DNA from: Marsupella aquatica
Lineage: Eukaryota; Plantae; Marchantiophyta
DNA length: 64,000 bases
NCBI GenBank assembly: GCA_973895155.1
Contig: OZ316894.1
Location: forward strand, 1,938,457 to 2,002,456
Direction: 5' to 3'
Shown here: positions 1 through 64,000 of the stretch, piece after piece
Layout of the letters: each line of letters opens with the position of its first letter
How positions within the stretch are numbered: position 1 is the stretch's first letter
Notes under the pieces: generated by a model
What the model saw: the letters and a program-made list of their open reading frames with translations, nothing else
Databases searched by the model: none
What the model was told of the DNA's origin: nothing
Program-made: the position numbers and the translations under genes

Positions 1-3000
1 CTGTGGATGAAGAAAATGCCATTTTGTTCGTACTTTAGGGGTCCGCACTCTTCCCTGGACTAGCAACTGCAAGATCTCATTATCAAAGAACGAATTGAGT
101 ATGCAAGTCTATGAAAATTCTGGTTTTCATGCGTGACTAATGAGCTGTGAAATACTCAGTGAATCATCTATGGCGTCTGCTAGTATTTATTATTTTTCTA
201 AGTAGTTCGTGTATATATGTTGTTTGTTTTTTAGAATTTCCTTTTCATCGTTGGAGTTGCATTGAGCTCGTAACCAATAAGCTTGTTGTATAAGTTTAAC
301 GATGATTGCTTTTCTATGGCAATTTTAAGTAAACAATTAGCTTTGTCGATCTCACTACCTGAACAAAGTGTACATTGGTATTATCTTTCGAGCAGATCGT
401 TTTTCAACCTCAGTGCTCTCCCTTTCTCCTTAATCTCTGAAGACAGATCTTCTAGCAGTCGTCAGAGGGAAGCCCTGCTGACACGTTTATCTTTGGTTGT
501 TCTTGAAGGAGGCTCGTTGTTCTGGGCAATATGTAGATTCGCTGGTGACAAGGAAAGCAGTGGTCGTTCTTGGATTAGCCCGACAAGGACAGTTTAAGCT
601 AGCAGTGCATTAATGGCAACTCCAGCAGATCTACGTCGCGTTGAAGGTGTGGACGTTTAAGAAATGTTTGTTTCACCAGTATCGTCAGAGATTGAGGCTT
701 CATCTGCAACAATGAGGCCCTGCTAACACGATTCATCTACATTCTTCCCCTGAATTGCATAGGCACACATCATAAGGATATCGACGCTATCATTTACTGA
801 AGGACAAAAAAGTCCCGTTTCTCTTAATCTTTAGAAAGCAACAACGCTGTTTCTCATCAAAAAGATTTTGATGTTTATTTCTGGATGAAGGTCGTTATAT
901 TACCTTGTGGTGGTTGAAAATTCTAATTCATGTGCACAGCTCTTGCGAGCAAATAAATTGTTGTCTCGTCTTGATATCGGACTTTACTGATGTACAGATT
1001 AAGTGTTTATACTGCCAGAGGGCAGATTTGTGGGGTTTGTTGCGAAGGCCATCACTTGCAATGTTGAGTAGAATTATCAGCCCCAGAACACCGTCTGGTT
1101 AATGTTAATCACATGCCCTTGGCGTGTGCCTTATCGCTCTGAAAAAGATTTTCAACTTTGTCACTGATGCCAGTGTCTGGAAAAACTATTCCCTGATGCA
1201 TGTCGTACTAGTTCAGCTATAACGTTTCCCTTAGATCCTGTCTGGAAGGCTTGGATTATACTATGGATAATATAAGCAACAAATGAATAAGTAGGCACCA
1301 AATGGAGATCTTCTGCAAGATGAGCCTGAAACTCGGGCATCCACGGCAATTCCTGACCAATTTTGGTGCTTTACAATTCACCGCAAGCAGTTATAGTGCT
1401 CAGAAAAGTTTCTCAACACAAAGTCGAGACTTCCGGCAGAAACAACTCACGGTCCGTATGAAGCATCACTAATACTACTGCACGTTAACACCCTGGGGCG
1501 AAATTTATTGGTTTCTCCACAGTTGTCGAGGTTAAGATATAGGATGTGGAACCCGTTGTAGGTCTGATAAAAATGAGGCAGATCTAGCAATTCCAAGAAC
1601 CATACGCCTCCAGCTGTTGCGGTACCATTTTTTTTGTGTCTGGACAGTAGTTCTCTTTTCCGCATCAGAATTAGGTGTAGAACTGAGTCATTCGCCAACT
1701 TAGTTATTCCGAAATCCCAAACCCGCACCAATTACATATGGAGGAAGCAACACTGGGCAGATTTCTAGGAGATAACTACTTTGCAATTCACGTGTTTTGG
1801 CCTCACTTAGCTCGTTTAATGTGAAGGTAGGTTCAGGGCGAGTCTGTCTTCGGATGCTACCCTTTGCTTGTCATTTGTAGCAGATCGTCTCTTCTTCAAG
1901 GTCTTCACAATTGGAAGAAGCGTGGTTCGCATTGTAACAACCCGCGCGTCTCTGTATTAAAGCCAGTGAGAGGATGTCTTGAACTCAACACTTCAGGCTC
2001 CTTGTATAACGCAGAGAGAGGCTGCAGTTTGGGGTTTATGTTCATTCTAATGCATGTGTACGAGCTGAATTGTGGTAATGCTCAACCATACTAGCTTAGG
2101 ATCGCATGAATTGCAAAGTTATCTCTTCTGCTTTGATCACTTTGACCCGCGTGGGTGAGGGGTCAGACTAGTTTTCTGTGCCAGTATTTCCTTCGAACTA
2201 TTGTACAATTCAATCATCAGTATTTGTCCATCGATGGGGTTCGAAGTAGGGGAACACCAGCCTTGTCCTAATTGAGCCTGCACCAAAGCACAACAGAAAA
2301 GGTGGAGTTATAGATATGTGTGGGTCACAAAGGATTGGTCATAGCGGAGGTAAAACTGCATTTAAGCCTCAAAGCTGGATAGTTTGTAGGAACGGGGGCC
2401 TAAATTGCAGCTCTCGACAGGTGATTGTCATTGTTGTTTGCCAGGGAATCAGAATCCTGCAGTTCAATTGCGTCTAAGGAATGCTACTAATTGATGAAGA
2501 AAGAGACCCATTGTGAAGTCTTCTACCTCTCATGTGAACGAGAATTTGGTCAATTAATCTACACATGGGCTGAGAAATCATGTTTATTCTCTACCCATGT
2601 TCGGTTGATTATTGTAGCTTCTGAACTTTGCCTTGAATATATTCTTTCAGTATCTGGTTTGACTTCAACTTGGAACTAAAACAAACCAATATCTTGATGT
2701 AACGTATGTACCCATAAAGAACTGCACGACGGTGACTACAGTGCGGTCATCAGCTTGCTCTTGTGTGCAAAAACTTTTACTGATATCTCAGACGGATGCT
2801 GTTGTCATTCTCACACCAAAGGTAGGTTTTAGATCTGCCTTAGTCACCGTGACCATTTAAAGATCCAGGAGTAAGGTACAGCAATATTGGCCACGTGGTT
2901 GCTGTAGGTCTGGGAACCCTATGACTTGCAAAGTCAATGAGATGATTGAGTTCTGAAAACAAATTTTCGCCTAGAAACCACACGCGAATCTGGTCATGAC

Positions 3001-4351
3001 ACTAAATTTCGCATCAGATTTCACATCAGCATGACCTCACACCCCAAACAATTCCCAACAAATCATCATGTCTTGGATACTATGGAATGCAACCTCCGAA
3101 TAGGTAACGCTGGTGACGCGGAAAGAAAAACTATTGAGCTTCTTTCCCACATCCTTGATGGCGATTTCAAAAGGCCGGCAAAGTTAATAAATCACCATAT
3201 TTCAAAGACATTGGGACTGCCAATTCCGACATCCTACTCTAAAAACTACTCAAATTGGTGGAGATGCTCCTTCTGCTGCTCCGGTAATCAATGCCAAGAC
3301 GCTACTAAGTTACAAGAACTTCACAGGAAATCCATTGTTCAACGAAACACCTGCCGTGTTGTGTTGTGGTGCTATTTATTTCGTGCCGTGCCGTGCCGTG
3401 CTGCGAGGCGAATCAAACGAGCCAGAGGAAACCGGCGCCGTACGAGAGAGGCATAGTTAGAGGCACAGAAGCTCACGGCATTGCTCGGGCATCCTCAACT
3501 TCACTGGGCGCCCACATGGAAATTAGTCCTGACCGTTCATTTCATGAAATCAATGGTCAAGATATGAGAGTCTTGGAATATGCTCCTTTTGTGGGTCAAA
3601 CAATAAATTCTCAGTTTCACTTGGGTAGAGTGTGGGTGGGCCACGAATGACTATCCGTCCTGTCGCATTGTAAACACATCAGCAGCGCTGTCAAACGAAT
3701 CTGGGAGGGCCTATAGCGTTGCTGCATTGTCGGCACTCAAGCAAGCAATCAAGGAGACAAGCAAGCTGCAATGTGAACGTGATGATGCTGGTTTCCGCTG
3801 AGTTGAGTGAGTCACTGTCTTACTGGATACTTGCATGATTTCGTTCGACTACCTACACTCTGCTCTGATCTGTATCTGCTCGAGGGAGAAATGATGGTTG
3901 CTAGCTAAGGGATAGAGAAAATACTTGCTTCCATCACAGCAGTTTGATAGAAAGGAAAGCTCCAATCGGCTGCCCTGGAGTGTGAGAGATAGAGAGAGAC
4001 GGTCCGGACTGGCGATGCAGCGAACCAGAGAGGGAGGGAGAGGTACTAGACACTGAAGACTCTCCAGCATCCCCAAATGTCCTCAAATGTGGTTGGAGTG
4101 GCTCATATCTTCTGACTGGGGCGTTTTGTTGTGAAGGATGTCGAACAGTTGTAGCTGAGGTTTCAGATCAGTCACGTGTGAAACACACACAGGGCGCTTG
4201 CATTTGTTCGTTATCCGGTCATTCATCCGTCCCTCAATCCCGTGGTTGGGGCTGCGGAGGCTTAATCTTGCTCGCCTCAACTCAGCTGCGGCGCAATACC
4301 CAACGAATTAAAGGGCATTGGTGTCAGCAAATGTGAGAATTGAAATTCGCA

Positions 4352-7214
4352 ATGGCCTTTTCTCTCTACTCTGCGATTTGTGCTCTTTCGACAATCCACG
4401 AGGCTGCAGCACAGCAGGTGGGTACTGTCAAGAATGAAGTCAATTTGTCTCTTTGTGTTTTGGGGTCATTGACTGTGGGCACCACTGTGCAGCAGCAACG
4501 AAGCAGTAGCGAGCCAATAGCCAACCAAGCACTGCGTTGTTGGTCTTTCATTTGTCAAAATTCAATTTCCAGGAACAGATGGATAGCGAGATAGCTGTCG
4601 AAGAACTGTCATTTTCTTCCGTGATTCTCATTCATCCTTTTCGCTTCTCGATTGGGGAAAAGTCAGAGCTAATGTCTGAGTTTGCTATGTATATTCACAA
4701 GCCCGGAAAGTGAGAACAATTGCATATCCTTTGTCTATATGAAGTTCAAAGCACACCGGAGCATTGAATGAATAGCATTTTAAGGTCAGTCCTCGTATTG
4801 GCAACACAATCTTTTAGGGCATTTTCTGAATTTTATTTTGTTTTCTTCAGGGTCATGATGGCGTTCGAGCAAGGACCAGGGCTCAATTTCAGCTCTATTC
4901 ATTGACGTCGTGCACTTCTTCTTCAAGATCAACTAGATGTATCCTCTCCATTTCGAACTCAAGACCCTGGGCAAACATTTCGGAGCACAATTCTCACGGA
5001 AAGCTGACCTGCAGTGGGACATTCTCGAATTCTGGTACTCAGCTGCTTCGAGGAGCAGCTTGCTCTCGGTCCCCCAAGCCAATCAGAGGCGTCACTTCGG
5101 CTTCATGTAAGTTAGTCCCTCTTCACCGGCATGCTACCGATTCCAAGGTTCTGTTGCCTTACTACCAGTTCAGACATGTATGTCTTCGTTCGTTATTCCA
5201 CTGCATTCCGCCATCTTCCGGGGTTCGTAGGTCGCAAATATCAACTATGTCACTCTTACAAGGAAATGATCTCGGATACTGAACAGGGAGGTTGCCTTGC
5301 TTTGATGGTGGCAGTGGCAGGACCAAGTTCCGTGGCAATAGCGGCTAATATGTTTCAACTAGCCACTGCATTCGTTGTACCTTTCTACACCGTCATGATT
5401 CTTGCGCCGCACTGGGAGGGGGTAATTGTCTCCTTGCCATCTAATGAAAAGATGAAGGTGGTCTTTATCTACATTGAGGGGGAGATCATATTCTCTCTGC
5501 CTTTTGGTTGTTCTATGTTAACTGCAGACATCATTGGCCCTGGGGATTATTCTTTTGGGAAATATTTTGAGTATTGCTCCACGGGAAAAGATGACAGTTG
5601 AAATTGGTTACATTCTGGGAGGATGGCTTGTCAATTAGGGCAATGATTCTGCCTGAATTGTGTGACTTTTCCGAATTTCCGCTGCTCTCATCCTCGAAAC
5701 AGAGTTCTGGCCGCACATGATTCCTCATTCAATAACTGAGCCTTCTCTACTGTCATAGGGAACTCCAGAAGCTGGCATGTCGGATCGCAAAGAGGTCAGG
5801 GGGGTAGTAATTCGTTCATTCAAAAAGTACTCGAGAATCTTCATTTGCGCTGTCCGTTAATTTGTCTCCTGTTATGTCAGACCAAGAAGATGATGGAGAG
5901 TGAACTGACATATTTCATCCTGGGAGTGGGATACCTCTATTTGCTCTGTCAATCTTGGACTCCAGAGACACTGGGTCTCATGTTCTCTAGCAAATATTGG
6001 CTTCCAGAGGTATGTTATCAACATGGCACTCTTTATATCAGATCTGTTTGTACCGTCTGCTTCTCTTTGCTGTAATATTTTGTGTATCCTCTGCTAGGAT
6101 GGAAAATTGTCGTTTTAGTCACGGCTGTCTTGCATGAGCTATTTTTGGGGTTCAGGCCGTTTGTGAGGAGAAATGAATATAATTAAACTCTCACCAAGTA
6201 ATACCAGAGACGGCCGAGATAGAAAATCTGAAGTTTTCTCTCAACTAGTGTAGAGAGATATGGCCTTCAGCCACCCAGGGGCACTTCAAGAGGCTCAGCG
6301 TTAATGTCATTGCCAACATTACTGGGTTAAATACCTGTTACGTCAGCAACATCGACTGTCTGGCCCTCATATGATGAATTGGCGTGAACATTGAACTGAC
6401 CGTCAAGGTTGTGGCAGCTATCTGGGATCACTCGCATGTTTAGCAGCACCGTTACTGTTGCATCTGCATGGCTGCATTTACTGGCAACTGATCTATTTGC
6501 CGGGAGGTATGCGGCTGATTACCCTTTACCACAGTTGCTGTTGTCGTCGTTCTTTTTTGGTTAGGATCATATTTGTTCCAAGAGATACTTCAGTGGTTTT
6601 TGCGTTTGGAAGCATTCGTTTCGGTAAGGATGGGAAACTAAAGGCTGGACGGTCTAGTTGATTACTTCCAGCAATTTTACGTGTTGTGGCGTACTTCAGA
6701 CAAATATTTCTAGACGGAGTAAAGCACAATGTGGAGACACGCCATTCTTTGGTCCTTTGCCTTATGATGTGCCCCATTGGTATTTTCTCTCATTTGATCA
6801 CGAAGGTATATAATTGATGACGTTTGGACCTCTCATCTTTGCATTGAGATCATTCTCTCATCTTTGCATGTATATCATTCTAGATTACATTTCTGAATCT
6901 GAAGTCTTGCATAGAACACCAGACGACTGAACTGTATGATAGATGTGTGTCATTGGCGTGCTCTCGGACCAGAAGTAGTAAAATGTTCTTGGTATGGACT
7001 GTTCCACGATTTTGATGTGGAAAATCTATAATCCAGACTGGTGGGACAAATCTCTATTAAGCTCATTGTTAAGGTACCGTTCCTGTATCCGAAAGACAAT
7101 CACTGACAAATTGTTAAAATGAAAATCTTGCAGTCCATTATTCTATTCTCACGGAGGGCAGGGACGCCGGCGAATCTGGAGATCAGGAATGATTTTCCAC
7201 CATACAGGACATAA
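4352..7214 (+). CDS. ABA4: ABA DEFICIENT 4-like (DUF4281) plastid membrane protein, 7 exons: 4352-4417, 4851-5106, 5315-5421, 5881-6009, 6418-6506, 6700-6805, 7134-7214
   Basis: GT-AG introns join in frame. The protein has a Ser/Arg-rich transit-peptide-like N-terminus, then [36 protein letters not shown] and [21 protein letters not shown], which I recognise as ABA4-family motifs. The exon 3 acceptor was chosen by phase. Confidence 0.85.
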
Positions 7215-8458
7215 TTCAGATGCATGTTTTGCCCTTTGCGAAAAAACGCATCTGCATGTTATTCTTGTCAACCACTTCTTGTAATGATTTCAAAATGTGA
7301 ACATGGAGCTGTAGGTTGTTCCTTGTAAGGTTACAATCACGCCAGTGATTTCTTTACCCGATGAAATGGTAGTAGTGGGCATGCAAAGGTAAGGTCCATT
7401 CTTAAACTGGATCTTCTAATTGTATTTCGCCGCATTAAGCAATTCATTGGCTTTGCCACTGGATTAGCAACGTTAGGAGGCACATGACTGTTGAAGCTGA
7501 AACGTGTGTTGGCTCTTTCTGTGAGCACATTGCAGAGTAATCAGACTTCTTCTTAGGCTTGCCCGTTCTCACTAAGGGGTATTCTCTGCTGTAACTGTAA
7601 GGATATATTAGAGAACATAGTGGTCTAAATTGAGCAAATGGTCCGAGTAAAATTTGGTAGTCCATCGAAGGATCCAAAGACGACGAGTAATGTTTGAGGC
7701 GAAAGAATCTGCAGTGTTCACATTGGGATTTGATCTACATTCAAAGATACTTGATGGATAGTTGATTTGAACATGCAACAGGTTGTTAGCGTAGTTTGCT
7801 ACCCACTATGGCAGTGTATGAAGGAGAATTGCATGGGATGACATAGGTTTAGATGTCTGGTGAAGATTAGATTGTAGGATAAGTAGTCTTCACTTGTGGT
7901 ATTAAATTTGACACTGTAGCTCGACCTGGAAAGCAATGCAGAGTAGGTAATATTGCTTCTCGTGCAGCGTGTGGAAAAACGGAAGGTCCACATTTTGTAT
8001 GAAGACTTCCAACAATAAAAACACGGAAGGTCTCTGTTATATTTTCACGAGTGTCTAAAGTATTCAAGAAAGTGATGTTCATGACTCAGGGAGATCATCA
8101 GAAAACAGCAATGAAAAGCTGTAGGTGATTCGCGTGCTATCACTTTTATATCTATGACTATGACTATGACCTTGTACTATGACTATGACCTTGTTCTCAA
8201 GCTCTAGACAGTACAGCGACGAATAATTTAGTCCCATTCATTATCCATCACAGTAGGTACTTGCTCAGGAGCCGTCTTCATACGGTTCGTTAGTACTTCG
8301 AAACCAATAGTGACCGTCACAGTCAGTTTCAGGAGCCCAATCAAAAAATCGAAGCTTAGTACCCATATCAGGTCACAATCATCAATTCATCGTCTATCAT
8401 CAGAAGGCCAAGCGCACAATCAGCAGACACTTTGGTGAAGAGGAGGATTACATAAAAT

Positions 8459-8668
8459 AGTACATACAATTTCGGTTCAATTTGAGCATCTTCGGCTGAC
8501 ACTGGCTGTATCCTGTAGATGACCAAATCCACGCTAAACCCATAATAAGCAGACACTTGCGTGAAGAGGAGGACAAGGAGACAGACAAGGAGACAGTACA
8601 TACAATTTCGGTTTAATTTGAGTGTCGTCGGCTGACACTGGCTCTATCCCCATAGATGACCAAATCCA
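8459..8668. repeat. Two-copy local direct duplication (~70-bp core)
   Basis: gtacatacaatttcggtt...gctgacactggct...tagatgaccaaatccac occurs at ~8460 and ~8596. Confidence 0.6.
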
Positions 8669-10796
8669 CCACTTTTTTGTGGGCCTGTCATCGACAAAAG
8701 TAGGCTACATCCTGTAGTTACCTAGACTCCCAGAGTCTTGCAGCATTCAGAGTCCAGGACCGCATTAACTGCAAGAGTCGAGCGAACGCGAATTCAAGGG
8801 CCTCCCTCCATGACTGACACCTATACTTTGAGAGTACTTTCTATGTACCCTGCATTAAATCCAGACCCTTAAATGCTTTTACGCTTAATTCTCCACCGTT
8901 GGATCTTGGCTGACTTCTTCTCGAGTGTCTTGCCATGCCGAATTTTTCTCTTACTCTTCACAGACTTGACTTTAGTGAGGCAAGTGTAAATGGCAATTTA
9001 AGCAAGGCGATAAATAGTAGACCACAGGGGCATGACGCCTGTTGTGACGAGAGACTTGCAAGTTGTCAAGGTAGCCCATCTCGCCTTCTATGCTCTATGC
9101 TCTATGCTCTTTTGCTCAGATAATTAGCATGCTAAAGAAAATGAGAACGAGGGCCTACCCAGTGTCTTCAAAGCTGGATATACCCTGGTTCTCATCAACT
9201 GATTGTCAGTGAATTGAAAAGCAGGGCCTACCCAGTTTTGGAGGAGTACTGCATGGTTTACGTGTGGCAAAGACCAAGGCCCAGTTGTGCAAATATGACG
9301 GACTTTTATGACTTGTACACATCTAAATTAAGGGCATAGTATTGCGTCAACATACTGATTCCTTGTCAAGATGGGCCTCTGCCACCTACTTTGTTCTCAT
9401 CAGATCGGATCGATGACCAAAGACCCACTGTTCTCTCATACTTTCCATTACAGTGTACTGTGACTAAGTGCATGCAGGCTCTTGGGAACTCAAGACACCC
9501 CAAGCCTGCACTTATCCATGTTATGCACTATGTCATAAGTGCACAGGAGTCAGTTATGCACTTCTCCATATATGCATGTTGCACTTTCCAATAAGTGCAT
9601 GGGAAACCACTTATGCACTGCTGCAAGTGTCTTCTCAGCTCATACGCATCGGACTCCTCATACCCGGAATCCTCATACCCGGAATCCTCATACTGCACAA
9701 TTCAACTGGATAAGTGCATGAAACTAGCATGTGTAGTTGTCCACTGCACTTACTATAAATGCTTCTAGCATATGTGTTGCAGTAATTGATCAATGCATGT
9801 GAACTCTTATAGGTGGAAATGCGTCTATGTATTTGTCATTAAGTGATGTAAACCTGCACTTACAAACGGTGCATTTTTTTGGTGCATTTACAAATTAAAG
9901 AAAAATGTCATAATATTAGGGGATTACGGACTAAGTTGACATTGGTGTTCATAAATCCTACTTACAAAAAGATAACTCTATAGAGGATTTGTTTTTTCCC
10001 TTGGTAATAAGTGGGTTTTGTCCAACCAGGGTTTTGTCAATTATCTTGACTGTGTTCATATGGGAGTTTCTAGACTAACTTACCTACATACACTAAAACT
10101 GGCAATAAATCTTTAGCATTCAAGAGCATCAATTTGGGCTACAATATAGTGGCCAATGAGTTCTAAATGGGTGATGACGCATGAGTCATTACCAAGCAGA
10201 GTGTGGGATTCCCCTACAGCAAGCAATGCGTGTTCCTCTTAAAGGACTCCAAAGGCATCCTCAGGAATTATACATACTGGGAATTTCCCCTGTTGCCAGC
10301 AATATCAGGGTTTAATTTTAAACTCAAAAGTGGGAGACTCCTGTTTTCAAAAGTGGGAATGTGTTCAATTCTACCACTTTGCGCATTCTCCTACTTTTTG
10401 TTAAAATGATGGGAGAAACCTCAACAAAATGGGAGTATGTCCCACATAGGAAGGCAGTAGATCTGCTTTATGTCTCACAAGAAACCACTTCCATTTTGGT
10501 TCAGAAATGATAAGTGATTGAGGAAAAAAGGAAAAACAATCCGCGGTATGTGATTGGATGACAGGTTTTCAAATTTTACTTTCCAGGGCAGGCTGGATAG
10601 TGGGCAGGCTAGGGGATGGACAAGGTGGAGGTGGGGGTTTAGTAATCAGTGACTGAGTGCTTCAAGTATTAGGGTTGAAGCACTGATGACTGTACTTAAT
10701 CCTAAACCCATGGCCTGCTGGTTAGAAAATTAACAATGCCTTGGACCAGAAGTTCAAACTCAGCATCAGATATTTGGGAAGCCAAGCCTTGCCTCA

Positions 10797-10970
10797 TCTT
10801 GCGCTGGACCAGTGATTTGCTCGATGGGACCCCAAAATCAAGCGTGTTACTTGATAGGACCCCTGAGCACCGTTGATTGACCTTGAATCAATGCACCCAA
10901 AACTTCAGGGGTCTAATCAAGTAACGCAATTCATTTTGGGGTCCCATCAAGCAAATCCCTCTGTGCAAGA
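10797..10970. repeat. Fold-back (long inverted repeat) element, MITE-like or hairpin-RNA-like
   Basis: The left arm gatttgctcgatgggaccccaaaat...gttacttgataggacccctga (10814-10866) pairs with the right arm tcaggggtctaatcaagtaac...attttggggtcccatcaagcaaatc (to 10957). Weaker pairing extends to tcttgc/gcaaga. Confidence 0.7.
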
Positions 10971-13900
10971 CAGTCTGAAAGAACCCTAAACGCTTAGCAC
11001 GTACCAGTCTTAAAAACCAATGCTCCCCTTCCAATCCCAGACTGCTATGTGGACAGAGTAATTTTGAGGGGTCAGGGAGAAGGTATTCTGAAAGGACCTC
11101 TCTATATTTATCACACGTTCAAAGAAGTCCAAACCAGAGACAGGACCCAAAGGCCACTGTAGAGACCCAATATAGGGGAGAAAACATATGGGAACAACCT
11201 CAAAAAAACCAATTAGCCCAGTAAGCCTAAGCGTCCCCAACTACAAAAGAACGAAAACCCTACTAGGCAGCTTTCTTGTTCTCTGAGACAGTTTTATTAA
11301 AATAATGCATCTACCTTACTATCTTTTTTGGTTTCTCGGTCAGATAGCATTAAATGCACTCCCTTACCATCTTTTTGGTGAGGAGAAACACTAAATGGGA
11401 CTATGGATAGGTATGGTAAAACATGGCTGTCAATTTCTGTCCTTCCATTCTCGTGAAGTCCCCTTACTTCTTGCAACTGCGTCAATTGGTCAGAGAGTGG
11501 CAGATAGTTATGAACTATGGTCACCAATTATGATTTTAGCATGCACCTTACAGTACCTCGGCCTGACTCTGGAGTTCATCTGGAGTTCAGAGTACGTACG
11601 TATCACGAAATCTTACCTTCTGGGCATTCTGGCTCTTTGAGAAATATCTGTTTAACAGCTATGTTGAATGGTTTGCTGTGTATAATTATTATGGTCCGGG
11701 ATGAATTCTGTGACATTGCTGCACTTTGTGAACTATGGCTGATCAAGAGCAAAGCCGATGGACGCCACTGAAAGTACAAGTTGCATAGTCTGGGGAGATG
11801 TCGTTGGGTCTTGGTGGATAGATCCATGCGAGCAGTTTCGTGTAAACTTCCTGTCGATCAGCTTCCCATGCATCTAGCCATGAAAGTCTCGCCCGGAAAT
11901 CATTGTTCCTTCGGTGTAATGAGTAATTGTACAGCTATATAGATCAACTTGCCGGTGGGCCAATTCTGGCTGGGCGGGCAATCAATTTGTGGGTACCATA
12001 TACATGTTTATAGACTATCAAACAATCGAGTCAGACCTACGAATCTAAGATGCTGAAATGCGACAGAGGAATAATATTGGGGAGGGAGAAAAGACGGGCT
12101 CGAAGGTGGCCTGCCCCCTACCTTCCTGGTTGACCGCTATTGACCTGCAGCAACCACAGAAACCAAAGCACCGCAGAGGTGGGGTCTTCCCAGGAAAGTG
12201 ATGCACCTGAACTCACGCAAGCATCTTCCCTGACTCTGGTTATTGTTTTACCACATTACAGTACAGTGCTCTAAGCAATCATAGAGATTCATGAGATGGA
12301 ATTATGCAAAGCATGAATGTCTTCTACTGAGAGGCACGGCGTCAATGTTTTCTGTCCGAACAACGTCTATGATTAGAGTAACCTTAATGATGGAATTACA
12401 ACCTTGGACAATCGTCGTAGATTGTTTTCCTAGTTCAGGAAACCCTCTTAACGAGAGCTATGGTGCTTAGTTTCTGTAAGCGTTACAAATCCAGTTTTAA
12501 ATATTCCAGGGATCCTGCGTACGGCGTTGTCCTGTTCACGAGCTACGTGCAATTGTGTCACTGGAGAGCTGGAAATGACCCTGTCGATAATTGACTTAGT
12601 TCAGAATCCACAAATTGTTCAACAGGCCGGTGACAAGGGGCCCAAAGGAGGAATCTGCAAAAAGGCAAACGGCCATTCAAGCAATAGGGCAGTAAAGTTA
12701 AGAGACAGTGTACCAGAGTAGGCGAGGTACTGCACCCAAGCTGGACCCTGAAAATATTCGTCCGTTTTCTCCCATTCTATATGATGGTTTAATCTCGCAA
12801 CGATTCGCCTAAAGTGTGATTGGTGCACAAACTCACCGAATTGCAATCTTCAACATGGCGATGGCGGACCCAACTGGAGGGACGCCAATCGCTTCTGGCT
12901 CACCCCTTGCTTTCCTTCGTACACTTTTTTCTCAATTCGTTCACCCGTCACTCCACGTTGGCGTGTTCTACCCCGGCTCAGGCTCAATCGTCAAAAAGCA
13001 GCTGAAGTAGATTTCACCTAAGATTGGTGCTTGGTGCTGTTTTTCTAAAAAACCAGTTTGGCTGAGCTACTAGACTTACTTGCTCCAGCCAAATTCGCCC
13101 TTAATCTTACAGCCAGAGAAAATTCTTGAGAGGGTCACAATGCTTACATACTCCATGATTCTAGCTTGGGGTTTGGGGCCCGATGGGAGAGGGAGTTGCT
13201 ACTCCACTACTGTACCTCCCTAATATAAGGGAAACAAATTGGCTGGACGGAGGGAAGGTTATTAATTACAGTAGGGGGAGACGGACTGGGACTCCACATC
13301 CATCTCTTACTTTGCTGGCCAACAGCCACTACAAGTAATCTTTATGTCTCTATCCAGGCTAGAGCTAAAGAATGGTGCCAAAATGGAGAGCTGCGTGGCA
13401 GTGGAGTTTCTAGAATAGGTGGCGTTGGCATCGCTATCCGAGCCGGAAAGTTCCTTTTTTTTAGTATTTGCTTTGCTCTTCTTGTTGAGCAGTCACGATC
13501 GAGAGCGTAAGATTTGGGGAGGTCAAGTAGTCAAGACTCAAAACACCGCGTTGAATTCAAAGGTCCATTCCCACCCAGGGAATTTCGGCACGGATCAAGG
13601 AACTAGTACGTGGCCACAGGTACGACTCCCAGGCCCACATTATGCTCTACTGCCGCCTTCCACCCTTCTTCCGTCCGAAGAAATCGCACTGGTTGCCTGG
13701 AACTCTCGTCTCTGCACGGGTAAATGAAGAAGCAAACTATACTTCCGGAAGCTGATTGCAAATTCCCGCGGCCGGAGCAGTCTTAGAAATGTGATCCTGA
13801 ACTGTACTCTCGTAAACTTCACTCTCTGCAGATTATGATCATGGATTTCTCCAGAATGAGTACGTATAACAGTCCAGAATAACTTCCTCTTCCGATCGTC

Positions 13901-14942
13901 ATCGTCTGGGTGGAGAAAAAGTCTCCGCTTTGTTGGTCTAGCTAGAAATTTGTAGTACGTGCGCTGGATCGGATCTAGACATACCCTGATCTCGGGCTGG
14001 GCCCCAGGTCAATATACAGATGTATGGTTGATCAGTAGCGGTACGAAAAGTAATGTAACACGCGTTATGCCCGACACTACCGACCATCAGGGTCATAAGC
14101 CGGTAGTGGAGACTTGCTCTCCAATCTAGCCGCAGTGGCTTTTCATTCTACATTTCTACTGCATGATTCCTGTACATAATAAAAGGCCATAGACAGTTGA
14201 AGTTTGAGAAGCCATTCGGCAGTTGCGGGTATACGTGTGGAACCACCTTATTCCAGACTTTAATTCTGTGCTCGCAGGATTGCATTGTGGGCGGGGTTCA
14301 CGGACGCTTCAAAACTAAAGCACGTTCAGCTTGCTTCGCGTAGACTAGCTACTGAGACGTCAAAAGTAAACCTAGGGGATTGATCACACATCTGCGAATC
14401 ATCGTCCAATCCTATTTTGTAAGTTTCGTAGTAAGTGGTTGACAACCACTATATGCTTGCTTATAGAAGTTGTAGGTAGAAGCCAGGGTAGAAGTTTCGA
14501 GATCACTTTTCTGTTGTAATGCCTTTTTGATCATGTTAGTGATTTTACTGCTTGTGAGGCAAATTTCAAAATCTAATAACACATCTACATGATGTGTCTG
14601 TAAAAACTGTGGTAGTCACCAGACCGCGTATGGTTCCTGAGCTAGTGTACAGATATCGCTCTAGATCATGCTACAAATTCCATCTGGTGGATTAAGCCTA
14701 GTGCCCTGGCGCGTGTCAGCTCTAGAATAGTGAGCGTGTATCAAGTTTTTTTCTTTAAGCAATCCATGCAAACTCATGCAAGCGATGACCACGTGTCAAG
14801 AGTGCTTATTTGTCTATTTGCGCATAGTCCAGGGTGACAATGACTTATAATAGGACCAAAGTCTTGTTCAATGTCTCTGAAATCAGCTTAGATACTGAAT
14901 TCTCGTGAAAACGCAGATCCGGAGCAGTTGTGGTGCAGAGCT

Positions 14943-17923
14943 ATGAGCTCCAATACGGTGCAAAACCGTGGTTCCAATAGAATCATGTCGAAGGTGGGAG
15001 CTGCTCTCGTTGTGCTGCTTCTAGTTTTGGATGCACCGGTATTCTCTTCTGCGAGGTTTGTATTTGAGAATTGGTCCTCCAATACACGGTTTCGAAGGGG
15101 TCTTTCAGAGTCGAACGAGCGACGCACGATCGCGGTCGATTTGATGCACATAGAGCACGTCAACTCGCCCTTCTTGCAGCCCAATCTCACCTTGTTGCAG
15201 AGAGCACAAAACGCGGCGAAGAGGAGCAGGCAGCGAGCGGACTACTTCTCAAGTACAATCTTGGGAAAAAAAAAAGCATTTGGTGTGAACCATGCCTTGT
15301 CTTCGCCAGTCTACTCCGCGCAGGGTGACTACGTGATGCAACTCAGTGCGGGCACTCCCGCCAGGTAGTTTACTAATCTACTCTTACTAGTCCCGATTGT
15401 TTTCATTGTCAACGTTAGAATTGTATAAAATTTTAGAGAAATTGATACATAACCGGGTACAAAGCCTGTTTTCTCACAGTTTAATTCAAATTGTTGGCAT
15501 CGACAAGTACTCCTAAAATCTGTCAGAATTTCATGATTTGTTTATCGTACTGAGGATGCATAGTGGCAAGAAAAAGGCCAGTAGTTATTGATCACTAAAA
15601 TGAATTAAGTGGGCTGCAAGCCTGTGTAGTTACTAGTTTCTTGTGTTTCGGCTAGTTGCATGCATAGCAGAATGTTTGTAGTTCCTGGCAGATGCAGCAC
15701 AGAACATTTCCAAGGATATCTACCTCAATTGCGTTCCTGCTCCTCTACGGACTAGACGTTGGTTGCAACAAGGTTTCTCTGATATATTCCAGATGTTCAT
15801 GGGCTATAGGACATTACACAGCTATTTGTGATTTTAGATTGATGGATCCTTTACGTAAAATCATCCGAAAACTATGGAGTGAAGGAATGAACCTTCAATT
15901 CAGACGCTTCGAAGCTCTCCTCACCTGTCGTTTCGTTGGAATCAAATGATGTCAGCTTTAATCTTTAATTTGGTCATTTTGTGGTTTTACCGGTGCCGTT
16001 ACGTCAATCTACGTATCAGGCCCACAATTGAAACTGCTGACTAGGCAACTGAAAGCTATGTACCAATAATGTCTATAGTGTATGCAGTCATGCATGGACC
16101 ACAGCATTTGATTCCGCATTATATGAAGCTATAGATGGAGCTAGGATTTCTCAACGTTTGAAAATCCGAGATTTGATACTGCGTTGATTATGGCCCACAC
16201 ATCCTCGTGTGTAAGAGTAGAATTCCAGCTAGAACCCAGTTGGAATGGCTATCTTGGAAAGTTGATCTGAACCTGGCTAAGGAGAATGCTCCAAAACAAT
16301 TTTGGTCCTTACCTCATCACTCTGAGTATTTCCCTTGCTGTTCCTGATGATTTGCAGCAGACACATGGCCTGCTGGATGGTGTCCCTTAATCTTAATTTG
16401 TCCAGTTGGATGTCCTTAAGATACCGCTTTTCCGTTCTTCCCTTCCAGTGACTTGATTGCTTTGCAACTGATGCGTGAAATTTTGTCCAGGACTTTTGTG
16501 GCCATTATGGATACAGGCAGCGACTTGGTATGGCTACAATGCAGCCCCTGTACCAAATGTTTTCAGCAGCCCGATCCAGTGTACGACCCGACTGCATCGT
16601 CTAGCTACACTTCCATGCCTTGCACTGATGCGCTCTGCACCGACCTACCCGTCAATGGCAATTACCCTGCTTGTTCAACTGCAAGTGTTTGCCTGTATGA
16701 TTATGTTTATGGCGATCAGTCCTCTACTATAGGGAACATGGGCTACGAGACCTTCACTTTGACATCATCCACAGATGGCTCGGCGCAGGGGTTCCCTAAC
16801 GTCGGTTTTGGCTGTGGGTCCGACAATATGGGGACCTTTGGACCAGTTGACGGATTGGTGGGGCTCGGGCAAGGGCAGCTCTCGTTGGTGTCTCAGCTCG
16901 GAACTAGTATTGGAGGCCTCTTTTCCTACTGTCTCGTCAGTTACGCTTCGGCCCCCACTATGACCAGCCCACTGCTCCTCGGCAGTGCTGGGACCAGTGT
17001 GCTGACGTATACGCCACTAGTCCCCAACACTGTCAACCCGACCTTCTATTACGTCACCCTGAAGGGCATCACTGTCAACGGGCAGCCGGTTGCTTATCCA
17101 GCTGGTACGTAAATATCTTGCTCGCGCCTATTCCAATTCTCGGAAACAAGATCATACTGATTACACTAAATTTCGTCATGACGAGATTGTTCATTGACGA
17201 CTGAGAGTCGTCATACTGTTATTGTGATTGTTCATTGACGACTAAGAGTCGACGTCCCTGTTATTGTGAGGTAGCCACAAAAGTGATGTGTTCAATCGAG
17301 GTTCTTGGGTTTTTCTGGGATCTGCTGAATACCCTTTCCCGGTTCTCTTGTTTACGCAAGATCGAATCGCCGCTCTTGTCGTGAGGAATTACAGGATGCA
17401 TGTGTAATTGGTAATTGCCAATCAACTGGATACAATAGGCCAGTTCTTCACAATTTTCATATGTGAAATCACGAAAGTTAATGCATTTGTTTCACTTATT
17501 ATTGCAGGTACTTTCGACATTGACCCCACTACTGGCACAGGAGGAATCATCCTAGACTCTGGAACCACAGTCACCCAAATGTACGATGCAGCCTACACTC
17601 CATTTGTCAATGACATTTCCGCGCTGGTATCCTATCCTACTGTTACAGTTTCTGGCTTCGATCTGTGCTACGACACCTCCAGTGCGGGGGCCACCCCACT
17701 CTTTCCAGCCGTGGTCTTCCAGTTCGATGGAGTTGACCTCGCCATGCCGTCGGACAATATATTTCTGCCGGTCGACACCCAAGGCATCACCTATTGCCTG
17801 TTCTTCGCGAGCGCTGGTGTTAATGCAGCAGTCGGTATCTTCGGAAACGTACAGCAACAAAATTTCGAAGTCGTTTACGACACTGTCAATTCCAAAGTTG
17901 GATTCGCAGCAACCACATGCTAG
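14943..17923 (+). CDS. Secreted A1-family aspartic protease, nepenthesin/CDR1-like; exons 14943-15364, 16491-17104, 17508-17923 (alternative ATG at 14985)
   Basis: Signal peptide (VGAALVVLLLVLDAP), pro-region HxxSPF, GDYVMQLSAGTP, catalytic DTGSDLVWLQCSPC and DSGTT, Cys-rich insert, C-terminal IFGNVQQQNFEVVYD. Intron phases are consistent. Confidence 0.92.
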
Positions 17924-18992
17924 CGATCGAGGAGTCCAGTCCAGTATAGGCAAAGTCTGTATATCAAAAAACATCATTTAGATCTCCCGTAGGAGTTTCT
18001 CGAAAGCAGGCAAGCAGCGGTTAAGCTAACAGGGCGGGATGGTGTACAGCGTAAATGATGTACATCCATCGACGTGCCTATTGTTTCTTAGTCATTGCCA
18101 TATCCTAAATGAATGCATCACAATCGTTTATTGTCGTCCACCTAGAAGGCAGCGTGCTGTTCATGATTCTTCCCGAAGAATGTCCAATCGGCAGGCTTTG
18201 TGATTTTCGTGATAGCAATTAACGCTCTCGTGATTTGTGATCATGAATCTATAGCAAGCAGATGACATCTTCTAGCTTGTTGGAAATAACTTTCGCCCCA
18301 GTCTAAAGTTTAAAGTGTACCCTCCAAAACAGAACTCTTTTCAACTCGATATATACCTCGTTCAACTTCCATGGCACGATGCCTCGAGTACAGAAAATCG
18401 TTTACAAAAGTAACTTCACTACAATTTCGACTATGTGATGATTATCTGCAACCTTCTTCCCGCGAACCATTCATTCGAGACCGAGGGTTTATTACTAAGC
18501 TACCAGCACTAAGAGAAACTGTTGAGAGTCTGGGGCCGAACGCCACTTTATTCACTCACAATCAGGAGCATCGTGACAACTATGTCACAAATTAGTTGTA
18601 TATAGGTTTGATTCCCATGATTCTTCTCGGGTATAATTATGTAGTAGGTGCACGACCACAGGGAGTCTATTAAAGATGTCTAATGAAAACTCTTTCGGAT
18701 AGTGTAACCATCCATGCCAATTGAATTCAATGCTAGTGGAAATGCCGCATGATGACCTTCTAAACCTCGAGTGCTTGTCCGATCATTGCTCTGTGTATCG
18801 ATACACAACAAATCTGTTCGGCCCTTCTGCAACTTCTGTGAGCAGGTTGTCGTAGTCACTTACAGCTCATGCATCACGGCATCAACCTTGGCTGATCACA
18901 CGAGCAAGTAAATCTCGATCAGGATTTCGATAGGTACATTTCAATCTTTCAAAATTCTCAATCATAATATCCATCCAATAATCTTCAACCGA

Positions 18993-19283
18993 GTCTTAAA
19001 TCAACTCCGTCAATTCTTCCTCTGTGACTTGAACTTCAAACAATGGCAATAGCACCCTCTCACAGGTCAAATCAACTCGATCAATTCTTCCTCTGTGACT
19101 TGAACTTCAAACAATGGCAACAGCACCCTCTCACAGGTCTTAAATGAACTCAATCAATTCTTCCTCTGTGACTTGAACTTCAAACAATGGCAACAGCACC
19201 CTCTCACATGTCTTAAATCAACTCAATCAATTCTTCCTCTGTGCCTTGAACTTCAAAGAATTACAATAGCACCCTCTCACAGG
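18993..19283. repeat. Tandem minisatellite, ~71-73 bp x 4
   Basis: The unit gtcttaaatcaactcaatcaattcttcctctgtgacttgaacttcaaacaatggcaacagcaccctctcacag is repeated with few differences. Confidence 0.9.
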
Positions 19284-20910
19284 GTCCTGCGGGTCAAGCC
19301 CCTTACTCTTGACGGCCATGGATGGTTCCCGCCCTCACCACATTTAGTAAACAGACAAACGGAAAAATAAAACCATCCAGTATTATAGTGTTTGACAATA
19401 TAAAGGAAAAAACACACCAGGGAACTGTTTTAATACAAAGAAACAAAATATGCAAGGAAACCATATTTAGAAATACAAAGAACAGTGGGGTCCATTATTT
19501 AACTGGCCATATAAAAGTGGAGTGCTCTCTCTTTTTTACATTCCTCTCCTATGCCGTGAGACTTTGCTCCATATTTAAATAGAAGATACTCAAAATGGTG
19601 AAACCTGGTGCATCCCGAGATAACTCATCACAAGGGATACCACTAGGGAGTATCAGAAGTAAACTGTCTACACTGGTTAATGTTAGCAAGGAAGTAGTGT
19701 GATTAACACTAATATGTGAGTAAGGAAATTTGGAGCTCAAAATGAATTTACTTATGGAAAGTACAACATAACACCAGAGTCAATTATTCCTGTTAAAACA
19801 CACAGCACACACAGTAGAAAATTTTGTGAATGAAAGATTAATGTGAATCTAATAGTTTAGTTTAGCCTCTTTTTCTGTTTTCCTTCACATTTTCAATTCA
19901 CAAATTTTCACACCCAAATGGGTATGATTACACCTGACAACAAGGTTCATGGTTTCATGAAACATGTTGATATCAGAAATCCCACCACAAATAATTTGAG
20001 CTGGTTTCCATAATTAGTGTGGCTCGTAACACTAATTGAATCACTGGTAATTACTGTTACTACTGACTGAGGCAGTATAAGTAGGACTATTTCTATAGGG
20101 CTTCAATTTGTTGTGAGCTACATAATTTATGCTAGTAACACTAACTACAATCAAAAGTGTAGCCAAAAGTGTAGCCAGCTGCGTTGAGTCTAGTTTAGGG
20201 TCCATCATTAGTCCCACAAGGTGAACTCAGGACACGCCCACTGTCAGACAGTATAGATTGCAAGAATGAGGCAGAGGAACATTAGTATTTTTGGGGAAAA
20301 ACACTTGTATGTGTGATCCCACACCAATTTTGTAAGAAGTCAAGATATCGATTGAGTACTTTTTGATAAAAAAAAAAATAGTTGGTTTTTAAGGTGTTTA
20401 TGAGACCTCTCCTCAAACTAAGTTTGTGACTGTCTTGGTGGAAGTTTTACAGTGGGACTACATCACAAAACTAGCAGAAAGGAAAATTTAACATGAAAAT
20501 CCTTTTGGAAAAAAAATAGATGTTAAAAGTGTTTCAATAGAAGGACCAACCAACACATACAAAACTAGTGAGATTACTGATAGGAGTAGCCTCCAAAAAC
20601 ATTGTGAGTGATAGGGGACCCCCTTTTCCCAGTAGTGACACGAGGTGCATATATGGGCCTATAATGTAACAAACCGGACGGCTTAGAGTAGGCAGCAAGT
20701 ATGGTAAACATGAAAGTGAATTCAATCACTATCACTAACTTGACAAGTTACCAGAATGGAGAAACTCTTGAAGAATCGATAAGTAACATGAGATAGTGCA
20801 AGAATCTCCCAGAGAGGACTAAGATATGTGAGGTGAAATAAATGTATTTTATCCTAAATTAGTCAAGGGCTCAAAGCATCTCCAAGAGTAACTACTGGGT
20901 TGGTGTACCG

Positions 20911-21100
20911 TGCTATGTTGACCAAACCCAGTGAGGTTGAACGGTCTATTGTAACCCTATGTTGACCAAACCCAGTAAGGTTGAACAAAAGGGCAACCTC
21001 AATGGGTTACTGTAACGCTATCCACTTCTGATCTTATTGGGTTTTTTGGTATGGGTTACCGTAACGCTATCCACTTCTGACCTTATTGGGCTTTTTAGTT
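20911..21100. repeat. Two short adjacent tandem duplications
   Basis: ctatgttgaccaaacccagt(g/a)aggttgaac x2 and atgggttac(t/c)gtaacgctatccacttctga(t/c)cttattggg x2. Confidence 0.7.
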
Positions 21101-22049
21101 ATTGGATCTGTATACGAGCTGTTATATAGCACATTGACTAAATACAAAAGGGTTCATTCCTGGGTTTTGGAAGATCTAATGATTAACATCCAAGGGTGCA
21201 TATGTTAGGAGATACTAAAAAACTCACTAACCATTGGGCTTGCCTTTTGATATATAATCCTTGCTATGTACATTATACTAAGAAAAGGCAACCTTTTAGG
21301 CTGCATTTAATGTACACAGTAAGCAAATAGTTGGAGATTATCTAACTAACTCTGGTAAAGTCAGATTGACTACCATCAGGATCTAGAGTCAATCCTTAAT
21401 TTACAATCTTATTATAAAAGCACCAAGTGAAGCCTATACTTAAGGGCTTAGGTCTAGATTGAATCCTAGCCTCTAGACTAACTCCCAATACAAACAAAAC
21501 TCATAATGAGCTTCAACAAGGTCAAAATTTTAAATGAGTATTGACAAAAGTGACATTGACTCTAAATAAGATTAAACTGAAATGAATATGGACAAAAAAC
21601 AAGGATAGGGCAAGTACTAACCAAAATAGCAAATAAACCAAAATAGCATGTAAGTTGGTATAAAGATTTTTTTCATATCTATTTACAGGCCCCCATGAGA
21701 GGTCCCTTGCAAATTCCTTGGCACAAGGATGCACCACATCAGCAAGGATGGTGACAAACAGGACAGAGCAGGTTTTCTGGAAAACAAAAAGGTCTATGTC
21801 ATGTTTGTGTTCATATTTGTGTAAATTATGGGGCGCCATGCCGTAAGTTAAACATAAAAAAACCAGAATACAAAGAAAGAGATGTCATTTAGTAAAATGA
21901 AATTACCATTTTGATGTTTGTCAATGATACATCAGTGTTTATATCAAAATGCTTATATATTTTTTAATTGTTTACAAGTTTAAAAAAACCAATTGATAGA
22001 AATGTACATAGTTAGAACCCCTTTGGCTCCACATTGTAAATCTCAATAA

Positions 22050-22640
22050 TCAATCTCCTTAGTATTTGATGAAATCTATCAATGTTAGATTCATTGGAAA
22101 GCTCAAGATCAAGATTTAGAAACTCATGGCCTCTTTATTATTGTCTTGATAAAATCTCTCAATGTCACACTCATTAGAAAGCTAGAAAAAAATTAGAAAC
22201 GCATCCTCTCCTTAGTACTTGACCAAATCTATCAATATTAGGTTCATTGGAAAGCTAGAGAAAATTGGATACTCATGATCTCTCCAATGAATTCTTGACA
22301 AATACTCCCAATGTCACACATTAGAAAGCTCGAGAGATTGAAAACCTCATGATCTCTTTAGTACCATGACAAAATTTGACATGAAATTTGGCAATGTCCA
22401 ACTCAATGTTGGAAAGCTAAAGGAATTCATGAACTCATGATGAAAATGTCTTATTGTCACACTCATTAGGCAGAGAAATTTAAAAACTCATTTGCAATTT
22501 GACAAAATTTGTCAATCTGAGGTTCATTGAAAACCTTAAAAAATTGGTATTTAACTCATGATTTTCTTGATACTTGACAAACTGTACCAATGTGATGCTC
22601 ATTCAACACCAACAAGAATTTGTAAAATCATGATCTCGTA
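22050..22640. repeat. Degenerate AT-rich tandem array, ~60-70 bp period
   Basis: The pattern tcatt(g/a)gaaagct...actcatgatctct...ttgacaaaat...caatgt recurs about 8-9 times. Confidence 0.6.
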
Positions 22641-23288
22641 TTTCACTCATCTCTCAATGAACCTTTTGTGCTACACTTAGAGCCATTTTAGAAAATCATA
22701 ACATTGAGAATGAAACTAATTTTTTGATTACCAATGAGATCATGGGCCCTCAACCCATTTGAATTGGTTCTTATAAATTTGAGAAATGGGTTGAGGGTCA
22801 TTTGGACTCAAACTTCCAAATCACCTACAATAAAATATTTGAAAGAATGGACAAAAAGAATAAGGAAATGACATTCCCATATTGGAATGTTTGGGTTGGG
22901 TTCAGAGAGAGAGAGAGATAATTATATATGCACATACATATCTTCACACCCCGATAAACATCAGGTCCGATTGTTACTAATGCACATACCCATTACAAAT
23001 ATTTCATAAATCCATACATAAGTCCCATACACATCGATATAATTACTTCGCAGATTGCGCGTGAACACATAGAGCTTGTAGTGTTTGAAACATTAAATCT
23101 CATATACCATCATCAATGTAAATCAATATATGTATGTCCAATGTCTATTGTATAACAGAGGACAGGTGTAAAGAGCGCATATCTATACGACGACATCCAG
23201 TGCAATCAATTGCACAAGGGATTGCAAGATGATAGACAGCGTACTCAAATGTCAAGTCAGGGACACTGAGCATAGGCCATACTTTTTC

Positions 23289-23911
23289 CTCGGGGGGTTA
23301 ACTACTCGGGGGGGTCACTTCCACGGAAGTGACACATCACGTGCGACGAAGTATAGGCCCATTTAAATGGGTGTGGCGGAAGACTTCCAAAGTTTGGTGG
23401 AAGAACACATAGGGCATGTTTTATTGATTGGTCAACTTTAAAGAACACATAGACCTATTTAATTGCAAAAAATACTTTCTATAAAGTTTTTAGGGGTTTT
23501 TTAATAAAAAATGACAAAATTTTAAGAAAGAAAGGGCTTTGCAAAAAAATATTTTTCACTTTAAAGTTAGGGGGGTCAAACCCTAAAACGTCGCACGCGA
23601 TGTATGACCCTCCATATAGTGACCCCCCCGAGGTTAACTAAGCGTATATTTTGGGGTACCACGTGCGATCCTAGCCTAATATAAATAGACCTATTTTATA
23701 AAGAAAATATTCCAAGAATATTCTCTATTTTCAATATTAATAACCTATTTTACTTTATAAAGGGTATATATTAAAGAATATTCTATAAACATGAGTTTAT
23801 AATACCTTCTTTTGCCTCCTACGCTTTTTTAAAATTTAGTTAAAATCTGCCAAAAATACCTATTTTGGATCGCACGTGGTTCCTAAGATTTTTGATAGTC
23901 AACCCCCCGAG
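23289..23911. mobile_element. Non-autonomous TIR element (MITE, outer) with 8-bp TSD ACTTTTTC
   Basis: TIRs CTCGGGGGGTTAACTA / TAGTCAACCCCCCGAG. ACTTTTTC flanks both sides (23281-23288 and 23912-23919). Subterminal inverted motif ACCACGTGCGATCC / GGATCGCACGTGGT. Confidence 0.85.
23305..23632. mobile_element. Related MITE (inner) nested in the left TIR of the outer element, 8-bp TSD GTTAACTA
   Basis: TIRs CTCGGGGGGGTCACT / AGTGACCCCCCCGAG. GTTAACTA is duplicated at 23297-23304 and 23633-23640. Subterminal ATCACGTGCGACG / CGTCGCACGCGAT. Confidence 0.85.
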
Positions 23912-24660
23912 ACTTTTTCCCTAGGGATCATGTGATCGAAATGATCCACATACCCGGTGCTTTCATTCAGCCCCCGTCACCGGGCAGAAATAAAACAAAA
24001 ATGTGTGATTTCATGTCCCATGTTTCTGTAGCGTTGTCCGGACGGCTACAGGGAGACATGGGCTAGGGAAAACCGAGTCATGCCATCATATTTATGCATT
24101 CATTTGGCCCTGTTCTAGTTGCTAACAAACAAAATGTCAGAATGTAATGCGAATATAGATGTTACAGTCTTATGCAATAGTGCATATTCACCTTTTTGGA
24201 CTTGTCACCCATTGTGCACCACCAGTCAATCTGGTCCGAACAGCAGTCGTTTCCCTCCACGATCACAGCACAGAGCTGTAGACACGATGTACACCAAGCT
24301 GCAGAATATTGTTTGCAGAAATCCCAGAGCTTGCACGAGCAGCCCACCGTGTATGCACTGTTTACCTCGGGATAGATTCTCAGCATAGAACGTAAGCTAG
24401 ATGGAGCATCTTACTAGTCATCACGAGAATAGCAGCGTCTTTGCTTTGGCGGCGCTTTTTAGGGTATGGTTCCCAGGTCCCTATTCTGGGGCAAACTTCT
24501 GTTTGGAGGGCCTTCATAGCCCTATTTTGTTTATACGGACAGGGTTTCAAGGGATATAGTGCACTGGGGGTTATCCCTCCTAAACATTAGGATGACGACT
24601 GTCGTTGCATCCATAGTGCTGAGTCTATTTGGCTGTCTTGATGTCGCGTCCATGCTCTTC

Positions 24661-24664
<4 letters not shown>

Positions 24665-24706
<42 letters not shown>
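24665..24706. repeat. (GA)n microsatellite
   Basis: About 21 GA units. Confidence 0.95.
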
Positions 24707-24709
<3 letters not shown>

Positions 24710-26323
24710 GTGTATGTCAAAACACCCATTCAAGGCCCCAATCAAGGTAGGGCTAATATATGATCCATACGAACCCTAGGCTCCACAGTGTAAGGGTAAT
24801 ATTGGGCGATACGCAGACATACACCCTGATCATTCACATACAGAGTTAAACCTGATCACAAATGCAGCTGGAGCGTTGGTTGGTTCTATGATGTCACACA
24901 TGCTATTTGTCTACATTGTTCACCTGACATGTTCAGTTGCCTACATGACAGAAGTAGAGTCCACTTTTGTTGGTGCAGAATCATTTAATTATTGTTTATT
25001 GAGTTGATACGGCAGCAGGTAAGTAATACTTTACATATCCATGACAAGACAAGGCATTGGGTCCACACATCCTTATTGACTTCTCATTTAAATAGTTTTG
25101 TATGTTGTGAGTCCTTGAATAGCGGATTGGAGTCCTTATCACACCACAACAGAAGTTTCTATTAGTCATTAGTACAGTAGCGCTACTTTAATCTATGCTA
25201 CGTTTATCAGAGCACATTTACATGGCTTAGATGTAAAATCAATGCGGTACATCAGCACTGTGATTCAAACAGCATGAAGTAGACCATTATCCAGGGCAAA
25301 AGTATGGTTGAAATCGGGCCATACTACATCCTCAAAGTCGTCATTCAGCCCCCATCCTTGAGGTGAATCATGTGCCTTAACACTGATTCCAGTTACATGT
25401 TTCTATTGCCATTAGCCGCGGCGGCAAAGGGGAGACATGCATTTATCCTGGGCTAGCATTGATCCAGACTAAAGCTAAGCATATAATGAGTTGAGAAAGG
25501 GAATCATTGGTGAAGAGTACATACCTGTGGAGCCCGTGCCATAGTGCTATGTTTTGTGACTGTTGGTGTAGTAGAAGGAGCGGTGTCACCCTCTCACTGA
25601 GCTTTGTGTGTGTACTTATCACCCTATTCATTAAAACTGGAATTTCTCTAGTCCAGAAGTTGACCTTCAAATTTCTTATTTTACCCCCAAAAGTTCTATA
25701 ACTTGTTCCCCAAAAGCATACATTTTAGTGGCCAAATATACACTTTTTGAGGTCTAAAATTACAATTCTAATGCCCAAATTATTAATTAAATAATTCAGT
25801 TATCAATTATTAATACTTATTAATTAAAAGACATTAAAGTGTTCTTATTATATACAATATAAACAATGAAAAAATAGAATAAGACAATATAATAAATTGA
25901 AATGACCATGATAACCAAGTTACACAAAGTAACACGGAAGGTAAACCGGTGATGTATTATAAAAGTAAAAAACCTATTTTTACAGGCTCGAGACCACGTC
26001 TGCCCCAATGCAGGCTCTAGATGGTTTTGACCGGTTGTTGAATGTATATCAATTACTATGTAAAAATCTATGTCAAGATTATCTCGACCCAAATGTAGGG
26101 TCCACATAATTTTGACCCGTTGTTGAATCTATATCTCTAGCTATTCCCTTTGTAGAGGGTCTAGACCCAAATAACCTTTTTCTGAGAACATATCTACAAG
26201 TAAATGAGGATCAACAGCATCTAGACTCAAATGGATACTACGCATAGCTTCACTCTTTTTTCGAGTAAGAATATGTATATGTACAACTCACATCGTAACT
26301 GTTCAGTGTAGGGTCGAGATAAT

Positions 26324-27598
26324 CTAGACCCAAATCTCATGCTCCTCCACCCCGCATAATTCATTTGAGCAAGTAAACCTAGACCCTGACGGGTCATATT
26401 TCATATCGCGATTACAGAAATTGAGAGGCTTTCTATTCCAGAACTTTGTTGTGAGGTCCCTACACCTCAAGACTTCCAAAACAAATCCCCGATGATTGTC
26501 TCTGTAGGGTCCTGTGTACTGATATCCAATTAATGTCTTTGCAAGGTCGTTGATCGCCTCCTCCGTCAATTTCTCCATTGGTGGTAATTGTTGCACTTCA
26601 TTTTTGATATCCCAGGGAATTTCGTCCGCTGTAACATCCAAGACTATATGGATAACATTGGGAACCCATACCATACTACCCCACCTCTCCGACAACAGAG
26701 CATAAATGGCAGCCTGTTGATCCCTGTCCGATAAAACATTGATCATAGACCACTTTGGATGATTGATAAAAAGATAGTGCTGAAGATTGAAGGCATGATA
26801 CAATTTCCTGAGCAGAGGCCACAGTATTTCTGGAAAGAATGTATCATCCGTGGAGTGATGCGAAAATGAGGAAGGAAACAACCCACAATTCTCTGGATTT
26901 GCAAACACCTTCATTGGAGTGTCATCAAGAAGGAGTGTATTAGTTTCGTTGTATAATCCACCATAACGTTTCCAAACAATCCTCAAATCCTTCAAAAGAA
27001 TATTTGCCTTCCCATCGGTAATGTCAGGCCTCTGGATTCCAGTATCAAATGTATCTTCTTGAGTGAGAATAAACTTGAATTGCTCTCTCTCTTCTTGATT
27101 GAAGATCAAATGAATCATTTCATCCGTCCTGGGTTTCCTTGCACAAGTCCAAATGGCAACATCAAATAATGAAAAAGCTGCGATTAAGAACTCGTGAAGA
27201 TGGGGTCGCTCAACATACATAAAGTTAAACCCTCCACGTCTCCCCCAGTGGACACCATTGACACTTGTCGCACTACGGCGCGGTCCGGAACTTGGCGTTT
27301 TGACAAAATCCCAGCACATTTTGTTGAGGTCAAGAATCAATAGCTTCCGTCTGATTGGACCGTGAAGTGGAGGCAAGGGTCCTGCAAAGTACGAACACCA
27401 ACGTTAGAATTGTGGGAGATAAAACAAAGGAATGCTCGAGACGATCTCGATCATCACAAGTGAATGAACAACAGTCAACATCATACCTGTTGTTTGTGGA
27501 AGGTCAGTAGTTGAAGAAATCTCAGGACATCTTCGGAGATTATTGTCGACGCACTCCACAATTGGTAAGGGCCCGCCTATTTCTGTGAAGGTAGACAT
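26324..27598 (-). CDS. Transposon-borne FCP1/SCP (NIF, HAD-superfamily) phosphatase-like protein; exons 27598-27487 and 27381-26324
   Basis: RRKLLILDLN, YVERPHLHEFL, FDVAIWTCA, KDLRIVW and NTLLLDDTPMK are NIF/FCP1-homology motifs. A 105-nt phase-1 GT-AG intron joins the two exons in frame. The start codon is uncertain. Confidence 0.75.
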
Positions 27599-27652
27599 AA
27601 TAATTTAGACGGCTGAATTTCAGGACAGTTCAAACTAACTTGGGTTTCAACC

Positions 27653-30600
27653 TCACGTGCTGAAAGACCCAAATTCATCTAGAAGGTTATCTCCTAGTTG
27701 GTTTTGGATGTCCAAATTTATCCCTCCGGGAAGGGTCTCAACAAGAGCTGGCTCAGACCAAACTGGCACTAATTTAAACTTATCCATCCTATACTTTCTA
27801 GATCGAATAATCTTCTCAGACTGCTCTATAGAGACTTGTTGACCTTTTGACGGTCCATCAGTCCAAACATAATGAGTAGCACTTGCTTTGAGTGATTTGT
27901 AACCAGTTCTACCGATTTCAGTCCCCGGTTTCCTAACAAAAGGGAGAATTACGGGGCTTCCAGTAGAAGAATCTGTGAAAACAAGCTTATTCTCTGAAGC
28001 GCAAAACATTTGGTCCAAGGGAGAGGACGATGCACCTGCCTCGTCCTGAGGGGGAGTATGGAAGCCACTAGCTTTCTTAGTAGAGAAAATCTCATCCAGT
28101 TGAGGAGGGCTTGGAATTGGTTGGCTAACTGCATCCTGCAGGGTGGATTCCCAGCCAACATCCAAGGTTGAAGACTGTTGTTCACGTTGTGCATCCCCAA
28201 GGCCACCCGATGAAGGAACACTTGGAACATCGAGATCATCTCGAGCATCATTTCCAAATTCAGGGAGTATTTCACCCTCCTCTTCCATGTAGCTTGTAAT
28301 TTTCGGGCCCTCCGTTTTGCGATGCTCTAAATTCTCCGCAAATACTTCCTCATAAACACTGGCTTCCACTGGAGCTATGTCTGCGGCCGCCTCTTCTATA
28401 AGAACGAGGGGACCAGCAGTAATTTCCTCAGATGGTAACGGCTCCTTGGGTGGCACATATAAAACTTGCTTGTTGTCATGAAGGAGCTGAGCAAAGGCTT
28501 CAGTGAATTCCATCTCTTGAGCTGTGTCCGAATACACAAAACAATCCCGACCAAGAATGACACAAGCTTTCAATGTCTGTCCTCCAGAGAAGAAATCCAA
28601 CACTGTATGACCTGGGCACGAGAAATAATCAACAAGACGCTTTGTCATTCGCAAAGGCTTTGCTCTCGGATTTACAAAGCCACCACGCCGACCGACCATC
28701 TCATAAGATGGGGCCATCTTCTCCAAAACTTCGACATCAACAGTGGATTCATCGAGCTTCTCTTTCCCCTTTGATTGGTCTTTGTTGTTCCCAGTAGGGG
28801 CCTTCAAAGGCAAGACTGTGAAGTCTTTGTCCCACTTCTCACTGTAGTTCCAGAACGCATAAAAGTCATCAAAGAAAATTTGGGACCAGTCTGGTTCCTC
28901 TTCACAACAAATTCCCCCAAAGATGATTGAGTCCCGAGCTCCAATGAGAAAATCTCCCTCCTCCTTGGGCACCTGATCACGGTAGTAGCTCCCGTACTCC
29001 AGCTTCATGTGCACTTTCTTCTCACGACGAATCTTTTCAAAGGCACTCTGAATCTGGCCTATCAATGGGCCTTGACGGACAAAAAAGATTACTAAGACCT
29101 CCTTCAAGTTCGCCATCTGCAAGCAATACTCCAGCAAGACAAAAATTTCGGCATCTGTCCACTGCCGTTGTCGAATACGACCAAAATTGACAATGGAGAG
29201 TGGACACGTCCTTTGCACCGAGTCAACAACCTCAGGCTTCATTGTCCTCATCAAATTATCGCTAAAAAATGTGCGATAAGGAGTATCCTCCATTGAAGGC
29301 AATCCGCCAAATACCTTGCAATATATCTGCTCAAGCCTCACAATGAGACTTTGCGGAAATGGGTCTTTTGGCCTATTTCTTTTTAGGAGGTTGGAAATCC
29401 AAACCTCTCCAGCAAGTTGTCTAAGTTTGGGCAACTCACCACGATCCATAAATGCAGGCAACAATTGAGTTAGCTCAAACCAAGTGAGTGAATTGGTAAA
29501 CCGATCCGAATACTTCAAAATGAAGTACTCCACAATTTTTACCCTCAGCTTGGTCATGACTTTGAAAGTATGAGCCATATCACTCATTGATTGAATATCA
29601 GATTTGTTGGCTTGGTCTTTCTTCAATAAAACCTTCTGTTGTTGAACGGCAGTAAAAACTTTCAGAATGTCGTCATTACTCAGGTCTCCTTCAAAGCATC
29701 TAAACAATGCCGGCGTAATCATTTTTGTTGTCCGGGCTTTCCCGTTTATTTTTGAACCTAACTCCCCTAGACCATCCGGAAGAAGTCCCTTGACCCAATC
29801 GATGCACATTTGTCTCCAAGTTCGGAAGAGGTTCTCATCCGAAAACAACAACCAAAAAATATTCCTCAGATCGGATTTTCCAGTCGTTATTTTGGCAAGG
29901 GCCATAAAATCCTGGTCCAAACAGTACAAAACAAATCTGAGGCTCGAGACGATCTCGAGGTAGAATTAAGGAACTATGATAAAATTTATGGGGAATACAT
30001 GAAGATAAATCAAATACAGAAACTTGACCTTGAGGCTCGAGACAATCTCGAGCTCGAAGTGGATTTGAGTTCAAATATACCTAGAACTTTTGATGATCCG
30101 TTAGTCTATTGGACCCAATCACGGGTCTCTCCGGACGGCCACACTCGTCAAACTGTCGACGCGCATGGACCATAGTATCAAGAAAACAGGACTCATACTC
30201 CATTGTCTTATTAACAGCATTTGCCCTTTGTGAGTGTTGAGCAAGTATTGTCCTTGGAGTTCTGTCCGAAAGAATTCGTGACTTTCGATATTGCAGACTC
30301 TTCGCGACCTCCTTCAACTTTGCATCGCTCTTAGCCCAACCTATGATCCAAACAGCTACTTTTGCCGAGTGTTGTCCACTGATTGCAAGGAACTGCACCT
30401 TCTTATTCTTAACACCCCACTCAAACTCCTTTCGATCCTCAGCAGTATTCTCATAATGGAGCAACTGCAAACTCTCTCTTGAATACGGAATTAAATCACC
30501 ACAGCTGGTACCATTCCAGGGTTTCTAACCATGGATTTTGCGACCTCCATGGCATGGTCTTTATTGAACATCCTATAAACCAAAACTGCAGATGGCGAAT

Positions 30601-32573
30601 CTATACTGGTGACAGGAATGTCAAAAGTTTCATTCATGCCAAATGTGTAATACTCCTCAATCTCCTTAAGAACTTCGGCTCCTTCCTTAACGCTCTTTTC
30701 TCCCGGAGCATCTCCTGGAGTGCCATCATCATCGGTATGTGCATTCACACCCGAGGAAGATGCCGGAATGAGATCTACCTTGGGCGATGCGGACTTTTTT
30801 GGCGGATGAGCCTTCTTCGATTTAATTTTGGGTTTGTCAACCCTCTTCCTCTTTTGAGACACCTTCGCTTCATTTTTGTCCGAACCGGAGGTCTTGTCTC
30901 TTGCAGCTACGGATTTTACTTTACCTGTTTGTCTCCGATGAGACAACACCCACTTTTTACAAGCATCCTGGTCAAATTCTCCTGCTCCGAACACAAAATC
31001 AGGGGATATAGATTCAAACTCCCCCAATTTGGATTCCAACATTAGTCTCAAAACCTTCCACGTGAAAGGAGTCGTGAATGCATCATCGCGATCAAGCCCA
31101 TACTTCCGACAATAAAGGAATCCAAAAATTATGTCCGCTCCAGATATAGGAGTATCTTCTAGCAAATTACTTGTAGTGAAACCCTCGGGGAAGAAACCCA
31201 TTGATATCACGCTCAGTTGTTTCCTGGCTGCACGTTCAATGTTAAGATCGCAAGAGTAGTTTTTGGCGTGAAGTCTAATTAGAGCCCACTTCCCTGTTTC
31301 GTGGTTCTCCACCGTCAAAACCATGTCCTTACCGTTACTCGTCACAATAGAAACAACAGGCCCTAGAAGGTTGCACACCAGAGGATCGATTGATGGAGAC
31401 CTCGTCTTCACACAAATAATAGTTCCTTCCATGTCTTCAGTTTCAGCAAGCTCAATGGCCCAACAGAATCCAAATAAACTCTGTCCAGGGCAGGAAATCT
31501 CAATTGCATGTTCATCTTCGACTACCAGATTAGGCGATCCCAATTTCGCACCTGTACAGCAAAAATGTAGCAATTGTCAGGAACATGTACTACAAAACCA
31601 AGAAACAAATAGGTGGCTCGAGATGATCTCGATCTTCAGTTTACTATTCAGACATGTTCCAATGCCATTTCATCCGTGGAATTTAAAAAGAGATTTCAAA
31701 CCCAAGAATCCCAGGAAACACAATAGGCTCGAGATGATCTCGAGCCACCATCTGTTTAAAAGAAAAAGATAAGGGCTCGAGATGATCTAGATCCACATAT
31801 ATATCAGTTGAGGCTTTATTCCAACTAGTCCAAAAGGCAAGCTTGGATCACATTGAAAAGGATATTAGTAATTGAAGTAGACAACAAGGAGTCCTTCCAA
31901 CTGGAAGAAATTGGCCAAGGGAGACGAATGAACATAAGGGAAGACGGTGTGGGATATATTCGGCTCGAGACGATCTCGAGCCTAACATATCAAATGAGTG
32001 ATCTGAATATCATATTCAACAATTAACATCATATTCAATCAACGATAAAAAATCCACTTTCTCCATTAACTTCGGATACCCACAAACCCGTTCGGATGTC
32101 AATGATCAGAACGAGTTGGAGGGCACAGAAGTCCCTGGAGGAAGGAAATTTTAGATATTTTGGATATGATGTTCAATTTTGAAGGGTAAGGGTTTCCAAC
32201 TTGAAGAAATCTCACTAGGTCACATGAAGGAATTGCATATTGGCTCGAGATGATCTCGAGCCTCATGCCACTTACATCAAATGCAAAATCAATTAATAGA
32301 TCACAACTTTTGAAACAAAGTATTGGAGAAAACATCAATAGGCTCGAGATCATCTCGAGCCTCAACGGCATCCAAGGAATCCAAAAACAAGTGGACCAAT
32401 TGAAGCTCGAGACGATCTCGAGTTAAACCTGAACAGAACAAAGATGAAGAATTACGTTTAATGGTGCGATGGATCTGATGTGCTGAGTCTAGATGGGTCT
32501 GGAGCTCTTTGCCAACGGTTGCAAGGTTGTACTCAGCGAAGTCCTCCTTGGAGAAATCTACAACAGTCGACAT
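27653..32573 (-). pseudogene. Transposon-borne spliced gene, ParB-like domain + beta-class N4C/N6A DNA methyltransferase-like domain; exons ~32573-32456, 31551-30081 (frameshift near 30500, TAG at 30083-30081), 29911-27653
   Basis: The splice junctions are in phase (AAA C|GT GCG and TTC TAG|gt...ag|GAT TTT). ParB-like segment: FDIPVTSID..YRMFNKDHAMEVAKSM..PAV-DLIP..FLAISGQHSAKVA. MTase-like segment: NPRAKPLRMTKRLVDYFSCPGHTVLDFFSGGQTLKACVILGRDC. One frameshift and one in-frame stop interrupt it. Confidence 0.65.
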
Positions 32574-33721
32574 GGCTGGTGATGAGAGGAACGTACTACG
32601 GGCTGAGAACTTAAAACAAATCTCGAGCCTAAAAAGAAAATCTCGACCCTATCAAAGCTCGAGCCTAAACACAAAATCTTGACCCTATAAAATCTCGAGG
32701 AAAAAACCTAATCTCGATCCTCTGCAATCTCAAGGCTAATAGAAGGATCTCGAGGCAAGAGCGCGAAACGATCTAGAGGCAAGGAGGCAAGGGACGCGAG
32801 GAGGCGAAGAGGCAAAGAGGCGAGGAGGCAAATGTGAAAATGGGGAGTTCAAAACCCCTGAAGCCACTATAAGCCCCTCGGGGGTCGGCCTTGGCCGTGC
32901 CAAGCGTGCCAGGGCTCGTGCAGGCTCAGGCAGGCTGCCACGCAACCTACTGAGTGCGTACAGTCATTATTACGGTCACACGTGTTGTCATTATTGTTAT
33001 CCGTACTTCAGCCCTGCCGCAAGTTTAGCCGTGACACAAGTTCAACCATTCCGTCTTATTGCCCTTTTTGTCTGTCAGGGTTTTATATATTGCTTCTCCT
33101 TGCTCTTCAGCGGGTCATTCTTCTCATTTCGTTTCACCGCTCGCTCGTTTCTTCCTCTGCCTCTCTGCTCTCTCTCCCTCTCCCTCTCCCTCTCTCTGGC
33201 TCTAGATTTGTGCTCTGATCTCTTTCTGTTGTTCTTTTCAAGGGTTTTGGAGTCTATGTTTGTGTTTAGGATATTTTGAGAAATTGTCATTTTAAGCCCC
33301 GAAGGAGGTCTAAAATAATTGAGCTCCTATCTTTTAGAAAACCGAACCTTTTCAGCTTATACTAATGTCGGTCAAAATCCATTTGGAAGCCTTTTCCCTC
33401 TATTTGATGGCCTTTTAGAAGCTTTTTCTCAGTGTCTGGAAGTAAACTGGGAGCCTACTTTCTTAATTGCACCAAATCATTCCTCTAGATCATCTAGAGC
33501 CATTTATATGTTCTTATTTTGGGTGGCTTATTATTCCTAATAGTTTCTTTGTCAAATACAATGTCCTTTTTGGCTCGAGATCATCTCGAGTCATAAGTTT
33601 GGTCCTCAAACTTATTCACTTTCCCCTTCTTTCTAATGGTGCATTTGGTTTTCCTTCTTATAATAAATGTTTTTAGAGTGTCGGAGGTATAGAATCTTAG
33701 TTCGATATTCAGTGAGATTCA

Positions 33722-33950
33722 TATTTTACCTCGAGATCGTCTCGAGCTAAATACTTCTGAATTTTTACATATTGGTGTTTTTGGTCCCTTTTCTACCTCG
33801 AGATCGTCTCGAGCTAAATACTTCTAAATTTTTACATATTGGTTGTTTTGGTCCCTCTTCTACCTCGAGATCGTCTCAAGCTAAATACTTCTGAATTTTG
33901 ACGTATTGGTGTTTTTGTCCCTCTTCTACCTCGAGATCGTCTCGAGGTAG
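33722..33950. repeat. 67-bp tandem repeat (~3.4 copies), each unit carrying the palindrome
   Basis: tacctcgagatcgtctcgagctaaatacttctgaatttttacatattggtgtttttggtccct repeats at a period of 67/67/66. Confidence 0.9.
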
Positions 33951-34078
33951 AAGAGCTTCTTATTTTCTCTATCACACAATTTTGTGGGATAAACTTCTAC
34001 ACTTGGGTTTTTGTAGTCACTTTACCTCGAGATCATCTCGAGGTAACTACATCCAACGGTTTGGGCCACATTTTCAAA

Positions 34079-37000
34079 ATGGGGAGTTTCTCTCGAGGGG
34101 ACAAGGTGTGCCTCGTAATCGACGGAGTGGAAGTTGCTTGTGGGACGGTCCTCAAGGTTGACCCGGGTGACTCAGTGCGTAATGTTGATTTGGGAAGTAA
34201 TCGTATAGGAGTTCTCATTGAGAAGTGCTATGAGGGATCACGGGAAATTCCTTACCCTTTGCCGCCGATCAGGACCCTGTTTGATGCTGTCGACTCTTGC
34301 ATTATTTGGGATGCCCCTTTTGCATATTTGAAGTCACAGTCAACTCCAGCGACAACGAAAATGGATGCCTCCTGTTCTACAAAGGATACGGTTCCGGGTT
34401 TTGTACCAGAGAAATCGTCGGTGGAAAGTTTTGGAGACTCGATTGTATCTGGCGATGAAGTCGAGGTCTGGATCGGCAATCAGATTGTGGCTCGTGGATT
34501 TGTGTTCAAGACGAATCCCAATGAGACATGTCACAATGAAAGACTTGGCACTTCTAGGATTAGTGTGAAAATATGTGAAGTTTTTCAAGGAAGGGAGAGG
34601 TTACCCTTTCCTCACAATGGAGCCGATACTGTTCAGGAAGCATTGGATACTTTTGTATTGTGGAATTTAAAGGATGTTACTCGGAGGAGTTCTTCCCGGG
34701 ATATGCTAAACAACCTGTCCAGACAGGATGTTTTTTCAAATTATAATTTCAAGGATTATAGTTTGCGTTCTAATTGGATGACCGAGGAGGTGGAATTGTA
34801 TGCTGAGGATAATCGGACCAAAGTGGGGGTTGGCATCATCACAGTTCCTTTCGAGTCAGGTGCAATTGATGATGATGTTCTTGGACCAGATCACGTTGGG
34901 GTTGCTGTCACACGCGTGATTGACCCTCTATTTTTCCCAAATATCTCCCCGGGAGTGCCTGGTCTTGTTAAGTGGGCCGTCCGTTCACTTTTGCTGATAT
35001 CAAGGGGTATTTTTCTTCTGGATCTCATTGAAGAGGTTTCTCCGAAACCAATTATTGATGGTCGAGATCATCTAGAGGTAGATATGAAAGGTGACACTGA
35101 GTTTTTGAAGCGCCCGTATAATTTCATCAAGAGAACAAAGGTCAACCCAGATGAAAAAAGGAAGAAGCACTTGGAGTCTCGGGCGATACTGAAAATCACA
35201 GAGGAGGAAATCGACTCCATCCAAAGAGAAGGTTGTTGTAAGTTGAAGTGTTGCCTCAGCATGCCGAGAGAAGACCTACAGGAGATAAGGAGGGAATACC
35301 ATGGGATGTCAAGCGACAACAAAACCAGTCACATTCTCACTCTTTTTGGCTGTAGGGAGAAGGAAGTGGAGACAAAAGGATATTTTGTTGTAAGAAGTAG
35401 ACTTGTTTGCAAGGGTGCATTTATTAAAATGCATGGATTCAGCACTGCCAAGTATTATGATTACAAAAATCAATATGAAGCAGGTTGCACGGTTGGATTC
35501 CACGGAAACAAGGGTTCACACAAGACACGGGGAAGCACCTTGCATGCTCGTGCTTTGTTGGAGTCCATTCTAACCCAAAACGGAGAACCCATGCCGCATC
35601 TTCCCTATGGAGGGTCTCACGGGACTGACACGGTTGAGTACAGACTTCCATCTTGTTTCACGAAGAAAGAGATTTTTGAGGAGGTATACTCAAAAATGGA
35701 ATTAGATGGCTACGTGAAGGTGAGTGAAAACACTATGTATAAACTCTGGAGTGAGTCCTTCATGAATTTTGACTTTCACAAGGGAAGTGCATTTGCAAAG
35801 TGTACACTTTGCACTGAGTTCAAAGATCAGTTGATGCGGGAGAAGAGAAAGAAAGAGCGTTTAGAGATTGAGGAAAGAAGAGCTCGCCATCTTCGTGAGC
35901 AAATGTCTAGGAGATATGTTTACTATGCTCATAGGGTTCTTGCGAAGAAGGATCCTGAGAACTATCTTTGCATTATACATGACAAGATGGACCAGGCCAA
36001 GACATGGATCCCTAGGTTGGTCCCCACTCCTAAATCATTGTCTGGTAGTGGTCAACCGCTCCCCATTGCGCTCACTGGGATGTTGACCCATGGAAGGGAT
36101 CCCGGAGTGTATGCTCACTTCAGTTTTACTGGGCTTTGGCCAGGAGATGCAGACTTCACAGTGACATCATTGGCCAAGTGCCTTAGAGATCTGGAGGATT
36201 ACAAGGGGGACAAATCTGGAGACCTCCTTGAAGGATTATATTGGGCTGCAACGAGGCCAATTTTTCAATCTCTTTTGGACTTTGAAGCATTTCTCGCAGG
36301 TTACTTAGAACCCAAAAAAGTCTCAATTGCTAGATTTCAAGGAGCTGAAGATGACCAAGACGACTTTGGTGTTGATCCCAAGGCTACGTCTACCTCTTTC
36401 AAACCATTGCCAAGGCACCTGACCTTGCAAATGGATAATTCAGGGAAAGATAACAAAAACCAGTACGTGATGGCATTTTGCAGTGAGCTTGTTAGTAGAG
36501 GGGTTTTTGAAACAGTGCAGATGTCGTTTCTCATGGTTGGTCACACCCATGAGGATGTCGATGCATTGTTTTCAAAAGTATCCAACCAAGTGAAGTACAA
36601 GGAGGTTTCTACCCTCTTGGGGTTGATGGCTGAGGTTTGGGAGTGTGAAAGCATTCATCCTGTGCCACGGTTGATCCAAGAGGTTGCAGCTTACAAAGAG
36701 TTTTTGAAAACTTTCAAGGTAAAAGACATAGAGGGTCACTCAAAACCAGTGGCATTTCTTTTCTCTATGAGAGATAATGTTCCAATATATCAATACAAAG
36801 CACATGTGAAACAACCTTGGTACCCTCCAACCGGAAGGTCCATTTGGAGAACTGATTCCAGCACCAATGCTCTCATTTTACCAGAAGGTCAACCGTTTGC
36901 AAAACCCATCTCCGGGGATGTACGAGGCAAGGTTGAAGAAATCATCCCATTCCTTAATCGTTACATTGAGTTTTTGAAGAAGAGCTGTAAGGATGAGACC

Positions 37001-37768
37001 TCTACAGCATATCGTGAGCGGTTTCCTTTGGTGAAATATTGGGAGATGGTGGTGCAAGTATTATCTGGGGAGCTTACAATTGAAGGGGAGGCAGAAATAC
37101 AGTTAGCATTGACATATGAATTCTGGCCAAAAACCAACCACGGAACTGGTTACAAGGTTAATAGTACAGGAACCTCTGAACCATTGGGGGAGCCTAGTAG
37201 TAGTACACAGAATCCACAAATGGTGGAGCTTCAGAATGAGTACCTGGAAGAGATGGAGGATCAAGCTGCAACATTTGTTGGTGCTCGACACGAGCGAGAA
37301 CTTGCACGTTGGATTCCTCTGCAGGACATTCAAGAGGGTCACTTTGTATTTCTCCGTCCAGAGGATGAATGGGAAAAGAAGAATGGGAAAGAACGTTTCT
37401 GGTTGGTGAGAGCTTTGGGTGTTGTGGACCCAAACCATGAGGTTCCTTCAGAAGACTTGCAATGCAATGAGAATTCTCCTACTAGTACACGGTATGCTCC
37501 TATGTTCCAAGTGCAATGGTGGAGGCCTAAACATGGTAAGCATGATGCACCGGATCATGTGCGATATTCACGTTGCTTTCAGACCACTAAGACTTGGGAG
37601 GTGGATCCTGGGTTTGACAATGCCACTGAACGTTGGCAATTTGCTAATTCTGCTATGTATGGATTCAAGTCACGCTCTAGAGAAGAAAATATAATTGATA
37701 GAGGTTTGACCATTCCCAAGAATGTTTTGAAAACACTCAAAACCTACATGGAAGGGATTGTTGAGTAA
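34079..37768 (+). CDS. Sola-like DDD transposase (~1230 aa) with three N-terminal Tnp1/En-Spm-like repeats and a C-terminal BAH/Tudor-like segment
   Basis: Uninterrupted ORF inside the TIRs. Cys motifs GCCKLKCC, VCKGAFIKMHGFS and KCTLC. Putative catalytic motifs IIHDKMDQAK, LTLQMDNSGKDNKNQY and FLMVGHTHEDVDALFS match the DNxxxxNKN...GH pattern I associate with Sola1-type RNase-H-fold transposases. Confidence 0.8.
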   Translation: MGSFSRGDKVCLVIDGVEVACGTVLKVDPGDSVRNVDLGSNRIGVLIEKCYEGSREIPYPLPPIRTLFDAVDSCIIWDAPFAYLKSQSTPATTKMDASCSTKDTVPGFVPEKSSVESFGDSIVSGDEVEVWIGNQIVARGFVFKTNPNETCHNERLGTSRISVKICEVFQGRERLPFPHNGADTVQEALDTFVLWNLKDVTRRSSSRDMLNNLSRQDVFSNYNFKDYSLRSNWMTEEVELYAEDNRTKVGVGIITVPFESGAIDDDVLGPDHVGVAVTRVIDPLFFPNISPGVPGLVKWAVRSLLLISRGIFLLDLIEEVSPKPIIDGRDHLEVDMKGDTEFLKRPYNFIKRTKVNPDEKRKKHLESRAILKITEEEIDSIQREGCCKLKCCLSMPREDLQEIRREYHGMSSDNKTSHILTLFGCREKEVETKGYFVVRSRLVCKGAFIKMHGFSTAKYYDYKNQYEAGCTVGFHGNKGSHKTRGSTLHARALLESILTQNGEPMPHLPYGGSHGTDTVEYRLPSCFTKKEIFEEVYSKMELDGYVKVSENTMYKLWSESFMNFDFHKGSAFAKCTLCTEFKDQLMREKRKKERLEIEERRARHLREQMSRRYVYYAHRVLAKKDPENYLCIIHDKMDQAKTWIPRLVPTPKSLSGSGQPLPIALTGMLTHGRDPGVYAHFSFTGLWPGDADFTVTSLAKCLRDLEDYKGDKSGDLLEGLYWAATRPIFQSLLDFEAFLAGYLEPKKVSIARFQGAEDDQDDFGVDPKATSTSFKPLPRHLTLQMDNSGKDNKNQYVMAFCSELVSRGVFETVQMSFLMVGHTHEDVDALFSKVSNQVKYKEVSTLLGLMAEVWECESIHPVPRLIQEVAAYKEFLKTFKVKDIEGHSKPVAFLFSMRDNVPIYQYKAHVKQPWYPPTGRSIWRTDSSTNALILPEGQPFAKPISGDVRGKVEEIIPFLNRYIEFLKKSCKDETSTAYRERFPLVKYWEMVVQVLSGELTIEGEAEIQLALTYEFWPKTNHGTGYKVNSTGTSEPLGEPSSSTQNPQMVELQNEYLEEMEDQAATFVGARHERELARWIPLQDIQEGHFVFLRPEDEWEKKNGKERFWLVRALGVVDPNHEVPSEDLQCNENSPTSTRYAPMFQVQWWRPKHGKHDAPDHVRYSRCFQTTKTWEVDPGFDNATERWQFANSAMYGFKSRSREENIIDRGLTIPKNVLKTLKTYMEGIVE

Positions 37769-38212
37769 GTCAAATGTTTTTTAGTAGTCACTCTGTCAGA
37801 GTGAGGGAGTCTAGTATGTCAATTAGTTTGGAATTAGACATGTCAGAGTGAGGGAGTCTATGTCAATTAGTTTGGAATCAGACATGTCTTTAGTACTTAC
37901 TGAGTGTTGGTTAGTACTAAGTACTAGTATATCTATTTAAGGAACTAATTATTATAATATTTTGGGATACTAGTTTGAATAGGTGGAGGTAATTGGACTT
38001 GGATACCTTTATAATTGCTTCAATTAATTATTATATCAATACAGACTATATATTACATGAAGTCTTAATATCCATGATAGGATGTGAGTGCCTCTTAGTA
38101 CTGTCTAGTAAACCTTAGTTTCAACTCGAGTTGCTTAGAATGTACTAACAAATTACTTGTCTGAATGGATATTTAAACTAAACCCTAAGTAGAAGGTTAA
38201 TTTAGCTAGCTA

Positions 38213-38316
38213 AGGGTAGAGATCATATTGAAGCTTTACTAGTTATATGGGTAGAGATCATATTATTTGAAGCTTTACTAGTTATATGGGTAGAGATCAT
38301 ATTGAAGCTTTACTAG
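38213..38316. repeat. 35-40 bp tandem repeat x3 in the transposon 3' region
   Basis: gggtagagatcatattgaagctttactag(ttatat) is repeated. Confidence 0.8.
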
Positions 38317-38882
38317 ACACTTATATTCTATTAGTCAAATTGAATCAATGTAAGTAAATTCTACTTCTTATCCAACATATTTTACATTATTATCACCCAA
38401 ATGTTTTTCTTTAGAATCCAAATTAATATTTCATTTTCTCCTATGTACAATCTTGATCCCCCAAATGTACAACATCTGGTGCCCAAATGTACAACTCCCA
38501 CTGCCCAAATGTACAATTCTTGTGCCCAAATATTTTTTTTTGTGCCTAAATGTCCAAAGATCAAAGAATTTTCCAGTTTTAATGAATAGACTGATACTTT
38601 GACTGATATTGTGCGGTCCCGCCACAGCACTTGACAGAAAGCAGTGTCCCACGAAGTCGAGTAGCATGTGAAGGGTGAATATAGTGCCAGACTATGGAGA
38701 GGGTGGTAGCATAATGAGATCAAGAGCCAGAGCTGAAGCGGGAGAATAGTGGAGGCAAAAGATCCTCTAGTAGAGACAGAGTGTACAAGTGTGGAGCACA
38801 ACATATAGGCTGGTACTAGGGAGACTAAAAAAGCGCTACTTTTTTAGGGTAGCCGTCAGAATGGTGGCTGTTTGTTAGGTTA

Positions 38883-39488
38883 TGTTGTTGTATATAGTAG
38901 CTCATTCAATATAGTATACGTGTTATATATCTGGGGTATTACGTATACCATGTATTATTTATATTAAAACAAAGTACATGAATATCATATTCTTTTCTAA
39001 GATCCTTTTACCTATGTCCAGTCTATACAAGACCAGAGAGAGAGAGAGAGAGAGAGTTGTGGTTTGGTCAGTGTTCAATTTGGTGTCATTAGGGGGTATC
39101 GAGGCAGCCAGTGGAGAAAAGGAGAGGAGACGGAGGTTACATACATGTTAGGATTTACTCTTAGGTCTAGAGTTACGACTGTACCGTAATTAAGGCTAAC
39201 CTTAGTTGTAAACTTGGTTAGGTTAGTCATGTTGTGCACACTCTATAACCAAGCGGTGTTTGCTTGGTGAGGGTGAACTCAGGCTCATTGTTACGGAGCT
39301 AGTTGAGAGATAGAGAGAGCTTGCGCTGTGCATGCTTGGTATGGCCGGTCGGTCTAGAGTGCAGTAAAGTTCATGTGTATTCCCGTGGACGTAGCCTCAT
39401 GTGGAGGTGAACCACGTATCTCTCTGTCAACTCTTGTGCGTTGGATGGTTCATGGGCTTGCCGTTGCGATTATCGTCTATGCTCAACA
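38883..39488 (+). mobile_element. Probable solo LTR or LTR fragment (Copia-like); boundaries approximate
   Basis: TGTTG...CAACA candidate termini, internal (AG)n tracts, and the motif CCCGTGGACGTAG...GAACCACGTA that is common in plant Copia LTRs. No TSD found. Confidence 0.4.
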
Positions 39489-40420
39489 ATACAATCAGTC
39501 CTCATGTAGGCTATGCACTGGAATAGCTGTTACTTGGCTTGGTGGAATTTTTGATGACATCACTTTTCTGGGTTGTCCAATTAGAGAACATCGGAGGTCA
39601 AATGTTCAACAAGATTTATTCTAAGGTGTGAACTAATGGGCAGTAGTCAAGGGTCCACTAAACTAATTACATTCAAGGAATGGGTCATGGGGCTAATTTT
39701 ACATACAAAGTCATGGGGCTAATTTTACATACAAGGAATGGGTATAAATATTTGTCTTCATATTTATTTAAGTTTAAGGAATGGGTCATGGGGCTAATTC
39801 TAAGTAACTAGTGTATACATTCTCAAGTGAGCTTTTATAATTAGAGTGAGCTCACAAATATGAAGAATGTTTGGTCAAATTTGGCCATTTTCTGCACCAA
39901 TTATGGTGAGTGGAGGAGTAGGTGAGTAAAGCACGGTAATGTCAAATATGGCTGTCTCTGCGCAGCTTCGTTACTCGTTAAGGTCACAGTCTCATCAAGC
40001 ATTGGGCGTCAAGCACAAGCTCCATCGATGCACACATTCATCTTCATCAAGCTCTGAAAATCCTCTCGACAATTATCAATCCTTCGCAAACTCACAGTAG
40101 TCTCCATTCTCGAATAGTCTCCATTCTCGAGCTTTCCTGATCCAATCTCGATCGACTGCTCTTCCTTGTCGACTACTCTGTCCCGCCTCAGGTTACTTCC
40201 TGTTTTCAATCTGTCGTGATTTTATCTTAATCCTCTGTTCCTTTTCCCCAGTTTCGTTCTCTCCAAGCTCAATTCTCTCACTCTGTTTCCGTTTCTCAGT
40301 TCCCGGTTTCTCAGGTAGGAATCCCGTTGTCAAGGTATGGTGATTTGACTGTAGTCCCCTGTTTTTTTCTACATTTTCGTTCTCTCCATGTTCAATTTCG
40401 CACTCTGTCTGTTTCTCGGT

Positions 40421-40576
40421 TTCTCTTGTAGGTGTGATTGATCGATCACAAGAGAGCCCGAAAAAACTCGATCGCAGGGAAGCAGGAGAGAGAGAAAATC
40501 TCTTGTAGGTGTAATTGATCGATCTCAAGAGAGCCGAAAAAAACTGGATTGCAGGGAAGCAAGAGAGTGAGAAAAT
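40421..40576. repeat. ~78-bp tandem duplication upstream of the RBR gene
   Basis: tctcttgtaggtgt.attgatcgatc.caagagagcc...gcagggaagca.gagag.gagaaaat occurs twice. Confidence 0.8.
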
Positions 40577-40684
40577 GGGGGGACTACAATGACGGAGTTG
40601 ATCGATTGATAAGCGAGAAGCTCAAGAAGTGTTGTCGGTTCGCTTCCTATAGTCGGAGCGGGGGAATTCGAGTTGATTCGAATC

Positions 40685-43600
40685 ATGGCGGATGTGGATG
40701 TTGAGGTGGCGTTGATGACGTTCCAGTCGCAGGAGTACGCAAGGGCGTCGATGATGTACTCGGACCTGGAGCTCGCCTGCCAACTCCAGCTCAACGAGGC
40801 CCTCGCTGCCTCGGCCGCCATGAGCAATGAGGCGGGAGCAGTGCGTCCAGAACAATCGGCAAAATTGGCGATTAATGCGAGAGGACCGGCGGCTGGAAGA
40901 GGAGGAGGAAGAGGAGGGGACACAGGAGCGGGAGACAAAGCAATTGCGTGTGCGGTACAGAGTCGCGAGCTGCGGAGACGACAGCAGGAGCTGCTCGACC
41001 AGCAGAAGGCCGTGAAAGCTGGGCGGGATGTGACGGTGGAGATGCAGCGGAGATGGCACGATAGGGAGTTCTCGAAGATGATTTCGGAAATGCCGGAGGC
41101 CGAGTGGGAAAGTGATGGAGACAATTTCGAGAAACCTTTCCTGCCTGGCACCTCGTCAAGTGTTGCTTGCGAAGACGGAGCACAGGAGGGAAATTCTGCA
41201 GAACAGGAATGTATTCTGTACTTCGCCAAGGCTAGGGAGGATCCAGGGTATGTGGGAATGGCATGGGCCGTGACGGACGCCTCGACGGGCCAAGTTCTGT
41301 TCCAGCAGAGCAAGTTTCTAGGGCTCAACGTGAGTGCCTATTCGGCTGACTACACGGCTCTGATCAATGGCCTGTCCTACGCCCGCTCTGCAGGGGTGCG
41401 GAACATTGTGGCTCATGGCGATTCGGCTCTTGTTGCCAATCAGGTATTCAATTGCACTAAAGTTATCCATAGCTGGACACATTTGCGAATTTGATGAATT
41501 GGAAAAGCATAGCCGTTGCTCTTATTATTACTGATGGTGGCGGCAAGTGTGACTATTTCTTCAACTCCCTTGTATGAAATGTTGAGAATTTGTCATAATT
41601 TGATCGTGTTTGGACTCCAAAGGTGTTCAGATGTACTGCAACATATTAGGAGGATAACTTGTAATCAAAATTTGTAGAGAGCTGGAGCTTCGGTCGGGTT
41701 GAACAACATTTAGCGCTCTGAACCCTAATTTCCTAAAGCGTGATGTAAAGCAATCAAAGTCTGCAAAGTACTACCGTTATAATTTTAAGATTTTCTTTGA
41801 TACTTCAATTTGAGGGCTGGATCTCCGCTGTATTCGTACTCTCCTGATTGGTTATGGTAGAGTACCTGTCCCCAAATTAATTAGCAGGGGAAAATTGCAT
41901 TTCCAGGTAGTGCAAGAGAATTCGTTTTGGCCCATTGTAGAACTCGCTGTGGACAAGTAAAATGTATGCGTCGCGTTTTATTCGTTTTTTCGCTTTCTGT
42001 ACATGCTTGTAATCTCCTCCAACTCAAAGCAGAACTTCAGCATACAGTAAGGAATTAGGGACATTTGTCAACAGTGTTCAAAATGGTAGAGCTATTTGTC
42101 CAACCCTTTTGACTCTAGGCCAAAATCTAGATGAGCTCGGCAACACGATTCCTCAGGAAAGTTCTGTTGGGGTAGAACCAAGCAAGACCAGGGTTGCAAT
42201 CTGTTTACCGGCTTATTTACTTTCTGTGTCAACGGAGCTTTTTCTTTAGGCCAGAGTCCACGTCCATGTCGTTCTAGTCAATCATTGCTACTTATATCGC
42301 AATCATTGCTACTTTCTGTCAACCAGGGAATGTTGTACAGTGTAGAACTTTTGTAATTTTCTTTGTCGATAGTTACATTTAGTGACGGGGTCCACTAGCT
42401 TTACCCTGGAGCAATTTGCCAATAAGACGTTACTCCGGATGACCTCCTCCATTGCAATGTTGGTTTAGTCATATGAATTTCGTACTTGGAAGAATTTGGT
42501 TTTGAGCACGGCTCCAAAATCCAAGTCTTATGAGAAATCGCCGCAAATGGAAAATGCGTGGATTTCAACACTGGTTAAAATCCTTCATTATATCATTATG
42601 AAAAGTTGGGTTTTGAGGACTGCACAATTATCGCGAATTTTCCACATTCACGCGACTAGTTATTTCAATAAATTCCAATAAAAAACATTTCTCCCTGCAG
42701 TGGCAGAACTCTCGTAGGTTTTTGTTTGGGATCAAATCTGCCCTTGGTGATTCTTTAGCTGTGATATATGGATGCAGCAGATTTGAAAGACCTAGTTTGG
42801 GGACTTGCTCATAGTCATACTTACTTCGTGTGCTTATGGTTTACTTCTTGCATCAGGTCAGAGGACAGTGGAGGGCACGTTCCCAGCCGCAAGTCAAATT
42901 TTTGGAAGAGGTGAAAGAGTATGAAAAGGAACTGCTGGATGGGTTTACCGTTCTTCATGTTCCAAATGACAAGAATCAGTATGCTATAACCCTGGCGAGG
43001 CAGGCTATTCAAGGACATCTGGAAAAACTCAGAAAAAATGGTCAACAGATCCCCGTACAAGCCAAGGACGAGGACATTAGCGAGGATTGTCCCATTTGCT
43101 TTGAGAGAACGCCTGTTGATGAAATGTTTAGTGCAAGGAGTTGCTCCCACAGATTCTGCCGGAATTGCTTGTCCCAGCACGTAGAGGTCCAGGTCAAGGA
43201 GAATCTGGTGCCAGTTCGCTGCCCTATGGAATGCTCCAACCATCTGGAGCTTGATCAATGTCAGCCATATCTTCCTCTCAACGTTGTAGATGCATTTGCA
43301 AGGCGTTTAACAGAGGCCAGTATACCCGAGGCAGATAGAGTTTACTGTCCATTCAAAAATTGCTCCGCCTTGATGTCGAAAGGTGGACTGAATCTGTCGA
43401 GCGCGGGAAGCTCGTCTGGTCATCCATCGATTGGCCGTTGTGAGTGTATGGTGTGTCACCGGCTCTTTTGCGTTGAATGTCAGGTTCCTTGGCATGTAGA
43501 CCTGTCCTGCGCCAAATTTCAGAAACTTCCACCTGATGAAAGGGATCCACAAGACGTAAAGCTACATCAACTAGCAAGGAACCAGAATTGGCAGCGTTGC

Positions 43601-44448
43601 AAGAAATGCAAGCACCTCATTGAGCTGAATACAGGCTGCTACCACATGACTTGCAAGTAAGTTCTTCAGTTGTTTGTTGCTCCATGAGTAAGTTTAAAAT
43701 AAATGCAACTGTTGGCGACACGTCGACCTTACGTTTGGGTGTGGCTGTGTTTTTCTAAAAGAAAAGGCTTTCATGATCATTGAGCCTTACAAAAAGCTTC
43801 CTCAGTTTCATGCGGACTCGTTGTTTTCTGCTCTTTGTCTCTCTCTTGTGTACCCAGGGTTAATCCGCCAGCCTGGGGAGCGTCAGATATCTTTTGTTTC
43901 CGGTCAAGATTTTCCTCTCTTGAAGTGTGAAAATTTTCAGTGCTTTCTGGCATTGTTGGTGATGTAGGTTAATTATATGTTTTATGCGTCTTTAGTTCCG
44001 TCTACAACTTTCTTTCTTTGAGCCATGTTGGGCGTGAGTTTCACGCACTTGTGCAGCAGGGCGGAAGCACAAGTTGTATACATGCAATTGCCGACTGTGG
44101 GAGGAGAAAACGTCGTTGAGGATGCTTACATGTGTTTTGCATTGTTTGTACAGGTGTGGACATGAATTTTGCTACACTTGTGGAGCAGAGTGGAAAGACA
44201 AACACGCGACTTGCAAATGCAAACTATGGGATGAAAACAACATCATTGGGGACGATGATGTGGATTCTGACGACGACGAAAGTGAACCTGAATATGAGTC
44301 CGAACCTGAGGACTTCAATACTGCCTACAACTATTACAAGACTCAGATATGTAAGCACTGGCGCAATGGTAACTGTTGGTCTGGTGACGCCTGTAATTTT
44401 GCACATGGACAAGGTGAGCTGCGGCGAGTGGAGTACCGCCATTTTTGA
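40685..44448 (+). CDS. RBR-type (RING1-IBR-RING2) E3 ubiquitin ligase, RSL1/RFA-like, with an RNase H-like domain and a C-terminal CCCH zinc finger; exons 40685-41443, 42857-43656, 44154-44448
   Basis: [15 protein letters not shown]-terminus; RNase-H-like [20 protein letters not shown]; RING1 [15 protein letters not shown]; [25 protein letters not shown]; RING2 CKKC..GCYHMTC|[11 protein letters not shown]; [25 protein letters not shown]. Splice phases are consistent. Confidence 0.9.
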
Positions 44449-47246
44449 ACTTCTGTTTTATGCTCATCTAGATTCACCACATTTCACGGATCTCGCTGTT
44501 GAACTTTTGCGGATAGGTTTCTTCAACACAGTTTTGGTTTGAACATAATTGGAAGTTAATTGCACAACGATCTGTAACCCATACGAGCGAGCATGGCAGC
44601 ATTTCCACACCAGTCTGTTAATGATTGGTCATCTTGTGTGCCACAATGAGGACAATGTACATTTGTCAAAAATTATCAGTGAATTTCATTTTCATAGCTA
44701 AGTTTTTTCTCTATGGACCATCCCCGGATAGAGTTGGGTGACCTGATCTGTTCACGTACTCTTAGCTGTCATCAATCTTAGTTTGTCTGTAGTGGTCTGC
44801 TAGGCTTCCAAGACATAGACATGTTTAGTGATGATACATGGTTGTTCCCTGAAGTATCAGCTCGAGGAGAATTTTGACAATGCCTCCCATCTACTATGAC
44901 GTGGTATATATCGTAATCTATTGTTTCCAAATGTCATGGCAAAATCGTTAAGGAAACATTCGACCACGATTGAGTTGTCTACTGATCTCATCGCTTTTGG
45001 AATTTGCGTAGCTTCGATCAAGGACTGCAGTCCTGTTTCTCAATCAATGAACTTATCATAACCACTTGTATCGAGTGTGCTAAAAAGTAGGTAGTTTTCA
45101 TCGCTCACATAATAGGAATCTTTCAAAATCTCAAATGTTTCTTGTACTGCACCCTAGGGCTGAACTTGATCATTTTGTGAAATCACGGGGCTTTTTTGTG
45201 TGGACTCCGTGGAGATGCAAATTATTCCTTTCCCTTCAGGTTCTGATTTATCAAGCATGAACACAATCAACCACAACGCAAGAAACGCTTCCTGTTTCAG
45301 CAACTTCATTTTGTAGACTGACAACTTCTCCTCTGTTGGAAGCTTGATCCAAATTGCTGTCCAATCTGGCTTTTGCTCAAATCATTTTTTAGGGGCTCGG
45401 TAGTTCTAGATAGACCTTGCTAACAATGACCCTCTCTTCAAGGGGTTAGGAGACCCTATCTACCTTTGTATCCTGCAGCTACGGAACGAAGAGGAATGTA
45501 TCCTGAACGAATGCACTGCCTAGACCGGTGGATGGGATCAAAACCACTGGGGTAAGTCGATTGTTTGGTTTCTAATCCAAGTCTCACAGTCGAGAAGGCT
45601 TTGGTACTGTAATATACAGAACCTGGGTAACCACTTCTGGAATTGGAGGGCCTTCACACGCATCTGGTAACAAGACGAGGTTACGTTCGTTGTTAGTGGC
45701 CAATAAACATCTGGGTTACTTACCACTGAAGAGCGGCACCGCAACCTCGGATTTGCGTGCTCGGAAGCATGGTTTAACGGGTTCCTCCCTCTTCCTCAAT
45801 TCGGAAGATCGATTTGGTTAAAGTGCCCTTTGAAGAGTTTAAGGCAGTCGGCAATCGCTGTGTCTTCTATGCTCTACAAAGAGAAAACCAGCGTTTTTCT
45901 TTCGAATTTCGCCTCACAAAAGGCGAATGCGAGGATATCTACATCCTCTCAATAGACGCCTGCATTCGGGTCGACATCTTTAAAAAATGACGTTTCCTTT
46001 GAGGCAAAGAACCCACAGACGATATGGGGGACCAAACAACAAAATATCAAATCACAATGTCCCATCTGATTTGTTCAAGCAGCATTCCTTTGGTACGTGC
46101 ACTGCTGCAAGATAAGCCAGTTGATGATCTCTATGAGCAATCACTTGATACAAAATAGTCCTCTAGCTCTTGGTTTCACTGATTACTGAGATTCAGCTCC
46201 CATATTTTTTGTAAGGGTCACCTTAAGTTGACTCAGTCTGCAAAGTCGCAATGCCGATATCTAGGTCCACTTCTATAAATCGTAAGAGTCACCTTAATTT
46301 GGCTCACTCTGCAAAGCCGCAATGCCGATGTCATATTGACAAAATTACCAAAGCCGCCACGAAAACCAGAACGAAACGACCTTTCTGATCTTTCCATCTA
46401 TCACTAACTTGGCCGCAGAGAGTTATATTCTGTCAGTAAACTTCTTGCTTCTATATATGGGTGCGACCTGGGCCATGATTCTTGTATGGGCTTTGTAGGT
46501 AGCAATGTATTTTTCAGATAGAAATCGTCAGGTAGATGAACTGTAATCATCACCGCTGATGCATGAGACTTCTCAGATGACCGGCTAGGCTCCAATGAAC
46601 TCGGATTAGAAGGAACAGGACAAAGTGAACTCGGTGCAAATGAAGACAATGGAATTCAAATTTTACACTTTATTTGGCGAGTAGAACAGCTATTATAATA
46701 AGTGGCTGCAAATCGCTGGCTTCATAGAATACAAGGGAGGCCATGTCTATCTGCAGAAATTCGCAAGCGGGCTATCAGTTAATATCAATCGTGCAGTCAA
46801 TGTCGCTGGCTGCATTGAATAGACTATTATCGACGGTTGCGTATAGTCTATCAACGTTTCATTGCCAAACAACTACCGGATTATTCCGTATCGATATGTA
46901 TCAGTGTTCAGTCGATCAAAAGGTCGACATGTGGTGGGAAAACTGTGACTGGTCTATCCTCTAGTTAAATCGAGCTAGCTTCCATTGTCATGTCCCCAAA
47001 TTGCAGTAAATGATCTGAATCGTTCCCTACTTCAGGCTTTGACAGTGCTAGTTGCCCTTCGTGCCATGTGATCCCTTGACTACTTATTGGTACTGTGCCA
47101 CCCTTCGTTTGACAGCTTCATCCCCGGCTTCATCGAGGGCCTAGCTGCGACTTGAACGAATTTTCTCCTGCTCTATACATCTTAGTTTGCTGGGTATCGT
47201 AGCAGTCTGTGAAGCCTCGCTGCAGCTTGGACTGCATCCTGTAAGG

Positions 47247-47666
47247 CTATTCAGCATAGTGGCCGCACTGGAAGAAAGCGCATCGGTCTTTCCGGCACTT
47301 GTGGCCGCAGAATCCACAGTTGTTGGAGTCATTGGCCAAATTCGCGCACTTACCATTGCAGCAAACCCAATCGTCAGGGCAAGAATTGCCGCAGGCTCCG
47401 CAGTTGAAACGGTCTGACGAGGTGGGAATGCAAAGAGGAAACCCGAAGGCTCGTCCAAAGTTTGAGAATTGGCAGCAAGACGAGGACGATGTACATCCAA
47501 GTTTGCACTGAGTGGACGATACCAAACCAGTCGAGTGTTCCTGCTCAGCCAGTCGGCGCCGCGCAAACGACGATTCGCCGCTCACGCCATCCATGACCAC
47601 GCCTGCCGCAAGAGCCACGAGTAGTAGAGATATCAGAGTCCCGCGGTAGGCCATCGGATGATCCAT
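47247..47666 (-). CDS. STIG1-family small secreted cysteine-rich protein
   Basis: Signal peptide, then the repeats DRFNCGACGNSC..CCNGKC..DSNNCGFCGHKC..C..GHYA typical of STIG1. Single exon. Confidence 0.85.
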   Translation of the reverse strand: MDHPMAYRGTLISLLLVALAAGVVMDGVSGESSFARRRLAEQEHSTGLVSSTQCKLGCTSSSSCCQFSNFGRAFGFPLCIPTSSDRFNCGACGNSCPDDWVCCNGKCANLANDSNNCGFCGHKCRKDRCAFFQCGHYAE

Positions 47667-50600
47667 TACTGGATGGAGCTAGCGAGCAGCGAGAGGAAGC
47701 GATCGAGAGAGACCTGACTGCCCAACTGCTAGCTACACGGAAGCTGACTGAAGACCGAAGACGATGATAAAGTGCTCAATCTCGATTTACAGTAGCGATG
47801 CTACAGCGGATCCTCGGTATAGTTCACGTACTTACGACTAGATCGTCAGACAAGGTGCTGCGCCCACTCTACTGGGAGTCAGCTTGAGATCGATGCGCTT
47901 TCCTGTCGAATAGCTGCCGCTTTTAAGCATTCCTGGAGTCCCGGACCATGCCCTGGCCAGCATCGCTCGCTCACTGACGACTTTAGCCACAGTCGAAACT
48001 CAACGTGATTTCTGGTACAAATGCCATGATCGAGAGTGCCGACGCTTTCCAGCAGATTCGCGTGCGACCTGCCACGATCATCATCTCCAAATTCGCTGCG
48101 CGCGGCTGGCTTTGAAGTCTTTGGCTTCCTGATATTCTGGTCGTCAAGCTCATCAATGAAAGTGGGAGACGAATGGACTCCTTAAATATTTGGCGTCTTC
48201 TGCATGGGGACGCCTACCGAAGAGGGTGTCACATGATTGATTTTTCTTAGCGCCCGGTGGACTTTAGGGGTACATTGCATCTTCAGCTACTATTCTCTGA
48301 GTGTCAGATGTTTCGTTTCCTAGCCCGATTCTTGTTGGAATTTACTTTCCCCATTCTGCCTAGGAATTGAAGCTAACGCGAACTCAAGAAAAAGGAATCA
48401 TTCATTTGAGACTCACTTTAGTTCACAATCTTCCTTTGCAACGACGTGGCCAACCTCGAGTAGATTGAACGTCCCCCAAATGCAAGCCCGCGTCATATAG
48501 AGGACCCTTTGACAAAGTTGACAGCATAACATTTTTCGTCCGGAAATTAAATGTGACTGGGCCTGAACGGCTGCCAGAGGTCTACTTTCGAGCTGTTCTG
48601 CTGTTGGACTGCATAATGGAACGAAGCAACGATCTGGGATTGCGATCCCGGAAACAACTTTTTTGTATTCGATTTTTTTGTAATCAAGTGATTGGCGACG
48701 TTGAAGAAAGCTTTTGAAATCTGATCGTGGGACGTCATGACTTATTTACATCTTGAAGGATTGTAGTATGAGGATTGTAGTATGTGGAAAGATCTGCGAG
48801 CGTTTATGTTGGGGTACGTGAGCAGTATTAGTGTCGACTCACTCATTTATCGTAATACGATTTATTTTTTACACAGTTCAGGGGGTCGGAGTATTCCAGG
48901 GTTCCTCCAATGAATGACCATCCTTGATCCGTTGGGAACGAGGCTGTGGCCCGACCCTCGAGTCCACCAGCGGACAATGATGAGGCAAAGAAAGAGCACA
49001 TTCCCAAGCCCCACAATGTAGTCCAACTGAATCTCAGAAGATCCCCCGCCTCCAAGATTACCGTCCTGGAGCTGTCCACCAGTTCAAAGGAACTCAAGGT
49101 CTGCAAGGTGAGTGACTGTTTCTTCCACGGTGACTGGGATCCTTCTTCAAGTCTAAGAAACCTCACTCTTCAATATAGACTCCCCAGATGACGTCTCCGT
49201 CTAATCCTCCCGTCGTCTCCTTCGTCCCCTCTTCGTCCCTTCCTTTCCTAGATTGGTAAGATAACTTTCAGACCCAACAGTCAGAATGGTTTCGCACCCT
49301 GAATTCGATTCCGCTGACGAGAGTTGAAGGCTCATGAATGTGCATTTTTGGGTGGCAGGGAGACTGCTCTGGGAGAGAATGTCAATAAAGGAAGGTACTA
49401 ACAGCATTGTAGAAAACAATCCTCCACAACTCAATGTCAAGATCCGGGCCATAGCTGAATAACGCTTGAGGTCGGATCTGACCTGTTGCCACATATTCAG
49501 TTATAAAGCATGACATGTAACTGTCATTGACAAAGAATACTTGTCCAGCAGTTCAAGTAATTATGCTTACACTTCCCAGATGTACTGTAGAGGAAAGGCT
49601 TCCGGAGACTTCAAATGGAGCTCTATGAACAGTGCACTACTTGAACCCGATCCGTCCTGTACAAAATCCTCTGTAGTTCCACATCTGTAGACATCATTTA
49701 CAGTTAACAACCGGTTTTAGAATTTCCTTATCGACTGCTAAATCATTTGGTGTGAAGTGGCTGTGAACCAGCCAGTGTCCTTTCAATGGTTCATCCATTT
49801 TGGAACTATTCTCCAATGAGCTCCCAAAATGTGCGCAAAGTCAAAGAAAACATATCTGACTGCAATTCTGATGCTCTTGAGCATCTATCTAGAGTGGCTT
49901 CATTGTTGTGTTTAAGGAAAACTACAACCTTGTTTTGCCATCATCAGGCTCTGGCAGGGCCAACGAAGGCTATAGTGTCAAGCACGTTCGGTCGGCTTCG
50001 TTGTACTCCATTTTGACCACTGTTAGTGCTGACACTGAAGTGAATCAATCTTACAAGGTACACCTACCAGACTTGTTCAACAGACTTTAGTACCAAACTC
50101 GCAGACTACTACTCCTGGATTTTTGCGATACACGTATGGAGCCCATGTGATAGCCCGCAAGCATATCTAACAATCGAGAAGTCTCTTAAGATCGTTGTGA
50201 GATTGCTTGCACTTTTCAGTGACACTGCGTTTTGGCTACTGGTGGGTACACTAATCAGCGCTAATCAGGTAGCCAGCGTATTGTCCAATTGGTCCCACGT
50301 TCAGCTCGCCATCTGTAGTCCCCATAGTGAAACACTGTTTTCTTCTCTTCTTCGGAAACGGCAAATACAGAGCCATTTATGATCGAGTTCCTGCGAGGGA
50401 ACAGTAGTAGCTCCGAACGATGAGTCAGTCATCAATCACAGCGATACCGTGACCATATCCGAACTTTACTGGGATGATTAGAAACTTTTGCCTATAGTTG
50501 TGCACGTAATGGCAAACGACATTTGAGTATGTCGCCCGAACTTCCTATCACAAACACAGGAGATCGTTATTTGCGGCCCACTGCAGTGGCTTGTACTTCT

Positions 50601-51502
50601 TGTGCAAATGCGAGCTTCTACTACCTTTCCTCCACAGTAATTGGAGGTCGACTGTAACATCATCCTCTAGATACAGACATTACAACTCGGTGCCAACTTT
50701 GAAGGGAGCTGTATTCCTACATAAAGCTGTACAAAGAGCTTCAAGGTCATGCCCTCAAACAATAATTGTAGTCACAGCTATTTGACCACCGGTGTTTGTA
50801 TAATTTATAAAAGCTTGTGGACTGTCTGGTGATATGTACACCTTATGCTAGCTCATCACATCGATTTGTTTGGCTAAGACAAGAAGACAAAACTCAGGCA
50901 ATCTCTACTTCGCCGGAGCTCGCACTGCGAAGTTTCCAATTGCGCAAGTCTCGTCACGTTGAATGTTGTGATTCACATTCGAATCTCGACAGAACCATGT
51001 CAGCATAATTGTTACTAGAAAATGTCTGCCTAATTTCTCCAACATATCAAGACATTGATGGTGAAAAGGAAGATGTGCAGTTTGAGGAAAAAATCATCGT
51101 GGCCGGGTGACAGTGTCATGGACACACGCGAGTACAAGAGTACAGTAGAACCCCATCACCTTGCAACTATTGTATAGTGTAAGGGAGTGTGAAGAAACGA
51201 TCACCCAACGAGCAAAAATCCCTTATATTACAAAAGATCATCGGAGTAAGACCATGGGATTACATGAACTAAGTGAACTTCTAACTAGGGTATCCTTTGC
51301 CGATGAGAACAAAATCAAAAACTCTTCAGATCAGAGCCAATTGCACATCGTCCATTCTACCAGGCTCCCAGAATGGATCAAAAAGCTTTGAGAAAACTAC
51401 CGCTTCTACTATCTCTAAGCGTATAGCCAGAGCCACAAATCAACCTACGTAAAATCTCATGGTGTGCCCTGTATTGATAAGAAGAGCTCGGCTGCAAGTC
51501 TT

Positions 51503-53007
51503 TTAAGGATAGATTGCCACGTCCAAAAAGTCTCCAGTCTGGAACACATTTCGGGTCAGAAATGCAGTAACATGAAGTGTCAACGTCACATATGAACTAC
51601 ACACTTTCCAACAAATATCGCGAAGGCCTTGAGATGACAATGAAAAAGGGCAAAAACAGAATTCCCTTCATGCATGACTTTGGCTGGCTAACTTTGGTGC
51701 AACCTCTGGTGGATTGCAGGTAGTCATTTACATTCGATAGGTTTCCTCATGCCTTCACAGTAGCACGGGCTAAACCAAGGAGAGAAAACCAACCTGAAAG
51801 CTGAGATCATCAAGAGTTCTGGCATCTTCTTGACTTCTCCGTGAACCTCCATTTGCATAAGTCATCCCCACCTGTCCAAAAGTTCGGGATAAAAGTAACT
51901 AAGAAACCTTACTTGAGAAACGATCGGGACAGCATTTCACATGTCTACCACCACTCCCAGAAAGACAAACAAATCAAACAGAATTAGAACCACTTACATT
52001 TCGAATGACATTTCTGCCACGTCTGTCAGGATAGACAAACGCAAATGAAAGCCTTGCATCCCGCCTCCTGGCAGAGGGAGAAACCTCCTTGACCTATTCA
52101 ATGATGTACATCAAACTCTGGTTTATGCCTGTACAACCCATCCATGCAAGTAGAAAAGGAGAAAAATATGAAGGTGCTCAAGTAACGTCACTTCAAGTGG
52201 GAGCAGAGAGAACCAAGAAATAAGCTCAACTACAGTTCAAACAAGGGATGACATACTAGTTCAGTAAGTTCTCGCAATGTCGCATCACGCCAGGTGTAAA
52301 TCTGAACCTCCTCCTTGGGCTCCTTTCCCCTCACAGCAAAGTCCTCTACGGTGTGGTGACCTCCATTCTAAGCAATCAATGCACAAGTATCAATTGGGTG
52401 CATTTTCATACGGACCAAATGCTCGAAAAGGGCAAAAACGGTCAGACCAAGAACCGAAGTAAAGGGATTGCTCGCAAAACGATGAATTCAGTCCGCATGT
52501 TTCAATACACTCTAACTGACCAATTTCTTGGAATTGCTCAAAAAACCGACATACCTTGGTGAATACGCGTAGCAACAGCGGGCAAGTCTGCAGGTACCGC
52601 AAAAAAGATCACCACACCAACTGCTGTTAGCCGCTTGTGGGATATAGTCCAATTACCACAGAACCTAAACCGCAAGTCTTGTACTGCTCAGGGTCCATAA
52701 TTCTCAATGCAAATTTCATGCATTCCGATCTCTGGCTACCCAAGAACAGTGGAGATTGAGACACCTGAGTAGCGTATGGGTAGACAATTCTAATTACGTG
52801 AGAAAGTCCTTTTAACTAATGGCTATATTAAAATTGGTGCATTTCAGAACCCCACACTGTGATGAGAGGAGAGTTTTCGACCTTTTCGCGGTCTACAAGA
52901 GGAGCACGAGGTGGGCCAGGCGGAGCTCGGGAAGGAGGGAGCGGCATCCGAGGCGGGCGTGATTGAACATCCGCTGCTGCTGCCGCTGCCGCGGCTGCCA
53001 ACGACAT
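51503..53007 (-). CDS. SAP18: Histone deacetylase complex/ASAP subunit SAP18; exons 53007-52882, 52587-52555, 52367-52257, 52093-51998, 51871-51794, 51538-51503
   Basis: The spliced product VDREK|TCPLLLRVFTK|NGGHH..EVQIYTWRDATLRELTEL|VKEV..ARRRDARLSFAFVYPD..|VG..LSFQ|TGDFLDVAI is the recognisable SAP18 sequence. All introns are GT-AG, phase 0. Confidence 0.95.
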
Positions 53008-55599
53008 TTCACCTCTCTGCTCTCTCTCTTCTGTTTGTGATCTCCCCAATTTGATGCACCTGAGTCAGCGACCAGGAACACCACAACCACCGAGTTCTCC
53101 GTTCAGAACAACAATGCAACAGGTAGGGACATACTAGACGCAGGGTAAACAACGTTACAACCTGAAACGAGAAGTAGCGAAAAAGAGAAGGGCCAATATA
53201 CCGAAGTTGACGAAATTCCTAAACCTAGGAAAACCAAACCTAAGCCGAAGGAATAAGAAAACGAGACAGCAATTTGCAACCGAAATAGATAAACACAAAC
53301 AGAACTGAAAAGATCAACAGAACCGGAAACAAACTCCGAGCGAAGAGAACACAAAGATGGAAAACGAAGACCAACACCAATTAACGGAGCCAGCGCAAGG
53401 CAGCAAGCCAAACTACCGCGCGACCACAAGAATCCCGATCCGTAACAAGTAAACAGAATTGGGCAAAGATCCAAAACCTAACCAAACCAGAACCAAACTG
53501 GGAACGGAGACCGTGAAAAGCAAATTGGATGAGGAGAAAGACCAAAGTACCACGAAAATCCGCACAAACACAGTCGAAGTCGTCCAAATCTCCTCCTCTT
53601 TTTCTTCTACATCGATTCGGGTTGCACACGATTCAGCGAGGCAAGCAAGTAAATTTCAGTTCCCGCCTCTCGCTTGAGTTCTTCAGTATCAGTCCTTACG
53701 ACAGTCGTGTAAGCGTTATGCTTCGAACGCCCCCTCGAGACCTTGGAACCCAAGTCACATAACCACGAAGGTAGATTGTTTACCATAGTTAGTACTAGTC
53801 TGATTCATATTTTTATTCTACTATTTTTATTTTTTGAGAAAGGGAGGGGCCAGCCCAATATATTTTTATTTATTTACTTACTTATTTACTTACTTACTTT
53901 CGAAAGGGGGATGCAGGGGCTGTCAATGACCCACAAGGGAACAAATGCCGCCCAAAAAACAAACAAACGGGGCCAGACGGCGGGGGCCGGACTACCCGGC
54001 AAACCAACCAATATTAGGGGACTACATAGTTGGCCTGCACTAATGATTGTCCACACTACACTTATACACAGGTTCACTGTACTCACTCTGGGTTTCGAAT
54101 AGGTTTACGTCCTGGTTAGGGGGATTGTGGGATGTACCGTAGTGCCCAATAGAGGGCTTTAATGCAAGTTTGAGGGGGCATTATGGCAAACGAACTAGCT
54201 AACTTAGAAACTAATTGAATGTGTTGGAAAGAATCAAACAATAGTAAGTCACTGAAATTGAAGGTTAAGAAACAGTGTGTAAAGAACCTAAACCATACCA
54301 TTAAAAGTTTGGAAAGAAAAAGAAAAAAAAAGTAAAGTCCCTGAAATTAAGGAGAGGCAATAATATAAAGAGGTAGAATATGGATTGAAATTGCATTACA
54401 CTTTGCATTACTGGCTTTACCCTAAGTCGCCCTAACTTTGCTCTAGATTCGCCAAGCTTGCCCCTGCATTTGGTGTTTGAGTTTCTCCTTTGTTTTCCAT
54501 AAAATTTCTTTGAATGTTTCAGTGTAAAGGATACCATCTTCACTACCGTAGCTTTGAGCTTGCCTTGAATGATTTTGTGCTACTTCAATTGAGTAGTAGT
54601 TCCTGATGCTGTCTATTTCTTTGCTCAAGTCACTTGCAATTTAGAGATTATAGATTCCAGCTACTTACTTCAATTTAGGTTTCTTCCGGCTTTTCCTCAA
54701 CCAAAAGCATGGAGTTCAAATATGATTATGATGAGCTACTCGAACATGCAAGGTATTATTTTAGAGTCAGGAGCTTCATGAAATTGATTCAAGGTTCATT
54801 TCATGACAGGTGAATTGATCAGTGTTCTGATACTTGAAATTTCCAGCTCTGGGAGTTTTGTGATTTGAATTTCATTTTGGGGCATTTGTTTGGACAGGTC
54901 AAGAAGGACGTTATGTTATATAGTAAAGTAAATTGACAGGTATGTAATAGGCAAGGAGGAGTGTGCTTGTGGATTTCAGCCTTGATATCTTCTAGCTGGT
55001 CCACAATAATAGCATCTACCCATAGGCAAGGAGATGGTGCTTCAGGGTTTCACTCGTACATGCCACTGCCCATATTTGTCCTCTAAGATACTCTCTTAGG
55101 ACAAATCTGTAGGACATACTTTTATCACATTTAATTCCTTACCTTCGATGCTTATTGTTTTCCTCTATTGCTACTCTACCCCTCACCCCATAGTGTTGTG
55201 TGTGCCTTGTGAGTTTCTCACTTCTCTTTAGTGGACACCTTAGTCTTGTGGGTCCTGCCTACACTCTGGAGAGGTTCACTTCCATATAAAATGACCATCA
55301 CATGCACTGGTCAATAAAGTGTTTTCATTCATTTACAGTAAAATTTGCAATTACTTGTGGAAATAAGGTTTTTTAAATCAAATTTTGAGTATTATAAGAA
55401 AAGATAAGGTTTTAATAAGCAGCTTGGAAAATATTCATAGTTTCCAAAAATAATAGCGTAAACAATATAATTCTCTTTCTTATTTTTCAATGTCTTATTA
55501 CACAAAAACATCTCAGGTGATATAGGACCCCCCCCCCCCCCACCTTAGAGTGACCCCCTCCCCAAGCCTATACACTAGTCAATTGAAAGCTCCTTACTC

Positions 55600-56052
55600 T
55601 GAAACCTTGAGACGTACTACCGAAGAGAGGTGTTGGAATAACCCTAGAAAATATATATCATTGTGCCAAAGGACAAAAAACCCTGAAACCTTGAAACTTT
55701 CTAATGAAGAGGGGTGTTGCAATAACCCTAGAAATTATATATGTCATTGTGCCAAAGGACAAAAAACCCTGAAACCTTGAGACTTTCTAATGAAGAGAGG
55801 TGTTGCAATAACCCTAGAAATGATATGTGTCATTGTGCCAAAGGACGAAAAACCCTGAAACCTTGAGACTTTCTAACGAAGAGAGGTGTTGCAATAACCC
55901 TAGAAATATATGTGTCATTGTGCCAAAGGACAAAAAACCCTGAAACCTTGAGACTTTCTAATGAAGAGAGGTGTTGCAATAACCCTAGAAATGATATATG
56001 TCATTGTGCCAAAGGACAAACAACCCTGAAACTTTGAGAGTTTCTAATGAAA
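55600..56052. repeat. 86-bp tandem satellite, ~5.3 copies (one further degenerate copy at ~56566-56630)
   Basis: Unit gaaaccttgagactttctaatgaagagaggtgttgcaataaccctagaaatgatatgtgtcattgtgccaaaggacaaaaaaccct. Confidence 0.95.
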
Positions 56053-59000
56053 TTTTTGAAACTGCTATAATTATGGTGAATCCACCTTTCAGATTTTGTC
56101 TTATTCAGAGTTTTGGTGTCATATATTTTATTTCAATGTGCCTTATCAAGGGGCAGCCTGTGTATAATATACAATTTTATTTTATTTATGGACCCTTTAA
56201 TTTTAGGATTCTAGAGTATTTTGAAATTATTTTGGCAACCCCCTTATAAATTTTGATGTTTGTGATTGATCAGAGATGAACGAAAGGTTCCACAACTTGA
56301 TAAAGTATTCTGACGAGTGAGAGAAATGGTTTTGATTGTGTGTTAAGTTCTCCTTATATCTTTTTTTCCTAAGTTTATGGTTTTTATTGAAATGAGTCAT
56401 TTATGAGGACATTGAATTAAGTGCAGACATCATAGCATCCTTGATTGTACTTTTCATTGGTCACTATGCACCAATACTTCTAGTTATGTTCTCATATTTT
56501 ATTTACTTTCAAATCACTACAAGACAAAAACTCAAGCATGTTCTAGGATGAGCATGCTTATAATAATGAAGAGAGGTGTTGGAATAAGTAACCTTAGAAA
56601 TTATATATATCACAGTATTAACAGGGCAAAAACGCTACACTGGGGGACAAGATCCCAATGGCGAAGGAGCCCAATGAAAGGAGGGGAAAAGGCCAAGACC
56701 AAAAGATCCAACAAGTGTGAGATACCCTAGAAAAATCTTTAGTTATAGGGTGAGAACTGAGAAGTGTGACTTGCGGCAGCCTTCCCTGCAGCCACTACCA
56801 ATGAACGGCTACGATACGCAGGCCAGCCGACGATGCCGATGCCTTCTCTCCGAATTCGCCCACTTCAGCAGGGTTTAGGGTTTACCACATTTGCTTCCGA
56901 AGTGCGTTAGCTGGAGGCTGCTGGCCGAGCAGGATGGTGCTCTCGCGCTTTCGCGTATAAAGTAAGCGATTCTGCTCCAAACTGCGCATCTCCTCATTAC
57001 GATTCTGCTGCAGCGAGCAGAGCTGCGCCGTGGATTTATTTTTTTGTTTCGATTGCAGTCCAGGAAGTGGATCCCAATCCTGTAGATTCACTGTTCTTTT
57101 GAGATTTGGCAGTTTTCAGTGCGGAGAATTTTGTGAATTATGTGAATTCGCTGCTTTTGAGATTCTGAAGTATGGTGAATTGTGAACTTTGTCCCGGTTC
57201 GTTGCAGTTCGTGCAGTTCCTTCTGTAGCCTAGCGTTTTGTTGAGATGATCGTTGCAATGAAAGAATTAGGAGGAATGTATAGGGGCAAGGTATTGTGCC
57301 TCGCAGATAGTCATTTGTCTCGGTGAACGCGGTGGCGACCGGATAGTGACGTTGAAGCGATTTCTGTAGCTTCGAACTTGATCGTCGATGGTGTGCTAAT
57401 ATTGTGTCTGTTGACAGACCTCCGACGATCAGGGCCGAGACTCAATGAACCTGGACATTAGGGCTTTAGAAGCTTTCAGATTGATGAGTTCGTCGAATCG
57501 TACAATATTTGAATGGGTTGAAGAGCTTCTTCCAGCTGTTATATCTGCAATGACCTCTTGCCTGTCGTGGTCTCTCTCATTGAGGTATGGTTGTGTTGTC
57601 TGGCATATGCCTCTGGTGCGCTCTTTTTTTCTGGAGTATTTTTGTGCTTCGGAGTCTGGGATTTGTGGCAGGCAGCCGAGACCGGTGATGATAAAACAGT
57701 CGTCCGAGTTGCACTTGGGTACTGAGACCTTGCCTCGCAAGGAGAACCTCCTCAGACCGCCCTTGCATTTCTGTGATGCATACTACCTCTCCTGAGGTCT
57801 TTTGCCTGTCAATTATTGTTCCAGTAGAGTTCAGTTCTTTTCCGTTCGGGTGGTGAGGTCGGAGGGGGAGGCAATTGTCCATGTATTGGCAAACTACTGC
57901 ATTCGAGATATCTAGTTCGGAAGCTCGGAGCTTCTACGGGATCCGCGGCATTTTGGACCTAAATGTTGAGAGCGTAAACCCTCTAGTTATTGGCACTAGA
58001 CGATAATCACTTCACACTGTATAATCAACCGTAACAAAGGAGAAGAGCTATGCATGGCTCCCACCACATTGGTAATCATACTGAGGAAGGGACTGAGGAG
58101 CAAGTAATCTTCGTTTCCACCCTGATTGTAAAATCTGATTGTTAATTGTCCGAAATGGCAATGCACTCACTCGGCTCGGAAATATCGAACAGTAAGGTGG
58201 AATGTAAGAAAATCCCCACCCTTCCCTGAAATTACATGAAGCAGTCGGAGGAGCAATTTCACAGCCACAGCAGTGTTCACTGAGAACTCCTGCACTACAA
58301 ATTCACAAAGCAAATATCAGATCTCCAGAGAATCCAGATTTGGTGAATCTAAACACTAAACCCCAGAAACTTCCTTTGTAGTTGCCAAGCATAATGCCAC
58401 CTGAGTAAGAATCTACAATCAAAGTGCCAAAAAACCAAAGGTGCCCATCCATGATTCCATGAAAATTTGCCATTAAAGAAGCTACGAAAATATTGACACA
58501 GGATTTTGGGTATGGCTGAGCCTCCAAAGCGGGTAGTCGCCAACTTCGCCAATTGCAGGACAATGGAATGACTTCATGATTGAAAATATTTTTAGTAGAA
58601 TTGTTTTCTGAATTGGAGAATTTTGGATGAAGCCAGACTTATGGATTTAGATCCTTCTAGAGATTGATCATAATATTCTAGAGACAATTCATGGTAGGGA
58701 CCTCTACTATTAGATATTAAATTTCTCACTATTAGATATAAAATTCAACCCAGAATTAAATTTAGAGCCAACACCACTCCAATATATCAGCCCAGATGAG
58801 TGGGTGTCATAGTCATGAACCGTGATACTGGTTTTGCCCTGTAGTGAAAATTAGAGGATAGGTCCAAAACAATACCAAACGTCCAAGTTGATTGAAAATT
58901 TTGTCTTCAACGCAAGGTTCTCACTCATTATAGGAGTTCTTAATTGCAACCATGTTTTAGATCAGCGGTAACATGAAAGTAGTCCTTAGATCCAAGGTGA

Positions 59001-60853
59001 TGCAATGATTGCAGTCCAGGATTGGCCACATGGATTCACCAAATGCATACGTGGCAGCTATATGGGCTAGAGACCAGATCAGAAGGTCCTTCTAAAATCT
59101 ACTTAGGCGGAAATTTGGGACAATCTAATGGTTTAATATCCATTTGTTAGTAAATTTGTAAGCGAATTTCACTCTTGAGGAAGAGCAGAGATCACCACCT
59201 TACCTCCATCCCCATTTGAAATAGACTCATTTATAAAAGTTTACAGTTTCAACTGAAATGTGATCATTCTATAAATGGGTTGTAGCCTGTTTTTCTTAGT
59301 TTAGCTGGTGGTAAGTCATTCCTCAAGCCCAAACTAGTCCTTAAAAGTGAAGCGTCCAGATTATTTTTAACATTTGACAATGGAGTAAATGATCTTAGCT
59401 GAACTCAAACTAATGCCAGGTAGCAGTTAGACATCAGAGAGAATGCTGGAAAATGAGAGCTTAAATTGAGATCCAGTGAAAGATTATCCAAATAAATGGA
59501 CACGTCTACCAAAAACAATATTTAACAGTTGATATGCATCTTTCACCAAAGTGAAGCATCCTTCCAAAATCAGCAAGCCACTCTTTCTTCCTAATGTAAA
59601 TTTTGATGAGTTCACGTAGTCCATGGGGATGGGCAGGGACAATGTCTAGGATCATCTTGGCTTCGATTTCCAACAAAGGCAGATTATTTTTCAAATGACT
59701 GTGAAAATAATTAGATACAATGAATTATGTAAGTTAGAGAACAATATCCCTCTTTTTTGTGGTTTGTAAAGTTGGGTCTCTCCCTGGTGTTTGGAAATAA
59801 AATCTTTACTAGAAGTTTCTAGATAAAGATATTTCCCAAACAAGGATGATCCACCTCCCCCAAAAACTATGACAAAACTGTGTTAAAAGCTAATTTGCGT
59901 TAAACAAAGGTGCTTGTTCTGCTAGCTTTTATTCTTCTTAACAAGTTTCCTTTTCCCCTTCTTCCTCATAGGATAGGCCGCCCCATATGCTACCACTTTT
60001 ATCAATGTTTGCAAAATTGGAACAGTTTTTCTTTTGCTTTATTCACATAGGATATGGCCCATATCTCACTCCTGAAGGCCAAGTGAAAAATAACTTTTGC
60101 AACGTAAATATACAAAACTCTGGACAGGTTTGACAATGTGCTCGGATGAACTCCCAGAACCATGATCAACACGAACCAAACATAAAATTATATCCCCAGA
60201 ACATTTGTTTTACAATGATTTTAGCGTTCTTTGTTTTGTTACATTAATATGCTTTCAGTGTGTACTGTCTTCAAAACCAACCTTTGTATACTAGGCTTTT
60301 CTCTCTTTAGTTGGTCATCTAATATATTCAGATTTTTCGTGTCAAAAAGTGTTTGAACAACATTGGAGTCCTTAGATCCAAGGTGCGTCAGGCACTTGTG
60401 ATTCGTGTTATCTATATATGGACACTCATTTCCGAAGAAGCTTAGGGATGTGGATGTGAAAAGGATGCATGACAATTCCCTGTCCGCATGACAACTTTTG
60501 CACACAACTTTTGTAGCTAACGTATTGAAATAGATGACATGAATGTTGCGTGGCAATGCAAATTACGCTTTCACTCTTTTAGTATGTGACAGATTTGTTG
60601 CATGCGTTTCACATGAACAGAACTTTATTTCTTCTGTCACTCAAATTTCAACAGTAGACATACATATAAATACCCCATCTCGAGTGAATTCCTAGTAAGT
60701 TTGACGGTGTTTTGGATAACTATGGCTTCGTTGTGAGACATCATAGAAAACAGTATCAGTTCATGGTTCATTTCCAAGATAAGGATTCATAGAGGAGATC
60801 AAGTGTGGTCCGAATTACTTGTGCGGTGAAGATCCCGTTCCATCTTCTTGGAG

Positions 60854-64000
<3,147 letters not shown>

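Follow-up and report, generated by a model that had tools for sequence, protein, structure and literature searches.

A DUF7869 transposon, probably of Sola1 type, and the predicted recognition of its palindromes by a two-gene cargo module

Introduction

The question raised by this locus is what two genes with ParB-like, methylase-like and phosphatase-like features might be doing inside a DNA transposon that also holds some twenty copies of its own palindrome. The locus lies in a window of 64 kb, by which is meant here the whole stretch of DNA that was analysed, and it is a cut-and-paste DNA transposon with terminal inverted repeats (TIRs), a 4-bp target-site duplication (TSD), an intact transposase and two cargo genes on the minus strand. 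An initial annotation had described it as a multi-component mobile system whose proteins would mark DNA and remove phosphate; the multi-gene element and the palindrome array stand, but the DNA-marking and dephosphorylating roles are not supported. The reading favoured here, with moderate confidence, is of a DUF7869 DDE transposon (probably Sola1-type) with a conserved two-gene module, for which the predicted role is recognition of the element's own palindromes and control of its transcription or chromatin, and not DNA methylation.

Boundaries and layout of the element

A repeat search returned the terminal arms as 26 nt at 25617-25642 and 38571-38596, 92% complementary; taken as 25-bp TIRs, as initially annotated, they pair at 23 of 25 positions, with 2 mismatches. 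The 19-nt core of the TIR occurs exactly twice in the 64 kb, at the two ends of the element, where 0.02 occurrences would be expected by chance. The TSD ACTT, which flanks both TIRs as had been claimed, is 4 bp long, and other lengths fail to fit both ends, though a 4-bp match by itself would arise by chance in 1 of 256 cases. The window contains one copy of the element, and when the empty site was rebuilt in silico no long open reading frame was found to run across it (the longest being 91 aa). The features are collected in Table 1.

Table 1 Features of the element, in window coordinates
Feature	Position	Strand	Remarks
Whole element	25618..38595		12,978 bp; within the 64-kb window
Left TSD	25614..25617		ACTT; directly outside left TIR
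Left TIR	25618..25642	+	25 bp
Cargo gene B	26324..27598	-	NIF/FCP-type HAD phosphatase-like; Cys-rich C-terminal extension
Gene B exon 2 (predicted)	26324-27381	-	
Gene B intron (predicted)	27382-27486	-	105 nt; one palindrome; splice sites predicted from sequence
Gene B exon 1 (predicted)	27487-27598	-	
Cargo gene A	27653..31432	-	Predicted ParB/Srx-like and beta-class amino-methyltransferase folds
Gene A last exon	27653-29936	-	
Gene A intron (predicted)	29937-30087	-	151 nt; two palindromes
Gene A upstream exon	30088-31432	-	Broken by frameshift
Frameshift in gene A	30497..30500	-	1 nt (or assembly error); in ParB-like domain
Divergent intergenic region, gene A to transposase	31433..34078		2.6 kb; 15 of 19 palindrome copies
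Transposase gene	34079..37768	+	1229 aa; intron not required
Right subterminal direct repeats GCCCAAATGTACAA	38459..38557	+	4 copies at ≤2 mismatches; period ~22
Right TIR	38571..38595	-	
Right TSD	38596..38599		ACTT

The transposase and its superfamily

The open frame of the transposase runs uninterrupted from 33902 to 37768, with its Met at 34079. It contains a match to Pfam DUF7869 (E 7.4e-44), within which the DDE core motifs read IIHDKMD, LQMDNSGKDNKN and GHTHEDVD, and it is colinear over its full length with a 1250-aa homologue, P0007, at 47% identity and with the DDE motifs invariant, so that the description of an intact plus-strand transposase holds good. Sixty homologues were collected, the highest identity across the core being 56%. 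At the N-terminus there are three repeats of about 100 aa, conserved in the homologues, one of which (P0009) shows a weak resemblance to TNP1/EN/SPM (E 0.097).

The transposon is probably of Sola1 type. The ACTT on both sides is consistent with Sola, as had been suggested, and relatives of DUF7869 are present in Physcomitrium patens; according to the accessible text of a recent study, the best match of the Ectocarpus Sola1 element is a Repbase entry, Sola1-1_PPa (PMC12477816). Sola2 elements likewise have a 4-bp TSD, and they carry Fanzor1 (PMC3627910), which makes the usual description of Sola elements quoted in the initial annotation, with essentially only a transposase, out of date. None of the motif strings of the window transposase turned up in the supplementary Sola2 alignment, nor was the term "DUF7869" found in a full-text literature search.

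Gene A: structure and frameshift

Read from its N-terminus, gene A comprises a Lys-rich region, a ParB/Srx-like domain, a conserved helical region and a beta-class amino-methyltransferase fold, followed by a disordered linker and a small C-terminal domain. The protein encoded in the window aligns over the entire length of an intact homologue, P0216 (1009 aa), at 26-39% identity, and a tblastn search with P0216 places aa 55-120 at 30697-30500 in frame -1, aa 151-257 at 30398-30096 in frame -3, and aa 261-1006 at 29911-27662, again in frame -1. The start given in Table 1 was placed at the earliest Met in the open frame, and additional exons may lie upstream; between genes A and B, 57 nt lie from stop to ATG; the introns of both cargo genes are predicted from homology and GT-AG sites only.

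The change of frame within the ParB-like domain deserves particular comment. The two frames overlap here, the frame -1 match ending at 30500 and the frame -3 match starting at 30521, and there is therefore no room for an intron. A 65-nt in-frame intron at the P0004/P0005 junction was considered and rejected, the homologues P0091 (from Calypogeia fissa) and P0216 continuing without interruption through the residues "NPG..PQVA(D/E)(L/V)I" at the same site. Thus of the two spliced minus-strand cargo genes originally described, the strand is as stated, but gene A is not intact, a 1-nt frameshift having been missed, and the splicing is a prediction from sequence.

Gene A: ParB-like and methylase-like folds

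Both folds were modelled on P0216, for which the predicted structure has a pLDDT of 73.8 overall and above 85 in the domains. For the methylase region the best Foldseek matches were CcrM, M.PvuII, M.RsrI and the bdelloid N4CMT (E 7e-7), while VIA comparison of aa 463-754 gave a Z of 16.8 with CcrM (rmsd 3.4, 217 residues aligned), 15.7 with M.RsrI and 15.0 with M.PvuII. In the model the region forms a Rossmann fold in beta-class order, that is, with motif IV before motif I. The SAM-binding motif I (of FxGxG type), which reads VLDFFSGGQ in the window, is conserved in the 36 rows displayed, and Pfam N6_N4_Mtase matches the window gene with 27.4 bits for a cut-off of 26.7, the match being confined to the C-terminal end of the model, at positions 160-207 of 221.

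On such grounds gene A might be taken for a working N6A/N4C DNA methyltransferase, by which copies of the element would be marked at its palindromes (which contain CTCGAG/GATC) or close to them, and a complete beta-class fold in the model, strong conservation of the SAM loop and a Pfam score above cut-off would all fit. This was the proposal of the initial annotation, and the same function has been suggested for the algal proteins discussed below. However, the catalytic motif IV of beta-class N6A/N4C methyltransferases, defined as (D/S/N)PP(Y/F/W), is present in 0 of 40 aligned rows of the gene A family. At the corresponding position the family has CPLA[IF]VDF[ST]R as its consensus, against IVNFGR in the window, an Asp-to-Asn change, while the Pfam match avoids all but the C-terminal part of its profile. 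Since the motif is missing family-wide, DNA marking is unsupported, and in the window copy the gene is also frameshifted; we regard an active methyltransferase as very unlikely.

For the N-terminal domain, a model of P0216 aa 50-250 (pLDDT 81.3) has Noc, ParB, sulfiredoxin, PadC and KorB on top in Foldseek (best E 6.7e-3, probability 1.0). In a wide VIA search the best 8 matches all belonged to the ParB/Srx superfamily, with Z falling from 7.3 to 4.5 (PadC 7.3, with rmsd 3.3 and 97 residues aligned; KorB 6.8; Srx 5.8), and unrelated rows reached at most 2.9. The modelled domain thus appears to have a ParB/Srx-like fold, the likeness being of middling strength (Z 7.3). Sequence-profile evidence for ParB was absent from Pfam, NCBIfam and PDB profile searches. 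The ParB CTPase partition proteins bind parS by an HTH and CTP by a GERRxR motif; in gene A the latter is not present, the position reading (V/I)SGQHS in 6 aligned members, and the ESM Atlas gave no usable match for P0005 or for P0002 aa 20-240. A reading of P0005 as a CID (from weak PDB sequence matches to the RPRD1B CID, E 0.09) was rejected, the domain model being alpha/beta with ParB/Srx structural neighbours.

Gene B

Gene B is matched by Pfam NIF at 7.6e-16 (58.6 bits, cut-off 21.8); its best PDB match is UBLCP1 (3shq, 4.9e-10), and TIGR02245 also matches, at 3.4e-14, under the cut-off of that model. It is 61%, 57% and 42% identical to P0220, P0221 and P0222 respectively, and about 30% identical to angiosperm NIF proteins.

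The FCP/SCP (NIF) group of HAD phosphatases has the catalytic motif I DxDx(T/V). This is not found in gene B, where the window reads DLNKM; the equivalents are DLNKI in P0220, DVEGL in the Riccia protein P0197 and D(V/L)NGL in angiosperm relatives. The nucleophile Asp and the motif IV DD (LLLDDTP) are retained. With the motif in this form, the dephosphorylating protein that had been suggested is not supported, and the gene is best described as phosphatase-like.

The palindrome array

The 17-bp palindrome CTCGAGATNATCTCGAG has 19 matches at up to 2 mismatches, all within the element between 27435 and 35077, where 0.01 would be expected, which bears out the count of about 20 element-specific copies given earlier. 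When 3 mismatches are allowed, 21 of the 22 matches in the 64-kb window fall inside the element, as do 24 of the 25 exact matches to the half-site ATCTCGAG (1.65 expected). The dyad symmetry is well kept, 5 copies being perfect and 9 having one mismatch. Most copies form two clusters, one upstream of gene A (31617-32422) and one upstream of the ATG of the transposase (33483-34042), and in the latter 4 copies sit in 67-bp tandem units at 33724-33950. Others sit within predicted introns of gene A and gene B, in one exon of gene A and, in frame, inside the coding sequence of the transposase itself (35061-35077), as an insertion relative to the homologues. Because palindromes occur in all of these places, cargo and transposase would seem to have long shared one sequence environment.

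Two explanations of the array that do not involve the cargo proteins have to be weighed. Firstly, the palindromes might be small repeats that spread by themselves or arise by recombination and have no protein partner, comparable to the palindromic clusters of organelles and giant viruses. Copies inside a predicted intron, within a coding exon and in the reading frame of the transposase are what one might expect of these, but the strong concentration of copies in two promoter-proximal clusters, and the well-conserved dyad, make this explanation extremely unlikely. Secondly, they might serve the transposase, or a host factor, as promoter, enhancer or transposition-enhancer sites, the accessory proteins acting elsewhere; in this case the N-terminal repeats of the transposase would be likened to the accessory domains with which CACTA elements bind DNA. 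The clusters do lie immediately upstream of both start codons, the three repeats are conserved and have the weak TNP1/EN/SPM resemblance already noted for P0009, and no HTH or DNA-binding region has been demonstrated in gene A. Transposase sites are, however, usually subterminal, and the right subterminal region here holds a different repeat, GCCCAAATGTACAA; in red-algal elements too, as far as the accessible text goes, a ParB-domain gene is paired with inverted-repeat arrays (bioRxiv 10.1101/2025.02.11.637652). On this evidence sites for the transposase or a host factor are unlikely, and binding of the palindromes by the gene A protein remains the preferred reading.

Distribution and linkage of the cargo

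A profile search with the gene A family, counted over representative clusters, gave 162 matches at E≤1e-3, of which 87 reached ≤1e-10 and 29 reached ≤1e-30. Named members come from Calypogeia fissa, from Riccia sorocarpa (nine genes) and from the fern Ceratopteris (one gene), and two Riccia gene models, P0152 and P0197, join methylase-like and NIF parts in the order seen in the window. A further Riccia model, P0283, has DUF7869 merged with another beta-methylase-like segment.

The searches for linkage between cargo and transposase were for the most part negative. Near distant relatives of the transposase, tblastn found the cargo at 0 of 80 metagenome loci (893 kb), and the family profile, run on the same 80, found a single 98-aa fragment (1 of 80, at L033). 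Neither the TIR nor the palindrome of the window was common to any of these loci (there were 2 chance-level TIR-like matches and one 50-nt blastn match), and a scan of 28 distant transposase loci for TIRs with TSDs found no convincing ends. Of the 52 transposase locus tags listed for Riccia, none was two genes or fewer away from any of the nine cargo tags, and the smallest distance among those listed was 11. A scan of metagenome-contig and viral-contig collections found no relatives of the cargo, and blastp found no cargo-transposase fusions among the collected proteins.

It might accordingly be argued that the cargo is a captured pair of host genes (of Pack type, or restricted to a lineage), a passenger that does not serve the element. 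In Riccia and Calypogeia the homologues carry the annotation of ordinary genes, no Riccia cargo gene adjoins any of the 52 transposase tags listed, 79 of 80 distant transposase loci are without cargo, and gene A is frameshifted in the window copy. Against this, the nine Riccia paralogues fall in separate 50%-identity clusters and the family as a whole has 162 clusters, a pattern typical of genes borne by transposable elements, and gene B is only some 30% identical to ordinary plant NIF genes; the same architecture is described, in the accessible text, for the Ectocarpus Sola1-1 element (PMC12477816); palindromes are embedded in predicted cargo introns and in an exon; and P0283 puts DUF7869 and a methylase-like segment into one model. 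The narrower possibility of a one-off capture, raised with the initial annotation, does not hold, given the family of 162 clusters, its members in Riccia, Calypogeia and a fern, and the recurrence of the A-B order in Riccia. Capture of a passenger pair is distinctly unlikely, and we continue with the reading of a conserved module that serves the element.

Relation to known systems

Fusions of a ParB domain with a beta-class N6_N4 methyltransferase occur in bacteria and phages, the ParB/Srx-like domain being N-terminal and the methyltransferase following it, with DPPY kept. Gene A departs from these in its long insert of helices, its N-terminus rich in Lys, the prediction of one intron or more and, across its family, DF[ST]R at motif IV. 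Fungal KDZ/Plavaka elements carry a TET/JBP dioxygenase, as Iyer reportedly set out in 2014 for these DNA transposons of fungi; there too a DNA-modification-type enzyme is conserved cargo, though both the enzyme and the superfamily differ.

The closest parallels lie in the algae. Transposons with ParB-like and DNA-methylase-like genes next to inverted-repeat arrays have been reported only of late, and from brown and red algae only, their authors, in the accessible text, citing green algae as well. Sola1-1_Ec32 of the brown alga Ectocarpus (21.5 kb, with a 4-bp TSD, 282-bp imperfect TIRs and AACCG-CGGTT termini) has a gene for a 1104-aa ParB plus N4C/N6A-type DNA methyltransferase protein on the strand opposite the transposase, and its authors propose that this accessory protein binds and modifies its own element (accessible text of PMC12477816). 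It shares with the window element the large size, the 4-bp TSD and the opposite-strand gene of about 1100 aa with ParB-like and beta-class methyltransferase parts; the window element differs in its land-plant host, in being 13 kb long with 25-bp TIRs and in its second cargo gene, and, in so far as the accessory proteins can be compared by description only, in that the gene A family is without the catalytic motif. The accessible text mentions neither a NIF-like partner nor a palindrome array for Sola1-1_Ec32 (PMC12477816).

In Bostrychia and other red algae, giant Plavaka (CMC/EnSpm) transposons carry a PAG1-3 cassette, for which self-binding has been proposed by the authors (accessible text of bioRxiv 10.1101/2025.02.11.637652). 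They resemble the window element in having accessory genes of this kind, in which a ParB N-domain, or else an N6A methylase domain, is combined with domains that modify chromatin or DNA, and in PAG2/PAG3 elements tandem inverted-repeat arrays adjoin the ParB-domain gene. These elements, as described in that text, belong to another transposase superfamily and have no phosphatase-like gene, and their ParB and methylase domains, unlike those of gene A, sit in two different genes, the first fused with a 2OG oxygenase, the second with a SET domain. VANDAL/VANC, of the Mutator-like elements of Arabidopsis, is an anti-silencing system cited in the same preprint text (bioRxiv 10.1101/2025.02.11.637652). 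In that system an accessory protein encoded by the element acts on the element's own motifs and changes epigenetic state; for the window element an analogous action is a proposal, and neither its protein family nor its transposase superfamily is related to those of VANDAL/VANC.

It follows from the accessible parts of these two reports (PMC12477816; bioRxiv 10.1101/2025.02.11.637652) that the earlier statement that no described element has this combination is out of date. No description of such a design in a land plant was found in a full-text literature search, from whose coverage subscription journals largely fall out. New here are the land-plant host (probably a liverwort), the presence of a NIF-like partner and the conserved departure from the canonical motif.

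Proposed mechanism and meaning

In the proposed scheme the transposase would act on the TIRs and the subterminal repeats. The gene A protein would attach to the palindromes by its ParB-like/helical front part, probably in dimeric form, and would bring its SAM-binding, non-canonical methylase-fold domain, together with the NIF-like partner, to both promoters. The outcome would be either to tune expression or to counter the silencing of the element's own copies. As gene A is frameshifted here, the window copy either would rely on intact copies in trans or is beginning to decay. A more specific version, which we put forward tentatively and think unlikely in its full form, is that a ParB-like reader with a rewired methylase domain, seated on the element's roughly 20 palindromes, recruits a CTD-phosphatase-like partner that reprogrammes RNA polymerase II or chromatin at the two promoters of the element, as an epigenetic form of self-control with no DNA methylation.

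With this locus the algal design is seen in a land plant as well (probably a liverwort), and two observations are added, namely the family-wide conserved replacement of the catalytic motif in a methylase fold, and a NIF/FCP-type phosphatase-like gene as a linked partner in an order that is repeated in Riccia. If the module does bind its own palindromes, it would provide a compact and testable case of a transposon's self-control over chromatin or transcription, and it would lend weight to the idea that DNA methylation may not be what the algal "methyltransferases" do either.

Element ends and palindrome array

The element is delimited by terminal inverted repeats (TIRs) and a 4-bp target-site duplication (TSD), the left boundary reading ...GTGT ACTT followed by ATCACCCTATTCATTAAAACTGGAA and the right boundary TTCCAGTTTTAATGAATAGACTGAT followed by ACTT TGAC.... 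A repeat search of the window gave 92% complementarity between the two arms, and a 19-nt core of the TIR has exactly two sites in 64 kb (chance expectation 0.02), one at each end; the TSD is ACTT, and no length other than 4 bp fits both ends. The termini proposed in the initial annotation are thus borne out. Subterminal direct repeats lie at the right end (see the table), and CCCAAA-type words at the left end (25660-25790) have the same orientation as these rather than being inverted.

Positions of features in the window
Feature	Position	Strand	Remarks
TAXi-type aspartic protease	16420-17920		
Gene B	26324-27598	minus	Pfam NIF, 7.6e-16
Gene A	27653-31432	minus	tblastn of homologues plus predicted intron
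Palindrome-free spacer between clusters	32617-32832		half-site repeats (AAATCTCGAGCCTAAA, 6 copies) and GAGGCGA-type short tandem repeat
67-bp tandem units	33724-33950		3 copies at 88-100% identity plus partial fourth; one palindrome each
Transposase frame	33902-37768	plus	Met at 34079
Right subterminal direct repeats	38459-38557		GCCCAAATGTACAA, 4 copies at up to 2 mismatches
RVT_3 (RNase H-like) ORF, then RING-IBR (RBR E3 ligase) ORF	40613-43657		just right of element
Papain-like protease	60830-61321		

A 17-bp dyad, CTCGAGATNATCTCGAG, has 19 matches at up to two mismatches (0.01 expected), all of them within 27435-35077 and so inside the element, as had been claimed for a palindrome of about 20 copies; at up to three mismatches 21 of 22 matches are inside, as are 24 of the 25 exact matches to the 8-bp half-site (1.65 expected). 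Fifteen of the 19 occupy the 2.6-kb gap between the starts of gene A (the ParB-like/methylase-fold cargo gene) and the transposase, where they form two clusters, each promoter-proximal. Four are carried by the 67-bp tandem units directly upstream of the transposase ATG, which stop about 130 bp short of it. Within the cargo, palindromes occur in both predicted introns, that of gene B (the phosphatase-like gene) and that of gene A (2 copies), and also in a coding exon of gene A. Another (35061-35077) is in frame within the transposase coding sequence, where it encodes RDHLE and coincides with a short insertion, in a variable linker, relative to all 14 aligned homologues.

Transposase

Translation from the Met gives a protein of 1229 aa, which matches Pfam DUF7869 (7.4e-44) and has 60 homologues (708-2254 aa; best 56% identity over the core), 22 of them from Riccia sorocarpa and others from Physcomitrium, Ceratodon and Mytilus. 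In a 15-sequence alignment it is colinear from Met to C-terminus with a 1250-aa homologue (P0007), with IIHDKMD, LQMDNSGKDNKN and GHTHEDVD as invariant motifs; the plus-strand transposase gene is intact, as first described. Near-identical copies (at least 90%) form clusters of 21, 11 and 6 in Riccia, from which it follows that this family has been active in liverworts. The enzyme is probably of Sola1 type, a label that depends on three indirect observations: a TSD of 4 bp, the fact that Physcomitrium has DUF7869 relatives, and the Ectocarpus transposon Sola1-1_Ec32 (TSD 4), whose best Repbase match is given in a supplementary row as Sola1-1_PPa (PMC12477816). PhyH (2OG oxygenase), OTU protease and SAP domains occur, by fusion or merging, in three other DUF7869 proteins (P0063, P0064, P0066), which suggests that the family acquires accessory domains of various kinds.

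Gene A

The 770-aa last exon (P0002) gives a marginal match to Pfam N6_N4_Mtase (27.4 bits, cut-off 26.7) that spans only profile positions 160-207 of 221. The single homologue that a word-based search turned up, P0006, shares 37% identity with it and stays colinear right to the C-terminus. When a profile of this pair was run against 1.84 billion representatives, the proteins matched numbered 162 at E<=1e-3, 87 at <=1e-10 and 29 at <=1e-30, mostly fragments; one member of the family, P0216, is intact and full-length at 1009 aa.

By tblastn, P0216 residues 55-120 align to 30697-30500 (frame -1), 151-257 to 30398-30096 (frame -3) and 261-1006 to 29911-27662 (frame -1), while the Calypogeia fissa member P0091 matches 30521-30084 at 51% identity and resumes at 29914. 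The first frame change, within the ParB-like domain, is a frameshift of 1 nt, unless the assembly is in error here, since there is no space for an intron and homologues read through. The second fits a predicted 151-nt phase-2 GT-AG intron (29937-30087), removal of which restores '...QKFV...QDF', in agreement with '...SKFQDW' in the homologue. Of the two spliced minus-strand cargo genes originally proposed, the strand stands and the introns stand as predictions from GT-AG sites and homology, with gene A carrying a frameshift. A small C-terminal beta-rich domain (P0216 938-985, pLDDT about 96; window about 27950-27660, minus strand) is conserved to its last residues, 'E(Y/F)GSF', in P0002, P0006, P0069 and P0216.

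Both folds were predicted on P0216 and not on the window protein. Its model (97-row alignment; mean pLDDT 73.8, above 85 over residues 60-750) placed beta-class amino-methyltransferases top in a Foldseek search of the PDB (CcrM, E 7e-7, then M.PvuII, M.RsrI and bdelloid N4CMT), and for residues 463-754 VIA gave CcrM with Z 16.8 (rmsd 3.4, 217 aligned). For the N-terminal domain modelled alone (residues 50-250, pLDDT 81.3), Foldseek listed Noc (E 6.7e-3, prob 1.0), then ParB, sulfiredoxin, PadC and KorB. The wide VIA comparison gave PadC (Z 7.3, rmsd 3.3, 97 aligned), KorB (6.8), serine kinase SerK (6.5), pNOB8 ParB-N (6.0), SbnI and sulfiredoxin (5.8 each), Atu1540 (5.3) and human Srx (4.5), with SspE next at 3.5 and unrelated rows at 2.9 or below. 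Sequence profiles (Pfam, NCBIfam, PDB profile search) found no ParB in gene A; the consistency of the two structural hit lists, headed exclusively by ParB/Srx proteins, argues at middling Z values for a ParB/Srx-like domain, in which the 6 aligned members read SGQHS at the CTP-motif position.

Motif I, TVLDFFSGGQ, is strongly conserved (36 aligned rows listed). Where motif IV should lie, in its strand-loop position, family members have CPLA[IF]VDF[ST]R, none of 40 aligned rows having (D/S/N)PP(Y/F/W), and the window gene has IVNFGR, with the conserved Asp also lost. With motif I kept and motif IV non-canonical, SAM binding is likely retained by the domain, whereas canonical N6A/N4C methylation of DNA by it is unlikely, which tells against the DNA-marking role first suggested for it.

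Gene B

A 112-nt first exon (ATG at 27598) and a 105-nt GT-AG intron are predicted for gene B, being needed to supply a start codon. Its best PDB match is UBLCP1; close homologues (61%, 57% and 42% identity) share a Cys-rich C-terminal extension, whereas identity to the ordinary NIF genes of angiosperms is only about 30%, and gene B has therefore not been copied recently from a housekeeping gene of the host. The proposed phosphatase assignment holds for the NIF domain and not for the catalytic motif: motif I is DLNKM, and the relatives likewise lack the second Asp.

Linkage of cargo and transposase

Linkage of A with B is supported in Riccia, where the gene models P0152 (999 aa) and P0197 (635 aa) have a methylase-like part and then a NIF part, mapping onto genes A and B in the same order; whether they are real fusions or adjacent genes run together, the A-then-B order recurs in another genus. 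Linkage of a methylase-like gene with the transposase is supported by a further Riccia sorocarpa gene model of 1660 aa (P0283, R1sor_024984), in which a DUF7869 transposase is continuous with a beta-class methylase-like segment of another sort (motifs LDMPTGY and IDFAGGWGAT; Pfam E 6e-4, below cut-off), which the cargo-family profile does not match.

In favour of linkage between cargo and transposase, one (L033) of 80 metagenome loci around distant transposase relatives matches the helical region of the gene A family over 98 aa at 2479-2820 (E 3.5e-10, 2969 ORF pieces searched), about 7 kb upstream of, and on the same strand as, a degraded DUF7869 transposase (pieces 9527-11455). Against it, no cargo was found in the other 79, and in Riccia none of 52 listed transposase tags adjoins any of nine cargo tags (R1sor_000947, 001602, 008484, 008738, 009615, 011498, 013679, 016354, 018816), the nearest being 11 genes off; many DUF7869 elements thus lack the A/B module.

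Among named organisms, those with the closest relatives of transposase and cargo are liverworts (Riccia sorocarpa, Calypogeia fissa), mosses and a fern. The window's remaining ORFs are also of plant type (TAXi aspartic protease, RBR E3 ligase, papain-like protease, ABA4-like protein), and together these results place the element in a land plant, probably a liverwort.

Comparison with known elements

As a transposon the element is genuine and well formed, with an accessory module that is conserved and a striking palindrome array specific to it, and it is of a kind already known from algae. The entry for Sola1-1_Ec32 (21.5 kb, TSD 4) records a 1104-aa ParB-like and N4C/N6A methyltransferase gene opposite the transposase (PMC12477816), so that the two elements have in common a 4-bp TSD and a ParB-like, methylase-fold gene opposite the transposase. 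Red-algal Plavaka elements are described as having the accessory genes PAG2 (N6A methylase and SET) and PAG3 (ParB-N and 2OG oxygenase), with tandem inverted-repeat arrays adjoining PAG3; self-binding is their authors' proposal (bioRxiv 10.1101/2025.02.11.637652). These precede the present element, for whose combination the initial annotation knew of no described case. Elsewhere, Sola2 elements are reported to have TSDs of 4 bp and to include Fanzor1 as cargo (PMC3627910), and Sola to be rare yet present among active plant TIR elements (PMC12973397).

A literature search found no land-plant description of ParB/methylase-like transposon cargo; what is new here is that the host is a land plant, that a NIF-like partner is present and that motif IV is non-canonical throughout the family. 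The gene A protein would recognise the element's own palindromes and, together with gene B, may regulate the element's promoters.

Follow-up and report, generated by a model that had tools for sequence, protein, structure and literature searches.

A lineage-specific palindrome array in a DUF7869-type DNA transposon as putative sites for an element-encoded dimeric protein

About twenty copies of a palindrome of 17-21 bases are clustered around the two-way promoter and in the predicted introns of a cut-and-paste transposon in the window, the 64-kb stretch of DNA that we analysed. We propose, at a probability of about one half, that they form a lineage-specific array of putative sites for a DNA-binding protein that the transposon itself encodes and that would act as a dimer, and that binding would serve self-recognition and regulation of the element's own copies. 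This reading is favoured by the element specificity and density of the motif, by its constancy within unrelated flanks, by the arrays of relatives and also by the growth of motif units as tandem repeats.

Structure of the transposon

Contigs from runs X1, X2 and X3 fuse position 25613 to position 38600 with four other letters between them, which sets the limits of the transposon. The 4-bp target-site duplication presumably fits the length of Sola duplications. The element has two divergent genes, one for a DUF7869 transposase and an accessory one (methylase-like and NIF phosphatase), and its family is abundant (1017 to 7570 contigs in runs X1, X2 and X3; 328 in X5). Introns were predicted from the ORFs together with GT/AG dinucleotides.

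25614..25617, left target-site duplication ACTT (right copy 38596-38599), 4 bp, read from the sequence
25618..38595, whole transposon, 12,978 bp, cut-and-paste
25618..25642, + strand, left terminal inverted repeat, 25 bp, from the inverted pair and the sequence
26324..27403, - strand, last accessory ORF, NIF/FCP1-like phosphatase (Pfam PF03031, E 7.6e-16)
27653..29965, - strand, large accessory ORF, methylase-like; motif I present, motif IV absent
30081..31576 (30491-31576 and 30081-30524), - strand, accessory front ORFs, including the proposed ParB-like region
32456..32573, - strand, predicted first exon of the accessory gene (ATG 32573-32571, GT donor 32455-32454)
34079..37768, + strand, transposase gene, 1229 aa, open; DUF7869 core (Pfam PF25273, E 7e-44)
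38571..38595, - strand, right terminal inverted repeat, 25 bp, differing from the left one at 2 positions

The palindrome array

The motif CTCGAGA-N3-TCTCGAG was searched for as CTCGAGANNNTCTCGAG in the 64-kb window, with shuffled sequence as background. We found 12 exact matches (100 shuffles: mean 0, largest 0). With up to two mismatches there were 19 matches, all in 27435-35077, where the shuffles gave a mean of 0.21 and at most 2. The array of about 20 copies reported by the first-pass annotation is therefore real, and its statement that no full copy lies elsewhere in the 64 kb also held, all of these matches being inside the element. Allowing three mismatches gave 25 matches (shuffles: mean 2.0), 23 of them within the element and two off it, at 11569 and 41115. 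The density of CTCGAG was 2.77 per kb in the element vs 0.25 per kb in the window outside it. The individual copies are as follows.

26072..26088, degenerate copy, 3 mismatches
26313..26329, degenerate copy, 3 mismatches, outer pair altered on both sides; first copy of the first-pass annotation
27435..27451, 1 mismatch, between the NIF and methylase-like ORFs
28229..28245, 1 mismatch, in coding sequence (ARDDL), opposite orientation
29943..29959, exact, predicted intron between the next accessory ORFs
30036..30052, exact, predicted intron between the same ORFs
31617..31633, 1 mismatch, predicted intron 1
31728..31744, exact, predicted intron 1
31776..31792, 2 mismatches, predicted intron 1
31964..31980, exact, predicted intron 1
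32244..32260, exact, predicted intron 1
32343..32359, exact, predicted intron 1, opposite orientation
32406..32422, exact, predicted intron 1
32617..32739, 36-bp tandem repeat of 3.4 units, directly upstream of the accessory ATG
33483..33499, symmetric change in both arms, upstream of the transposase ATG
33574..33590, exact, upstream of the transposase ATG
33727..33946, 67-bp tandem repeat of 3.3 units, holding copies 33730, 33797, 33864 (1 mismatch) and 33930
34026..34042, exact, 37 bp before the transposase ATG
35061..35077, 2 mismatches, in coding sequence (GRDHLE), hypervariable transposase linker

The distribution was as previously described, with 1, 2 and 7 copies in predicted introns (the seven of intron 1 at 31617-32406), seven from the promoter to the transposase start at 34079 (33483-34026) and two in coding sequence. 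The divergent promoter region was densest (14 copies in 2426 bp, or 5.8 per kb). Half sites ATCTCGAG occur in the 36-bp tandem repeat at 32620 and 32692, with a third just past it at 32747, and copy 33930 is the centre of a 35-bp palindrome. Motif copies are absent from the first 450 bp at the left end of the element and from the last 3.5 kb at its right end, where other repeats are found. In bins 32329-32360, which comprise one copy and a short flank, X2 and X4 contigs were roughly tenfold deeper than in most adjacent bins, which places the motif in many contexts besides that intron.

The spacer is 3 nt in every copy; read along the sense strand of the gene to which the copy belongs, it is T[C/T]R in 18 of 20 copies, the exceptions being 28229 and 32343. 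This bears out the earlier description of a fixed spacer whose orientation follows transcription; 15 of the 17 independent copies share their orientation relative to transcription (p 0.002). The symmetric alteration of both arms of copy 33483, also described before, was found again. Complementary double changes occur in two copies vs 0.1 expected, and two or more extra complementary pairs past the core were seen in 9 of 20 copies. At unpaired positions of degenerate copies, G-U wobbles were found 0 times in 9 on the sense strand. In a 211-bp stretch covered by contigs, the three motif cores contained none of the 6 variant positions, a non-significant result (0.76^6 = 0.19).

Four of the seven upstream copies are members of the 67-bp tandem repeat. 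Among the 17 non-tandem copies (136 pairs), motif identity was 0.874, and the ungapped identity of their flanks was 0.311 vs 0.285 at random positions. Tandem duplication alone is thus insufficient to explain the array, in agreement with the first-pass annotation.

Candidate binding proteins

There are two candidate binders: the front part of the accessory protein, for which a ParB-like nature has been proposed, and the helical middle of the transposase. The reading frame of the former is broken at the overlap of the two front ORFs, compared with the intact relatives P0205 and P0206. Pfam gave no match at E up to 10 for the ParB-like region, either in the window ORFs or in P0205 and P0206; a PDB sequence search of the region returned no ParB, and in the Atlas it had no named-cluster match, a search by features leading to DUF3723-like clusters only. 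The ParB-like identity assigned earlier to this part was therefore not confirmed.

The methylase-like domain matches PF01555 at 27.4 bits (cut-off 26.7), at profile positions 160-207 of 221 alone, that is, the C-terminal part. It retains motif I (DFFSG); the catalytic motif (D/N/S)PP(Y/F/W) was not found in the window protein, in any of 10 aligned relatives or in 108 of 109 hits. Because this motif is missing, the idea that CTCGAG or TCGA are targets of methylation, also put forward in the first-pass annotation, is weakened.

The predicted fold of the transposase comprises three N-terminal beta-barrels, a helical middle part and the DUF7869 core. The SH3-like barrels are predicted to resemble the KOW, Agenet and Spindlin readers rather than a domain for sequence-specific DNA binding, and the predicted middle part gave middling winged-helix matches (Z 6-7). 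The Pfam match to TNP1/EnSpm is weak, being seen in 2 of 21 members with a best E of 0.023.

Arrays in metagenomic relatives

The motif of the window was found in 0 of 80 metagenome loci with DUF7869 relatives. However, 5 of the 80 loci carry a palindrome family of their own with four or more copies, vs 0 of 80 shuffled loci. These are L001, L017 and L018-L020, the last three being one element in three records. Arrays of longer or imperfect inverted repeats occur in L003, L024 and L002. The transposase N-terminus was matched by tblastn in six loci (L001, L002, L003, L005, L006 and L024), and the array lies upstream of the transposase in all four of these with 500 bp or more of upstream sequence; L005 and L006 have just 26 and 216 bp. 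Half sites resembling AGCTAGATTTCC are common to L003 and L024, and none are shared among distant relatives. Arm length ranges from 7 to 16 nt across lineages. The centre of the L003 palindrome is CACGTG, which we take to resemble a G-box.

In L018 the layout is that of the window, with a NIF-like ORF on the minus strand followed by the array and the transposase; further palindrome copies lie near both ends of the element. By eye, a 'cag' resembling a 3' splice site directly precedes the ATG in L001, L003 and L024, whose arrays may thus be in a 5'UTR intron. No methylase-like or ParB-like gene was detected in the sequenced DNA around the relatives' arrays, so the binder could equally be the transposase.

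Alternative readings of the array

A symmetric dimer leaves the shared orientation unexplained, and the palindromy past the core and the two complementary double changes fit a constraint on hairpins at least as well. In an unlikely but serious alternative, the palindromes are hairpins in pre-mRNA or in single-stranded DNA exposed by transcription, not double-stranded protein sites, and would label the element's own transcripts or control them, for instance through splicing of the 5' leader and the long introns or by attracting an RNA-binding factor. Besides orientation and symmetry, this alternative draws on the location of every non-coding copy in a predicted intron or upstream of the ATG, on the possible 5'UTR introns of the relatives, on arms that vary by lineage and on a stable fold for each copy tested, which is trivially true of palindromes. 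The lack of G-U wobbles argues against it, as do stems of 7-10 bp, short compared with known RNA-processing signals, the two copies in opposite orientation and the L018 copies near the element ends. We consider it distinctly unlikely that the array is a functionless by-product, in which hairpin-prone palindromes would have spread and been homogenized by replication slippage, unequal exchange and gene conversion in a young high-copy family. Four copies are indeed plain tandem duplicates, the family is abundant, and the symmetric changes fit correction within a palindrome. Moreover, contigs from other copies of the family connect flanks of different motif copies, for instance the left flank of copy 31617 with copy 32244 and, after copy 32343, the right flank of copy 31728, and motif copies therefore take part in rearrangements. 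Yet 12 copies are perfect while the flanks of the 17 are no closer than random, several distant lineages independently retain differing arrays at the same place, and two in-frame copies are tolerated within coding linkers.

Sites for a host transcription factor, making the array a transposon-borne enhancer, are very unlikely. The arrays are located at promoters and L003 has its CACGTG centre, but the lineages lack a common core, sites of 17 to 32 bp exceed typical host factor sites, and the window copies extend through 6 kb of accessory introns and into coding sequence. The least probable reading is that the accessory methylase domain modifies CTCGAG, TCGA or GATC and so marks the element as self, an idea in print for algal accessory proteins (PMC12477816). 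Each copy does offer two CTCGAG, two TCGA and one off-centre GATC, and the accessory ORF aligns to the C-terminal part of the PF01555 profile. Against this stand the short extent of that match, the missing catalytic motif, which leaves motif I alone, and the array-bearing relatives, which have unrelated palindromes and no methylase-like ORF found in their sequenced DNA.

Comparison with known systems and implications

In bacterial ParB-parS systems, clustered palindromes of about 16 bp lie beside the ParB gene. The window likewise has clustered palindromes of about this size adjoining the gene of the proposed binder; here, however, the ParB domain is putative, the sites are in eukaryotic introns and their orientation is linked to transcription.

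PAG3, a fusion of a ParB-like part and a 2OG oxygenase, is found in red-algal Plavaka transposons and adjoins tandem arrays of inverted repeats; according to the authors' proposal, the protein binds the element that encodes it and modifies it (bioRxiv 10.1101/2025.02.11.637652). The window shares the giant DNA transposon, the accessory protein with a reported ParB-like front part and the inverted-repeat arrays adjoining its gene, and differs in superfamily, in the oxygenase fusion and in the red-algal host. The design of ParB plus inverted repeats is thus already published for algal transposons, and with it the idea of self-recognition through ParB and palindromes given in the first-pass annotation. 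Like the element of the window, Sola1-1_Ec32 of Ectocarpus is a giant DNA transposon whose accessory gene and transposase gene run on opposite strands; its accessory gene encodes a ParB-like part and an N4/N6 DNA methyltransferase (PMC12477816). Palindromes are not mentioned in the text of that paper ('palindrom' occurs 0 times). The element of the window differs further in that its methylase-like domain is without the catalytic motif, in the NIF phosphatase domain that comes after it and in its bryophyte-like host.

In Arabidopsis VANDAL21, VANC21 binds arrays of YAGTATTAY, with binding and loss of methylation shown by experiment, and the target units grow as tandem repeats (PMC5735166). The array of the window is similar in that a short family-specific motif occurs at high density in non-coding DNA (accessory introns and upstream of the transposase), in a single orientation, with tandem growth of units and with differing motifs in related families. 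In contrast, the VANC21 motif belongs to a Mutator-like element and is non-palindromic, with 9 nt; here a DUF7869-type element carries a palindrome of 17-21 bp, coding sequence holds some of the copies, a protein resembling VANC is absent, and the system is known from sequence alone. The Spm/CACTA TnpA and the AtMu1 transposase are sequence-specific regulators, and TnpA targets are marked by clusters of 4 motifs per kb (bioRxiv 10.64898/2026.08.24.746577), a density exceeded by the promoter region of the window. As here, dense family-specific clusters (4 or more per kb) mark cognate TnpA copies and the motifs diversify with lineages; a transposase acting as regulator also fits the relatives' arrays in which no methylase-like ORF was detected. 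The TnpA clusters differ in lying at element termini, which are motif-free in the window, and the TNP1/EnSpm match here is weak.

The self-recognition proposal of the first-pass annotation thus survives in its VANC-like pattern of a dense, element-confined array with differing palindromes in relatives, whereas the ParB identity was not confirmed and the idea of modification targets is weakened. A binder that is encoded by the element, is sequence-specific and probably acts as a dimer would be expected to give just this pattern, a dense motif confined to the element and differing palindromes at the equivalent place in relatives. Such a protein would dock on the palindromes as a dimer, and its binding may keep the two-way promoter active or shielded from silencing, in the manner of VANC and TnpA in elements of Arabidopsis.

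The palindromes lie within a cut-and-paste transposon

In contigs of three sequencing runs, position 25613 was joined directly to position 38600, with four other letters between them. The DNA in between has 25-bp inverted ends with ACTT on either side, a 4-bp target-site duplication, and the empty-site contig has 4 letters at this place. From the empty-site contigs, the inverted ends and the flanking ACTT, we conclude that the CTCGAGA-N3-TCTCGAG palindromes are situated inside a transposon of the cut-and-paste kind that has duplicated 4 bp of its target. A duplication of this length is what Bao et al. reportedly described for Sola1 elements in 2009. The parts of the element are:

25618–38595: transposon, 12,978 bp
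25618–25642 and 38571–38595: inverted ends
27435–35077: palindromes with up to two mismatches
27653–29965, minus strand: methylase-like ORF of the accessory gene
30491–30524, minus strand: overlap, in different frames, of the accessory gene's two front ORFs
34079–37768, plus strand: transposase gene
34079–35098, plus strand: predicted barrels of the transposase

The transposase and accessory genes diverge from one 1.5-kb region. The element family is abundant (1017 to 7570 contigs in three runs, 328 in one further run) and ranges over mosses, liverworts and, from protein matches, animals. To the right of the element, two plus-strand ORFs at 40613–41494 (293 aa) and 42815–43660 (281 aa) resemble pieces of a single host gene; judged by eye, the second has many Cys/His patterns of the RING-between-RING type.

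We considered the palindromes as subterminal transposase-binding sites and rejected this, since the left-most copy (26072) is degenerate and lies 455 bp in, and the last is 3.5 kb from the right end. The ends of the element have other repeats, of the GCCCAAAT / ATTTGGGC type, and these are more likely than the palindromes to be the end-binding sites of the transposase. Such short repeats were seen at 25618–25900 (GCCCAAAT...) and at 38300–38595 (TGTACATTTGGGCA units, period ~22 bp).

Palindrome copies are dense, confined within the window to the element and mostly set in unrelated flanks

The window holds 12 exact copies of the palindrome, and no shuffle contained any. At up to two mismatches there were 19 copies (shuffle mean 0.21), none of them in the part of the window outside the element. 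At up to three mismatches we found 25 matches, 23 of them inside the element (shuffle mean 2.0); this set takes in the copy at 26313 listed in the first-pass annotation as well as the one at 26072. Locally the density reaches 14 copies in 2426 bp. Copies occur in all predicted introns and in the region upstream of the transposase ATG, and the distribution originally described was reproduced: 1, 2 and 7 copies in the three gaps between minus-strand ORFs, 7 from the promoter region to the transposase ATG, and 2 in coding sequence. Clustered palindromic sites of the ~16-bp class adjoin the accessory gene, as in ParB-parS systems.

A 67-bp tandem repeat supplies four of the seven copies upstream of the transposase ATG. 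The remaining 17 copies in the element bear out the earlier statement that flanks are mostly unrelated: flank identity was 0.311, against 0.285 at random positions, and identity within the motif was 0.874. The full length of many copies is 21 bp (GG...CC), at least two extra complementary pairs are present in 9 of 20 copies, and the copy at 33930 forms the middle of a palindrome of 35 bp. Comparison of contigs gave 6 variant positions in 211 bp, too few for a conservation test.

Some contigs connect the flanks of different palindrome copies, which shows that the copies are also involved in rearrangements. At 32225–32435, contigs assembled from four runs (X1–X4) end at palindrome copies, and some connect the flank of one copy to that of another. 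Such joins suggest that other members of the family have undergone deletions or reshuffling between copies. The transposase frame is open for 59 codons upstream of its ATG (33902–34078) and passes through two copies, translated as PRDRLEV and PRDHLEV; GRDHLEV at 35061 is read in this frame too. There may be an upstream coding exon here.

Several distant relatives carry arrays of other motifs

By scanning metagenome contigs we obtained 80 loci with distant relatives of the DUF7869 transposase. The window's palindrome was found in none of the 80. Several of the loci carry palindromes of their own at the equivalent place; in a qualitative sense, related elements have different motifs. Locus L001 has ~10 copies of TTGGCCATATGGCCAA with a period of ~142 bp, an array that stops 270 bp short of the ATG, and L017 has 8 copies of CCACGGGTG-AA-CACCCGTGG upstream and at least 2 downstream. 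In L003 the palindromes are centred on CACGTG and are 24–32 bp long; L024 and L002 have related half sites, and the arrays of these three loci were identified by visual inspection and word counts. More than 30 TGGTGGCCACCA units lie between a NIF-like ORF and the transposase in L018–20, with a few near both candidate ends. A script that searched for palindrome families of at least four copies recovered one in 5 of 80 loci and in 0 of 80 shuffled loci. The N-terminus of the transposase was matched in six loci, and an array was located upstream in all four of those with at least 500 bp of upstream sequence.

The 11.3-kb stretch L018:1205–12485 is a candidate for a complete relative; its inverted ends are 36 nt long and match at 92%. 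Within it lie several minus-strand NIF-like ORF fragments, a central array of more than 30 TGGTGGCCACCA units and a decayed transposase.

We also searched the loci for the accessory gene. With the ParB-like and methylase-like ORFs as tblastn queries, the 80 loci gave no hit up to E 1e-3; relaxing the threshold to E 5 added only short matches at chance level and weak NIF hits in L018–20 and L069. An HMM of the methylase-like family matched the window alone when run against the 80 loci and the window. Among 59 upstream ORFs of L003, L018 and L069, Pfam detected NIF in L018, a retroelement domain in L003 and nothing else. A methylase-like or ParB-like ORF was thus not detectable in the 80 loci, with the restriction that the ParB-like part is too divergent for its absence to be firm, because Pfam misses the window's own copy too.

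The accessory protein joins a methylase-like part to a phosphatase-like domain

The accessory gene comprises several minus-strand ORFs with a front part, a methylase-like part and a NIF/FCP1-like phosphatase domain. The methylase-like ORF scored 27.4 bits against PF01555 (cut-off 26.7), placing a methylase-like gene on the strand opposite to the transposase; the alignment is confined to the C-terminal part of the profile (positions 160–207 of 221). A word-index search with this ORF gave no match within its length limits, and an HMMER search of a representative library gave 109 hits. One relative, P0187, also has a C-terminal NIF domain.

The SAM-binding motif I (FxGxG) is present as DFFSG at residue 457 of the window's protein (P0089) and in 9 of 10 aligned relatives, P0094 having a variant. 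The catalytic motif IV, (D/N/S)PP(Y/F/W), is missing from P0089, from all 10 aligned relatives and from 108 of the 109 hits. The lone hit with motif IV, P0188, is a true multi-methylase. On these sequence motifs, we predict that the methylase-like domain is inactive or non-canonical.

For the front part, neither the window's ORFs nor the intact relatives P0205 and P0206 had a Pfam match at E up to 10, and phmmer against the PDB returned no ParB. It includes a stretch, AISGQHSA, with a putative resemblance to the ParB box. At 30081–30524 the sole PDB match was the CTD-interacting domain (CID) of RPRD1B (E 0.085, far from significant); a domain of this type would go well with the CTD-phosphatase-like NIF domain at the protein's opposite end. 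The Atlas feature search found DUF3723-like clusters alone for the front part (0.95–0.96), and the clusters nearest to P0205 residues 300–510 by these language-model features are fungal. Fungal Starship elements carry DUF3723 as an accessory gene. P0205 (68% identical) and P0206 (64%) read straight through the site at which the window's front ORFs shift frame; therefore, the accessory gene of the window is broken once.

The transposase begins with three predicted barrels

The transposase gene is open, encodes 1229 aa and has a DUF7869 core (Pfam, E 7e-44). Its nearest named relatives are from the liverwort Riccia sorocarpa, mosses and one sea anemone. For the first 340 residues, the predicted fold is three all-beta barrels in tandem, ~85 aa each (pLDDT 83.7), and the top structural matches were Spt5 KOW repeats, Agenet H3K9me readers and Spindlin. 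As modelled, this shape is chromatin- or polymerase-facing, with no obvious sequence reader, and the barrels may be a chromatin- or polymerase-targeting module. Of 21 members of the transposase family, 2 matched PF03017 (TNP1/EnSpm) weakly, with E 0.023 at best; the window's N-terminus scored E 0.052.

Residues 330–640 are predicted to be helical (pLDDT 83.8). With this middle part, Foldseek gave no match at E up to 0.001 and VIA-align returned middling winged-helix-like rows alone (Z 6–7); in a search for superfamily assignment, a transposase profile had no match among PDB sequences. Between the barrels and the helical part runs a hypervariable linker, and it contains the coding palindrome at 35061.

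Possible functions of the array

We predict that the array consists of binding sites for a dimeric protein encoded by the element, and we give this reading a probability of about 0.5. The candidate binders are the accessory protein, by its front part, and the transposase. The signature comprises a dense motif confined to the element, perfect within unrelated flanks and growing in tandem, with other palindromes in other lineages. Binding sites are favoured because this signature matches that of the targets of VANC, TnpA and the AtMu1 transposase. In VANDAL21, the motifs recognized by VANC likewise occupy introns of accessory genes and the region ahead of the transposase gene (PMC5735166). The parallel with VANC drawn in the first-pass annotation agrees with this at the level of analogy. 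This signature is also reported for the targets of TnpA and of the AtMu1 transposase (10.64898/2026.08.24.746577).

The proposal that CTCGAG and TCGA are methylation sites has lost ground: the absence of the catalytic tetrapeptide from 108 of 109 family hits weakens CTCGAG, TCGA and GATC alike as methylation targets. Two observations speak against a simple symmetric dimer and fit a constraint to form hairpins. Fifteen of the 17 independent copies share a direction relative to transcription (p 0.002) and two complementary double changes were seen where 0.1 were expected, as such a constraint would have it. Against a hairpin in RNA, 0 of 9 unpaired positions are G-U wobbles on the sense strand. 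A bolder version, which we regard as improbable, has the palindromes read in an orientation-dependent manner during transcription, as hairpins of nascent RNA or of the displaced strand. They would recruit an element-encoded module directed at RNA polymerase II, by which the element would control how its own transcription unit is elongated and silenced; in that module, the accessory protein would supply its NIF/FCP1-like phosphatase and the transposase its Spt5-KOW-like barrels. Between these, binding of the array by a dimeric element protein is the reading that we prefer.

Relation to earlier work and significance

Elements of similar design have been described in algae. The Ectocarpus mobilome study reports a Sola1 element with a ParB-like and methylase gene on the opposite strand, and suggests that the element is bound and modified by the protein it encodes there (PMC12477816). 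In Bostrychia, inverted-repeat tandem arrays are reported to adjoin ParB-domain accessory genes of Plavaka elements (10.1101/2025.02.11.637652). The self-recognition idea of the first-pass annotation is already in print for algae. A preprint on the N4-methylases of Marchantia does not mention ParB, and does not link the enzymes to a transposon, in the passages available. Our literature searches returned no paper on DUF7869, and none on transposon-borne FCP1-type phosphatase domains of this kind.

The general design, a ParB-like accessory protein with inverted-repeat arrays, has therefore been proposed before, and what is gained here is extension and detail, not principle. New are a bryophyte-like member described in exact anatomical detail, the finding that the motif extends through all predicted introns and into coding linkers, and the orientation bias of the copies. 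Also new are the missing catalytic motif of the methylase-like domain, the NIF fusion, whose layout a distant relative shares, and the arrays in relatives that have no visible methylase-like gene.

If proteins of the element bind the palindromes, this would be a second independent case of a transposon recognizing its own copies by fast-evolving motif arrays, and it would stand outside the Mutator and CACTA elements of flowering plants. Because the family spans several groups and its arrays differ between lineages, it offers a natural series in which to follow the joint change of a DNA-binding protein and its sites. It also raises the question of what use a transposon has for a phosphatase of the polymerase-CTD type and for a methylase-like domain that lacks the catalytic motif.

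Follow-up and report, generated by a model that had tools for sequence, protein, structure and literature searches.

A transposon accessory gene, disabled in the copy analysed, that probably joins a ParB/DndB-like core to a methyltransferase fold lacking DPPY

The gene on the minus strand at 32573-27653 of the window (the whole 64,000-nucleotide stretch of DNA that was analysed) is best read as a disabled transposon accessory gene. It likely combines a ParB/DndB-like core with a methyltransferase fold lacking the DPPY motif, and its product is predicted to bind, but not to methylate, the palindromes of its own element; we place the probability of this reading at about 0.6. The element itself is a cut-and-paste transposon that carries phosphatase, ParB/methyltransferase-like and transposase-like genes. 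It spans 12,978 bp, with 25-nt terminal inverted repeats (TIRs) and an ACTT target-site duplication that was called by reading the sequence flanks, and thousands of related contigs with 90-99% identity occur in four public runs of two organisms. The gene had been proposed as mobile-element cargo; its setting between TIRs, the 4-bp duplication and the high copy number bear this out. The outer parts of the element are as follows.

25614-25642, no strand: left end, ACTT duplication (25614-25617) and TIR (25618-25642), an inverted repeat 92% complementary to 38571-38596
26324-27403, minus strand: NIF/FCP1-like phosphatase ORF, the second accessory gene (PF03031, E 7.6e-16)
34079-37768, plus strand: intact DUF7869 ORF of 1229 codons, presumed transposase, head-to-head with the ParB/methyltransferase-like gene (PF25273, E 7.4e-44)
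38571-38599, no strand: right end, TIR (38571-38595) and ACTT duplication (38596-38599), from the inverted repeat and flank reading

The DUF7869 ORF has no sequence match in the PDB, and it is presumed to be the transposase from its domain of unknown function and its context. ParB-like pieces are also found elsewhere, together with DUF7869 in record P0102 and with a NIF domain in the unrelated record P0118.

Four minus-strand ORFs make up a single accessory gene of 530 + 752 = 1282 codons, counting one missing base. The original prediction had joined these ORFs through in-phase GT-AG introns throughout. The single gene of about 1282 codons stands; the joints do not all stand, one being a frameshift and one exon ending in TAG. 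The motifs quoted in that prediction were all found by sequence reading in the ORFs to which they had been assigned, and the proposed domain order (N-terminal domain, basic linker, ParB/Srx-like or DGQHR-like core, helical region, methyltransferase-like fold) was recovered. The gene and its parts, all on the minus strand, are listed here.

27653-29965, 30081-30524, 30491-31576 and 32301-32648: the four ORFs of the ORF scan
32573-27653: whole ParB/methyltransferase-like gene, from the four ORFs joined
32456-32573: predicted exon 1, ATG included, of 39 codons and one extra nt
31552-32455: predicted intron 1, GTAATT..TACAG, 904 nt, with seven palindromes inside
30084-31551: large exon, N-terminal beta-rich domain, basic KRKR linker and ParB/DndB-like domain (P0006 and P0007 colinear)
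30839-30856: QKRKRV, basic NLS-like linker
30144-30619: ParB/DndB-like (DGQHR-like) core, IPVTSI to HARRQFDE, including FLAISGQHS (motif, DndB and Atlas neighbours)
30602-30619: IPVTSI
30366-30392: FLAISGQHS
30081-30083: in-frame TAG, last codon of the exon before intron 2 (...TTC TAG, then GTATAT), Q or K in relatives
29912-30080: predicted intron 2, GTATAT..ACCAG, 169 nt, with two palindromes inside (GT-AG; relatives)
27653-29911: last exon, 752 codons plus stop in open frame, with helical region, methyltransferase-like domain, acidic disordered stretch and conserved C-terminal domain
28472-29278: beta-class amino-methyltransferase fold, exon residues ~212-480 (VIA, and Foldseek on the model)
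29177-29188: motif IV position, NFGR (within SIVNFGR) in place of DPPY, behind model strand 238-242
28577-28675: SAM-binding block, from VNPRAKP (28655-28675, motif X region) to VLDFFSGGQ (28577-28603, motif I, non-canonical FSGGQ), by PF01555, M.RsrI and hhalign

The first exon and intron 1 are predicted from sequence only. An intron between the ORFs at 30491-31576 and 30081-30524 was ruled out: P0006 and P0007 run straight through this junction, where the sole possible GT..AG measures 7 nt. The large exon instead contains a 1-base deletion at 30498/30499, and an extra base behind 30498 in other copies restores the frame, with a depth of 368.5 out of 368.5 in public run X2 and 1064.9 out of 1218.6 in X3. 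Only the junctions 32455-31552 and 30080-29912 appear acceptable as candidate GT-AG introns. At the intron 2 site, predicted proteins of Riccia and Calypogeia (P0002) continue across the junction, and the ORFs of many relatives end in ..[FWY][QK]V.., which indicates reading into the GT donor. Both halves of the gene occur in single predicted proteins of Riccia sorocarpa (P0071, P0084 and P0123) and likewise in P0111. The last exon has five homologues with 27-39% identity and 63 invariant columns, and the conserved C-terminal domain behind its acidic stretch, about 100 aa long, is an addition to the domains originally listed.

The element contains 19 copies of a 17-nt palindrome, CTCGAGA-NNN-TCTCGAG (also written CTCGAGAT-N-ATCTCGAG), detected between 27435 and 35077 by a pattern scan allowing at most two mismatches. 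All 19 lie inside the element and none elsewhere in the window; 100 shuffles gave an expectation of 0. We regard these palindromes as candidate ParB-type sites. They might instead serve as transposase-binding or promoter elements, or be hairpin-prone repeats that cause internal deletions, an explanation to which we give a substantial minority share of the probability. Four deletion joints in other copies, among them 27452>34023, 33865>34024 and 31637>31712, abut palindromes, so that these could be recombination or transposase sites. A 67-bp tandem palindrome array (33724-33966) that separates the two divergent genes, just upstream of the transposase ATG, points the same way, as do the degenerate palindromes within the transposase ORF and the last exon (one in each). 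Against this, the palindromes are concentrated within the ParB-like gene and close to it, nine of the 19 within its two predicted introns, and their 8-nt arms fit the format of bacterial parS sites. The true ends of the element, moreover, bear a different repeat, GCCCAAATGT, and a ParB-like gene is also reported to accompany inverted-repeat arrays in red-algal Plavaka, as discussed below.

Judged from a structure model of moderate confidence (mean pLDDT 51), the C-terminal half of the protein has a beta-class N6A/N4C methyltransferase fold, as originally suspected. The model shows the secondary-structure order of this class (IV-VIII, target-recognition region, X, I-III). VIA matched it to eight structures with Z scores of 10.2-11.9 (MboIIa, TTHA0409, CcrM, N4CMT, BceJIV, RsrI, HpyAVI and PvuII; N4CMT at 10.7), and its best 11 rows are all amino-methyltransferases, with Z scores of 8.6-11.9 over model residues 210-483. 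Foldseek matched the same enzymes with a best E of 1.7e-5 and gave 26 PDB matches at E <= 0.001; among the rows listed, which extend to rank 24, all are beta-class N6A/N4C enzymes. Sequence comparison agrees with the earlier assignment of the C-terminal block as the SAM-binding block of such enzymes. Scores for Pfam PF01555 are 27.4-27.5 bits (E 3.9e-6 at 27.4), just over the threshold of 26.7, covering profile positions 160-207 of 221 only, and the block matches M.RsrI in the PDB with E 9.8e-7. Comparison with two plasmid methyltransferases using hhalign gave probabilities of 93% and 88%, with a sequence alignment that covers the C-terminal block only. PF01555 is matched at E <= 0.1 by six of six members of the A1 family set (window included) and weakly by Riccia sorocarpa P0071, and the SAM-binding half is conserved across the family.

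The catalytic motifs present a different picture. The window carries no DPPY or SPPY, as had been noticed at the outset, and none of the ten family sequences read for a (D/S/N)PP(Y/F/W) motif IV contains PP. The corresponding residues are DFSR, DFSR, DFGR, DFTR and DLAR in P0001-5, DFAR in L001 and, by eye, DFAR, DLTS and DFTV in P0084, P0123 and P0111. The base C at 29188 is the majority in other copies in all four runs and encodes D (DFGR), making the NFGR of the window a private D-to-N change. Motif IV thus reads as consistently non-canonical across the family, D-[FL]-x-[RSV] and mostly DF[SGTA]R. Motif I likewise lacks FxGxG: all six A1 members, and L001 too, read FSGGQ, and HMMER and hhalign put a one-residue gap or Q at its last glycine. 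Bacterial beta-class enzymes, in contrast, combine (D/S)PPY with FxGxG. From these motifs we infer that amino-methyl transfer was lost and that the domain now acts as a SAM- or DNA-binding module.

The conserved aspartate and well-kept SAM block would also fit an unusual active enzyme, a DNA amino-methyltransferase with an atypical motif IV that writes 6mA or 4mC on the element under the guidance of the ParB-like domain, as has been put forward for the algal proteins. The entire beta-class fold is retained in support of this, the SAM-binding half is strongly conserved, and motif IV keeps its first-position aspartate and is conserved rather than decaying. The authors of the Ectocarpus study also predicted methylation for their protein (PMC12477816). 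We nonetheless consider an active enzyme unlikely, given that the PP(Y/F/W) which positions the target amino group is missing from all ten sequences and that FSGGQ replaces FxGxG. The relatives METTL14 and MTA9, which also lack PP, are inactive partners.

The ParB assignment of the N-terminal core is weaker. The ParB N-domain has the motif order IPV..I, R.FN..HV..I..SM, P..ADLIP and F.AISGQHS..AA, with which the order in this gene agrees. All 30 sequences compared keep the Q and H of GQHS, and its S is nearly invariant, while the arginine of GxxR/DGQHR, a nucleotide-binding motif in which it is conserved, is not kept; the nearly invariant serine takes its place. No profile of ParB_N (PF02195) matched any of 119 proteins, PDB profile searches, NCBIfam, PHROGs and PADLOC gave no ParB match for the core, and hhalign against F-plasmid SopB and a 652-aa ParB returned a probability of 0.2%. 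DndB (PF14072) matched marginally, in P0014 only among 30 proteins (E 0.04, 13.4 bits where the cut-off is 29.1). Our own structure model of the core was too low in confidence for use (pLDDT 36.9). The Atlas structure search with the model of P0077, a relative (pLDDT 0.50), gave rows that all fall below the bar; DndB was nearest, with a TM score of 0.56 over 167 aligned residues, and four rows at TM 0.46-0.53 belong to clusters mostly ParB_N or named ParB; an Atlas feature search gave ParB_N at 0.90. The ParB/Srx-like assignment of the original prediction therefore fails in profile searches (PF02195, 0/119) and persists weakly through DndB (E 0.04) and Atlas structure (TM 0.46-0.56), and we infer a ParB/DndB-like core with weak support. 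It is improbable that the core is not ParB/Srx-like and that its motifs resemble that fold by chance. Such a view accounts for the negative sequence and profile searches for ParB, but it must also accommodate the agreement in motif order, a sole marginal Pfam match that falls in the DGQHR family, and an Atlas structure search in which DndB or ParB clusters make up five of the ten rows, while 18% of the members of a sixth carry ParB_N. Furthermore, the viral protein that matches the downstream half best in structure is a ParB/Srx-methylase protein from a phage, named 'ParB/Sulfiredoxin' (E 4e-6 over 465 columns).

This copy is disabled by the 1-base deletion and the in-frame TAG, so that the gene in the window is a pseudogene or truncated form. 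Many copies may have the TAG at 30081-30083 in common, since position 30083 shows no majority difference in other copies (minimum share 50). It is doubtful that this lineage makes two separate products, the first ending at that TAG and the second starting at ATG 29905-29903: the absence of a majority difference at 30083, the fully open 752-codon exon behind a broken upstream part and the M a few residues from the junction at which P0001, P0003 and P0005 start would suit it, but ORF callers pick the first M anyway, Riccia proteins and P0002 cross the junction, the TAG codon is Q or K in relatives with a GT donor directly after it, and one X2 contig starts exactly at 30084, a hint of a variant base at 30083.

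Several known systems resemble the disabled accessory gene that we favour. In Ectocarpus, Sola1-1_Ec32 is described as carrying a 1104-aa ParB-like and methyltransferase gene opposite the transposase, with a 4-bp target-site duplication (PMC12477816). The two agree in having a large protein (1104 aa against ~1282) with a ParB-like and an N6A/N4C-type methyltransferase domain, encoded opposite the transposase, and in belonging to DNA transposons of large size that are flanked by a 4-bp duplication. They differ in size (21.5 kb against 13 kb), in the additional NIF phosphatase gene here and in the land-plant-like, probably liverwort, host genome, the only named relatives coming from two liverworts, Calypogeia fissa and Riccia sorocarpa. 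Motif IV here is not DPPY, with the Ectocarpus protein compared by description only, and the transposase here is known as Pfam DUF7869 only, although the 4-bp duplication agrees. Plavaka PAG3 of the red alga Bostrychia has a ParB-like domain and lies beside inverted-repeat arrays, and its authors suggest that it binds its own element (bioRxiv 10.1101/2025.02.11.637652). It too is an accessory protein of a transposon, has its ParB-like domain at the N terminus and is encoded next to such arrays inside the element, but its effector is a 2OG oxygenase, the methyltransferase is separate (PAG2, with SET) and the transposase belongs to another superfamily.

More distant likenesses concern single domains. 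Phage and plasmid fusions of ParB_N with N6_N4_Mtase share the order of ParB-like then methyltransferase domain, and M.RsrI, CcrM and M.MboIIA share the beta-class fold, with the motif order IV ... X, I and the HP..KP / LDFF.G block. Introns, the NLS-like linker, N- and C-terminal domains and the acidic disordered stretch are extra here relative to the bacterial enzymes. DndB/DGQHR proteins (PF14072), the nearest Atlas cluster (TM 0.56), have a GQH motif behind a beta strand, but here serine replaces arginine, the match (E 0.04) lies far below the Pfam threshold and there is no dnd context. The Marchantia enzymes MpDN4MT1a/b and rotifer N4CMT are likewise bacterial-type amino-methyltransferase folds in eukaryotes; they are host genes that keep (T)SPPY and have shown activity, in contrast to the motif-less, transposon-borne domain here.

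We propose that the ParB/DndB-like core would recognise the palindromes of the element, like ParB on parS, while the methyltransferase-like domain, having lost amino-methyl transfer, would work as a module that binds SAM or DNA. In the nucleus, as the KRKR linker suggests, the protein as a whole may mark or organise the DNA of the element, to the benefit of the latter. It is unlikely that active amino-methyltransferases reached early land plants aboard such elements: the Marchantia 4mC enzymes carry TSPPY (bioRxiv 10.1101/2021.02.12.428880), and the family here lacks it.

ParB-like and methyltransferase accessory genes are already known in algal transposons; what is new here is an apparently land-plant representative. 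As a more speculative extension, which we hold to be quite improbable, large eukaryotic cut-and-paste elements of unrelated superfamilies might carry a ParB/DndB-fold self-recognition protein that loads on internal palindromes, as ParB does on parS, in this land-plant lineage with a catalytically dead, SAM-binding methyltransferase acting as a shield or decoy against the host DNA-methylation machinery, or as its partner, rather than as a writer. There is also a language-model likeness to fungal DUF3723, the conserved accessory gene of Starships. Were the self-recognition reading true, this likeness would imply that Starships share the device.

The gene lies within a delimited mobile element. 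The two arms of a 25-nt inverted repeat (25618-25642 and 38571-38595), with ACTT at both flanks, bound a 12,978-bp insertion that contains three genes, namely the ParB/methyltransferase-like gene, a NIF/FCP1-like phosphatase ORF and a DUF7869 ORF, the presumed transposase. The surrounding window looks eukaryotic (GC about 0.43).

Genes of the element and parts of the gene model (window coordinates)
26324-27403, minus strand (as the gene): NIF/FCP1-like phosphatase ORF, PF03031, E 7.6e-16
27653-29965, minus strand: ORF of 770 codons stop to stop (ORF scan), holding the last exon
30081-30524, minus strand: second ORF (ORF scan)
30491-31576, minus strand: third ORF (ORF scan)
32301-32648, minus strand: fourth ORF (ORF scan)
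30080-29912, minus strand: intron 2, GTATAT..ACCAG, 169 nt
32455-31552, minus strand: predicted intron 1, GTAATT..TACAG, 904 nt, a sequence-only prediction
Opposite (plus) strand: DUF7869 ORF, 1288-codon open frame, DUF7869 E 7.4e-44

Four public sequencing runs (X1-X4) from two organisms yielded thousands of short contigs with 90-99% identity across 26000-38500, which points to many copies and recent activity of the element family; the best-matching runs differ from the window copy by about 2% (share of words 0.54). A ParB-like piece is joined to DUF7869 in one other record (P0102) and to NIF in another (P0118), which shows the three genes to be associated elsewhere as well. Both the gene family and the mobile element are real. 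The subterminal regions (25650-25800 and 38390-38560) each carry several GCCCAAATGT-like repeats, unlike the palindrome found internally, and probably serve as binding repeats for the transposase. In run X2, a deletion derivative is indicated by a 255-nt loose end at 30511 that is similar to the left subterminal region.

The neighbouring genes have features of their own. The NIF/FCP1-like ORF sits just downstream of the ParB/methyltransferase-like gene inside the same element, and 27404-27604 may hold an ATG mini-exon for it; a CTD-phosphatase-like gene is unusual cargo for a transposon. The DUF7869 ORF had no sequence match in the PDB, and 'DUF7869' was not mentioned in the literature searched. 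By eye, its N-terminal part (34079-34900, plus strand) holds two similar segments of ~100 residues with the pattern ..V..G.....G.V.K..P........LG..RI.V.I.......E.P.P.....

The original prediction had joined four minus-strand ORFs into one gene through in-phase GT-AG introns, and every peptide motif that it quoted was found in these ORFs. The joining itself stands in part. At the site of intron 2, proteins from Calypogeia (P0002) and Riccia (P0071, P0084) continue into the methyltransferase half, while the ParB-like-half relatives P0006 and P0007 end in ..QKYQVC and ..SKYQVY, and many of the 30 aligned relatives terminate in ..[FWY][QK]V.. at the donor. Such ends are expected when an ORF caller continues past a phase-0 CAG or AAG and translates the GT donor behind it. 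Intron 2 at 30080-29912 is thus a well-supported prediction. The boundary between the second and third ORFs is of another kind. P0006 and P0007, respectively 68% and 64% identical to the third ORF, read uninterrupted across it (...NPSQVPAIAELIPY...), whereas the window reads ...NPGMVPAV and then GDLIPY in a different frame. Because these relatives are colinear, the junction reflects the loss of one base rather than an intron, and contigs of other copies carry an extra base behind 30498 that restores the frame (depth 368.5/368.5 in X2, 1064.9/1218.6 in X3). A 7-nt GTACCAG intron was rejected on its length and on the colinear relatives; an alternative pairing of the weak donor CAAAA|GTTCTA with the acceptor CCTCAG|A preserves the frame, but inserts residues missing from the relatives.

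With an ATG first exon predicted and the missing base included, the gene comprises 530 + 752 = 1282 codons. None of the joints listed from the four public runs, whose contigs are of unknown kind, fits either predicted intron. The window's final codon before intron 2 is TAG (30081-30083), and no majority difference was reported there among contigs of other copies (min_share 50). The window copy of the gene is disabled. Between 29150 and 30560, the window has A or T where others have G or C at 13 of 20 majority-difference positions in run X1, a pattern that deamination of methylated cytosines would be expected to leave in a copy that is silenced. The D-to-N change at the motif IV position described below fits this pattern.

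The proposed methyltransferase-like fold is borne out by searches with a predicted structure. Sequence matches cover only part of the domain: Pfam assigned the large ORF to the C-terminal part of N6_N4_Mtase alone (E 3.9e-6; score 27.4 bits, cut-off 26.7; profile positions 160-207 of 221), and the other three ORFs of the gene had no Pfam match. A search of 5.8 billion clusters yielded just five relatives of the last exon, 27-39% identical, of which one comes from Calypogeia fissa, a liverwort. PF01555 was matched by each of the six last-exon family sequences, and their profile aligned with M.RsrI over the block from motif X to motif I (E 9.8e-7). The AlphaFold model of the window's last exon, built on a shallow alignment, has a mean pLDDT of 51, with local values of 60-90 through the helical region and half-way into the methyltransferase domain. 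With this model, Foldseek gave 26 PDB matches at E <= 0.001, all beta-class N6A/N4C DNA methyltransferases among the rows listed to rank 24. The top 11 rows of an independent VIA search were amino-methyltransferases aligned to model residues 210-483, led by MboIIa (Z 11.9; 163 residues aligned, rmsd 4.8) and followed by CcrM (Z 11.4), rotifer N4CMT (Z 10.7), RsrI (Z 10.6) and PvuII (Z 10.2), and then by type III Mod subunits. The fold claim thus holds.

The catalytic motif was said to be absent, and the comparison agrees. In the window, NFGR directly follows model strand 238-242, at the place of DPPY (motif IV) in beta-class enzymes; the DPPY residue numbers in CcrM and MboIIa agree with the VIA-aligned ranges. 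The five relatives P0001-P0005 read DFSR, DFSR, DFGR, DFTR and DLAR here, a metagenome contig (L001) reads DFAR, and three further proteins, read by eye, give DFAR, DLTS and DFTV, so that the prolines are missing in 10 of 10 family sequences aligned or read. The window's N is a private change: 29188 T>C, which gives D, is the majority in all four runs (2330.7/3228.9 in X1, 840.4/1100.8 in X2, 2724.4/3064.3 in X3 and 1340.5/1375.9 in X4). Motif I (FSGGQ) is invariant across the six last-exon members, five of which also retain NP..KP and an acidic residue following strand 2. The SAM-binding half is therefore constrained, and the catalytic loop departs from the canonical form throughout. Judged from these motifs, the family probably does not act as ordinary amino-methyltransferases do, but it may have an unusual enzymatic activity.

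Searching plasmids with the methyltransferase domain (tblastn) gave 20 weak matches (E 0.02-0.8), all confined to the C-terminal block; 16 fall within annotated DNA methylase or methyltransferase genes, and the two retrieved were stand-alone enzymes. Related loci comprised a single 1.8-kb metagenome contig (L001, 29% identical), and none was found in viral contigs. An in-frame stop at 1210-1212 interrupts the methyltransferase-like ORF of L001 midway. After the acidic stretch, a conserved C-terminal domain of ~100 residues (27656-28006, minus strand) reads FCxSxxKLV...HYxW..GP.KG...LG...DE[FY]GS and is modelled in part at pLDDT 70-81. Rank 44 of a viral fold search was a giant-virus chromo-domain protein (116 columns, E 0.014), a match that may fall outside this domain.

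The predicted ParB/Srx-like core draws its support from motif order, one marginal DndB match and the neighbours of one structural model, and not from sequence or profile searches for ParB. With the N-terminal alignment as query, HMMER run in full against 1.84 billion representatives returned 118 proteins; the named ones among the relatives looked up were hypothetical proteins of Riccia sorocarpa. None of 119 proteins scanned matched ParB_N, no ParB match came from PDB profiles, NCBIfam, PHROGs or PADLOC, and hhalign against two F-plasmid ParB proteins was negative. A ParB-like profile search of the 5.8-billion-protein set found only family members, and tblastn of the relative P0014 against phages gave one chance-level match, to a DNA primase (E 3). 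On the other side, the motif series of 30 aligned sequences closes with a nearly invariant, DGQHR-like [SD]GQHS, and DndB, of the DGQHR family, gave one marginal match (E 0.04). Structure prediction of this half (P0006 with 4 sequences) reached a pLDDT of 36.9, too low for use. For the ESM Atlas model of P0077 (pLDDT 0.50), the nearest structure cluster was DndB (TM 0.56, 167 aligned), and the neighbours of this pLDDT 0.50 model also included a phage DUF6551 cluster and four rows mostly of ParB_N or named ParB (TM 0.46-0.53). A viral structural search of the downstream half placed a phage 'ParB/Sulfiredoxin' protein first (465 columns). We put the probability that the N-terminal core has a ParB/DndB fold at about 0.7.

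Protein-language-model features of P0006 325-505 and P0077 1-215, relatives of window 30084-30620, had fungal DUF3723 as the nearest named clusters, with a score of 0.95 both times. DUF3723 is a conserved accessory gene of Starship giant transposons; a literature search found no paper pairing 'DUF3723' with 'ParB'.

The element carries a candidate target for such a protein. A 17-nt palindrome, CTCGAGA-NNN-TCTCGAG (also written CTCGAGAT-N-ATCTCGAG), occurs in 16 copies at <=1 mismatch against 0 expected (100 shuffles), and in 19 at <=2 mismatches, all within 27435-35077. Seven of the 19 lie in intron 1, two in intron 2 and seven, among them a 67-bp tandem array, between the start codons of the two divergent genes; the gap between gene and phosphatase ORF holds one, and the last exon and the transposase ORF hold one degenerate copy each. 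In run X4, joint 27452>34023 (depth 3861.8, with 31 other letters in between), by which some copies lack the whole gene, has breakpoints directly adjoining the palindromes at 27435-27451 and 34026-34042, and joints 27385>31724, 33865>34024 and 31637>31712 end a few to ~20 nt from a palindrome. Most likely, the ParB/DndB-like part would recognise the element's own palindromes, and the methyltransferase-like part would be a module that binds SAM or DNA, not one that writes methylation.

Comparable arrangements appear in two algal reports. Sola1-1_Ec32 of Ectocarpus has a 1104-aa ParB-like and DNA-methyltransferase gene on the strand opposite its transposase, as in the window element; its supplement row gives a 4-bp TSD and Sola1-1_PPa_tp as the best transposase match (PMC12477816). 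In Bostrychia, a ParB-like accessory protein stands beside inverted-repeat arrays and self-binding is proposed (bioRxiv 10.1101/2025.02.11.637652), recalling the 19 candidate palindromes here. No land-plant report of ParB-like transposon accessory genes was found in the literature searched (ParB with liverwort, Marchantia or transposons), and the gene joins a recently recognised kind as a new member, apparently from a land plant.

Until now, algal genome papers have given a single paragraph each to the ParB-like plus methyltransferase accessory genes carried by eukaryotic transposons. The present family combines a recently active, high-copy element, 19 candidate binding palindromes and a conserved SAM-binding half with a replaced catalytic motif. 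Whether, and how, the element marks its own DNA thereby becomes testable at the bench, through palindrome binding, SAM binding and methyl transfer. More generally, the family is a caution against attributing 4mC or 6mA in plant genomes to genes of this type.
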